Origin: Balanoglossus misakiensis
Taxonomy: Eukaryota; Animalia; Hemichordata
Reading direction: 5' to 3'
Assembly (NCBI GenBank): GCA_040954595.2
Contig: CM082595.2
Coordinates: 6,288,137-6,352,136, forward strand
Length of the DNA stretch: 64,000 bases
The notes beneath the pieces were generated by a model, which was given only the letters and a program-made list of their open reading frames with translations, ran no database searches and was not told where the DNA came from. The translations under genes were made by a program, and so were the position numbers. Below are positions 1 to 64,000 of the stretch, one piece after another; within the stretch, counting starts at the first letter, position 1; each line of letters begins with the position of its first letter.

Positions 1-8
1 TTGAAGTA

Positions 9-36
9 GACAAACAAACAAACAAACAAACAAACA
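9..36 (+). repeat. (CAAA)n microsatellite
   Basis: Directly visible tandem ACAA units. Confidence 0.9.
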
Positions 37-432
37 ATAAAAAAAGTAAACAGTTTGCTCTGAAATAACATTAACATGGTGATTTGCTAGAACTGTAAAT
101 GTGTAGCAGCCATACTGAACCGTACTTTTAACAAATAAGTGAATAAATAAGTAAATAAGTTATATGTACCATTTTACATTGTAAAATCAATAGTAACTAT
201 AGAAAGTGGGCATTTCCCTGCTCCCAGTTTTACTTTCTTGTCGATCTGACTAAAGCCACATCTATTCTTTATATTTAGAAGCTTCTGTGACCTTGTACAT
301 ATCAAACATATGCAAAGATCCAATACTTGAATCAGTTATTTTGACACACAATATGAATATTGCTGTCGAGTTACTGATTGTTGAGCACACAATAATAATT
401 TTCATCACTGGAACTACTATGATAGAACCTAC

Positions 433-594
433 CCAACAGCATATCAATAACTTTTTTCCGAATTTCATGGAACATGTCGTAACGCGACCGTGCTTTGGGG
501 ATTTCGTTCTTTTCATTCCATGATCCACAAACATAATCGAAAAAATTATCACATGGATCAACTGATGTATCCATTCTGGCAAATATTTGTTCGG
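433..594 (-). CDS. M13 metallopeptidase, coding exon 3 (gene continues beyond left edge of window)
   Basis: Polypyrimidine tract TTTTCTTTTCTTTACCAG acceptor and GTAGGT donor, 162 nt, phase 1-1. Encodes (A)EQIFARMDTSVDPCDNFFDYVCGSWNEKNEIPKARSRYDMFHEIRKKVIDMLL, with the hallmark MDxSVDPCxxFxxxxCGxW motif of Peptidase_M13_N. The catalytic HExxH lies outside the window. Confidence 0.93.
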
Positions 595-694
595 CTGGTA
601 AAGAAAAGAAAAAAGAAAATGTCAAAACGATATCAAACTGTGATACAGAGACAGCTTATGGTTAACTGTTAAATATGGACACGCATAATACATA

Positions 695-906
695 TACTGT
701 AAAACATTTAATTTTCGTGAGTTGAAATTTTCGCGATATCGAGAGAGGCCACTGTTTCGCGAGTATTAATTTTCGCGTTCTCTTATTTCATTCACTGCAT
801 CATTATCTTCAAAAAACAGTTACACGACTTTTTATTTTCATGCTATATTGGCTCTTGCGTATTTTGCGAAAATTTATTGCTCGCAAAAATAAAGTGTTTT
901 ACAGTA
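695..906. mobile_element. MITE, TA-flanked (Tc1/mariner-type), copy 1
   Basis: Terminal inverted repeats TACTGTAAAACA...TGTTTTACAGTA with internal TTTCGCG repeats. Related copy at 8201-8341. Confidence 0.75.
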
Positions 907-1038
907 TCACACGTCACTTCCGCAGGATTTGACCAGCAAGTACTGCAAGAAATCATGTAGTTTTATTAGTTATTTACCACAATTAATTTGTTATAATGCA
1001 GGGTAACATACACTGAATTAGGAACAGTTGATACTTAC

Positions 1039-1116
1039 CCACGTTTTTGCAGTGGTCTGTAAGACAATACCGCTGCAACAGGTTATACTCGTCGTCATTG
1101 TCCATAAACCCATCAA
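1039..1116 (-). CDS. M13 metallopeptidase, coding exon 2
   Basis: TCTTTCAG acceptor and GTAAGT donor, 78 nt, phase 1-1. Encodes (V)DGFMDNDDEYNLLQRYCLTDHCKNV, containing the CxTxxC motif typical of the start of the M13 ectodomain. Confidence 0.9.
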
Positions 1117-3532
1117 CTGAAAGACAGTGAAAATCATCGGTGTAAGCTTACACAATACTACCAGCAATAACCCTTTCTTTTCACTTTTGGACTCTCAGCT
1201 TTAGAGTCAGTGACGAGTTTTGATGATCTTCTCAACATGGTTTGTAAGAAACTCTCTACATTTTGTTGTAACAATATCTATAGCAGGTTTCATTATGATC
1301 AATTTTTAAAGGTTCTGGTAAAATGATCCAGGCATTAACTGGGGTGATTAAATGCAGTTTGCACTTCTGGCTTTTGAGTGTAATACAGAGGTTGACATGG
1401 GATTGCCAAAGTCGTGTCAACTGCCCTACTTTCGACCATAAATCATATTAAACGAGACGCAAGGACAGGTATCATGTTTCATGTTCAGTGCGATATAAAC
1501 ATGTACTGTCATGATAAATATACAAAACCTAACTTCCCGTTTACGAATTGTCTTTAAACTGAAGCGGTTGTCTGTCGCGCCACGTTTGTTTGTTGATAAA
1601 CATTAGAATTCACCCAAAAATCCCTGAAATTAGATAATTTTCAGAAGGAATGAAGCAGCCCATCGTAGCGTAGACAGGGCATGACAGCAATTGAAGATCC
1701 TAGTAGGTTGTAGCGACTGCAGTTGGGTTTGCGCTGGTATGGGAGGACATATTCTCATCAAAAGGGACTCCCATGGGGCGGGATGACCCCTTCCCTTTAA
1801 GGCCAAAATAACACCGACGAAAGTACGGAAATTCTTTTGCCAAATGATGCCCAAGGATGGCATTCTTTCTTAGTCTATAAACCTTACATTATCTGCAATT
1901 TGGAATGTTACTGTTTGCCATGGTCCTTCAAAACAATGAGATTATAACGAAATTATGCTGAAAGCAGAAAACTCCGACACATGAACCTAATCGTTTCTAT
2001 ACAAATAAGCCAGCATTCACAATTTTCTGAGAAAACTGCAATTGGGTTAGTTTAAAATAGTATAATATCTGTCACAGATAAAGTTACAGACAAATACAAA
2101 AGGTCAATGGCATACAACGTCTTAGGTCACAACAATGGTTAGTTAGATAACAGTTCCCAATAAACTGCACACAAGTTCTTAAGCACACAATTTAGATAGG
2201 ATTATGTCCCAAGTATTTTGTACCCAGTGTAAAAGTCATGTTGTGTACCATCAGTTTCGTACACGGATGCCATTGTCTTTAAATGTGTTGCTTATCAATT
2301 AAAGAGACAAAATATATATACATCACTAACTTCCTGTATAATTTAGATGTAAAAAAATAAAATGAAATGTTGTATTATCGAAACGTCGATTGATTCATGT
2401 TGACCGGTATGGAGCAAGTTGTTGTGCAACTCTAAATTGCATATTTTCCCCATGGGCCAGTTTGGCACATTTTGTATAGATTGAAAGACATTTTCTTGGG
2501 CGTACATACCGGCTTCAAAAATCGAGTCATGTACTCGCATAAAACGACGTCGACGAGTTAAATAATATTCTTACAAGAACATTCAGTTCACTGTCGAAAC
2601 ATCACATCGGTTGACACGCGAGATAAAAGGCAAACCAGAAGGTTAAATGTTGAGGTTAAGCGAAGGTTTCAGATTGACCGCACTTTTATAGCAAACATGT
2701 GGCACATCGATCTTGAAACCCCATCAGGGTCTGGCTCTCGTAAAAAGGTCGACTGATCTTGTCAGAATACCAGCCACCAAACCAGAAATCTTCTGACCAA
2801 ATGAACGATGACGCATTTTATGCTTCTTTGTTGTCATGGATATATAGCACCAAGTGAGGTGTAACACCAATTTGAACAACATATTTTGAACAATTTCGAA
2901 TTTGACACAATTTTTATGTCTCATTCAAAATTTTCGCAATGACCCCAAAATTTTATTAGCAATTTTAAGAGGGTATAGCCTTGAGCAAAATGTGAGAGAA
3001 AGTTTAAGGCCTTCTTTTCGAGGCACATTCCACTTGAACGACGTTATATTCACATTAAACGTCACACGTTTCTACTCACTCCCTGTACTACAGCGACAGT
3101 GTTCTGTCTGTTCAACTTCTTTACCCAAGCCAATGCAAAAACTTTAAAACACAGGAAATTTACTTAAAATATAATAATTGAGGCACTCCAAATTTGTTTC
3201 AAGTGAAATATTTACCATGACAGGTAAAGGGCATATTTGCATAAAATGATAGCAGAAAACATTGTCCGGTGTCAAGCAAACTCAAGATTTCCATTTTGCT
3301 TCCAAACCTTCCAAACTGGGTTTGTTGATAGCTTTCCATCTAATTTTGGCTCTGAGATTCTCCGAATATTAATGCACAGTGCAGTGTCACCATTCGAAAA
3401 TTTGTCCGCGGGGACTACGAAAACTAAAATGCGAGAGAGAGAGAGATTGCACGTTGACAATGTTTGTGAAGATTAATGATCATCAAAGAGCAATGTAATC
3501 TGACCTGTTGTATCAGTTTTATCTCCTCTTAC

Positions 3533-3656
3533 CTTCGTTATCGTACTCTTCAGAACTGGCACTCCAAAGCACGGCTTTGCTGCTCACGTTAGCGGCCAAA
3601 CACAGGATCAAACAGCCGATAAGAAGCACATGTCCAACCAACTTGCGACCCATCAT
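3533..3656 (-). CDS. M13 (neprilysin/ECE-like) metallopeptidase, first coding exon (signal peptide)
   Basis: Minus strand reads MMGRKLVGHVLLIGCLILCLAANVSSKAVLWSASSEEYDNE+G (124 nt), followed by a GTAAGA donor at 3532. Phase 1 joins in frame to exon 1039-1116. Short basic n-region plus hydrophobic core. A CACAG acceptor just upstream of the ATG suggests an upstream UTR exon. Confidence 0.8.
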
Positions 3657-5870
3657 TGTTTCGGCTTAAGTTCCACAACCTGTGTTTGAAGCAACGAATC
3701 GTGTCAATTTGTGGCTCACTGGAGCTCAAGCAGCAACTAACACCCAGGCAAAGTTTTAATTTCACCCTTCCGAATAATCGCTGTGAACAAATTACAGCTT
3801 GTGCGTACGTTTAATAGCAATACGTCATAAATACGTCAAGAGCGCTTAAAACATAATGCATAAACCACATGTCATTACTGATTACTTTTTGGCGACAGTT
3901 GGGCTTTTTGTTTAAAGTTGCCGAATGGATGATGGATCGCGGCAAAATAATTTGACATGCCAGTGTCTGACAGGGTGGCTGTGTGGCACGTCCACCGGTG
4001 GCAGATCTAGAGGTACGAGGTAACAGTGTGCCATTTTAAAAGAAATTGCAGTTTTGTTCTATTTTTTCCTAGGCCCTGAAAGGGTTTTAACAGAGACAGC
4101 GACAAAATATTGTTTATGTTATCGAGATGCACCAACTCTATTATACAATTTGTATAAAGAATAAAGAATAACTGTATCTTTAATGGAAATGTCATAAGTC
4201 TGGCTGATGATACTAAAAACAGTTCAGGAAACAAAGATGACAGCTCTTTTGAACAGATGGATGTCGACATTGTTTGAAAGGGGTCTCGTCAGGTCTATCC
4301 GTCGACACTGGTTCGAACGTTGACGCCTAACTCTGTCAATATTTAAAACTCATCACTGCCAACTGTTGGCCATTAATCATTGCGTTAGTTTTATAGTGTG
4401 AAGAAAGTACATGCACACATTAGAGTGTCTTGCGTGGTTTGATCATAGATACTAGAAAGTCTACTGTAAATGGTTTGATTTAGGTCCACTCCGGACCTTT
4501 CATAATCCTGTTGCGTTCAGGGAGCCCAGTTGGTACAAGTTTACTTGATTAGAAGTTTGATTTAAGGCTTACAAGCTGGTGATTTACCGATTTCATGATA
4601 CTCACCTTAATTTTCAAATTAACCCACACAAATACTGGAGTTTCCAGGCCTTTCTGTTCTCCAGGGCACTCCTGAGAACAATCTTCAAGTCGGCTGACAT
4701 AAACTCCGTACCAGTGTGCTACGGTCGCAGGGGAGTCAAGATGGGTCACACCAAATAAACATGTGTGAGACTTTGAGCTTAGGCCGAGTTTACTCTAAGA
4801 TATCCCACTTGTTGTCTTCGTTTCTCTCACATCAGTTTCACGGAAACCCATCTTTTGATTAGTCGCGTAACACATTCATAGAAGTTCTAAAACAAGAGGA
4901 AAGGGATACGTTCACAGTGGAACTGACCGACAGGAATCGTATTTCATTAAAAAAAGGGGCATGCGTTGTAGAAACTGAAGACTCACTTTGCGTGTACTAC
5001 AAATTTGGCTTGTGTCGTGACGTGCAACAATGCAGTTATTTAGTGTGGCCGATTGCTTTATCATATGGGAGATAATCAAATTAGTCATGAAGACAATAGC
5101 TGAACCAGTAACCTCGAACCAATCTGCTTCTGTCAATGCGCATCACGATTTCAGGCCCCATCGCTGGGGAAGTAACGTGGACGCTATACCGATTCACCCC
5201 GATTTCGAAGGTCTGGGTGGTAGATAAATATTTTGTTCACGAGAGTTTAATTTAGTGGCGATCACAACCGGAGATCGCCTGGGCAGATTAGGCTGGGACA
5301 GTGGAGTTTGCTTATAGTGTTAATGCAACAGTAATATCTGATGCTGCGTAACGTGTGTTGACAATGAGTTTGTCATCTGTAGTAAGATTGTTGGATGTTC
5401 TCTCCTGGCTAATTTATGTTCAATTATCTCGTGTGATCACGAGCTGTTGACAAACTTTGATCTGTGTATTCAGTTAATAGTGATACCATCAGCAAGTTCA
5501 TGTTTTGATAGGACAGGCAAACGACAGATGTAGAATGCTGATTACCATAACGAAAGATTGCAGAAGCTGAATTTTCAATGCTACTGTTGCCAGGTTGCTT
5601 ATTGCTACTGTAGTTGTAAACCTAAACGCAAACAAAAACATATTAGAAATCAAAAAGGCAAATAAGTTAAATATAAGTTCAATAATGTATAGTTTGTTTT
5701 CACGCAATGGTGAAATTCTAAAATAATACACATCTTCAGAGCTTCGAATTGTTAAAAAGGTTTACAGACTTTAACATGAAGTACTGTACATCAATGTGTT
5801 GCATGAGTCTAGAGACGTGGTGAGAGAGGGGGCATGTACGAGTTAAAGAACACAGATATCACAGATAATG

Positions 5871-6260
5871 TTATTTTACAATTTCCTGTTGGCTGAGTTT
5901 CGTAATGACAGGGCACATGGCAAATTACCCTGGTGGCGAATTTTGTGATGATTGTGGCCAAATTAGGAACCATTTAAATATCATTTTAATAGTAGAAAGT
6001 TTCTCGTGATTAAAAAAGCTTCTGATAAGTGAGAGGGTATTTGAGGGCTATTGAGGACTTGTCCGAAAATACGAACGTCACTGCAGATTATTATTTTACA
6101 ATTTCCTGATGCAGCGTTTTGTGAAGTGATTGCTGCCACATTACAAAAGGAATTATAATAATGGTGAAGGAAGAGTGTCTAATAATAGAGACGGTTATTA
6201 GGGACTCAAAAGAAATACATTATTTTACAATTTCCGTATGCAGAACCTTTGTGAAGATGA
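5871..6260 (+). repeat. Degenerate dispersed direct repeat, three copies of TTATTTTACAATTTCC
   Basis: Exact 16-mer at 5871, 6091 and 6220, each followed by similar sequence. Confidence 0.7.
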
Positions 6261-8200
6261 TTATGGACATGGAATTATGAGACATGACATTTTCTAGGAT
6301 AGGAGGTAGCTGTGGTTTGAATTTTGCTTGTACAAAGTGTATTTTAATGGACTTTACTTCAGTAAAAAGTTAAATTTCAAGAAGGTTAAACATAAGATTA
6401 TTTGGTGAAATGCGTTCTACCAAGTTTCACAAGCACATATTAGACTTGGTATTGGGACCTACCACCTACATCGGCACTGTATATAGTTTTGTAATTGCGT
6501 TTAGAAGTAGTTCGCAGAGTGTACGTAGTTGAGAAAGTTAGTTTACTTTTTACATGGAGACGGTTTGCAGGAACCGTGACAACGGCAAGGCGTCGTTGAA
6601 AGAACGATGACTATTTCAAGACGGGACAGTCGAGAAGTCGTTAACTATGGTTGAACACGCATGCTATTTGACCCAAATTGAGTTGGGAGATGACGGACAA
6701 AGTGAACTTTCACGTCATGTTTGTGTCTTGGCTCCACTCGCGCTTTACATAAAACCACAAATTTTTATCGTCGTATGTGCGAACTCCGATAAAAGATGCT
6801 ATAAAATTTTCCACTGGCGTCTGCCGCTGACAGAGGACACCAGAGTTTGCCGTTCATTAGCGTTTCCAAAACTTTAATCTAAAGAACGTACCTCTATACA
6901 TTGCAGGTCCCCACTCGTTAGCATGTAGATATAAAACGTTTTGAAGGTCTATAACCCACATTTACAATCGAAATACTTAAAATTGTCAGCTTTGTCGCAC
7001 TTCTTGTGCAGAGAATTCACACCACAACTGGTAGTCCAGATCGACTTAATATCTAGTAAGGAGGTTCTGGGGTGATTATAAGATTTGACCGAGGCCCCTT
7101 GAGGGTACTTTCGTCGATTTGGTATCTCGCATGGATTGCAATGAAAACGTTTTAAAACAGAAAGACACTTCAAAGAATTTATAGCAGCTGCAGAGAGAGA
7201 GATTGTGAGAGATATTTTTGAGAGAGAGATTGTTAGAGAGAGAGAGATAAATATAAGTATGTCGTCGCTTGATCAGACAAGCAGCTAGAAAAAATAAAAT
7301 AAATTGTTGTCAGAAGCAGTTCGGCATATACAGTCACAGCTAGAAAACCACAGGCAGATTTCAGGACATACACGTTTTCGACTTCATCTCTGGACAGTGG
7401 ACCTTGCATATATTTGAACAAGCGCCCTCTCCCGACCGACTTTTTTGTCATATCTACGGGCAGTGATATTCCCATTGTGGTCCAATAATTTCCTTGAGTT
7501 TATCAAATGTTTATGCTTCCCAGAGCCTTAGATAGTTTTGCTAGAATTTTTACCAACAGATTTTTCGAATTCTCGGTATAATGTGAGTTATGCCGTAGAC
7601 CCTTGGATCTATGGTTATACACGCAATCAACTTAAACTGACCGTAACTGAATTACGCCCTCTACGTTAATGTTGCAATCAACTAAACCCTATTAAATTGT
7701 TGAAATCTGGTAAAGTAGAATCAATAAGAATAATAATATGTCTTTTTTTATTGGGAAGCTGATATTTTTTCTCTGAATAAGCAAGAACATGCACACCTAC
7801 AGTCAATGGACAGGCCAATACTATTTAATTGAAATGCTCGAAAAGATCCATCTCTTCATTTCCTTTGAAACAATCATCTTATTCATATTTACTGGTATAA
7901 CACAACAGCTGATGGGTATAGGGAAAAGATTGCTTATTAAAGTTTCTTTTTCTTGTCCTAGGAACAAGCTGACTTGAATGGTCACTGCAGTCCTCTGATG
8001 TTAATATAAATATTGTCTCCTGTGTAAGTTGGTAGCCTTCAGAGGAAGAAGAAAATCTTTGAATCGAGAACAGAGACATTCCACTTCATCAAGGTAAAGT
8101 GATAAAGATGTTCCATCATCCAATTTGCCAACCACGTCGTGGGGGATTTTAAGAAGAGCTGGACAGGTAAAAATCATCCAATATCTTTCTTTCTGCCACT

Positions 8201-8341
8201 CTGTAAAACACTTTATTTTCGCGAGTTTAAATTTTCGCGATACCGAGAGAGGCCACTGTTTCGCGAGTATTAATTTTCGCGTTCTCTTATTTGTATTTCG
8301 CGAAAAATTTATTGCTTGCAAAACTAAAGTGTTTTACAGTA
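8201..8341. mobile_element. MITE, same family as 695-906, internally deleted copy
   Basis: CTGTAAAACAC...GTGTTTTACAGTA ends. Shares GAGAGAGGCCACTGTTTCGCGAGTATTAATTTTCGCGTTCTCTTATTT exactly with copy 1. Confidence 0.75.
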
Positions 8342-8349
8342 TATTGTAC

Positions 8350-8870
8350 TCGGTTGGAAAAGGATGTTGCAGACGACGTAATTTGTCCGTGAAAGTGCCA
8401 AAACGGCGGGAAGTCTTCCACTTCCTGTCGTTCTACACCTCCCACACCATATTTTGCACAAATAGTCCGATGTGCGGAGACTACAAAGCAGCCTTGGAAG
8501 CCGCCGCCGTGGTCGTAAGCACTCACTCAAATCACTGAGAACAAATCGAGTTTGCGCCTCTGTTGAATTGCTGCGCAGCTGCGAGGCACCGAGTCCTCGC
8601 AGACGCGTTGCTAGGAGACGAGGCGCGCGTCGTACCAGGGGTCAGGTTGAACACACACCGTGGTGAATTCAAAGAGATTCCGAAAATCGGGGCCTTAAGT
8701 GGCGAAGAATGGAGGTCGCACGTTCTGTGATGTCGACGAGTAGCCGATGAAGAGCTTGTCGAAAATGGATTCAGTCTTTTGCTTGCTTGACTGGTAAGTT
8801 TGTTCCCCTTTCCCTTCGTTGTTGGTTGATGGCGTATCTCAGGTAAGTGACCCACCGCGGCGCATGGCAG
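8350..8870. promoter_or_regulatory. GC/CpG-rich probable bidirectional promoter with divergent non-coding first exons
   Basis: CpG-rich island with a minus-strand donor GTGAGT at 8526 (towards the M13 gene), plus-strand donors GTAAGT at 8794 and 8843 (towards the 404-aa ORF acceptor at 17828), and an X-box-like GTTGCTAGGAGAC at 8607-8619 between them. Confidence 0.55.
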
Positions 8871-9095
8871 CTATACTGAAAGCAGCATTATGTACACTCA
8901 CATTAAATGCTCTTTTCAGGTATTGCGACGTTCACTTAGAGACGGGATTTACTTTAGGAACAGGGCTGTAGACAGACACCATGGATCTGAATGCACATCA
9001 TAAGTATTAGGTTAATCAGAGGAATAACAGACAAAACTATTTATGACATTATTGCACCACTAATAATATATTATAATGTCACATAAATAAGACAT

Positions 9096-9109
9096 GTAAC
9101 CATGGCAAC
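9096..9109. promoter_or_regulatory. RFX X-box-like motif
   Basis: GTAACCATGGCAAC matches the GTNRCC-N(0-3)-RGYAAC consensus. A weaker ATTACCATGGAGAC lies at 9297-9310. Confidence 0.45.
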
Positions 9110-12100
9110 TGTATCGATAGAGGAAAGAACACAGCTCTGCGAAAACTCAGTTTCCGTGCTGAGCAAATAAAAGTGTAATCGGCAAGGGAAAAAGCATTAT
9201 TGTTGTAGAGAAGGAATAATAAAATCTAATGAACATGTTTCATTAACCGAAATTGTGAATTCAATGAAAGGAATCTGAACTTAGAATACCCAAGCCATTA
9301 CCATGGAGACATGGATAAGAATACACGGGGAAACCGACTAAAAGGCTCAAATGAAAATTTAGCCTGCCCTCCGAGGGAAAGGGGGTTATGGGCTAAACCG
9401 GGAGGATACATGAAAATGCCATTAAAGGGTTATCCCGCAATATTCAGGTTTTGTGTGTGATTGTTGGGGAAGACTTGTGTTCCCTTTAGGTTTGTGTTTC
9501 TCATGTAATTGATGCAGGGCAACAAATGGCAACTAAGAGGAGATCGTGGAATTGTGAATTTCGCACAGTCTTGTTGACATAAATCACTGCTTGTGTGGTG
9601 GCAGTGCCGTATAAGGGGATTTTACGTAGGGTGCTGGAAAACGGTTTATTCCAGTTTCTCAGCAGTTCTCATACTTGCACAGTTATATGCCGGGTCCAAC
9701 ATTCCGTGCATAGGTGTCTGTAAACATTCAGTTACCAACACAATAGGGCATGGCATTGTAATGACAATTTAATTGTATCAGAAAACAATGTGGCCTATTA
9801 AGTGACATCATAATCACCTCAAACGTCAACATTGTTTCTATTCGGTAGTGTGCTTGGTACGCATTCAAGTTGGTAGTGTGCGTGGTGTGGAGTCAAGTTG
9901 TAGAGCTCTGGCTTTGCCGTCACAACAGTCGTCCTGCTTCGATCATTAACTTCAACCTTGAAAACTGCATAACATGTTATGTTACCGACAAGCAGCCAAT
10001 AGTTCCAGTATCAAAGGAATAAAACAACAACGAATTTGCCAAGCAGCTACTCTGTGTGTGTGCTTATGCAGGTGGAAAATTCTTTGTGTACACTGTATCT
10101 ATCGACGTGTGACAAATAGGTTGCCTAGTTACGAGTCAGCTCGGATTTGTTATTTAATAATACTTTCCCGATTGGTTAAATTAAATGAACATGTCTTTAT
10201 CACTATCAAAAATGCAATGCAATCATTAGATTATCGGAGTTATCCCGAATCTTGCCTATTTTGAATGATTTTGGTGATATCCTTCGTTTGATTAATTTTT
10301 AAGGTTGGAGATAGTTGCCAAGGTAACCGACAGAGCGTTGTTCGCCATTAAATCATATCAAAATGATGAGGGCATTCTTACAAGAAAACAGGTTTGTACT
10401 TTTAGTCACTTGATACCATTTGCTCAGTATAATTCAAATGACGTATTTTGGCTTCTCGGGCAAGTACTTAACAGTGAAGAGGGTTTTCTGAGTTTCGGGC
10501 AAGGGTTGTGTCTGAGCGTATTCAAAGACAAAGAATTGTAAGCTGCTGAGATGTTTGCCTCCCAATTCAATCACCTGGCTAATATAGGGTTGTTGTAATT
10601 ACATGCAAATGCCGCTTTTATTTGGCTAAGGCGATATATGCAGTCATTGTGTATGGCGTGCCGATACAATTTACTCGTGGATACGTAACGCAGTCTTTAT
10701 GCTTCGGGGGAGCTCGGGGTCTGTGTGTGCCGATTCGCGTACATACCCGGATTGTCTCTGGAGCCCTTGTAAGAAAACACTGAACTGAGCGCTGCCTTTA
10801 GCCGTGACTGGCAAACGTTCCTGTAGGCTTGGCTATGGATGCCGCTTAGTACAAAAATCATGCTTAATGTAAGTATTCAACGTGAGGGTTTACAGCCTAA
10901 ACTCACGCAGCGTTAGTGCCTGTCTAGCGGTTCTGCCGTGGTTTCAGTGTAGCTCGGGATCCCCTTTCATGACGGTAAACCCTTTTGTTTGTTTGGCAAC
11001 ACTTCTCGCATGACTGCCTTTCTCTCAAATTGGCAGTCTTAAAATGCCTCGAATTCGTCGCTACGATTTCGGGTGCCATGACAACGCAGTGTGAAGGTGT
11101 CGCGAACTCTTGGTGGTAATTATCATCTTTAACTCTCTCCCAGATTGTTCTAGACAGGCTAGTTTTAGTCAGTGTAAGTATTTCCATTTTGTTTTGAAAT
11201 CAACAGGTGTTTGATCTTGTTGTTTTCCTATCAACTGCATGACTGTGCATATAACACCACTGCCAGATCAAATCTCTGAAGTCACATTCTGTGAACTTGA
11301 AGTTGATAATTCTCGAACTTAGATAAATGTAGTGGGGGTAAAACATTCAAATGTTAAGGGTGTGCACTCGCAAAGGCCGATACGCCATTTTGCTCTGTAA
11401 TGGGAGATTCCATGTTGAAATTAACACGGCAAAACAATCCCCTGCAAGGTACATATGATACACATGTTCCCATTAATGAAATGTTAAAAAACTCGTTTTT
11501 TTTTAAAAGTCCTATGGACTGAGTTGCTGTTGTTATTTTTTTAAATTTAGCTTGTGTCTCAACGACCATGTAGAGAATGTTGACAGGCTTGCAAGCATTT
11601 CGAAAGACACAGTGTTTTGTTTGCTTGTCGATATAGCGTGTGTATGCATGCATGTAGTAACCAAGTAAATGTATATCCAGGCTTCAATTCAATTAGACTA
11701 ACGTTTGGCCGTGCATGTCACACATATTTAGCCGGTGTTGGCAAACATATTTCTGACATTCTTAGAATTAGAGACTGGATCGACGAGTATACAAGATACG
11801 AACATTCGGAAGGATACAAACATCACGTTTGATCCTCTTGTAATTGCTGTCCCTTCAGCTCTCATGGGACAGGAATTTCACAATGTAAAACTTGAGCAAC
11901 TCATCGTCATCCAACTCCTGACTGATGGAAGCCAATATTCTGTGTGATAAAAATCAGTTTGCATTATGATAGCTGTAGCCGCCTTTAATCGACGAAAATT
12001 AATCAAATGGCGATTGGCATATCATGGCCAATATTGCATTGCACGTTCCATATCACCGTACGTTATTTCACGGATTACCTGATGCATTTTGATAAGGCCA

Positions 12101-13656
12101 TACTCGTAGACATTTACGTTATACGCCCATTGTTACTCCAAAAAGCATGTGAGTGAAGTGAGTAGTAATCAACACACACATCTGTTCCTTGCATCATTGT
12201 TATTGTCGTTTGGTCTTTGTTGTTAGTATAGTCAATCAAAAACACTACCAAGTGGTGTGTTGATTTGTTTCAAAATTGCACACAGCACATCCTCAGTTGC
12301 AAAAGTGAATAGTGGGCTAGCATGTTAGACAATGAAACAGTTGGGGGTGTCATACAATGCATTACTTATAGGAAACTGCGTACCCTAAACAAATATTGTG
12401 CAGACGCACCAGTAATTCACAGTACTAATACGGAGGCAGCCATGAAAATGCAGTGATTTCCATCAACCAGGATGGGTAATTCAGTGCATAAGGACATAGT
12501 AATTGTCCATAGTTTTGCCATGCTTGAACTTGAAGCAAATCAAGCCCGATGTTAGTGTTTTATTGTTTCTCGCAGGTGCCTAATAGTAATAACTTTTTCA
12601 ACTGAAATAAAGAAATGCACGTCAAAGTAAATTTAGTAATTAAATGTATGTGAAGTAGCTCACATCTTTGGAATGGATCAATAGAATTGTACTATTACCG
12701 ATCCAGACTTATTGATGGAAGATAAACTTAAAAGAGTAAAAGTGAAATAAAAATCGCCCTACTTTTGAGTTGAGAACTTCCAGACAGCATAATGAATTAA
12801 TTTGCAAAACAGTGTCATGCTGCATTCATATCACTACCATCAATAACCGGTTTAACTGAAGGTTCCCCGACATAATTTTAATTCAACGGAAATCGACTGT
12901 TTTCCGATAGCGATTCATGGGGAAACAGACTGATTGTCTTGGCAACGGAAACAGGCAAACGAAAGTCCATACTGCATAGATTTCCCCCATTACTCTCCTA
13001 TATGTCAAACTTAACTCGGAAAGTGTCTGAGACTCAGTACCTACCAATAGGAAAGTGATTTCCGATTTCCCGTGATGCCCCGCGGGACACATCACGAAAA
13101 CTTTGGGAGCGATCGATGACAACGTCGCAAAATTGACATTTTGAAACTTGAGCTCCGTGGCATGTGGACTTTTTTCCGATTGATCGCGCAGCGTGGCCTA
13201 CAGGTGAGACGATCGAAGCGACAGTGTCTGCCAGTGGTGTGCGGAAAAGTGGTTTTGTTGTGTGGCTGGACTGGCCGTTTGATCAATTAGGGTCGATGAG
13301 TGACAGACTTCAACGTCGTCACGTCGTCGTAGGGCTCACTTGTCAGCTTCACAGCCAAGGGCCACTGCTGGCTGGCCCAGTTTCCTAAGAACCAGACTTC
13401 AGGCAGACACTGGCCCTTTCGAGCCACGACAGGTACATTTACGTATAAAAGTCTGCGTTCAGAAGGAAAGAGAATGTTGCACTCTACACTTGCCAATCAA
13501 AACCTATATTTTATTGAATTTTCTCACACTTGTCTGATAGTACATGTAAATATTTTTGAAGACACCATTTTGTGGTGGGTACATGATAGTATGCCGTGGC
13601 AATGCAGACGTTATACTTATATGTCAGTTGAGGGAAAATTGGTAAATGTGTTGAAC

Positions 13657-13749
13657 TTAAACCTTTCACCACCTTGAGATGGTCCAAATCCTTTGTCTTC
13701 TATGGTAAAGTTGGACCTCTACAGAGGAAACTGGAGATGAAAGTGTTAA
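13657..13749. mobile_element. Inverted copy of the piggyBac-like short MITE
   Basis: TTAA-bounded and contains TTCTATGGTAAAGTTGGACC, the reverse complement of the core at ~48100 and ~42397. Confidence 0.55.
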
Positions 13750-16700
13750 AGTTACCGGCTCTGCTTCGTTCAATATCTGTAGTTATGATGATGGCCAGTG
13801 ATGTGCCAGCATTTATAACATAACAGCAGCTGATATGAAATTGGTAGGCGCGTCGTCAAAAACAAGATATATAAATAGGATACGGTTCAAAGAGTCAGGT
13901 ATGACTACTGAACCTTTAGTCCCCCCTGGGGCTATGGGGTGTAGGGCACTCAACACTCAAAGAAGACCATTGTTCTCTTTGCAACACCCTAGCAATTGCC
14001 ATTTACGTCGGTTACTGCGATGTACAGGTACCTGTAAGTCTACACACGGCATCGCTTGCAAACACTCGACTTAGTAACTCGCTTCACCGCTTCCAATTGC
14101 CATATCTGTCGTCCGGTTACAAGCTCAGCTAGATTCTAGAAAAAATACATGTCTACCGCTGAAGATTTGATTAACTGCGTTTTTCTGTGAGAAGTCTCTC
14201 GGGAAGTCAGCAGCGAACAGGTGGCATACCATTGCACAATAGACTACAGTGTGGAAATACTCTGACCATGTCATCAACTTGTATCGTTCACGGCAGTGGT
14301 TATCTCCAGGTAACCGGGCGCCTTTATTATAGCAACGAAGGTATTCTTTTTCAACGGAGCGGACTTTGATTTAGTATTGGCACCCTTAAATAAAGCCCCC
14401 AAATTGTCGATTGGTTGACTCCCATGTGTACCTAGGTCTTTGTGACAGGTTAGGACTATATTATTTCGTGCAAGCGTGTAGGTGTGATCGATTTGTGGAG
14501 TGATCGCGGATAGGCTGCGATCAATTGAAGAAAAAAAAGGCTGGACGCCGGTCAGGTTTGTTTTTTCGATACGCCGATCAACCAGACTCCGATTCTCGTT
14601 AGCGTGACATTTGAACCGACGACAACGTTTGTGGAGCATACAAGTGCGAACTTTTAGTCAAGTTCAATGATTGGGTGCTGTGATTACCATGTAAGTAATA
14701 TGGGGTTTATTACATGTTATTGATTGGCTTCGGAATTTCTGTTCCGCTTGCTTGCCTGAATGCTTAGCGTGGAAGCGGTACGCGGACTGAATTTAGAGTG
14801 AGCCAGCCCAGTGGGGGTTTGACTATAGTACTGAGTCAAACATTTACTTGCTAGTACATGTAATCTGCAAGCTCAAATAGAGCTGTAATTTTAGCATAAT
14901 GTTCATTAATTAAGAATCTGTGCTCTACCGATATTAGTTTATGAATCATCGTACGACTGGCGTCGACATGTACGACCATAATCGTTCGTATCCGTTCCGA
15001 TAATCGCCATGAGTTAAAATGTCCCCATATTTACCCGAATCTAATTTAAATTCACCTGCCGTTTATCGAACTTCCGTTCTACCTGCTCACACATGATTAT
15101 TCTGAGCGGCACGACAAGTTGAAGTAAAAAGTTAATTGCATGTCGACTAGATAGAAGTAGACCAGTGGGCTTAATTAAGGTCATTTCGTTTGAGCGTCGT
15201 GAGTTGAAGGTCAAATCAGTGTAAATGGTTCGTTGGAACGGGGCACTTAAAGAACTGTTGACACAATACACATGCACCTGTTTTGACATTCAATATGTTG
15301 TCACGCAGGCTTTGCAAGTCGCTAGGTGGGATCTAGGGTCTATGGTAAGAAACTCCCTGTGGGGTTGTTACTTGTGAATCTGAGGCGTTTCAAAAAATCC
15401 AACTACATGTCAACATGGTTGAATAGAAATTGTGCATACAACGTCCTTTCCCCCCACTTTTAAGTTGAAACGAAAGCAACAGAACTACCTGGTCAATGAT
15501 TTGGCGTGACTGTACCGGTAACTGTGCTTTTGCGATTCAACTGTCATTGAATTACACTGAACACTATTTGAACTATTTTGTGATTATAAGATATCCAGAA
15601 ATGTCACATAAATAACCCAATTATTTTGAAATTGCTTGTTGTTCAGTGAAATTGTAGGATTGGATTTGTTTTCAAAAGTAATCGTGTAGACCAGTGAAAT
15701 TATATTTAAATTATACTTATTATCACAGTTTTCCAATCGCATTACTGGTACTCTTTTAAAGCCAAGTGAATATAATTGTGAATATCTAGAAACGTGCATT
15801 TCTGTTGAGGCTAGTTTTAGAATCAAATTACCATGTGCAGTGTTTGCCAAGGGTTAACAAAACGTATCAGTGGACATTCGAGTGAAGATAGCAAATTGTC
15901 TTTTATCTCAAGCCTCCACAGTCATCCTGGCTAAAGCCCTGCCCAAAGCTAGCAGGCGTATATTCATGTATGTATATTTTGATCTCAAATGTTCATTTTA
16001 ATACTAGCAAATTCTATAACTGACGGGCCATTTGTGCAGGACTTAATTATTTAATGCGTAGCCTCGCGCAAACAGCGATCGATGTCCCTTTACTGCAAGG
16101 AGTTTCAATCCACATAGAATATACAGTTCATGAAGGTTAACAGCCTATACCTAAAAGAATTCTTCGTTTGAAAGAGGTGTTTTCATAGGTCGCTACTTAA
16201 GTATTCACACTTCAAATCGCCCATTAGCCAATATAAACAAAGTGTCAGCTGTGAGCTTACGACTTCCAGTCGTTGAATTTTACTGGTACAACTAAATTTA
16301 ATAAGACAACTACATAGACTAGCAAATTATAGATAATTTAATAGTTAGTTTGCGGGAGTGATGTGTCTTTTATGTGGTTGGCTTAGGGGAAGGTCGAAGC
16401 TGGTCTTTGAATTCTGAAATGGACGACTTAAAAGCGATTTTGTCATTGGTTAAAAAAGCCACAGTGTAGTAAATGGTTTCAGAGAAAAATGAATGTCTAA
16501 ACTTAATTTAGAAATCTTCCGTGTTAGAAAACATTCCCCTTTTCACAAATTTGGGGCCTTAATTATGGGATTTCTGGCTTCAATATCAACGACTTTCTAG
16601 CATGTAAATTTCAACCAGACGTCGGGCTGCAATTTTGTGGCATTAAGTTTGTAAATTAGACTTAGTGAATAAGCAAGTGCAACAAAATGAACACAGTTCT

Positions 16701-17958
16701 ATTCTTCCAGTATCTCAACTTCGAATTCCTCCAAAAATATAGAACGCAGAGATAGAATTGGGGCAAAATTTTCTTCAAAGGACAAAAACACTAGTATACA
16801 CACCAAAATGACAGGCTAGGCGTGCCAAATTCGTCATGACAATGCGGCTGTCTTTGTGCAGTTGCACTTTTAAACGGGTTGTAAGATTAAGTACGTGTAG
16901 TTTTAGCTGTACAAACTATCCACAAACCAAATATTGACAGGTTCGTGCTCGAATGGAATTTGAGAACTGGTGCTTGAAATGACACACTTTAATGAACATG
17001 TTGGATAGTTTTATTTCAATATTTGCGAGCTTCTTGAAGTTCACCGAAGCGAATGGAGATACAAGTGGACAGCGTTTTCATCATCACGTTTTTCGCGTAT
17101 GTCTGAAATCTATACTCATTGTAAAGTTTGGCATTGTCTTGTGTCGTTTTTGTCATGGTGTATGTGTACGTGTTTAGTGCATTACTTTCGCCCCAGAAAG
17201 TGTACAAGGTCTTGAATCGTGCGACTTGATGTTTGGCCGAAACAGATTTTCGCCTGTCGGATCATACACTTTTTATCAATTCTTATTCTTGGTGCAGCTG
17301 TTTGTGATTGGAAGATCCACATAGTCACTAATGTTCTGAAAACTATGTGGGGTTTGTGAGTTTTCAAATAAAACGAACTGCCAACATTGTCCTTTTATTA
17401 TTCATTCTAAAATCAGAGCAGACAGTTGACTAATGTTGTGATTGATGTTTTCACAATCAGTGGACAGTGCACTGATAATTTGATACTCGATCGATAGTTT
17501 TCAATGTACGTTGTGAGGGCGAGAATTTGAGATCTTGACCTCTGACATCTGGTATCAGTTGACATGACTACCGGTTGGATACAATACAAACACTGGGGAA
17601 GTAAATCAAATAATTCTGCAGGTGTCTTTTGTCAAGATAAGTTACGCTAAAATGTGATTCGACCTGGAAAAATGTTGACGCTGTGATTTCAGTATTATAA
17701 ATATAACGTTGTGGTATACTCAAATACAATTTGAAATCATTTCAATGTTCAGTTGTGACGCAGTGCAGTTAGTATAGTTTCCATGTGATATGGTGTACAT
17801 ACAATCTTTGAACATTTTCCGTTGATAGGTGTCAGAGGATGGTGACTTTGCCATGGAAAACTGATCACGGTTTGGTCTTTAATTGAAGAGGAAGAAGAAT
17901 ATCGCGATCGGCAGCAAAAAATAGTTTTATCTGGTGAACGCTACTTTTTCTTGACACC

Positions 17959-19173
17959 ATGGCATTTGAACTGAATTTGTCGAAGTCGAAGATCAATCCC
18001 CAGACTTTGCCGACGACGAAAATCCGGTCGCTGTTCCCGATCAGCGAGAAGATCCGTCGGCGAGCTTTCGTGCTGAATTCGCAGGAACACCAGCGTCACG
18101 AGAAGTTCATGTCGCACGTCGACCTGCAGGAGAAACTGCAGGGTTTGAAATTTGGCCGTGTGAGGCGCAGTCTCCAGTCGGACATCGAGAACTACGAGGT
18201 CTACAAGAGGGCGCTATACAATATCGGCAGACGACAGATCGAGCTGGGATTGTTGAAGCCTTCCCCGGCCGTGCACAGCCCGGCGCGCGGAGCACCCAGG
18301 CGCCTTCCGCCAGTGTCGAAATCTCTGCCGGAGCACGCAATTGGCGAATCAGAAGAAGCTGATCGGAAGAAAAATGAAGAAAGCGAGAAGAAGGATAAAA
18401 GAAAAGAAATTAAGGGTAGTGGTGATAATAAAGATGAACGAAAAGAAATTAAAGGCAGTGGTGAGGATAAGAAAGAGAATGATATAACCAACAGCAGGGA
18501 TGGTTCGGGTATAATTATTGTAACTGCAGCAGAAATACAAGACCATACCTTTCCCGGCGACAAAACAATCAGAGATGAAAATGCAATGGAAAATGTGAGT
18601 GTTAGGGAAAAAGACGACTTGGACGGACAACTGATAGATGAAGTGAGGCAAGCAAACCTAAAACTTGAGGCCACAGCGAAGAAACGCAAGAAGGCCAAGA
18701 TGAAACTAACTGGAGATCGTTACTGTGATCGCAAAACACCCAAGGCTAACATGCTACCTCCCTATGGACTGTATGGCGGTAAGGTGTACCGGCATCTCAG
18801 CAAGGAGAGGCGAGACGCACACTTTGAACTCGACCCGACGGAAAGGCGAAAGCGGCAGGCCGGGGCGCTGCTGGCAACCGCGCAGGCGCAGAGCTCGGTG
18901 CTGATCGACAGGAAAATGCCCACCTCGGCCCTGCTCAGGAGTAGTCGGGATCTCCCGCTGAAAGCCAGACTTCGGCCGTCGGCGGCGCTGAAGTTGAAAC
19001 CAATCAAAGCAAAGATGCAGGCCATCCAGGCTTTCATGAAAGTGCGTGAAAACGCCCTCGTTCAAAAGGAAATTATTAAAGATACCGACAGGTTCGGTCG
19101 TGGCTTGGGACTTGTGAAACGAAAGGATGTAAAAGACGGCGCTTTCAAGACGAAAATTTGGGATGGAATCTGA
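17959..19173 (+). CDS. Uncharacterised 404-aa Lys/Arg/Glu-rich protein, single coding exon
   Basis: 1215-nt uninterrupted ORF in otherwise stop-rich DNA. Good Kozak context (CACCATGG) and GC-rich third codon positions in the N- and C-terminal thirds. Splice acceptor TTTTCCGTTGATAG at 17828 upstream and candidate AATAAA at 20102. No recognisable domain. Confidence 0.82.
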   Translation: MAFELNLSKSKINPQTLPTTKIRSLFPISEKIRRRAFVLNSQEHQRHEKFMSHVDLQEKLQGLKFGRVRRSLQSDIENYEVYKRALYNIGRRQIELGLLKPSPAVHSPARGAPRRLPPVSKSLPEHAIGESEEADRKKNEESEKKDKRKEIKGSGDNKDERKEIKGSGEDKKENDITNSRDGSGIIIVTAAEIQDHTFPGDKTIRDENAMENVSVREKDDLDGQLIDEVRQANLKLEATAKKRKKAKMKLTGDRYCDRKTPKANMLPPYGLYGGKVYRHLSKERRDAHFELDPTERRKRQAGALLATAQAQSSVLIDRKMPTSALLRSSRDLPLKARLRPSAALKLKPIKAKMQAIQAFMKVRENALVQKEIIKDTDRFGRGLGLVKRKDVKDGAFKTKIWDGI

Positions 19174-21139
19174 TCAAAGTCTGTTTTGCTTTATATAATC
19201 ATATATATAATCATATGCGTTTGTTCAGTTTTAAAATCCTTTATTCTTGTGAAAATGTTAAAACAATATTGTTCAGATTTACCCGTGATTGCCAGCATTT
19301 AAAAATGACATTTAGCACATCTCTGGTTTCCCCTTCAATATGTACAATCTGCGAAGACATTCAACAAAAATGCCCTAATGTTGTTCTTAGGGCGGTAGGT
19401 ATTTGAAATTTATAATAGCCCGAGCATCATTACAAAATATGATTTATAACCTGGCCATGGCTCACACTTAAACTTGAACATTTTAAATTGCTTGGTTTAA
19501 TTTCTCGGAAATACATTACTAGAAAGTCACACCGGGGCTTTGACAATTTTGTTTCGTCAAATGTTTTGCACGTTTTCTTCTTCGAGTGAGGTTTGTAATT
19601 GAATGATAAAAATGCATTTTCCTTACTGACGTCTGAATTTGTTTTGAAGGCCAGAACATTTGGGCAAAAGATAGGTTGCAACTTCAATGTCTTGAACTCT
19701 CACTGTTTCTAAGAAAGTATGTTAGATTCTTGATAATGCTGCTGTCCTTGGATTGCATTGTTCCACGTTGGTGACGTTTGTGCCCTATCGTTGATCGTCC
19801 AGACGTGTGACTGTCATAGGGCTTTGAGAGTGTGACGTCACAAGCATCAGATGTGACTTAGACCCATACCTTTTGCGTGGCTTTGTCAACGCCGGCATCT
19901 CGATTGTGATCGGGTACGTTAGAGCACATGAAAACACTTCCCGGTGTCTAACTAATCACTTTTCACACACGTCATGTAAATGTAACCTTTTGATGCAGTC
20001 GACCTTCAGCTCACAGATCAATCAAACTGACATTCATACCACATCAACTTTTAACAGCTGACGTGTTTACAGCTCATCTGCAAATCTTTCCTGAAAAATG
20101 CAATAAAATTAATGGGAGTTTACCACTGAAGGTCATGTATAAAATGTCACTGTTAACTGAATATTAGTAAATTCTTCCTTCATTCTTGTTACAGTGCACA
20201 AGTGTCGCGAGCCCTATATAAGAAAACATTTTCCGATGTCATTAATTTACACCTGGGCTTTAGGCAGCCTGGTCCTCTGTCCTACCTGTATGTCGATAGC
20301 TTTGATAACGCAGTCGCAGTATTGGTGAAGAAACCAGAGTGATATTTTTAGAGATAATTTGCACATTCAGATGGTGTTCATTTACTGTCTCTTGACGAAA
20401 GAAATAGGTGACAACCTTGCTAATTTTAGTCAAGTAATTGTAAATCCATTAAATAAATGAATATATAAGAAATGAATGAATGAAGTAATGAATGAATAAA
20501 TAGATACATATGTTAATTGAACGATGGGGGCGCTGTGTTTAGTCTGATATCCGTGCGAACAAATACTGAACTCGAGTTCTACAGTTTGAGCAGTGTTAAA
20601 TCTCTCTGAGAGTACCTCAATTCTGTACAATTTTTACTTTAATGTGTGCCTATATGGAATGGCATCTGTGAGACAGAAACTGAACAAAAAACAATATTTT
20701 GACAGGTGAATGCATTATTTTGGACCAAAACAATAACAAGGGCGCATTTTTACCAAGTTTAATATGAAGTTACTGTATTAGAAATTAGCATAAACTTGTT
20801 TGTGCCCCAGGCATTCTTAACGACATCTCATTTTCATGATTGTGTGTATTAAAAAGGTCAAGATGAAAATGGTTATTGATGGTATCATTTTCCATACCGA
20901 TGAGATGAATTTCTCTGTAAAGTAATTGCTTCTTTGTATGAGGATTATATTCTGCATGGCTTAGTTTTCGAAGTACACAAATGAATCGCTTCTTCACATT
21001 GAGATGGTGCAAGGCAAAATTCATTACCTGTGTTTGTACTGGTGGTACTACTTTAATATGCTTCTCAGATTCGCTTATCTCCATTTACGTTATTTTTCTT
21101 TTCTGTCTTGGTCTGTCTTCCATCCTGCCTGTTAAGCAG

Positions 21140-21360
21140 TACGTGTGTCTGTTTGCCTGTCTTTCTGTACATGCATGTCTCTCTGCCTCTGTCTGATACT
21201 TTCTGTCTCTGTGTATCTGACTGTTGTCGGTCTGTGTACTAGTTGTTTGTTTGTCTCTATAAGTCTGTGTGTCTCTCTATATCTGTCCGTCTGTCTGTCT
21301 GTGTGTGTCTGTCTGTCTTTCTATCTGTCTGTCTGTCCATCTGTCTGTCTGTGTCTCGTC
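21140..21360 (+). repeat. Degenerate (TCTG)n/(TG)n low-complexity tract
   Basis: Run of TCTG/TGTG units. It explains the spurious hydrophobic ORFs at 21145-21605. Confidence 0.85.
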
Positions 21361-22657
21361 ATCACACACAACCACACATCAATGAAACAGTTACTTTTAT
21401 TTGCCGTCTCTCTACTATATGCAACTACAGCATACAATCAGACCAAACCACCCCACCCACCTTCACTTTCCAATTATCCTTATATCAGATGATTGCTTGC
21501 TCACAGACAGACGTAGAACAGCTATCACTGTCTTTTTGTCGGACGTCTTATCTAAATATCCCCGCAAATTCTGACGCCATAAATCTCAAACTTGTTCTTA
21601 TCTGAGAAAATAAAGCCGTTACACATCAATTGATTGCGTTCTTTCAAGTGTTTCAAAGTGCCCACTCTGCCCGTTGTAGTTACACAACTCATCAGCCCAA
21701 TGGATTTCCTTTGAAATACAAGTACATAGCATATTTATTTATTCATTTATTTAGTAAACATGTGATAATTACTCAACCAAATTTGATGTGTTTTGGTAGC
21801 TTTTTTGCTGATAATTTGGTGTGGAATGCAGAATCTTAGCTCATTTGCATAATGGTATTTTTTTGCAATGTCTAAATATTTATAAATATAAGGTGACCAT
21901 TAAATCTTGGTCTTTTTTTGGTATCGGTTAAAAAGCAAGGCATCAGAATGTTATTTTTCATTACATTCAATGAAACTTCATATTCATGCATTTATCACAC
22001 TATGTTTAGGTCGCGTTAAAGTGTTCATTAATTGCAAGGAACGCTAATTAATGTTTTATGGCACTTAGCGTGTTAATAATAAAGAGGGTGTAAATAAAGA
22101 CTCTATATTGAAATGTCAGTAGAATTGATATTTGGTTTATGAAAATGTTACTTTGATTTTCGTTTGCTAGTTGGCGAGGGGGTTAGTTTCAAAAAATCAA
22201 TGATACTGATTTGTCAAACATCCTTTGGAAGCATTAGTTTCCATTTTCACCCGAGAGCAGTTTATTTCCGGGTAGCCCATCACAACCACGCATGCGTCAT
22301 CTTTATCGTCTAAATGTCGTGCTCAAATTATATTTAATATCATCGTAAAATCGATTATAATCACCTCCAGACTACACAAAGCGGTATAGTTCAGAGATGG
22401 AAATTCTAATAATTACACACCTGTCACCTGTAGGGCATTGTCCTGCAGGGGTTGAATATTGACAAATGGACGTCTTAGTTAGAATGTTCGATTCAGGGAA
22501 GAGATACGAAAAAGCACATAAAACTGTATGAGATAATATTCCTAAAGACCCAAGCAAAATTAATGTACATGTACTTTCTTTTTCTGTTTTACTATGTATG
22601 AAACCACTTTCCAAATATCTTAGATAGGCATAATGTATTTTGTGGCTATTGTATTGT

Positions 22658-22746
22658 GCCACCCACTGAAAATCAGCGATTGGCTAGATCTCAATTTACC
22701 ATGATGGTAACTGGCTAAATTTGCATAGGTGACCGTATACCTTTAA
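22658..22746. mobile_element. Right end of the same TTAA MITE family as 38102-38271
   Basis: CCACTGAAAATC..GATTGGCTAGATCTCAATTT..GATGGTAACTG..TTGCATAGGTGACCGTATACCTTTAA matches 38190-38271. Confidence 0.65.
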
Positions 22747-25700
22747 TGCATGGAGTGATAGAGAGAGCCTATTGCACATGTTTGAATTTGTAATTCCCAA
22801 AGCCGTCGACATTGAGACGATAGTCTTACAGAAACTAATTGTCTATTGGACCTCTAACTGTTAGAATTAGTCAAGTGGTGAATTTTGAACAGCAAATGTA
22901 AATGTTCTCTGATATGTTTAGTATCAAAAGAGGTTGAAAACTGCATCAATATGACTATTGTATTTTGGCTTTCATGTAATTACTTCAATGATATCTTCCA
23001 TTGGTACAAAAATAGGTAAAAATGACACCCCATACCTAATAAAGATTGTATTCGCAACTAATGTAGTGTCACAAAATGGACCTATGCCATTTAGGAAGAA
23101 ATTATTAATGGTTCAATCTGGCGATGTATAATTCGCCTGTAGAAACTTTCCCTACTCTATTCTACCTATAACATATTGAACAAACGACTACCTTTTTGTG
23201 GTCACTGACCTTGAACGTCGTCATGGTAACGTAGGAACTCCACATTCACTAACCAGGTGCGCCCGCGATCTCTCGTTTCAGGCACTTCGGGAATCGCCCC
23301 AATTTAGGCATTGTGTGCTCCCGATGGAAATGTTAAAGTGTCTGTGTGGTTTCTTGTCGGTTGAATACCGTGTGAAATAAGCACCACTTAGTATACATTG
23401 TAGAACATGTATCTACTGAATAAACCTTCTTTAGAAACGTGGAGATCGTTCTTTACTTTCTTGTGGTTCTAATTGCACACCCTACATTTTTGTATTTTGT
23501 TCAGTGCTACAGGAAATGCACTTCTAATAAGAGTTATTGTGACTTTCTCACTACAATACAGGCACATGGAATAATTTACCCAACTTTGAATCCATTCGGG
23601 TGATTTTTTATCATTAACGTCTTGTTACATTTAAACAATGTGTTATCTTGAAAAATAATAAAACATGTTTTATGAAAGTATATGGACCCCCATGTGACGA
23701 GAAGTCGGACTATATCAATCAAAATAATCGAAGAATGTGAATAATACCAAGTTATTTGTCGCCAGTTTCATTAGGACACCTTGGATCTAAGGCACCACTG
23801 TGTGATTTATTGTAAGAATAAGTGTTGTCGCTCAGAGTGGCAGCTATGGCGATATACGCACACAGCCATATATGTATTGAGGAAGTACATGTGAGCTCAT
23901 GAATTTCACTTTGTTTCCGAACAACCACCCACACACACCTACATTAAATTTGGCAGAGTCTTGAATTCATTCTTGATGTCTGTGTTTTAGATGGAGTAAA
24001 CAAAAGAATTTCAAAAGATCACGTGATCTTCCGTTTCATTGCGCTGCATATAAACAATTGGCACACTTCATGAAAACGTGATTTCGGGTAAATGACTTAC
24101 AAACAACTTATTGACTTTTTATAATGAAATCACCCTTTCAGAGTGGTGAATTGTGTTAAGGTCTCGTTAAAACCATTGACGAAGTCATCCCAAACGTCTT
24201 AAATTGTGCATGTAAGCTCTTCCTGTTCTAATATAGCTTCAGTGTGCTAATCCATCATTCAATATTTCATGAAAGGAGAAGTTGCACACAAATACTAAGA
24301 AGTGTAAACAATACTATGCATAGTTTTAATCTAAAAGCAGTAAGAGTATTGCTGACTCTTTATGTCTAAAACAAGTCGAAAACTCCATACGTGCCCATTG
24401 AGGTTGTATTACTTATGGGTATTAAGTGAGAGCGATAAGCCAATCGTTCATGGATGCATGTAAAAAAGGCTTAACATGGCATTTTCTTACTTGAATATAT
24501 TATCATTGATGGCCACAAAAAGATCTTGATTTCCTTCATCCTGCCATCTTTATCTTTGACTTTGTCCATCAAAGTGAGTTCGTTTGCTAATGCGTAGAAT
24601 TTCCTTTAAGAGCTGACAATGCCTCGGTAATCAGCATAAACCAACATATTGCCCAAAACCAAACTACGCAAATGCATAAAGTTGAAAGTTGATTACGCTG
24701 ACATTTTCACTGACGATACGGATCTCGGAGAGTTGATTGACCTTTCCTTTGGGAGGAGCCTTGTCGAAAAATCTTCCTTGGTAAAGTGTCTTTTGTGCCA
24801 CAATTTCCTATACACCCCCACTGATTCAGATTAAATCATGTTGAGAATTTATTGTTACTAGCATACTCTGACGGTAACATCTATAGGCGCAAAAATGAAA
24901 GGGTGTGCACTTAATTCGATTTGTTTGACAGCGTGACTCATTTGTCACCTATTACTTTACTTTGTCCGTCGCAATTGTATCGATTATTTTGTTTTGGCAG
25001 GGGATAAAAATCGAAATGCCGGCCTCCGTCTCGTGTTTTAGATTTCCAGTGCACGATGACAGGAGCAAATCAATGGAAATCTGGACACAAGGGCCACCTT
25101 CGTCTCTTGTTGTCAAGTAAACGACAGCATCTTGGATTTCAGTGAAACGTCTAAAAAATATCAGGTTGTTTCCTTGTGCCATTACTGATCCTCCATCTTT
25201 CATAATTTTGGCAATATTTCTGTGTTCACGCACGACTCTTTGTTTTCTGTGTCTGTAAATCTCAAGAACAGCTGAAAATCATAAGAACCTACCCACACAC
25301 CTATGTCCATTGTGAAGCACATGTAGTGTGAAATACGTAGTACATGCGTGGGTGTCGGTGTACGTTTGTCTGAGCACTCAAAGTGTTGTAAGATATCTAT
25401 ATTTGCCCGACCAAGCGAATTTATTAGATATGGGTCGACATAACCGTAGAATTCAGAGAAAGAGAGGTGAGGGGGACCAGGCGTGGGTTTGGACATGGCT
25501 CTACAGATACCAAATGGCATTATGCTAACCTTTGGTAAATGATTCAGGATCGATTGTCAGTGTTCGGGAAGGAGGTCATCTGAACATGAAACCGCACACT
25601 AGTTGACTGTTCGCCTTGTTACTGGGAGTTAAACATTTCCACCAAACTTTTACTAAATGAAGAAGACGCTTTACGAACTAGAGCTTGCAGCAATCATTTA

Positions 25701-27717
25701 ACTAAACCACTCTCTAGGGGTGCATTGGCCAGAATATAATGCCTCGGGCTACTTTTAGTCTCTTTACGCATCCGCTATTTCTTGTGCACTTAATTGGAGT
25801 GTTTGGGGCTTGGGTCGCTATCTGAGAAACGAAAATCTTGATATCGCTTCGGGTGATGTTCTCTGAGAACATACAGTGCTATCTTCGGGTACTAAATCTG
25901 CTAAAAGTAATTATCTCGACGTCGCTTCATCTGTAGAGTGGTTTCCCTCTTGTCTCAACAGTTCCTCACCAAGACTAATTATATGCAAACAAATAATGAG
26001 GGTGTTTATTGTTGAGGTAGTATTAGCTATTTTCAGTTTGTAATGGCAAATATACTTATTTGATTGAGGTGCGTATTTTGTATTATCTCAACTCTTCAGT
26101 CAAAGATATTGGTGTCATCCGACGTAGTTTATTACCTTTGATATTCATATTTCTCCATGACCAGACACCCCCAGAAATGTTCTGTGCATCATGTCATGGT
26201 GACGTTACACAGGTACAATTGGCGACACCTGCGATGTAGTTATGTGTGGGTGCTTGGATGTAGTAACTTCTGTATATGCAATTCAAAAAAATTTCCAAGG
26301 AGAGCATATCTTGCACTAATATTATAACATTGTCAGGTTTTGAAGGGTTTCTAGTGCCTATGTTTTTTGAAAGCCCACCCTGTCAAATTGCGCAAATTGA
26401 ACAGATATAAGTCAGTCTTCTCATTTATAACACTTTTGTCCACAAGCCTGCTCAGCCAAACAGAGGAATCAATCTGTTCAAATCCCAACATCTGGCTAAT
26501 CGCACTGTTATTTATCATGATGAAAATTCCCATATGTATCTTCAGTGAGATGTTTATCGCGGCACCTGTCATTGCATCATCCACACTCATCCTAGCCATC
26601 AGATATGTATTGAACCCCAAAAGAATCCATCGTACTGTGGGTCTCCAATAACATTTCTCCAATACCGCTTTTAGTGCAAGTATAAATAAGGAGACACTGT
26701 TGTCTCGTTGTCCTGAAATCGCTACGAGTGATAGATACAATATTAGATAAGCTTGTCCCTCATTAATTTTTCATGCAGCTTTTCTGTACCACTTACACAT
26801 TAAATGGATACATTTTTACATTGCCCATCATGTGTGTGGGCTACACTATTGTGATGCATGGTTGTGTGTCAATATGTTTTTGCAAGGAAAGATCGCACCT
26901 GCTACTCGGCCAAATCACTTAGACATCACCCTGATCCTCATTCAATGTAAACAATTTTAATGGAATACATCCCCAGCATAGCTTTTTCGTAAATCTCAAA
27001 TGGGACCACATGAATATTCAAAATTTATCTAGTTAAAGCTGTGCCCAAATGATTATGAACACAGGTGGACTGAAATTGCCTCCGTCGCTATTTCTATAAC
27101 TGTATTGTACTTCTAACTTATTTGATAAACGAAAAACTATAAAGGGTCCACCTACTTACAACCTAATCGTTGTAATTTAAACATTCTGTCACACTTCTTG
27201 ACGCAGGAAAATTGTCAAATTTTACTACGCCAGGACAATAGGCAACCACGTCACTGAACTTTTAGATTGCATCTGAGTAAATCTCATGCGCATTCACAAA
27301 AATTGAGACATCTTCGCAAAGTACACGTGACTAAGGAGTTTTAAGGTGTGCCTTTTTAGTTGGCAAGAATGGCCCTGAGATTTAGTTATTAGATATATAC
27401 TACAAGAGGATTGTTTCAAAGCCTGTTTTGTATATAGTTTAGTGAGTCGCGAAATAGAATCCTTCAATCAGTTTTGTTTTATAATTATTTTCCTATTATC
27501 TCTATTCACCCATCAAATCCCTCTTCTCTTCAAGCGTCTTCGCTGTGTGTGACATTTCTTTCCGTCAGCATTTTGTGTCCTCCCAGCTGGTTCCGTTTGG
27601 CGCATTATCAAAAATGAATTAACAATGGCCGGTATTGTGCGCATAAATCATTTATCACTTTGTGCCGTTTATCAGATAGTCGTGACTTCAATATAGCGCG
27701 CGAAGTAATTGTTTCAG

Positions 27718-27731
27718 GTTTCCATGGAAAC
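27718..27731. promoter_or_regulatory. Palindromic RFX X-box-like motif
   Basis: Perfect 14-bp palindrome GTTTCCATGGAAAC, overlapping CGTCA, in a locally CpG-rich patch. Confidence 0.35.
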
Positions 27732-30700
27732 GTCACGCGGCGGCTGTGTTTATTTGCCCGTGAGAGGAACAAGAATGGCCAAGAGAAGCGTTTGTTATTG
27801 CGAGTCCCGATGAATGGATCTGTTGTTCCACAACTCTCTTTGATTTATGCACGCACCCCGACTTGATTTAATTTCGGTTTGTTAATATTCTGATGTTATG
27901 AATAATATTTAATCTCAAAAGCTGAAACGTTCTCTGACAAGCGCAATCCATCACACCCCGCGGGCGCGTCTTGATAATTTGAACGCAATTAAAACGGCGA
28001 GTTAAAAGTAAACATTGTATGTTACATATGTCTCTGGAAGTGCGAGATTTTAATATGACGTTTCCCTAACATCCAAGCAACACAAATCAAGATAAACTAA
28101 AACAAATTGGTTCGAATTTAGGTGCTGTAGTCCCATGAAAATACATTTTTCGTGCTTTTCTATTAATTATGATGGAGTTGATGACGATCTTGCCAACAAA
28201 TGAGCTTTACTATTTTGATGGTGTTATTTGCAATTGCAATCCCCCACCAATTGCTTATGTGTTACTGTAAAAGTCGCGTTAAAACTTACAGAAGAAGACT
28301 GTGATAGGTATACTTTGAATGGTGGAAAGTTGTCCCAATCCTTCACCGGATGACACGTGACTTACGATCAGCATTTTATTTGATGATGTGCAACATACAG
28401 CTGTTAACCGGATGGACATACCATTTCTAGTACCATACAAACATTAACTATTACCCATCAAGATAATTCAATTTGTCAAGTATTCTAGTTTTCTGAACAA
28501 GTCACGTTCCTTAGATGTTTCTAAGTATACTCCTTGAAACCGTGATTCATTATTGAATAAAGTGAGTCTTGGCGACCACTTTATGTGTGCTTAGACACAA
28601 ATATTACACATAACATAGAAATAACACAGACAAACATCAAAACATTAGTTGCCAAAAGAACTTTTATTTAAGATATGATTGTATTCGAAAGTGAAATTAC
28701 ATGTAGCTCCAGGGAACGAAATATCACTTTTATCTCTAACCATCACTGGAAACAAGCAAAGAAACACTATATGTAATGGATTTATTATGCACAAAGTAAT
28801 TGGGGGATATCATATAGCAAGTTATGAATGAAATATTGATAGCAGCACAAAGATTTACACTTAAACATATTAAAGGTTGATAACGCTTAGATAATTTAGA
28901 GATCAGGCAAGGATTAGTTACGCCTCTTGTAATTATCTCACAAACATTGGACCAAATGTGGCCTCAAAATCACAATGCTGAGTTTCATGATCATCTTCAC
29001 AGGAATCAGAATATCATATCGCTTGGAATTCACGCATGAAAACGTTGTAATAAAAACCAGCCCCATAGACCTTACGTTGCAAAATCAATTATTATCATGA
29101 TCTCAACTCCTACTGATTGTACCAGGGTATCAGGGGTAACAAAAATCGACTAACCGAGATTTCCTGTTTAATCACACACTCTTACCACCAAGTCATCAAC
29201 TAAATATTTAAGTACAATTCTTTAAATTGGGCATGCACTGATTCTGTGTATTTGCCTGTGATGTATTTAGAGGTTATAAACAGCTAGTGAGGGTATTTGG
29301 TTGTGTGTTTAAGATCTCTCTGGTGAAAATTAGTACATTTGACAGGAAAGAATCAAAGAGCTAAACTCAGAATTACTGGCGTGCTCTGCCTTATTCTCAG
29401 AAACCTTTAAGTTTCAGGAAGATTTAAAAGTTCATTTGAAAGCTGTCATAAATCTGTTCTGTATCTTCTCTATGATGTTTTCGACTATGTTTGTCTTCTG
29501 TATAAGTGTAGAAGTTTTATTTATTTGTTTATTCATACTGACTGTGGACTCCACCGGAGTATGTCCTGATGTCTCATTCAAACACATATTGCATTTGTCG
29601 TTTTCCAAAATTTATTGTAGTGTAGTCACTTGGTTGCAGTTAAACTGGTTATAAAATGCACTGCAACTACTGTTACTTCATTCCAGTGTTATCGTTTGCA
29701 ATTACAGGAATCTCCAAAGTTATAAGTTATTCCTTGTGTTGTGGCGTCTGTTGAATACTCCATAATATTCAAAAGCCAGTCGTTTAGCAGATAGGAAATG
29801 TTTTATCGACATATGTATGCGGATGCACTACTTCGACATCTGTTGCATTTGATGGGCATCTTCAGAACCCCTCCCATTTGAAAGAGCGCTGAATGATTTC
29901 TTGTCACGACATCGTTTCAGAATTTCAATGTCCCCCTTGGGTGCCCCATCCGTTCCTTTATGGCAGCGGCACGATAGCGCACCAAACCGACGTGTCATAT
30001 CTTGAAGTTTTTCTTTTGAATGTACGCCTCATCATTGGCGACGTTCTAACCTGATTTTCGCGACTGGCAAAATTTCAACCGACTCCATTGTGGTGAACAC
30101 GTTCTCTGTCTAATCACCGTGTCAAGCTGAACGCTTAACAATTAACAAACATTCTTGACGTCACTTGGGGCGTGTCATTACAATCACCGGTGCAGGTAAT
30201 CAGGAAAGGCCCCCTGGGTACTTGCAATAATAAACATTGTTTAGAAATACAATTATCTTTCGCTGATTTTATCTCTATTCCTCAAATAATAATAAGACCG
30301 AGTTATCTTCTTTCGAACTTCCCAAAGAACAGCAGCTCTTTAGAATCAAGGGGGTAATATAACTTGACGATGGATGTAAGTGGCTTCGTTAAGATATGTT
30401 TTTCCGTCGTGATTCCTATACTAACTTAACTGAATGCAATGCGAATGAGTAGATGTTTTGGTGAATGACTTTGCCATCATGATTGACAATCACTCAGATA
30501 TTTAAGAGAGTTAATTGACATGTCTATGTCACTTCGTCATGTCAGTCAGGTTTTAGTCTCGTCTAAGTTTCCGCTGTCACAGTATCTGAGCAAAATTAAA
30601 ACTCGCAGTTTCAGTGATTTTGTGGTGGGTATCTGACACTGCCGTCAAACACGGCCTCCCGGATGAAATTTGGTCTTGCATAAGTGTCCTGTTAAGTATT

Positions 30701-31121
30701 TAATCCGGATAGTGAATAATTTACTGATGGCATTTGGCAACTGCATTAGGTATTTAGCCTGCTGGATTACAGTGTCTCCGCAATCCACATCTGCCATAAC
30801 GCCTTCACACATGCACCAAGTCTGCAAATTCACATTATATCATATTGTTTGTCGTGTTCAGCACCTCTTGTAGGCTTTCCAGCTCCGATCATCTTCTCTC
30901 ATAGATGAAACGCAAGTTCAGTCGACTTTGGGAAAGTACTGACTGATCCATGTATTGATACACTGGGCTTAAACCATAATCAAATCATTCACATAAATAT
31001 TTCAAAGGTGTTTTTTTCTGGTAGACGAGGGCGATACTATTTATCCGGAGTAAATGTTGTATATCAAACACAGAGGCAGTACACTATTCAACATGAAAAG
31101 ATTATTGATACATGCACCTGC

Positions 31122-31124
<3 letters not shown>

Positions 31125-31154
<30 letters not shown>

Positions 31155-31167
31155 CATACATACATAC
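31125..31167 (+). repeat. (TACA)n microsatellite
   Basis: Directly visible. Confidence 0.9.
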
Positions 31168-32457
31168 TCATATATCACAAAGGAAATCTTGTCACTTTTA
31201 TCCTAAATGGCGCCCCAAATTAATCTGCAATTCAACGTCGTGAAAAGATTCCACCCGAAATTTCGACTTTGAGGGATTTCTAAGGCGCATTGTCAGTCAT
31301 CTTCAATGAGAATTATCAGTGCAAGGAGATTGAATCTTAATTTAATATTTAGTTTGAGTATTGATGGATGTCCAAAAAAAGATTTTATGGCCCCTTTCAA
31401 TTCATTAATCAGTCACCACATTTTCGAAGGTAGTCGGGAAACCTACTTGTCGTGTGCATTAAGACTCCACATCGTTACTAATGCAAAGAGGACATATAAG
31501 CAATACTCAATAAGCCTGATAAGACATGCACATTACTGCTCATGAGTGACGCCAGAAAGTAATTTAGACATAATGCGAGATTCTAACAACAATAACCTTT
31601 ATTTGTCTATAACTCTGTACAATACTTCAGAGAAAATGAAAAGGGTGGGTATCGTGCGTTGATCGATACACAGCATGCGGTAGACACATCCCGTCGGCGC
31701 GGGAATCGATGTTAGACTCCAGTGAAAGAGTGCGCAGTGCATAGAATCGGTGAAATGCTAAAGTGCGACTGCTATAGAATGCCTATCGACAGAAATAAAT
31801 TTCTGAAACTGTTTTCATTTCGCCCAACGAAAAGTAGAGCTACATTCTATCAGATCAGATGAAGGTTAAGCAAATGTTTTTCGATATTACCCGACTCAGC
31901 GGAGGGATAGATCCCGCAGATATGTTTAGATATGTGAAGTGACTTATGTCACAAGTTTTGTTTTTTATTTCTACAATCAGACATGCCCCCTTTTTATCCC
32001 AAATCTGAAGTATTATCAGTTGAGGTTCTCATCCAGTATCACAACTCTGAAAGAATCGAATGCTTTTGCTGAGTTTTGATTACACTAAAGCTAAATAGGG
32101 TACCGATCTACTTCTTCCGTCTGGAGGTACAGTTTCCGGAAAGTCGCGTTCCTTTAGATGGTGTTTGAGCGAATCCGTTCAACAGTTTACTGCAGAGGAA
32201 GCTGTAGATTGGGATCCTTGCCTCGGGGAGGTTTTTTCTGCGCTTCCGACGAAGAGGGAAAAAAGCACGAGTTTGAAAGAAACGTAGTGTGTGTCTGGCA
32301 TTTTAGTTTGATGCCTCGAGAATAAAACCGACGGACAATTAGGGGAACATAAGAACACGTTCGAAAAGTTGGGTTCAAAGAAGCAGTACTATAGACTCTG
32401 CTCGTTATCAGTGTCTACTAGAAACAACACAATACAATAGTCTTTCGAAATCAAGGT

Positions 32458-32658
32458 TTAGTGGCAACTGCCCATGAACTTCCATCCACTCCATTTGCTG
32501 TTGCAACCCCTCGGGTTGGCGTTGCTGCCGCGCTTCGCTGTGTCTTCTTGTCTGACCTCGGCTTTGTTGTATTTTTTCCAGATTTCTTGAGCCAGTTCTG
32601 ACGCAAACTCTGACACCTCTCCCTGGAACCAATCTTTGAATCTTTCCATTTCTTCAGA
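32458..32658 (-). CDS. Somatostatin/ASTC-superfamily neuropeptide precursor, exon 2 (pro-region, KR site, cyclic WK peptide, stop)
   Basis: Acceptor TTCTTTTTAATCTTACAG, phase 0. Encodes SEEMERFKDWFQGEVSEFASELAQEIWKKYNKAEVRQEDTAKR-GSNANPRGCNSKWSGWKFMGSCH-stop: a dibasic site followed by a C-terminal two-Cys peptide with a WK motif. Confidence 0.82.
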   Translation of the reverse strand, partial: SEEMERFKDWFQGEVSEFASELAQEIWKKYNKAEVRQEDTAKRGSNANPRGCNSKWSGWKFMGSCH

Positions 32659-35600
32659 CTGTAAGATTAAAAAGAACGACATAATGTAACATGATGTTGC
32701 TATATGATTTCATGCAGGTATAGGCAGACATACATACAGACAGACAGCGAAAAAGGGAGCACTGACCTTTTTAGATATTTTTTGCCCAAAAATCTAGAAT
32801 ATTCTGTCTGAGTTTAATATCGTATAGAATAGCCACCTGGCATATAGGGGCAAGCCTAATTGTCTTCGGGGCAGGTGGTATCAATTAGGGCCATCATTTA
32901 GTCACAGGGAAGCTCAAAACACCTGGAAAACGTTTAATAATTGCGCTGCCATGCATTGTGGCTCCATAATAAAGTGATCGAATTGATGAAAATATAGCAA
33001 ACGAAATCCGGACCTAATGTAACCGACGAACACAAGGGATCACTGTCAAGTAACAAATGTGGCGAACAATCCAACGTCATTACCACTCTAATCGTAGTCA
33101 ATGGCTTTGAAAACACCAAACAAGTCATCGGATTAGTAACCTGCCAATCATCTGCATGTATAGACTGTCATTTTATTGCTCGGCACATACAAGTGTTCAA
33201 CAAGCTACTTGAAAGCGTAGTCATAGAAACAGAATCTGAGTGTTTCCAAGGTTTTTTTGAAGGATGGCCCATTCTACCTGTGACATGTGTCGAACTTGGA
33301 TGTTGCATTAAAGTTATACATATGGTCACCTTTCAAATTCAGACACATTGACAGGTAACTTCAACATTGCCATTTTTGAGGGGGTGGCCATTTTTAAAAT
33401 ACCAGACAAAGTAAATTCGTCCATGGTAAAGATTTATGTTAAACACTACTGGGAAAATAATATATAGGCAAGCAATTATATGTTTCATGTTTCTCACAAT
33501 ATCCGTGGGTGTAACGACCTTCAGAAAAATATCTGATCGACCGGTGACGTGTATAAAAACCTGACATTCCATTCCTTTGCTTAGTACGGTTGTCCATTGT
33601 AACATTTTACGCATAAATGTTAATTATTCTCTCTTTTCAAACAGTACTGAATTGCAAAGAAAGTGAAAATATCATGTTGTGAATTTGCACACAGATTACA
33701 TTTCTTATTATAAAACCCTCGCTTGAAATTGTCAGAGAAGAACTGCAATGATTATGTCTGTTGTGTGTATCCAGGGCAAATGTCATCTAATCTTGTTTTG
33801 AAAAATGATCGGCTGAATTCACATATCTTAATCGTTAGTAAAGGTTGTTTGTGAGTCAATCGAAACACTTTACCACGTTGTTATGCTTTTATTGGTGTTG
33901 TTTTCTCGTCTACAATTGGGCTACAGAAAAGAGACAATGGGTTTAGGCCGGTTGCATTGACTGGCTAGGTCGTGTAAATGCCATTAATCTTGGAGGCGAC
34001 CAGGTTTCTAATTACTGCGCGATAGCATCGGTAAACTGAGAATGGAACGAACAGCGAAAAAAAACCCCGCTTTGATAGAGATCGGCTGCCATATCCTAGA
34101 TCAAGTCTGACGATTACCGAAAGCATAGGAAAGGTAATTACGCAGATAAGGACGGCAGAATAAGCGATGCACCGCTCTCCGTTGGCGTGTTCTCGCGGCG
34201 GTGTCATCGCGTCAGCTTAAATCAAGCGTCAGCCGCCGATTAATGGCGCGGAGGAAAGACGAGAGGAAACGCCAATTATGAACGGCAAATAGAAGACGAC
34301 AAATCGAGTGGAATTGATGCCCGCCGATTACCGGGGGTTTAACTAAACACATTGCCGAGTCTTCCGCATGCCGTTAAAATTGCCCGGGACAAATCGCTCG
34401 AAAAAAAAAAAAAAAAAAAATCCCCATCAATTCAATTTCTCTCAATCAGAAATCAAGTTTCGGCATTCATGAATCATTCGATTACGACAACGACGGCGAG
34501 GTTATGTCGAAATTACTCGCTTCACTTGGCTGTGAACACTGGTAATTTTTTCCCCTAAATGAAAACGACAAAATGGGATTTCCAATTACAGTGAAGTCTG
34601 CTCACGTGTACGTCGTCCCGGGCAGAGGAATTCCACTAGAAATGACATTTCCACAAAATTGAGCAAACGATCACTGTCATTGATGCCGTTTTACGTGGGC
34701 GAGATCTGAGAGGCACTAATATCTCTGATGAACGGTCGAGGATGTCCCATTGTTTCTAAATTTAGGGAGATTTTTGTAAAAAAAAAGGAAGAAGCTACAT
34801 TTAAAGGGACAATGTCTACATGTGGATGTATGGTGAATCAACGCTCGACCACGCACATTTTCCATCCCGTTTGTAGGATATGAGAGTAAAAATCTCGCCA
34901 CAATGAATAAATGGTAAAGACCGATTATTCATTTTAGCGAGTATTTCACTTTCGTGTCTACAAGTGAAGTGGGAAGGAAGTTGTGTGTGGTTGAACATGG
35001 ATTCAACATATATCCACATGTAGAATAACGTTGGCTTGTATCAAACATAATTAACGGAAAAGGGGCAGCGAGAGAGAGACTTTGTCCCTTTAAGTCATTT
35101 GCGCAACGGCGTTGCCATATGCTCACTGACATACAATTGTAGTGCCTTCCTTCCACTGCCACGGCAACAGCAATGAAAATATCCCAGATGTGCGCAGACG
35201 CTCCCTTGAGCCATATCATCCCTAGTGTTATCGTTTATAACAAAAGTGAAATATTTCTTATCAACGCCATCGTACGAAAATGAGGGATCTTTTCGGCATG
35301 TGTGCTATCTCGTTGGCATTTAACGAGTTGACGTAATAAATCGTTTTGAAATTAAAAAATGATTAAACATCTCCTTGAAACGTCAGTACTCACAGTTCGG
35401 CTGAAAGTATAAGAAAACAGATATCTGCACGCATCGTATCCGTTGACTGTATCAGCAATTCTTGTATTTAATGTGACTATAGGACACATGTTTGGCCGTT
35501 TTTCATTCAGAAAAGTAGCAATTACTGATCGCGCATTGTGATAACCCTTCATCTCTCTCAGACTGTGATAGCCAAAGAGCAGACGTTCTCTGCCAACCTT

Positions 35601-38101
35601 ATCGCCGTTGGAAAATAAAATTACACTATTTCCATATGCCTCTGTACATTATACATGGATTCAGTTTAAGTTTGTTTTCCTGGTCTGGTTGTGATTACTG
35701 GAAGACGGAAAACGTATTTCACGAAAATAATAGCATTGAAACAGAAGAGTGTAAACTTAAGCAAGAGTAGGAACGTTGGATGAACCATTGGGTTGCAGAC
35801 TACAATTTGTGTCGTGCGGAAATCTGTGTCGTACGTACAAAACAATTCCAGATGAACATCTGAAAAGTGCTTTCATTTTGTGATTATTTGGTATCGTCAA
35901 AAGGGACACAATGCTTGGAGATATTATCAACATTTGGTGATGGTGCAGATCTAGTCTGTGGTAATAGCATGTAATTGTCACATGTTTCTTAAACTTGTGA
36001 CTGATTTACGAAACTGTAGGTTTGTGTAGTTCAGTTTAACTGTGGGTCAAAGGTCGCAAAATGCAATATCGGACGTGATGCAGACCAATCACTGCAGTGT
36101 ACTAATCAGGCAAACGACTGCATGGTGCAGAATTAGACTTCCTTTCCACAGTTATTGTCGTTAGGTAAAATACAGCAATTGGGAATTTAAATACCGTTTA
36201 AATTCCATTCAGCAGAACTGAGCATGGCGAGGCTTTCTCCACCTTGCAAGGTTCATATCCTCGACATCCTAGCACAGCGGCAGATTGGCTAGCGACCTCT
36301 GCCCCCAATTTGGTTTAATAATGATGTCCCGAAGCTCTTGTGTACGATGACAACCTTGTACAGATACAGTATCATCAACCGGTCAATTTGCCTTGTAATA
36401 TCAGAAAACCATCTGTTTTATTTTTTGTATTGGGATGTCATCGCCGACGGCCATTTGTACCTCTATTTCAAATGAAACGTATTTACTGGTGTTCTTGATG
36501 AGCTCAAAGTTTCTATACTCATAACAAATGTTCTGTTCTCGTCTTGAATTGTTTCCCAACGTGGAATTATTTTGAAGACAGTAAACTAAGACAAAGGAGG
36601 TCTTTGCATCTTATAATCAAGCCAGTGGCCCTCTAACGGCATTGTGGCCATTTTCTGTGGCTTCACACTTGTTTAAATTGTGTTTCATGAAGTTATTTTG
36701 TACATCATGGAGTAAACAGGGAACATTCTCTTTTGGTATATTTGGTACATTGTGCCTGAGTAAAGTAAGTGATGGGGAAAGATAAAAGGGACTTTGACAA
36801 TGTTTATGTGATGAAAACTGCCGTTTCAGCAGTTTGGTAGTTTACCGCCAATCTGTACAAATGACATATAGTTGATATTATAGGATTGAAGATTCTGATT
36901 GGACCGATAATTTGTTTTGAGCAAAAAACCTCCAGGCAAAATTCTTGTAAATTTTAAATGTCATCGTAAATAAACTCAAAATTTTACTATAAAACTATTT
37001 TATAAAGACATGCACACATACACACACAAACATTCTATATATCTTAATTATATAATCTAAAATGCAAGCATATTCAGTCAGTTTTTATAATCCATCCTTG
37101 TTGTTAATGATTATGCGCTAAATAAATTGACGGATTGGGAAAGCCAGCTGCGAAACTGTCTGCTATTAAGTACTGAGATTATGATAGTTTGATTAGGTTG
37201 GTGTAATTTACGTTTGAGGTTGTAAATCAGACATAACAGCTTGATGACCAGGGATAGTTAATCATTTGCTATCTGACCAAGGACGGTGTGACGGTAAAAG
37301 ATGGTGGCAATTTACGCCAGCCTTGTTCATTGAAATGACGGCGGACAATAGCGTGTAATCAGTATTCCAAAATTGTGGTGTATTACTGGTAATTAATGGC
37401 GAGACTCATCTGGTTCAATTCGTGGTAACCTTTAATTTCGGAACATGAGCGTTTTCTTAAATGAACCATCATCCGTGTATGTCCAACACGTTTCCTTACT
37501 TGCCAGTGTGTTGGTACAGCATATGAAGAACGTGTTTCGTTCATTCTTAATTAAGAAACCCCAATGGTGATAGAATAATTTCAAATTAGGAAAGTGCTGT
37601 CTCTTATAGCGCAACAGATGTACCGTGATGTTTATTAACAGGCGTGAAGGAAACATTCTTCAGGGCTTTATATTCTAATGAATAGTACATTTTATCTTTT
37701 TTAATATAAATCCAAAGGAAATAATGACCGTAGACTCATAAATCACGTTTACAACGTTTTGCCGCAAAGCAACACGTCAGAATAGGCTATATTCATAAAG
37801 GCAATTGTGTGTATAACTTGTAGATGTGGCGTACTTCTTTAGAAACTTTATGGTACATGTACATGTATGTCTCTAAAGCCAACCCATTCTCCCAGTCACA
37901 CTTTTAAAGATGTCACGTCGCGTGTGTGCCCATACGACTGCTGACGTTATTCCAACCAAACCTCGTGCCGGTTACTATGTGTTTGTTTCGGTTTTGGGTC
38001 TCTGATTTCAATTTGACTTTAAAACCTTTGCTATGTTTTATGAGAATGCGTTTGTGAACACGCACGTACATGTATGTTTGTGATGCACATTGTATCACCC
38101 T

Positions 38102-38271
38102 TTAAAGGTATACGGCCACCTCCAATTTACATACGCCATATATGCCTGAGTGTTTTAAAGAACATATGGTGGCACTCGCGTGTGCCAACCACTGAAAATC
38201 TATGATTGGCTAGATCTCAATTTGCGATGGTAACTGTAGCTATACTTGCATAGGTGACCATATACCTTTAA
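38102..38271. mobile_element. TTAA-flanked MITE (Kolobok-like termini)
   Basis: TTAA-AGGTATACGGCCACC...GGTGACCATATACCT-TTAA imperfect TIRs. Homologous ends at 22658-22746 and, inverted, near 54219-54305. Confidence 0.7.
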
Positions 38272-41200
38272 TCTTGTAGGCATGCTTCTATGAACCAACG
38301 CTACTAGTTCCCAAAGCTTACTCTAAATCAATACGCTATCAATTAAAGATCTTCCATTAGGACCTTATTTGCACTGGCACTCGTCGATATTATCTTCGAC
38401 TGCGAAAGAACGTTTCCGCGTTCCGCAACTTGTCCTTTTTTAGGTGACCATTAATTACTTTGCTGAAAGGGCAAATTAATATTCGTGCTGTCAGGTCTGC
38501 TTCCCCACTTGAATCTCTGAAGTGCTGGTTGTGAATTTGCAGCCGAATGCATCGGGTGAACGGATAAACGTGTCTTCTGAGACATCTTGTGACTCTCACC
38601 GTCGCCTACACACAGTGGAAAATATTAATGACCGTTCGACTGAACCTATTCTGTCGGGTAGTGGCTGTTAACCACACTGGTTGATGTCGAATATTGGCAA
38701 AAAATGGGATCCGTGCCCCGTGCTCAGATCCACTTGTCGGCATACAACTCAGCGCTGCCCACATTCGCAGCCTTTACTGTAAGTGGCATCATTAGATAAC
38801 TCTCCGTGCTTTGGAGGGCCATCAGGCTATGCGACAGTAATGAGTCTTTTCTCTCGAAAAAAGACATCGAGAAACTTGGCTCGGAAGAAACTTGAAAGAG
38901 TCCCCTCTATTTCATTAAAAAAAAACTCTCGGTAAAGTGTACGTGACTTGTGAAGTGGTTGGCTAGTTTTACTGCGAGTCAGTCTGTGTGGTTTGCGAAT
39001 CTTGCCCTGGAAGAGAGAGAGATGACATTTCCCGGCGTCGCAGAGTGTAAGGTTAATGAAGATATCGCTATCCATTACATGGAAATAACAACAAACTTTT
39101 GCCCCCTGGCCTTGCCTGCACACTCAAAAAGAAGATGCTCAACGGTCCTGTTTTTGCCAACCCGTATATAATTGTAGCTTTAATTAAGATCTGAGAAGCG
39201 AAAGAAGATCGGAGAAGCAAAAGCAGGGCCACGTATCAGGTTTAAACTAACGAGATCACTGTGTCACCCCCTTGCTGTAACCAAAGCAGTGCAATGTGTG
39301 ATGTCGACTCGGATTATTTCCAAGACGTCTACCGTTGCTCGGTTTATTCCGGTGAGCTTTATGTAGACTTCGCAGAATTGTGGACTCTTACGCTGTGTAA
39401 TCTTGAGTGTAACATACTCATTCCATGCGTCAGATAATGCTAGGTTTCCGTTCAATTTAACAATATTATCCATCACACAAAGAAGGCTTTTAATGCCAAG
39501 TACGGCAATCACGACTTATACTGTTCCCAACTCCATGATATGTTCAATACATTATTTGTTGTTGAGTATGAAAAGTCCTTCAACTTGCATTGTTTGCTTC
39601 ATTTCAATGGAAGCTACGTGTGATTTCAAACGTTTTAGCTTTAAGTGAATCACAAAACATCACACACCCAAACTACAGTGAAACTTGTTTGAAATTTCAA
39701 AGTGTTTATGATAGAGCACAATTGTTTCTCATATTGCAATTCAAAATGGCTGCCAGTTTCTGTATTAGCTTTATGGGGAAAATTTAAATTTGTGATATTT
39801 AAGAAAACAAGACAGGGTGAACACCCTGTTTTTTATGAAAGACTTCTCCTACCCTACACTTCAATATAGCAAAGAATTTAAAGGTTTGGAGGACTATTAT
39901 TTTTCTGTCCCCAAGACACGTACTGAAGTTTGTGGAGCACGTCAGGTCTTCCTCCATCTGGCTTCGGTTGAAAAAAATAACACATTTTCCTGCACTGCAC
40001 GAAGTGAATTAATGCCACCAGCGGCATGAAGCAGGGGACTGGGGGGAAATTTAATTCCCACCGTTTCTCAAAAGAATACTCAAACGACTCCTTAGTGTCA
40101 TCTTAATTCTCACTAATCGAAAAATTGTGATTGACCCTCTGCGAAAAACCTTGAAAGCAGCTAATAGTCAGAATAGAGCAGAATATATCAGATGGAAATA
40201 TCTGTATCGTTTTGTTATAAATTTTGTTGTCGCTAATGCGTGTGTGACAAGTAATCCAAGTTTTATGTTCTGCACATACCAAGGTTTCAGTTGCTTAAAC
40301 TCAACTTACCCTTGAAAATCGACTAGAGAAAGTGCACGTTTCTTAATTTTCTGTACGAGTACAATTTTTGGCACATGCCATAAAAAAATATCACCAAAAT
40401 GTGTAAAGGCAGGGCAACAACAGAATTCTGATACACCTGACTATTCTGGATGTTTGATCTTATAACATAAATTATTTCAATTGCCTTGAGAGACAGGCAC
40501 GTCGTTATATGAAAAATCTAAAGAAAACATTAAAGAAAATGGACTGTCATGAGGAAAGGTGGATATGGAAATTATAAATTGTGGGGGAGTCGAGATAAGT
40601 GTTTACGTAATATTCCAGATCCTGTTTTACGAACATATTACTCTTATCGTCTTGTAGACGATCATTCAGAATATTTATTCAAAGAAATGTCACTTAAAAC
40701 TGCTTGTATTTGGGGGAAGATGTCTAGTACCCTCTTTACAATTACATGGTCGAAAACTCACTGAGTCCGCTCTCAACATCATACAGCTGGAGTATCTTGT
40801 CACTCAACACGTGATTTGTTGAATGGATGCTCGGTGCATGCAAACATACTAGTGGCTAGCTCGTTTTGATGTCAAAACATCGTCATATCCGAGGAGAACT
40901 CGAACACTGTAAGCCTCTGTTAACATCACGAATATTAATGTGAAGAGAGAGTAATAAATCCGGGGAAATGACCTCTGAAGTGCGCAATGGCAATTCGGAC
41001 TGGCAGCTCTCGCTGAAAATGCCCAGGGTGGATGATTCCATAATTGCGATGCTCTCGAAATGACAAATTACCAAGGTTCAAACAAATAACGATGTAATGG
41101 GATATGCGGACACGGTGATGGAAATATTAGCCATGTGGTCATTAGCATACTTAACCTATGTCGCCGAGGAATTCCCCGGTCCACCTACGGATGTTATACA

Positions 41201-44200
41201 CGTATAGAACGGGCGTCGAGATCATCCACCCGGGACATTCATTCGAGTTCCGTGTATATTGCCACTGGGGTGGGACTCGAGACAAGAACAGCTTTCAAAG
41301 TCCCATTCACCGGGAACAAAGTGCCATTCACCAGATCTCATGATTTAATTATTGCGAGACGTATGCATGCTTTTTATGACTGTCAAGAATGCCTTGACAA
41401 CCGCCGAGTGTAATCGATTTTGATCGAGTACATCAGCTTTCGAGATGCGTTTTTCGACTCTGTTTCCTCTCTCCGCCCGAATGGTTCTTGTTTCATGGTT
41501 ATCGCGAGATAATCTGTCAATTCGATCGTACAATTACTTCAGTGTGTGTTATTCATCGCTGCCTCAAAATAAAAGATAACGATGAAAACACAATCCGCAC
41601 ACCCAATTGCAAGGTAGTATGCGAGTCGATAATTAGAATTGGTGAATTTTTCCCGTTGGAAGTTTTAATATTTAATGTTAAAAAAAGATATCGATGGTCA
41701 ACAATTGTAACGTCATGTAAATTATTAAGAATGAGGCCAGGCAGAATTTCATGTTATACTCTGTAAACTTTAAATGTTATTATCAAAATTACAACTTCCC
41801 GTATATGTATTTTCAGTGTTCAGTTCCAACCTTCGCTGGGAAAAGGGTTTAGATTTTTATGGTGACCTAATTTAAGATAATTCCAAAATCTGCTGTTTGC
41901 CGACATCATCAATACTTTTTTCTTCTACCGAGCTTTCTACATTTTGTCCTTCGAATATTAACCCTTTCAAGATTTCATTTATGAATCCAAGGCCATCTGG
42001 ACTATTTGATTTATTGAATATACATAGATTAGAGAGACGGTAATCAACAAAGGGGGGAAAAACTGAAATTGGATTTAATGAGGCATCCGTTAGCTATAGG
42101 CTAGTGCCTAAGTGACAACAGCTGCAAATTTTGATTGTAGTCACGATTTTCATGCAGGTCCATTAGTTATTGTTCTACTTCCCTACGCATGTAGAAGTGC
42201 AACATTTGTGTATACGGCACATGTAGTATATTCGACATTTTCAAAGACAACCAAGAAATGCACTTCAAAAGCGAATTCATGCTACTGCTGGTAGCCTTGT
42301 ATTGCTAACGAGAGGGAGCAGTGAATAGCATAAAGTTTAACAGAAAGTACACGCTACATAGACCTTTAGCCATATCGCCCCGTTTCCATCTATTGAGGTC
42401 CAACTTTACCATAGAAAACAATAGGTTTGGAACAAACCATTGTGGTAATGGGGTAAAAGCATATGATTTTGACAGTGTGGAAAACTGGAAGTCCAAATGC
42501 ATATATTTGAATAAAAGGTCAAAACAGCGACATAACAGTAACTCGTGCGATCCTTCGAAATTATGCATACTCTTCGCAAGAAAACATAATCACTCAGATG
42601 CATTAGGAAAATTGTCGGCAAGAAATAAATAGAATGTGTGCTTTATTCTCATTTGCGATTCAATGGAAAGAAAAGCTGGGTCGTCCGAGTGCAGGGGTAA
42701 AATATTCATACCTTCCCCACAGACGTAATAATTCTATCAGTTTCAATCGCACAAATTCGTTCAAGAAACGTTAACCATACGTAGAGTGGTGTTGTCCGCT
42801 CATAATTGTGTCAACGTGCAAAATGCCACAAGGGAGCGTGAAATATCTGAAGGAGAAGAAGGAGAAGGTATTATCGCTGCATAGATCGGTTAGTTGCAAT
42901 ATTCGCTGCGTACCCCTGGGGACGGTTACTAGTTTGACTTTAATCATGATGTTTGTCGAACGCATCCGCCACGGATGGGGAGTGGAACGCGGCATTCGCG
43001 ATCGTACGCGCAATCTATTTTTCGAGACAGACGCCGGGAATGTTATCTGGTGGGCGGTGATAATCCCGTTAAAATTACAGTTCCGAATCCATCCTGAATG
43101 TTGATTATTGCGTTCACCTGGACACTGGCGCGAAAAGACGGATGTCTGGTGAAAAGTGAATAAACGCAATCCGTTGCTACGGGAATCGTTCAATAAATGG
43201 AAAATTGTAATCATAGATAAATGTTCAGCACTGAAATGACGAATCGTTTTTCACCAAGACAACAACTGAGTCTAATTTGCCACCACGGGAAATACGCGTT
43301 ACATCACCGCTGTTTCACGCCATTTTTCACCAAATCGTGAGTTTGTCAAACAACTGCTTTTGTTTGCCTGATAGACTGTCCGCAACGTCGTTTAATGTGA
43401 TTTTACAAATCGCCGAGCGCTAATTTGATTTGATGAAACCCCGTTGAAGGTGTCAGTGAAAACTAGCGCATCAGTAACTCTTGAGAGTGTATCACACACC
43501 AAGCACGTTGTGCAATTAAACCGGCCTACGCAAAGCGCATGGTAATTTCTCCGTATTTGCCAACAGCTAACATACGAACTGATACCTGCTTAATCAAAAT
43601 ACCAAAGAACAAAAGAAAGTGTGGCATTGTATGTTTCAGGTATTGTGTCAAAACCACTGTACAATACATTACATGTGCATAGATAAATTGTTTGCTTCTG
43701 CGTAAAAAGATTAATGATACGCTCAATGAATACAACAAATGTTTCATTACACATTAAAAATTGAAGCGCCTCACATTGACAGTTCAAGCTATCAGTCCGT
43801 TCCCCAGTTAGGGAATTTCTTCTGTCTATAGCAGGCTAGTTCGAGCAGTGTCTGTCTGTCTGTGTCTCTCTGTCTGTCTGTCACACTACTGGTATTCGAC
43901 AGACACGTAGGTTTTCATGTGTTGTTCAAGAGAGTTGCACTCTCAACCAATTTATCGATATCACGCATTCCACTGCCAAGCCTATGACAGTTTATAGCAA
44001 CGGCTGTTAAACACTTAGGTTGCCGCCTAACATCTTCGATCAAGTGAAGCTTCTTTTGCAGTAATCTTCCATTGCAAATCTTTACACTTAATATGTCAAG
44101 TCAGATTTTTTCAAAAAGGAAAGCTTTCTTAGCTTCTTTCCCAGAAATAGGAAGTATCGACTGAGGACCAATCAAGAAATCGATTTTGGGGGATTCTTGT

Positions 44201-44690
44201 GACTGCAAGAAAGGAAAGGAACCATCTAAACGATCAATACCTTCCCGACTTCTTTTTCTTCGGGGCTACCCTGACATCCTCAGGGGGTAAGCCACCATTG
44301 CAACGACAAGAAAAATGCTTCTTCGATCAAGCTGTCCTGTTTATTACCGGTAAACAAGTATAAAGTTACAGCTGCTTTGGATCCAATTTAATGTAAGCAA
44401 GGAGAGATTTATTGATTGAGAAACACCTGTTCACTTTTCCATGGGGCAGGAGTAAGTAATCACTGCATCACCTGAGAGAAAACAAATCGTGTTTCCTCCA
44501 ATGTTCAACTCGGAGCAGGCAGGACAACTCCTAGTCTGGCATCCTTCCTTACCGCACCCGGAAATGGACTTACCGGAACCGGAAATCAACTAATCAAACA
44601 CAATTCGTCTGTGAATGTGGCGAAGTTATTTCATGTTACAAAATTACAGATGTCTCAAACATTGTCCATATATATCATTTGTCTTCAAAG

Positions 44691-45036
44691 TTAAAGTAGT
44701 GTACGCCTCAAAAAGTAATAGTCTTAAACCTTTTGTCAAATATTAGTCAGTGCAACTTTACATTATTCTATTTTAAATTGCGAATAAACAACTAGGGGTC
44801 AGCATGGAAAACTTTGAACGAGAGCAAATTGTATCAAATTTAAAATTCAAAATGGCCACCAATCTCTGTGTTAACTCTATGGCGAAACAAATAAGTTGTA
44901 TTTTTTATGAAAGTAAGAAGGTTAACCGTTTTTAAAAAAAATATCTCATAAGGACCTTAACATAGCAAAGAATTGGAAGATTTTGGAGCACTATCTTTTT
45001 TCTGTATATCTGTCCTCAAGACACATGGTACCTTAA
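44691..45036. mobile_element. TTAA-bounded non-autonomous DNA transposon (degenerate)
   Basis: TTAAAGTAG...GTACCTTAA ends. Internal AATTCAAAATGGC..C....TCTGT.TTA.CT.TATGG shared with a partial copy at ~39735-39922. An inverted left-end-like fragment lies at ~2940-3038. Confidence 0.5.
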
Positions 45037-48000
45037 ATATAGCTGTTATGCAATAGTTTCTAAAAGCAATGGGTCCTGAAAGCATCCTCGAAAACAAACT
45101 GTTGATAGAATTATTAAGTCTTGGTTGTGGAAGTCTAGCGTTTAAACTGGGAGCGGATTAAACAATACTCTCAGCAGCTGGTTTCCCTCATTAAATTAAA
45201 AGGTTGGTGCACTAGGCATTACTGTCATCTCAGTTAACGCTGCATGACGTTTGCACTGGTTTATGTGTCAGTAATTCAAATAAATTGTTTAATTGGTTTG
45301 CAAGTGGCACACTAAAAGACAACTAAGATATTATCTTGCGCGATAAGACAAAACAATAACTGCATAACAATCAATCAATATTAAATATAGATATTCCACT
45401 GAAAAATGATAGTTATGATTCCAAAGATTTAATACTGATAAATGTAGCCCATTAATTTTGCATGCAACTTATTGCGCAGATTTGTCATACGTTTGAAGTA
45501 AAGGAGTCTAAGAAAAATGTCATAAATTTGTTTTCGCCTGAGTACACGTAAAGCGTGGGTTTTATGAATTTCAGCTGTCAAAACCACAATATTTGCTTTG
45601 CTTGAGCTAATGTTGAAGTTTATCGAAGATTTTTTCTCATGGTTTCTTATGAAAAAGGCATTGTGCGTAAAGGTGGGGGGTAAAATGTTGTAGTATAGTG
45701 TCAAATTGTTTGAATAGGAGATGTATACATCCTTTATCTAACTTATCTAGCTTTATTCAGTTGTTATGTGTAGAATACTTCAAAGGCATCAGTTTCTATT
45801 TGGCATACAGACTGATATCAAAACAGTCCAATAATCGTTATCATTCAAATAACCAGTTCCAAGAAAAACAGAATCAGCTTATGGCAAATAAAATTGAGTC
45901 ACCGTGAACCTGTGTGGTGGTACTGAGTGCCCTAAATTGGATAAGCAAGCCAGTAAGCAACTTTGAAAAATAATTCATGAACCCTTTTGTTTTAACTTGA
46001 AAATGTGCCAATTATAATCGTGAAAAACGTCTGTAGTTACAGACTCTGTCTGATATTTCATTGGTTCTTGCCATATCTGATTGTAATATGTAAAAGCATC
46101 AGCGATGAATTTCGAAATATTTCACATCCATACAATCATTTTTGGTTAGTTTGAATACTAGTATTCATTTATTGGTTATTTATCTAAAAGACGTCAGATA
46201 GATAAACTTATTAAATTAAACATGTTAATGTAGGGATTCCCGTGGACTCAATGCTCACTCGTACTTTGTCGGAACTTGAATATCAAAAGACTAGTGGCAG
46301 TAAGTTTTAATCTGTTCTGTCAATTAGAATTAATCATACGCATATTAAAACCATTCAGTGTGTAAAGCGATTGTCTCACAGCCACGATTCTAACCTCTTT
46401 GTTTGAAAAAGCGCAGCTTCCCTGAGCGTCAATTTTCCGCCGCTAATAATCGATCTCGACGTTTAAGTATGCATTTATTCGCCATCTCTATTTTCACGAT
46501 GTTTTGAAAGTAAAGATGCCAGCGCCCTTGTGCGCGATAATTAATTTGCTGAATCCCCGATAACAATGTTGCGTTTGCACAAAAGTACACTGGTTATCTT
46601 CTCAATTTCCTTCCCTAAGAGTGGATTATACGATGCCGAAGGATTCGACACGTATGCTGCTTGCTAATGTTCTGCTTTGAGCGAAAAACATGATTGTCGC
46701 TTGATTATTATCTGAAGATTTTTTAGCTCCCATACATGTATTCACATTGTTCTGGTGGGTTTCATTGAATGTATGATTTTCCTCTCATTGTGAGATTTGA
46801 CGAGACTTGGTTTAATTATTGTAGCAAGCCGTTGCTGGCAGAGAAATACAAGTCAAACTTTGTGTGAGAGTAGAATAGGTGAGAGTGTAAAAACAAATTT
46901 GAGTTTCGGTTAACAACTGTTTAGCTCATTAGATTTTAGATGGCCAGGCTTTGCTACAGGTTAGAAATTAGCACATCCCTTCCCATGAAACTTCAACACT
47001 CAGAGTTTAATGGCTGGGTGTTACTCTCAATCCAATTTATTGTGATGTCAAAATTAGGTATTTTAATTTTGTGTGGCAAATCCATTTCCTCTAACAACAC
47101 TTGATAAACTTTGAGCAGTTATCTGTTCTGCTTGATGTTTTTTTGTATTTCTGTTGGCAAATGTGATGACAGGCATTTATTACTCGTTTAGAAAGAATGG
47201 TGACATAAAACTGTTTTTAAATATATCCTAATCGGGAATTTAAGTGCAAACGTGCGCGGTGAATGATCATGTGAAACCAGTTTAAATTAGTCTTTACTCT
47301 AAAGTTCCCGCACTTTACTTTTCTTTTTATACCTAAAGGAGATGGTAATTTTCTTACTTTGCTTACAGAAACATTAAGACATTGGTCATAATTCAGAGTT
47401 CTACACACACACCGCTTGTAGTCATACGCTTTGCAATTAAAAGTATCAGAAATCATACGAAAGATAATGACTGTGCCAGTTAAGCAATGTTCAATTCAGG
47501 CCGTTGTGATTTTAATATCACACATACATTTGTAATTCATTCACAAACTTGTAGGGGACTATGATGGATCACAACAATCCATAATAATGCTGTACATCAT
47601 TTCCAAAGTGTACACATTGCAGTAATCACATCGTCGGCGCATATCTTCTACTATTTTCCTTTTCATGATGCATTAAATGTACCCACTAGAGTTGACCTGT
47701 TCCATAGTGTACTATAGGTAGATAATGTCAAAGGCCGGGTAATAAGCATATTGTAAATTAGAATACCCCCAAAATGAACCTTCAGTGGCGATTCTGGCTG
47801 TGGTTTGTTGAATAGATGAGGGCCTTAAAGGACAGTGCTATGCGCTGTTATCATCGGTGTAGTTTTCGTTGCATTTCTGTTATTAAGTAGTCATCGCAGG
47901 GAAAAGGGGTCGTAGAATCAAATGTAAGATGTTTGGAGCCACGACGTAATGGATTGAAAAGCATTCTTGCTATTATCGCTCTCAAAGGATGGCCCCTTCC

Positions 48001-48069
48001 ATTCAGGAATTCACATAGAATCTGCTGCGGGTTTGACCGGAATGAAAGGCCAGTCATTTGTGGCAGGTT

Positions 48070-48162
48070 TTAACCCTTTCACCCCCAGTTCCCTCTGTAG
48101 CGGTCCAACCTTACCATAGAAAGCAATGGATTTGGACTGGACCATAGTGACAATAGGGTTAA
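48070..48162. mobile_element. Short TTAA-CCC...GGG-TTAA MITE (piggyBac-like termini)
   Basis: TTAACCC...GGGTTAA ends. Core GGTCCAACYTTACCATAGAA recurs near 42397 and, inverted, at 13657-13749. Confidence 0.6.
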
Positions 48163-48950
48163 GCGATGACTGGCTCTGATCGACCATGATGATTGACAGA
48201 TGGCAAAAGCACTTGATACTTGTAATTAAATAGACACATCACATACAACTGGAAAAAAGGGGTCCAAAACGGAATTCTTTTTAGATGAAACATGTCTTCA
48301 GCTGGCGACGCATCTGTCCAGTCTTTGAAAGAAACAATTTTTTTTTTCAAATAGATCCTTTGATACGCGTCACAGTCTCTCTTCTATAGCGGTTTATGGC
48401 TTTGAGGCGAGAGTTTTTGGTTGACGTTTGGAGTTTCTTTTCACAGACTCACGGACTTTTCCGCGACACACGCGCGCCTGTGGCAAACGATTTTGCTACC
48501 AGTGAAAGAGACACAGCGGCAACGCTTAACTACAAACGCCCACATAATACCATGGAGATTTGAACGGCATCCCTGAATGGCGAGACAGTTGCAGATCTAG
48601 CCTGCGAAGATGATTCGCTCAAAAAGGAGTTTTACCCTAAATGTCTAGAACTGAACGTACAATAATTTAAACGGCTAATGCGCTTTATGACATTTCCTTC
48701 TCCTCTTTATCTGATGGACGCCTGCGCTCTACATCGCAAGATAGAGATTTCTTTGATGAAAATTCTGTGAAACTGAGAATTGCAGCGACTTTATCTTCAA
48801 TTCTCGTAAATTTAGAAGGTTAATACAATAACGGTCTGTAATTTGCAGATGTCACATTAGACATTCTTTTCAATTAACGTATTGCAGTTGAAATTAATAG
48901 CAATTACGTTTGCAATATATATACAAGATATGTTTCAAGTTGTGCAAATA

Positions 48951-49034
48951 ATGTATGTATGTATGTATGTATGTATGTATGTATGTATGTATGTATGTAT
49001 GTATGTATGTATGTATGTATGTATGTATGTATGT
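48951..49034 (+). repeat. (ATGT)n microsatellite
   Basis: Perfect array of about 21 units. Confidence 0.95.
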
Positions 49035-52000
49035 AGAGCGCGTGAGTATATCTGTGTGGGTTATTTTTATCATAAGTTGTGCCTAAGTAATTGCGGGGTA
49101 CACGTTGAATTAAAGAACACATCTGATCAAGCATTTTGATCTATTATGATAGTTTTATCAACCGATAACTGCGGACCATTTTATCAATGCCACCCACGTC
49201 GTCGTACCACGAGGCTTGTGTGTCCACATAGGGCACGACTGCTTTAAATGTGAGGATGTCGCTTTGGAATTGGCAGATTATCTGATGCGCGATGCGGCAT
49301 ATATATATTGCCCTGCATAATCTTCTATTTAATCAAACATTGGGAGGTCGGGAAATGTGAGGCTGTGAACCACCCCCTGAGGAGTTGAATTATCGAAGCA
49401 CAAACTCTGATATAGTTAAAGTGAGGGCCATTTTATCTGATGATAAGATTGAAGGGATTTTTGATGAATACAATTACGCGGCCATGACAATTTCGTTGCA
49501 AAGGTTTTCAGCCAAGATGACACGTTTTATATGTTTTAGTATTGACAAGAAAATGAGTTGACCTTTTGTTTGGATGTAAAGGATGTAATTGCCATCTTTC
49601 TCATTATTTTTTCTCTTCGTTTTATCGATAACATAAACGTATTGTAGGATTTAACAGGCTAGATTGATGATCGCTGAATGTCAACTCAACATTGTGTACA
49701 GACAGGAAGTATGACTGCAAAATGCTACAATCACGTTACTTCAATCACAAGTCATCTGTCGGAGGGCTGATTTCTTGGGGAATGGGTCCAAGACCTGACA
49801 TTGTGGAAGGTTTCTGTGAACAGAACTACATAATAGACGTTTGCTAGCAAAGATTTTAATTGATGCAAACACTGACGTGAACAGATTTTGTATAAGCGAT
49901 CATATTCTACATGTAGTACATCTGTAATAACCAACATGAAAAGTAAAGCATTTCATACTGGAAAGAAGATTCCTTCAACTGTATTTTCCTCTCATACCTA
50001 AAGATCCCAATACTTTTGTGTCTTTTGATCGATAAAGTTTTCTATGCAGTATGAACATTGTTGATCAGCACATTTGTGGTTATATGGGTCATGACTAGCA
50101 AGATGTGTCACCCAGCATTTCACTTAGTTGTCTAATGAAAATCATTTCTAAATGCACAAAAGGCACTCAAAAAGGGAAAGTACTTTTAATCTGAATATAA
50201 CAAACTTCGATGCAGAACTTAGGCATTCAGCTCGTACAAAAAGTTCTTAAAAGCCGATAATGTTGTTAGTAAGAAGATTTCAGAAGATTCTAGTGGGATA
50301 AGATTTAATGGGGGCTATTTCATGCACATAATGGGCTATTAATTGATTGTCATCACAAAACGTCAATGCATGTTACACAAACTGACATGTACCATCGATA
50401 AGGGGGTCAATCAATAATTGTATCCCAAGTAACATGAGTACTAAAGTGAACAGCATTTTGGCACATTGTCAACATGCAAGTTCTTCAATTGATTCTATTC
50501 TTTGACATTATCAATAATGTACATTTTTGGAACAAATAATGATGTTCGTCGTCTATTTTAAGAAACCTGCTATTTGTGGTAGCTATATTGAAATGTTGTG
50601 TGTTTCAAATATATTGACTTCCATCCCAAAAAGTACTTCTGGATATCATCAGATTTATTGTTGAAAAGGATTGGATGTCCAGCGAGGATCATGCAATGAT
50701 ATTGAATGTCAGAGAGATTTTATTGTCAAGTGCACAGCCATGTAAATAATGCATATGCTGCTGTTTTTTTCCTCTTTCTTGCCTAACATTTTAAAAAGTG
50801 AATAGATGAAATGGCCGGCCGTTAGAATCAAAGGCTCATTTGACATTGTAATTATTCCAATTTATAATTTTAATCACGTAAAGACAGCAATTGATCGACA
50901 TCATTCAATGAATTCTAATAAAAGAAGTGTACTTGAAAAATAATGGAATTAATGATGTTGCAGGGTGCCAAGGTTTTCGAGTCTGTGTAGTTTTCTAAGA
51001 AGGCTGAAAAATGCGAAAAAATTGCTCATTATTACATAGCCATGTGTCGTTTTTTGCATTTTTCGTCTACGTAACAACTCGACGCCCGGCCGTTTCCCTC
51101 CCTACTCGCTGCAGAAGCTATGACGTTCTCACTGTCAATCATTCCCAGTGAACTTGATCCGTGTATGAGTTGCAAGCGACAAATTAAACCTACTCCCAAA
51201 ACGAACAAAAAGGGCAGGCCACGTTCTGTATGTTTGTGTTTCCTGTTAACCCGTTATGCGAGTAGGTTAATGAAACCAGCGCACACATCAGCAAACCCGC
51301 ACAGTAATATAAGCATGCAAAATCTTTAAAAAAAATCGCTCCATATTTAAACGACGACGTTTGTCTTCCGTTAATTACTTTTCTGCGATAAAGGTCGTAT
51401 GGTGTCATTAAAAGCCTACAAGAAAATTAATCGACTGTCGGACTAAGCTGAAAAGGTTCTCACTAGGCAAACATATAGGCAAAGACTGCAGGCTCACTCA
51501 TTCGTCATATTCCCATTGCTGAAGTGGGCTGGCGTCAAGAATTGTGGTTTCCTGACTGACCAATAGCGAAAACCGAGACTCGCACAGCACATTTCATGAA
51601 TCTTACAGCGGGGATCTTTTGTACGAAATCTCCCCTCCCCACGAACTGGGAAGGATGGGGCGAAGACAACCTCGTGTGGCACAGTATTTTTTCCAAAATG
51701 TGTTCTTTCAGTATAGGGAAGCATTTTGCTGAAGTGAAAAACCGACAAGAAGAAACCGCATTCGATGACGACATGTTGACATTTAAAGGGAACATTAGCA
51801 GCGCTCTTACAGGCGATACCAGAGGCATGTACAGCAGATTGCTTGTCGCTTCTGTCGCCCAATGTCTGGAAGTATTATTGATTAAAGTTTCACGATAACT
51901 CTGCATTGGAAGGTGGCAAAACATGTTGCATTAAAGATTTTTATCTGGGCTCTTTAACATTGAGCATGAGATAACTGCTTGCAACAGTTTACATTAGTAT

Positions 52001-55000
52001 GTATGGTTGCGTGTTTCTGTTGTGTGTGTCCAAATGTTTGCACATTTCTCGAATCGTCGCTTGTTTTTAACCGTATTATTAGCCATTGCATATATGCCGA
52101 TTGGCTTTCTGAGCAATTGCACATTGCGAATGAATGCATGGTTACCGGTTGATTTGATATTGTGGTAACCACTCATGCCAGTGCCCACATATTCTTTTCA
52201 GTCATGTGATTAATTAAGCATGATTGAGACAGTTCTGACGACTGTAAACGACGGCTAGGCAGAGGAAACGGCCAGTGGTTTTAGCGTCGTTTGGACGGAG
52301 GGTGGCGTCTGGTCCCGTGGAGTTCACAGAGAGTGCCGCTAGATTGTCTGCCGATTTCAAGACGTCGACGCAGATAGATGTCTTTCAGTCATAAAGCATA
52401 CGATTGCGACAATAACTTTTGATAAAACAGAGACACCTAGCAGATATTTCAGAAAATGAACAAAATTTATGACCATGCAACGAAATGCGTGTCCACGAGA
52501 TCTGTTAATCGGGCCAAATTGAAATTGACAACGTGCATCCCCCTGCCATGCGCGCTCCCCGCAGTTTGATAGGTGATGATGGGACGCCATGTAAATGTTT
52601 TGCTCTTAATATCGTCGTATTGCGTGTGCTTTGGCATCAATCACTCTTCTAAGCATTTCCCAGCATTTGCAGCTAGCTTTATGGTGACAGATTATCAATA
52701 GGCGACGACAGGATTTGACGTACGGAGGGGCGAGCCTCGGCAGGTGCTTCGAAGTCATAAAACTGTCCTCGGAGCGAGGGAATAAATTCTACGTGATGTG
52801 ACAATGCTCAGAGGGTAACACAGTGTTTTCAAGGGAGGTAAAAATCCGACTCGTTTTAGGTTGGCAAAAAAAAAACGCTCCGGAAGGGAGTGTTTTTACA
52901 GCCATGTTTTCAACACGTGGACGCGTCATAAACGCGATAAGCATCCTAACAGATGGCGCATTTCGCAGCGTCGTAAAAATGGATTGTCGGAGATAAGGCG
53001 GACCCCTCGCTATTTTCCCCACGTAGGGGCACTTAGGCACCCTGAGTAACAAGCATCGTCAATTATACGGCAATCCGACAATAAACACTTCAGCAGTGCG
53101 CCAGTAATTAAATTTATTGTTACGGCACTCGAGAAACGCCGAGTGAAGATGATATCACGTTCCGACGCGAGCACTCGGGGATGCGGAACGAGAATGACTC
53201 CGCATCGAGCGTCACGCCCAATGAGTCCACCAAAGGTGTCGCATCAAAACCCACCGATCCAAACAACAGACGGCTCTATTGTCAGCCAGCAATGAAATGC
53301 AATATAATACCCCGAGCATTCTAATACACGTAATAGTCTGTTTCAGCCAGCATATCTGTCACAGCAGCGGAAACGATGACAGTTATACACAGACATCTCT
53401 CCTTATACGTATTTTCTAATTGATATCAGGTTTCATACTGAATAATCTGCTTGTTAAGAACCAAAAACCACTGTTTATCGCAAACATGCTTCCTGCGTAT
53501 TTCTGTAATGAGCCAGCTGAAGCTTAACTTTCCAGTTTACTTATTAACTTCAACATCAGTAAGCTCACTTCTCCAAACGCAAGCTTGCAGCTGAAAAGAT
53601 AAGACTTTTCTTTATTTTTGAGATGATCGATGTGAAATATTATGTTTAAATTTAGCAAACATCTTAGGTGTGGTGTATGTTTCAAAGTTTTGCCTGGGTT
53701 CTCAAGAAAGAATATTATGTACGTGCCCCAATCTTGTAAAATCATTTACTCACAACTGATTCGTAATATTGTGCTCATGTTCACTCGCCTTTGATTTCAC
53801 ATTAATTACCTAATGTAGAATTCTATCTAGCTATTTCTGCCAAGAAATGTACGAAAAGAGTTTGTTTAAATATCCTAACTGAACACTTCAGGTCAGATGA
53901 ACTGGAGTACCTTGACAACATGTAGACTATAACAAAAGCACAGGAACTCAAACGTTGACATAGATAATTAATTGACGAAATGTGCAAAGTTCGCAGATGA
54001 TAAATATAAGTGTGCGGTTATGGATTCTTTTGCTTGAATCTTACGCATGTACCATGACAGCTTTGCACTAGGTTTGTGAGTTGTGCGTAGACAGGCACTT
54101 CGAATAATAAGACACATTTTTATTAGGTTGATAACATGAGATTACATTTATCCACTCTGTTAGCCGTATCATCATCAGCGTTGATAGAATCTTGACTATC
54201 ACTCTAGATACCCGTCAGTTAAAGGTATGCGGTCGTATAATGTCCATTTAGCCATTGTTACCATAGAAAGGTGACATTTAGCCAAGCATAGATTGTTATT
54301 TCAGTGAAAAATGCACAATCAAATGGTCATTTAACTAGGCCCGTTCACCAGATGTGAATATATCTAATTTAGAGGCAATCGCATTGCTTTAACGAGTATC
54401 GCAATTCGTCGGGAAAACCTTGGCTTTGGAAGAGCGGGCGAGTGCTCGCTGGGGGAAGAGCGACTCAAGCGCCGACATCCTTAAGTGATCAACCAAGAGG
54501 AACTTGATAGCGAACCAAATTGGGTTCAAATCGAGCAGAGACTTCACCAAATTGGGTTCTCGCTCGCCAACAGCTAGCATTGTCTTAATATTGGTTTAAT
54601 GGCTCGGATGAAGCACACCGAATTGGGAAGCAATCACGCGGCAGTCAGTTGGGAAGCCATCCAAATTGACCGTAATTTCTTGCTTCGTTTCTTCCACTCT
54701 AGCGGCAATGAGTTCGCCCTGGGTATATTTGCTTTAAACGTGATACCCCGATGCCAGGTCACCAGGGAAAACTTTCACAGCCTTATACATGTCACACGAT
54801 ATGTAACACCGAAAGAGGTAATTTTCTCACTGCTGATTTGCTATTTGTTAAGGTTGTAATATGTTTAATCTTCGTCGAAATGTGGAAAGTCACGATGTTT
54901 TGGAATGGAAAGTGGACATTTGGGAGTATTGTAGCGGTTGGGTGAGATGGAATTGCTAATACTGAAAATGGGAAAGCACAATATATGAAGCTTTGCAGAC

Positions 55001-55004
55001 TCAC

Positions 55005-55118
55005 CTGTGTTATTTCATTTTCCATTGTGTCTTCTTCATCAGGCACGAGACTTTTGCTGTGTGTCATATAAACACAAATACTTAGAAGAACCAACAAACT
55101 AAGCAGACTGTTATTCAT
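55005..55118 (-). CDS. Somatostatin/ASTC-superfamily neuropeptide precursor, exon 1 (signal peptide + acidic pro-region)
   Basis: Encodes MNNSLLSLLVLLSICVYMTHSKSLVPDEEDTMENEITQ (114 nt, 38 codons) and ends CAG|GTGAGT, a consensus phase-0 donor. TATA box ~220 nt upstream of the ATG. Confidence 0.8.
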
Positions 55119-55338
55119 GTTGATGTGACTTCTTCAGTTGTCTGGTGTAGGGTGACTAGGTTAGGCGAGGTTATGGTCTGGTGGTCAGGGTTGCCTGTTG
55201 ATATGTCGGCCAATCTTCACCCGATTGTCACTTGGGCTGAACTTCTGTCGCAGTTTTCACGTCTCCCTCGCACCACACTGTTGGTCGACTCGGTTGCGTT
55301 GATTCAACTCTTGTGTGTCGTCAGCCGGGGGAGATCTG

Positions 55339-55507
55339 CTTATATATCGACGCTCACCGCGCTCAAATCCGGGGACTTTTTTTTTTTTAAATAACGACCA
55401 GCCAACTTCCGCCTCGCTCCCACGGTATGCAAATGAAGGGGAAGAAGCCGGGCATTGGGAGGTAGTCATGGCGACGGATACGTCACGTGGACAGCGAGCG
55501 TGATTGG
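55339..55507 (-). promoter_or_regulatory. Proximal promoter of the neuropeptide gene
   Basis: TATATAAG (minus, 55346-55339), octamer ATGCAAAT (55427-55434), CRE-like TGACGTA (minus, 55485-55479) overlapping E-box CACGTG (55484-55489), and CCAAT (minus, 55507-55503), all in a CpG-rich stretch just upstream of exon 1. Confidence 0.65.
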
Positions 55508-57439
55508 TCGGAGGAGGAAGAAACCTGTAAACACTTCTAGGGCGGTCTGTTCGTCAGCGGAATCTTCCGTCAACGCTGTCTGTGGCGACTCGGCAGGCAA
55601 TTCTTTCGATTGCTCAAAGCATCGAGATGGAGAGTCACGCAACATTGCCAGTAGGATAATTATTTTTCCGCCCGAAACTCGGACAGTGAAGGTCATATCC
55701 TGGTGGATGGTCCCCCATAGAACAATCATTACATGTGCGTGCGGGGCGTACGAGTAGGAGTTTATGAGTAAATCAGTCACGTGGGTTTCAGGCTCGTAAA
55801 TATGGCCATTGTGAAATATTCCTGAGCGCGAACAAAGATTCCTGAAACGCGTCAGAACAGCGATTCTCTCACTGTAGTCTTTTCTCCGGCGATTCAGAGA
55901 AAACGGCATCTACAAAATGCATCGGTAATTCTCTTTGTCCTTGCAAAGAAAGACACCGACGTAGATGATGACGAGGGACACTGACGGCAAACTGCCGCGG
56001 ACGATTAAACTGAAGCTCCGTCTCATTCAGACGACCGGGGCTGCTTTCCCGCCAAGGGTCGGCGCTGTGGTGCGGAAAACCCGGTCTCTCTCAGTTCCTT
56101 ATCCACAACAATCAACACGGGTTATTTCCTTTCAGAAATATTAGTGTATCTCGGCATCTGTGCGCCTCTGTGAGGATTTCCGACACTGTTAGGGCGCTGA
56201 AGATATCATCACGCCGAACAGTCCAGCGACGCTTAGGCAAATCGAAATTAAAGCTCGTTTAACAACGCCGCCAGCCCCGGCTCCAATACGTTGAAATCAA
56301 AGTTGAAACAGTGTATTATATCTCCGTTTGATATCTTTCTAAGGGGGAGACTGTCGTCATAGGTTTCACTGATAACCCATTCACCCCAAATTAACGACAA
56401 AAAATATAATCAAACATTTGCTTGATAAGGGTGCGATCACAACAAGTTCAAGGAAGCCTAGTAACAGGAATTGTATGCATATTCTGGTAACGAAATGGTG
56501 GTGCTTTTGATATGTGCTGTGAGTTAATTTGCTCGTTTGTTGCTTTTTGCCTTTCTTTGCCTGATGTTCCAGCCGTGGTGCGATCGGCGTGTCATCGCAA
56601 TCATTTCGATTAAATGCGTTCAATTTGGTATCATGCCCGCCAGCCATCTCCTGTCGCAAGCACTGTCGCTGGCGAGAGGCTGGTCTGTCGGCTTTTCATC
56701 TTCGCCGTCGCTATCTCCTGAGAGCGGGGCTCGCTGATGAGCGTGTCAAGGAAAGCGAGAAAAAACAGACGACAAATTAGATGAGCAACCAATTAAGAAG
56801 GCAAGATGCCATTAGCACGGGGGTGTATGAGTGACTGCCGACCAGATGGACTCGGAGATCGCATCCTCTGTTCACACGTACCCAGTCCGACAATAATATT
56901 CCTGAATGAGCCTCACACAATTAACGATTCCGTTTGACATCATAGTCTTGCCATAAAGGATGCTAGTAAATTGCATGTTATAACGTCCTGAGAACACCAG
57001 AATTGGTCGCATTGTTTTACCACACCAGATTTTTTTCTGGAACAGGAACAGGAATCTCCAAAGGCACACTTTCATATTAAATTCGGAGGTCGACAAGTTT
57101 ATTATGAGCAGTAACTTAAATAAACCATGTGAGTAAATAGTGATAATTATATGATAAGATGAAGAAAGGGTGTTCCACAAATTTTGGGAATAAAAATAGT
57201 GATACACGAGTTATGTGCCTCGACAAAGCTGGTCCATCCAATGGTGATGGAAAAAGCAACTGGTTGCAAGGCATCTGCCAATTTGATCAAAAGTGGGGAA
57301 GGAATACAACCTTGAGCGACAGCAATGAATTGACCTATCAGATATATAGCAGCATGACAAACATGGAAATGGGTGTGTCAACAATAAAAGAAATGTATGT
57401 ATGATGGTGTGTGTATGTTGCTATATACTGTTATAAATC

Positions 57440-57636
57440 ATGTATGTATGTATGTATGTACATGTATGTATGTATGTATGTATGTATGTATGTATGTATG
57501 TATGTACCGTATGTATGTATGTATGTATGTATGTATGTATGTATGTATGTATGTATGTATGTATGTATGTATGTATGTATGTATGTATGTATGTATTTAT
57601 GTATGTATTCACATGTATGTATGTATGTATGTATGT
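57440..57636 (+). repeat. Interrupted (ATGT)n microsatellite
   Basis: ~200-nt array with a few interruptions. Confidence 0.95.
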
Positions 57637-58561
57637 CCATGAATCGATTTGTCTATAGCAATATATAAAGCAGCATGTATGTATATGTAATTTATGTATG
57701 TATACATTATCTGCATATGTACGCGCCTGTAGCATAACTAACAACACATGTCTCACGTGACCTGATCATTATGTCATGATGACAGGAACAGTTGACATAG
57801 ACAGTATAAAATAACTTTGCATGGAATATTAATAGAGGTGGATGTCATATTAATTTAAACATAAGGGATGCACCAGTTGGTTGGCTGGATGCAACACTGT
57901 TTCGGGTGATTTGAAAGCAGACAGATATCCTGGCCCTCCAACATTGTTGGTCAGTAAGATACAACTACAACCTTACATCAAACCAGAACTGAACCATCAC
58001 GTGAGATGAGTTGATTATGCTTTTCTAAGATGCTTCTTGGAACGACTTCAAGGGCGAGGGATGTTTCACTAAAGCCATCTGAAACTCTCTCATTAGTTTA
58101 TCCCTAACGTAGTCTTCTAACAACACCAGTTTGTAAAGGTCCACCACACACAAGGGATGAAATCCTTTGATAAAAGGGTAGTTCGTGCAATCCGACGAAA
58201 TAGAGAGAGAATGAAACCAGGGCGAATGAATGATGGTGTTTTAATATGGATATTTGGCATGCGCATACAATGAAGCAAAGAAGTCATTGATAGTAATATC
58301 GATGCCAAGGAATGTAGCAAGCGTACCGCTATGAAACGAAAGACTATGGATCAATATCATTATCATCTCTAAGAAAATAATGTAACTTCTTGTAAACATT
58401 GCCACACGTTTAAAGGTCTCTTTCTAAGGTACTTTAGATGCCGGGAAATTATTTAAATGAGGCTATAGGAACCAAGTACCATGAATATCTCAATAATTCC
58501 ATAATTATTCTTGCAGTAATATTAGTTAAGGTCATAACTTTACTTATATTTACATTCATGA

Positions 58562-58620
58562 GTGAGTACTAGTATATGTAGTAATATAACATTGCGTGAG
58601 TAGTAGTATATGTAGTAATA
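58562..58620 (+). repeat. Short direct duplication (25-nt unit, 34-nt period)
   Basis: GTGAGTACTAGTATATGTAGTAATA at 58562 and GTGAGTAGTAGTATATGTAGTAATA at 58596. Confidence 0.8.
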
Positions 58621-59950
58621 CCGGGGGTATAATATTAGGAATAGTACACATTACATAAAATTTGTAGGAAAATGTTAGCCATAAGAAACATTTAGCGGGA
58701 ATTATTTTATTATGAAAGCTATGAGGCTGACACACTGAGAGATCGATAATTTGAGAAGACATGGCAGCCGTACAACTAAAGAAAACACACGGTTGCTAGA
58801 GTGAACATCTTCTGCTGTTTCTTGAAGTAAAGGCGGTGATTGAATTTTTCAATCGAAGTGGCTGCTAGGAATGATAGAGAGTTGAGTGCCATCTCGCGCT
58901 CTTAAAATCGCCAGATACCTCGATGTCGAGAAAAGTTAAAGGGGAGAATTTTGTTGTTGTTTTTTGGGGTTGGGGGGGATTGTCACGACGCGTAGTAAAG
59001 TTGTCGCGGCTGTGCTGGCAAATTAGGGTCATTTGTTAGAATCATTGTGTTGACTGTGTCGATGCGCTCAGCAAGGCCCATTGGCTCTGGATTGTTGTGC
59101 GCACGAAGCGACACTCCACGGTCGATTACTCGTGGTAGTCTCCATAGAATCTTCAATCCTCACCGATAAACCATTTGTTGAAGGGGGGAGGCGCGTTCGC
59201 CAGAAAGATTGTAGTTTGGCACACTGGTGCGAGGTTCGAACAGGAAGAAACCTAGCAAACCGAATAATAGACGGATCAATATCGTCATTTGCGTTGAAAC
59301 TGTACAGGATTTGCCATCTTAACTCCCATTTCCGTTCCTCGTCGTCTCGCCCTCTTAAATGGACGACGGTAACCCCCTTACTGAAGCGCAGAACAATGAG
59401 TCCATTTCACTCGACAGCGCTTCTAAGGAGATGATGGCACGCCGGCGCGGAGAAGTGAAGCGAGAGTGCTAAGCCCTCGCTTCACCGTGCCTCCATCAGC
59501 TGCCGGCGCGATCAGAAAGGTAATGTTCCAGTTGCCGCAGGTGACTGGCGACCTTGGGCAGAGTTAATTTGAATTCGGTTATATTTTTTGAGTGTTTATT
59601 GAATGGGTAAAAATGTGGTGCCTTTGAAATCGTGCCTGTGTCCATCGGCGTGAATGGATATCCCATTGAATAGCGATTCAATTGAACACTATGCACTCAA
59701 AACTTGAAAAAAAATACATTCTAGAAGCCAGCATCGTGAATGTCTTTGTTAAGTCTACATTTCTCACGACCCATTCTTTAATGATTGGGAATACATCCAT
59801 TGTGAAGATCAGAGGCATGCATGTAGTTAGAACTTGACAAACAATTTCAAAATTCAGGTTTTCCGCTTTTTTTGGAACACACTTCATCATGTCCGGTTGA
59901 TTTTCACCAACAGTACCTATTAAACTTGACAAAGATTGTCTGTGGTTTTT

Positions 59951-61438
59951 TACGGGCCCAAGCCAAGCCAGGCTTGGGCCCGTATTGGTTTCGTTGGGGT
60001 TTTTCAGTCTTTCTTTCTTTCCTTCTTTATTCTTGGTTCCATTTTTCGGCCACCTAAATCTCAAAAACTGCAGCACCAACCAGGCTGAAACTTGGTAGGC
60101 AGATAGGGGCCAATGAGTAGATGTGCAGTGGCTCGTGAATATTTAATTAGTCACGTGACCTGGCGGCCATATTGGATTTTCTGAAAAAATGCAAATCTCA
60201 GATCTCAGAAACTACAAGTCAGATTGACTTCAAATTTGGTGTGCAGCTAGTATACCTTATGCCCATCATTTTTGTAATTGGATATTATGCTGTCAATGTT
60301 GCAGTTTTTTTGCTACAGTTGTTTTTCTGAAATCTGGTCAAAATTTCAAAAATCTTCTTCTCCAGAACCGGCGATAACCGAGTCACGCTGTTTGGGGTAT
60401 GTGGTCACCTAACTGATGTCTATCAAGTTTGCGAAGATCATTGTGATTGGTCGAAGATTATGGTGGCCATATTGGATTTTCGAAAAACCATAGTAAAACT
60501 TCAAAAATCTTCTTCTCCAGAACGGGCGATAACCGAGTCAAAATATTTGGTGTGTGTGGTCATTAAACAGATGTCTATCAAGTTTGCGAAGGGGAATGTG
60601 ATTGGTCGAAGATTATGGCGGCCATATTGGATTTTGTGAAAAACTATTAAAAAGTAAAAATTCCCTTTCTAGCCTAAACATTGATAGCACAGAAATTCTT
60701 TTTATGGATATGAATCATCAAATGAGAAGAATAAGCTATAAATATTTTGGTAATTTTGGCAATGACCTTTGACCTACTTTTGACGCATCATTTTTCTGCA
60801 TATCTAATTCCAGGCTAACCAATAGGGCTATAAGTTTGGTTTTTGATGTATGTTGATTTGTATGTGATCAAAAAATTTTGCTACTTTTCATGACCCCTTT
60901 GACCTCTGCTGACCTCATTAAATATGCACATACCTAATTAATGATGAACCAATAGACCTAGAGGTTTTGTTTTTGTTATACATGGACCAGTATGGGGTCA
61001 AAATATTTTGCACAAATGTTGGGTGACCTCAGGTGACCTTTGACCTACTTTTGCATATCTCGACATCCACAGCAGATACAGCCTTGGCGTTGGGAGGTAT
61101 GGGGCTATACTGAAAAGCCAAAGTTTTGGGTCACCTGTGACACCTGCTTAACTCATTATTTATGTGCATACCTAATTCCGGGTTAACCAAAAGGGCTAGA
61201 GGTCTGGTTTTTGTTGGACATGGACCACTATGGGTCAAAATATTCTGCCCAAATTGTGGGTGACCCCTGGGTGACCTTTGACCTACTTAACACTATATCA
61301 GCACCAAACATAGATATAACCTTGATATTTCATGGGATAAAACACAGCATTATGTTTCTACTCATTAATTATGTGCATATCTAATAATCATATCAGATAA
61401 TAGAGCTTGGGCCCGGACAATGCTGCTTGCAGCTTTAA
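59951..61438 (+). mobile_element. Non-autonomous Helentron-type (HINE/DINE-1-like) element with internal tandem repeats
   Basis: 5' 14-bp hairpin TACGGGCCCAAGCC/GGCTTGGGCCCGTA (59951-59984) after a T-run, 3' sub-terminal repeat GCTTGGGCCCG (61405-61415) followed by short stem-loop GCTGC-TT-GCAGC (61422-61433) and TTT. Internal ~155-bp tandem duplication (~60340-60645) and repeated TGACCTTTGACCT blocks (~60760-61390). Confidence 0.65.
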
Positions 61439-62767
61439 TCGTTATTTTTGGTTTCGTTTTGGTTAAGTTATCAGCCCCTAAAGGTTTTTTTGGCAAAGGT
61501 TTTATTGACTCATACATACTTCGTCAATGGGACTCAACAGAACAATTATGTTATGGCAATAGCTTGATATCCTATCGATTCAACTCATACACAGGAATCG
61601 GTAATTTTGATACAGTTTAAAAAGTGTTGGTCACGTGATATGATGTAGGCAGATGCTATCCCAAATACATGTTAATTTTCTAGACATAAAGCTTGCTTCG
61701 AGTTTACCTAGACTTCTTCATTGGTTGTTTCCTAATAATGGAATCTTAAATCACATGTATTGTTTGTCTACACGGACAAACTTTAATGGGTGTTATGAGG
61801 CTGTCAATTAACCTCGAATTTCTAATTTTAACTCAATGTATCCTTTCAAGGAGAGAAAACTCTGAGGCACAGCAAGACGATTTATGTTTTGTGCTAATGA
61901 CCACAAATGATGTTTTAGATTTCAATGATCAACGTTATTCAGACAGTTTTAACTCGATTCTTATAAGCCTTCGAATGCAAAGAAAAATTCCCTCGGCTAG
62001 TAGAGACGAATCGTGTAGGAACGGGAAAGAAACCCATTTTTTGTCTCACGATGTGACTTGAACAGCGTGACCTTTAAGAAAACGTAGACGAAGTCACGAT
62101 TTTTTCGACCGACCTAACATGTCATCGACACCGTTTCAGTTGCGCTAATGGCCAAGGTCACTGAGCAAGAAGGTGGCATACAAAATCACGAATGGCCGCA
62201 TTCCATAATCTTGGGGGGGGGGGGAATTTCCACTTTAAGGAAAACAACTTTGAAGTCCTTTACCGAACATACAACCCCTACAGAGAATATATTAATGGAA
62301 TTGAGGCAAATTGGTGAATTCGGAAAAGAAAGTTTGTCATTCTGTACATAAGGATGACGACGTGAACAGTAATTAAAAAAACAAATTCCAAAACATGGGT
62401 TTTCGGCCTGCCTGGGAAGGCGATACATTTCCAGATCAGAGATTTTGCATCGAAACAGATATTACAACCTGATGAATCCTTCACGTTTTGCCAGTTCTCT
62501 AACTACTTCTGAAGGCTTTTTGCTTGAAACTTATTTTGCGTCATAAGCTCAATTTGGCAAGAGAAATCTGTGACACATTTCGTAAGATTATACTGTTTTC
62601 TGTCTCAGACCCCTTAGTTTGACTAATTTTTCGCACCTACTGCCTATCCAGGGACATTATAATTTACTTGCCAGTAATCATGAGTAACTAGTAATCATGA
62701 TACTATGAGCATGATGTAACATTATAGGACTTGGACCCACAACCAACGGCATCTATTTACGTGGTAG

Positions 62768-62946
62768 TACAGTCAAACCCCTGTTAGTGGCCACCCTTAT
62801 ATAGCGGTCACCTCTATATATTGGCCACTTTGTTACAGTCCTTTTGCAATTCACATTGTTAATTAACCTCTATATAAAGGTCACCTCTCTATAAAGGCCA
62901 GTTTAGGACAGTCCCTTGACTGGTCACTATAGAGAGGTTTTTCTGT
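62768..62946. mobile_element. MITE (Tc1/mariner-pogo-like)
   Basis: TACAGTCAAACC... start with an imperfect inverted end ...AGAGGTTTTTCTGT. Internal repeated GGTCACCTCT(A/C)TATA motifs. Confidence 0.55.
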
Positions 62947-64000
62947 TGTGGACTTTTGACCGTAGCCCTTGCAAATCTTACGGTTTTCCGTATAAGTTCC
63001 ATGTATATTTGCCACAGGCTGTTCCACAGCGCAAGCGTGAACTTGAAGGATACACGCTCAAGCTTATGGTGACAGGCTGAAGCAGGAAACAGACCACTGT
63101 TGTCAGTCAGGCTGCCTAAATTCTCGGCTCTCTTTTGCGAACTTTTCCTCTCGCAATGATGGTACCTAGGATAGTGTGTACACATTGTCTCGCAAGTATC
63201 ATCCATCTCATCTAGTGCGTGGTACAGCTGTCTAATTTGTTTACTGGGACTGCAGCAAACCATGCCTGACTGTGTCTCTTTTATGGGGCACGTCACGTTA
63301 GCTGGCTGATAGAATAATAACGCCTATCCATATGAAGCCAATTGTGCACGACCAACCCAGTCTAATGGTCGTCACTGGGTACCTGCTATTGAAACCACTG
63401 CTAGGATTTTCCTGGCATTTCTATCAACTTACCCCAAGGGCTTGAAAAACGCGCTGTCTACTGTGTGGGGTAATTGTCACGTAGCTTTTGCGCGCAAGAC
63501 GGAATAATAGAGTTCCGGATGTAAGAAATCACGATAAAAACAGCGCACGTCCAGAAGGATCCCCGCGACTGTTCCCCTTTTTCCTCTGTCGGCGGGAAGC
63601 GCAGCCGGCATTTGTGCGGCAAAGGCCAATTTCGGCGCTGGCGAAATGTGAAGCGTCGCCGTAATGAAAGCAATAATAACTCTTATGTATCGGTCCCAAA
63701 CACATGATGATTTTGTCTGCAATTTTCCCAAGAATGATCAAAAGGAGACTCGTTGATTGCATATCTGACGTATTACTTGGCAATCCCAGGGTGTTGGACA
63801 TCGCCTATGCGAGGGAACACTGATTTCTTCAGTTCACTGGGTGGGAAGTGGCGATAATCACCAACCAGATGTTGGCTACCCGCTATCAGTAGTAACTCAC
63901 GTTTCTTTAATTAAAACAATTTGGCAAGTAACCAAGGTCTTCTTCCTGTTAACCACGAAAGCATTAATATTCATTTCCGAGTCAATTATTTTAGTTTGTG

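Follow-up and report, generated by a model that had tools for sequence, protein, structure and literature searches.

We identified, on the minus strand of a Balanoglossus misakiensis contig, a two-exon gene whose predicted product, a neuropeptide precursor of 104 residues, is probably a somatostatin (SS)-type precursor of hemichordates in a divergent Gly-Trp-Lys form. The sequence bears out the original prediction in its exons and splice sites, in phase 0 and in the count of 104 codons. The SS-type reading was supported as well, this being the best-fitting family, but membership is only probable because a Gly precedes Trp-Lys. That Gly had been overlooked; described members carry an aromatic or aliphatic residue there.

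All features given here with coordinates lie on the minus strand of the window, the whole stretch of 64,000 nucleotides that was analysed. Coding exon 1 (55005..55118; 114 nt, 38 codons) comprises the predicted signal peptide (55118-55056, aa 1-21) and the start of the acidic pro-region (aa 22-38) and ends at the donor CAG|GTGAGT. A phase-0 GT..AG intron of 22,346 nt (32659..55004) follows, with a pyrimidine tract and then TTACAG at the acceptor. Coding exon 2 (32458..32658; 201 nt including the stop) holds the rest of the pro-region, the Lys-Arg (KR) site and the mature peptide. An in-frame stop lies five codons upstream of the ATG in exon 1. A TATA-like box (55339..55346; consensus match only) was seen about 230 nt upstream of the ATG in a GC/CpG-rich stretch, and the interval from 55346 to the start codon is free of ATG. 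The CRE/E-box-like site at 55489-55478 is likewise a consensus match only, the CRE-like 8-mer being no commoner in the window than chance allows (12 copies against 8.0 expected). Candidate polyadenylation signals, found by motif match only, span 31598..31969, with AATAAA at 31969 and 31603. A simple scan of the intron gave four candidate in-frame internal exons, none of which (0/4) was matched by the Glandiceps protein XP_077998533.1 described below, and intron ORFs of at least 55 aa scanned against Pfam yielded nothing above the cut-off. A tandem second ring-peptide gene was sought within the 64-kb window and not found.

The intron had been likened to that of vertebrate SST. The likeness of a single phase-0 intron in the pro-region held, but the phase is not diagnostic of the SS type, since spiralian allatostatin-C (ASTC) genes have such an intron too. 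The Gln before the donor, taken as a further SST-like sign, carries little weight, since CAG is the codon with which exons usually end. An intron of this length is not unusual in the family, given gene spans of 31.5 kb for starfish SS2 and 15.4 kb for amphioxus SS. As to the idea that small precursors with long introns are missed by gene callers, the Glandiceps orthologue had in fact been called, but was left unnamed.

This orthologue is encoded by LOC144451532 of Glandiceps talaboti (XP_077998533.1), an uncharacterized RefSeq protein of 104 aa without a family name. It is identical to the Balanoglossus precursor at 77/104 residues, gap-free over the exon junction, and differs by two compensating 2-residue indels near the KR site. 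Exon 1 shares 26 of its 38 residues with it, and exon 2 is 75% identical across its entire length (E 2.7e-24). Residues 1-38 of the Glandiceps protein scored 131 on exon 1, the runner-up among 127,768 six-frame positions reaching 30. In tblastn against the window the protein picked out precisely these exons (E 7e-8 and 5e-31) and no other place at better than E 1.4. By every measure of sequence comparison used, XP_077998533.1 is the orthologue. Conservation of the KR...C...WK...C segment in related species had been set beforehand as a check, and KR, both Cys and Trp-Lys are the same in Glandiceps. The host had been predicted to be an invertebrate deuterostome, and the nearest relatives indeed place the precursor in enteropneust hemichordates; a neighbouring ORF in the window matches hemichordates only.

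XP_077998533.1 was the only credible relative found, and no Ptychodera or Saccoglossus orthologue was among the database matches. A phmmer search over 1.84 billion proteins returned this protein and two multi-stretch matches, P0004 and P0005, which we rejected as long proteins aligned in 7 and 5 stretches, P0004 being a tandem repeat. Pfam gave no family for the Glandiceps protein and none for the mature 23-mer, and PDB sequence searches gave 0 and 7 matches, none significant. The top Atlas matches (bacterial hypothetical, DUF4543, PWI) were unrelated and below trust level. A metagenome pattern scan left one of 127 matches, which covers 13 residues of an unrelated frame and was attributed to chance, and a full-text literature search on the peptide motifs returned nothing relevant. 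Sequence searches thus drew no link from the precursor to any somatostatin. These blanks say little, because SS members this diverged could presumably escape them.

The precursor begins with a predicted signal peptide, as judged from a hydrophobic N-terminus (hydropathy) and from a small-x-small site that is conserved and has Ser21 as its last residue. The pro-region contains an invariant block (32569..32640, aa 45-68), a predicted helix with a Lys-Lys pair near its end, in which 24/24 residues are identical to the Glandiceps protein; the following 13 residues share 4/13. This block is better conserved than the ring (12/14 from Cys to Cys). The helix was seen in a low-confidence model (mean pLDDT of 58.5 over the whole precursor), and its amphipathy was not significant, 748 of 10,000 shuffles reaching the same value. 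A by-eye likeness of the helix to the pro-regions of vertebrate SST (F-x-x-E-L-x-x-E) and echinoderm SS2 fell, by a rough estimate, within the range of chance and is a lead only.

The predicted convertase site Lys-Arg (32530..32535, aa 80-81) is conserved in Glandiceps and, as originally described, a single C-terminal peptide follows it up to the stop codon. This putative mature 23-mer, GSNANPRGCNSKWSGWKFMGSCH (32461..32529), is predicted to form a hairpin. Its ring Cys (32505 and 32466) are conserved in Glandiceps, and Trp-Lys (32484-32479) lies within the ring, both residues being invariant in the two species. The ring holds 12 residues in both, with this Trp at ring position 7, four residues between Lys and the second Cys, and a one-residue basic tail beyond it. 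In both species Gly stands directly before Trp-Lys, with an aromatic Trp three residues earlier. A possible second cut after Arg88 (32511-32509) would give a 16-mer. The pattern of a basic pair, a Cys ring and a stop occurred 10 times in the window against a mean of 9.6 over 30 shuffles, which is chance level; with Trp-Lys inside the ring it occurred once in the window and in none of the 30 shuffles. AlphaFold modelled a 33-mer with strands at 20-24 and 27-31, Gly-Trp forming the turn and residues 21-30 reaching pLDDT 79, but this adds little because any 12-residue Cys ring puts a turn near its middle. A fold search with this model gave two matches, both with E >6.

A length of about 100 aa and a single Cys-pair peptide placed C-terminally behind a dibasic site are the architecture of SS/ASTC precursors, which counts for the SS type. 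What all somatostatin-related peptides (SSRP) share is Trp-Lys inside a Cys loop, and an aromatic or aliphatic residue before it is typical, not universal (Koch 2022). Trp-Lys is also the core of receptor binding. The Balanoglossus precursor has the Cys loop with Trp-Lys, its disulfide being predicted, and is predicted to be secreted, with a single peptide running from a basic site to the C-terminus. It has Gly in place of the typical residue. Its loop of 12 falls within the range of 10-15 for SS/CST/SS2. The FWK/IWK motif, followed in echinoderm SS2 by Gly, is absent; since the ring reads G-W-K-F, we did not file the peptide as a canonical SS2 or SST. An assignment to ASTC or echinoderm SS1 does not fit either, the ring having no Pro (no F-x-P) and a loop of 12 compared with 6 in protostomes or 10 in SS1.

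Several other explanations have to be weighed. That the exons are joined otherwise than modelled, or that the Glandiceps match is a mis-predicted model, is very improbable: the Glandiceps record is an automatic gene model, but an identical product length of 104 aa follows from two diverged genomes, with no gap at the junction, and the exon 1 match to the Glandiceps protein stops at the GT donor. More serious, though still unlikely, is a hemichordate-specific neuropeptide precursor unrelated to somatostatin, in which Trp-Lys would be convergent and the ring, the pro-helix or both would act on another receptor. The lack of a database link to known families, the Gly before Trp-Lys, the fully conserved helix block (24/24) followed by Lys-Lys and detection in just two enteropneusts would all be in line with it. 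The ring, in its size, its Trp-Lys and the spacing from Lys to Cys, nevertheless agrees with the SS type, as do the terminal position of the peptide, the phase of the intron and the M13 neighbour.

A somatostatin-related peptide on the urotensin-II side, signalling via a urotensin-type Gq-coupled receptor, is decidedly improbable. The residue after Trp-Lys is aromatic, a trait seen in urotensin rings too, and urotensin/UTS2B clusters ranked 8, 14 and 19 among 30 Atlas matches, but their scores of 0.77-0.78 lie under 0.8 and below trust level. The loops of urotensin and of protostome SSRP-like peptides are of 4 residues compared with 12 here, and the human UII/URP genes have an N-terminal phase-1 intron plus further introns. 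A diverged MCH-type precursor, paralogous to the reported Saccoglossus MCH, has even less probability. MCH precursors of ambulacrarians, at about 90 aa, likewise have a single C-terminal ring behind KR, which contains two Trp and has a basic residue after the second. The Met/Ile after the first Cys and the Asp at +2 are nevertheless absent here, where Asn/Ser follows the first Cys, and so are the basic next-to-last ring residue (Gly here), the 10-residue ring and the 4-6-residue tail; moreover, a Saccoglossus MCH is already reported to fit the MCH pattern.

Hemichordate somatostatin/allatostatin-C precursors had not been found although receptors exist (Zhang et al. 2022), and such receptors without a known ligand count for the SS-type reading. 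The chances seem slightly in favour of this gene being the first SS-type precursor of Hemichordata and encoding the ligand of these orphan SS/ASTC-type receptors, missed because its ring reads W-S-G-W-K and not F/I-W-K. The signal peptide would route the prohormone into the secretory pathway, where a convertase would cleave after KR to yield the 23-mer, perhaps cut further after the Arg of the conserved Arg-Gly-Cys to the 16-mer, so that the two forms would resemble the long and the short somatostatin. The Cys pair would close a hairpin with Trp-Lys at or beside the turn, and Lys might dock on a TM3 Asp of the receptor as in SSTR5. Once released, the peptide would act on hemichordate somatostatin/allatostatin-C-type receptors, with a possibly inhibitory output (muscle relaxation, reduced secretion), as the analogous starfish SS2 and somatostatin of chordates would suggest. 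The precursor may be orthologous to SS2 of echinoderms and SST/CORT of chordates, in which case an insertion of Ser-Gly would separate the aromatic residue from Trp-Lys.

If it is SS-type, the peptide is a concrete and readily synthesised ligand candidate for the SS half of the missing hemichordate precursors; the ASTC half is not answered by this gene. Hemichordates are the nearest of the chordate outgroups whose adult is bilateral, and the gene offers a probe for nerve and gut endocrine cells. Should the assignment be true, it would place SS-type signalling firmly in the ancestor of ambulacrarians and show that a natural agonist can do without an aromatic residue ahead of Trp-Lys; such a Gly-Trp-Lys agonist would inform the somatostatin pharmacophore.

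An M13 (neprilysin/ECE-family) peptidase exon at 433..594, with identified splice sites and matches to Pfam PF05649 (E 3e-12) and, in the PDB, to neprilysin (E 1e-5) and ECE-1 (E 5e-4), belongs to a separate gene about 32 kb downstream on the same strand. Starfish SS2 and amphioxus SS lie on a conserved linkage group (starfish chr18, amphioxus chr14). In starfish an M13 peptidase (LOC117302224), a possible orthologue of this neighbour, lies 35.7 kb from the SS2 gene, head-to-head with it and not in tandem as here; the starfish SS2 neighbours LIG3 and CAPZB were not seen in the window. M13 genes are multi-copy, which counts against this neighbour as SS evidence.

Among known peptide systems, ambulacrarian MCH-type precursors resemble the Balanoglossus precursor in small size, KR site and a C-terminal ring with two Trp (PMC4772807, PMC9793003), but ours has neither their C-M-D start nor their W-R-x-C end and lacks the 10-residue ring and the longer tail. 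Urotensin II/URP and protostome/Xenoturbella SSRP-like peptides share Trp-Lys within a Cys loop, and in urotensin an aromatic residue follows Lys; their 4-residue loops, additional introns and, in protostome forms, long C-terminal tails set them apart (PMC9048919). Chordate SST/CORT and amphioxus SS-like (XP_035697900.1) are alike in the Gly-Cys ring start, Trp-Lys, the Ser-Cys ring end and the single phase-0 intron, and vertebrate SST/CORT also in the four residues from Lys to the second Cys. The one-residue basic tail is as in CORT, and one-residue tails occur in several SS2. They differ in ring size (10 in vertebrate SST/CORT, 13 in amphioxus SS-like, 12 here), in F/Y in place of Gly before Trp-Lys and, in vertebrates, in Thr in place of Phe after Lys. 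Trp occupies ring position 5 in chordate SST/CORT and most echinoderm SS2 compared, and 7 here. Echinoderm SS2 has F/I-W-K-G, Gly following Lys in all, where Balanoglossus has G-W-K-F, and six or more residues after Lys compared with four; the searches run detected no similarity between these precursors and ours. Echinoderm SS2 is nevertheless alike in the single C-terminal peptide after a dibasic site, the 12-residue ring with Trp-Lys, the N-terminal extension ahead of the first Cys, the single phase-0 intron, a gene span of tens of kb and an M13 peptidase within about 35 kb. Starfish ArSSP2, at 102 aa, matches the precursor in size, and ArSS2 is the ligand of ArSSR1-3 (PMC7536072, PMC8851493). 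Set against these systems, the Balanoglossus precursor would extend a known family and not represent a new kind of system.

The original prediction of a two-exon peptide gene on the minus strand was borne out in the window sequence: exon 1 (55118-55005) and exon 2 (32658-32458) are separated by a GT..AG intron of 22,346 nt in phase 0 and together form a frame of 104 codons. An in-frame stop lies just 5' of the ATG. Motif matching placed a TATA-like box 227 nt from the ATG without a further ATG in between, and AATAAA about 490 and 855 nt 3' of the stop codon. The stretch over and 5' of exon 1 (55000-56750) had a GC content of 0.46-0.52 and a CpG observed/expected ratio of about 1.0-1.2; TATA-, CCAAT- and CRE-like motifs were found within it.

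A query with exon 2 only yielded one protein, the single candidate scored: XP_077998533.1 (LOC144451532), a 104-aa uncharacterized protein from an acorn worm, Glandiceps talaboti, which shares 75% identity with the exon. Although exon 1 was absent from the query, residues 1-38 of this protein aligned to it (26/38 identical), the exon 1 match ending on the Gln that precedes the GT donor, from where the alignment continued gap-free into exon 2. When these 38 residues were compared with 127,768 positions of the window, exon 1 scored 131 versus 30 for the runner-up, and in tblastn no part of the Glandiceps protein matched the window outside the two exons. Identity over the whole precursor was 77/104 with this record, which is an automatic gene model. 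The KR...C...WK...C segment, whose conservation in related species had been named as a test, was kept in Glandiceps.

Residues 1-21 are hydrophobic and close with a small-x-small site that Glandiceps shares, in line with the predicted signal peptide. The pro-region is acidic, as had been proposed (58 residues, 17 acidic versus 7 basic), and the predicted KR convertase site at residues 80-81 is conserved. The 23-residue C-terminal tail carries, in both species, two Cys around a 12-residue ring. Ring positions 4 and 7 are Trp, the second of them followed by Lys (Trp-Lys, 7-8); four residues separate this Lys from the second Cys, after which comes one His. Arg-Gly precedes the first Cys in both despite a two-residue indel; the basic residue near this Cys is at -8 in the window and -6 in Glandiceps. 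Judging from sequence, a short 16-mer could arise beside the 23-mer by the monobasic cleavage rule. AlphaFold folded the last 33 residues into a hairpin that turns at Gly-Trp and keeps the two Cys in register (mean pLDDT 63.7, 79 over residues 21-30), a model that any ring of such size would tend to give. Within the pro-region, a fully conserved 24-residue block is followed by a spacer conserved at 4/13 positions; the block may serve as a sorting helix or as another active peptide. Conservation of this block (32640-32569, minus strand) was above that of the peptide ring, and it holds an I-W-K triplet ahead of a Lys-Lys pair.

Somatostatin-related peptides (SSRP) are defined by a Cys loop with Trp-Lys, typically preceded by an aromatic or aliphatic residue; loop lengths are 10-15 residues for somatostatin/cortistatin (SS/CST) and echinoderm SS2, 4 for the urotensin and protostome forms and 6 for allatostatin-C (ASTC) (Koch et al. 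2022, PMC9048919). The window peptide has the Trp-Lys loop, of a size within the SS/CST/SS2 range. The somatostatin-type reading is supported, but the commonly cited aromatic or aliphatic residue directly before Trp-Lys is missing. The single phase-0 intron, taken originally as a somatostatin sign, fits SS/CST and SS2, but equally spiralian ASTC. The peptide lacks the F-x-P mark of ASTC/SS1.

No link of the precursor to somatostatin emerged from Pfam, PDB sequence or Atlas searches, from a profile search (1 of 42 candidates) or from phmmer against 1.84 billion representatives, whose three matches were the Glandiceps protein itself and two multi-stretch proteins. A peptide peculiar to this lineage, whose Trp-Lys arose by convergence or whose pro-helix is active, is unlikely. 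Membership on the urotensin side, with which the Trp-Lys loop would be shared, is improbable: the four-residue loop was not found. An MCH paralogue is still less probable, its marks being absent from the peptide, and an erroneous gene model is hardly credible given the splice agreement with Glandiceps. Neither the exon 2 search (one candidate) nor the profile search (42 candidates) returned a Ptychodera or Saccoglossus orthologue, which may be unannotated, diverged or lost.

The window holds 353 stop-free frames of at least 55 aa, of which 323 were scanned against Pfam, the other 30 overlapping the two exons, a 404-aa ORF or simple repeat. A 162-nt M13 peptidase exon (594-433, minus strand) was the sole frame above the curated cut-off, about 32 kb past the peptide-gene stop on the same strand and nearer neprilysin than ECE-1 over 36 residues. 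The remainder of this gene extends beyond the window edge; no upstream exon was identified in the window. M13 enzymes degrade neuropeptides. A weak Tudor-domain match at 11357-11683 (minus strand; E 0.002) fell below the cut-off and is probably due to chance. The 404-aa Lys/Arg-rich single-frame ORF (17959-19173, plus strand) is flanked by the peptide gene and the M13 exon, both of which are on the other strand; it may fall within the M13 gene's 5' part. It had no Pfam family above cut-off and only two matches among 7,994 candidates scored, both uncharacterized (Ptychodera flava 62%, Saccoglossus kowalevskii 41%). Taken with the Glandiceps match, these identities suggest that the DNA belongs to an enteropneust hemichordate distinct from those three species. 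A 155-nt tandem repeat in two copies (87% match) occupies 60340-60644, and three TACA/ATGT microsatellites lie at 48951-49035, 57440-57636 and 31125-31167.

In starfish, an ECE2-like M13 gene comes 35.7 kb after the SS2 gene (chr18, 8,907,785-8,939,261), and M13 genes are also listed for the chromosomes that carry amphioxus SS and scallop ASTC, at megabase distances from the peptide gene (Zhang et al. 2022, PMC8851493, Dataset S1). The M13 neighbour common to starfish and window is a lead and not proof, since its orientation differs, neprilysin is closer than ECE-1, the family is multi-copy, the table is restricted to genes that have reciprocal orthologues, and the window showed no LIG3, which in starfish lies 3 kb from SS2. 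An intron of 22 kb is nothing unusual in this family: gene spans in the same dataset are 31.5 kb for starfish SS2, 15.4 kb for amphioxus SS, 64 kb for SS1 and 43 kb for scallop ASTC (PMC8851493).

According to Zhang et al. (2022, PMC8851493), SS/ASTC precursors were yet to be discovered in hemichordates; Koch et al. added Xenoturbella to the SSRP set, and neither the hemichordate names searched for nor the ring motif of the window peptide occurred in their supplement (PMC9048919). Among the papers listed, no title or abstract opening reported a hemichordate SS/ASTC precursor, and the word somatostatin was absent both from a paper of 2023 on the Saccoglossus nervous system and from a Schizocardium atlas of 2026. 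The gene may be undescribed in this lineage, as suggested; coverage was thin for subscription journals, figures and bioRxiv supplements, so an earlier mention is possible. The gene makes this printed gap directly testable with one synthetic peptide.

Past the gene structure we infer every step. Probably, the precursor would be secreted and cut at KR, the ring closed by a disulfide, and the peptide would activate SS/ASTC-type GPCRs in a Trp-Lys-dependent manner with an inhibitory output, by analogy with starfish SS2. SSTR5 structures place the Trp-Lys core at the bottom of the pocket, with Lys paired to Asp3.32. Compared by eye, vertebrate somatostatin and the window peptide share Gly-Cys, Trp-Lys, the four-residue Lys-to-Cys spacing and Ser-Cys, and the ring resembles a somatostatin ring into which Ser-Gly has been inserted behind the aromatic residue. 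In amphioxus, Sst-like is a marker of endocrine-like cells in the gut. Starfish SS2, by eye equal in ring size to the window peptide, activates the receptors ArSSR1-3 and has a relaxing effect on the tube feet and the stomach (PMC7536072, PMC8851493).
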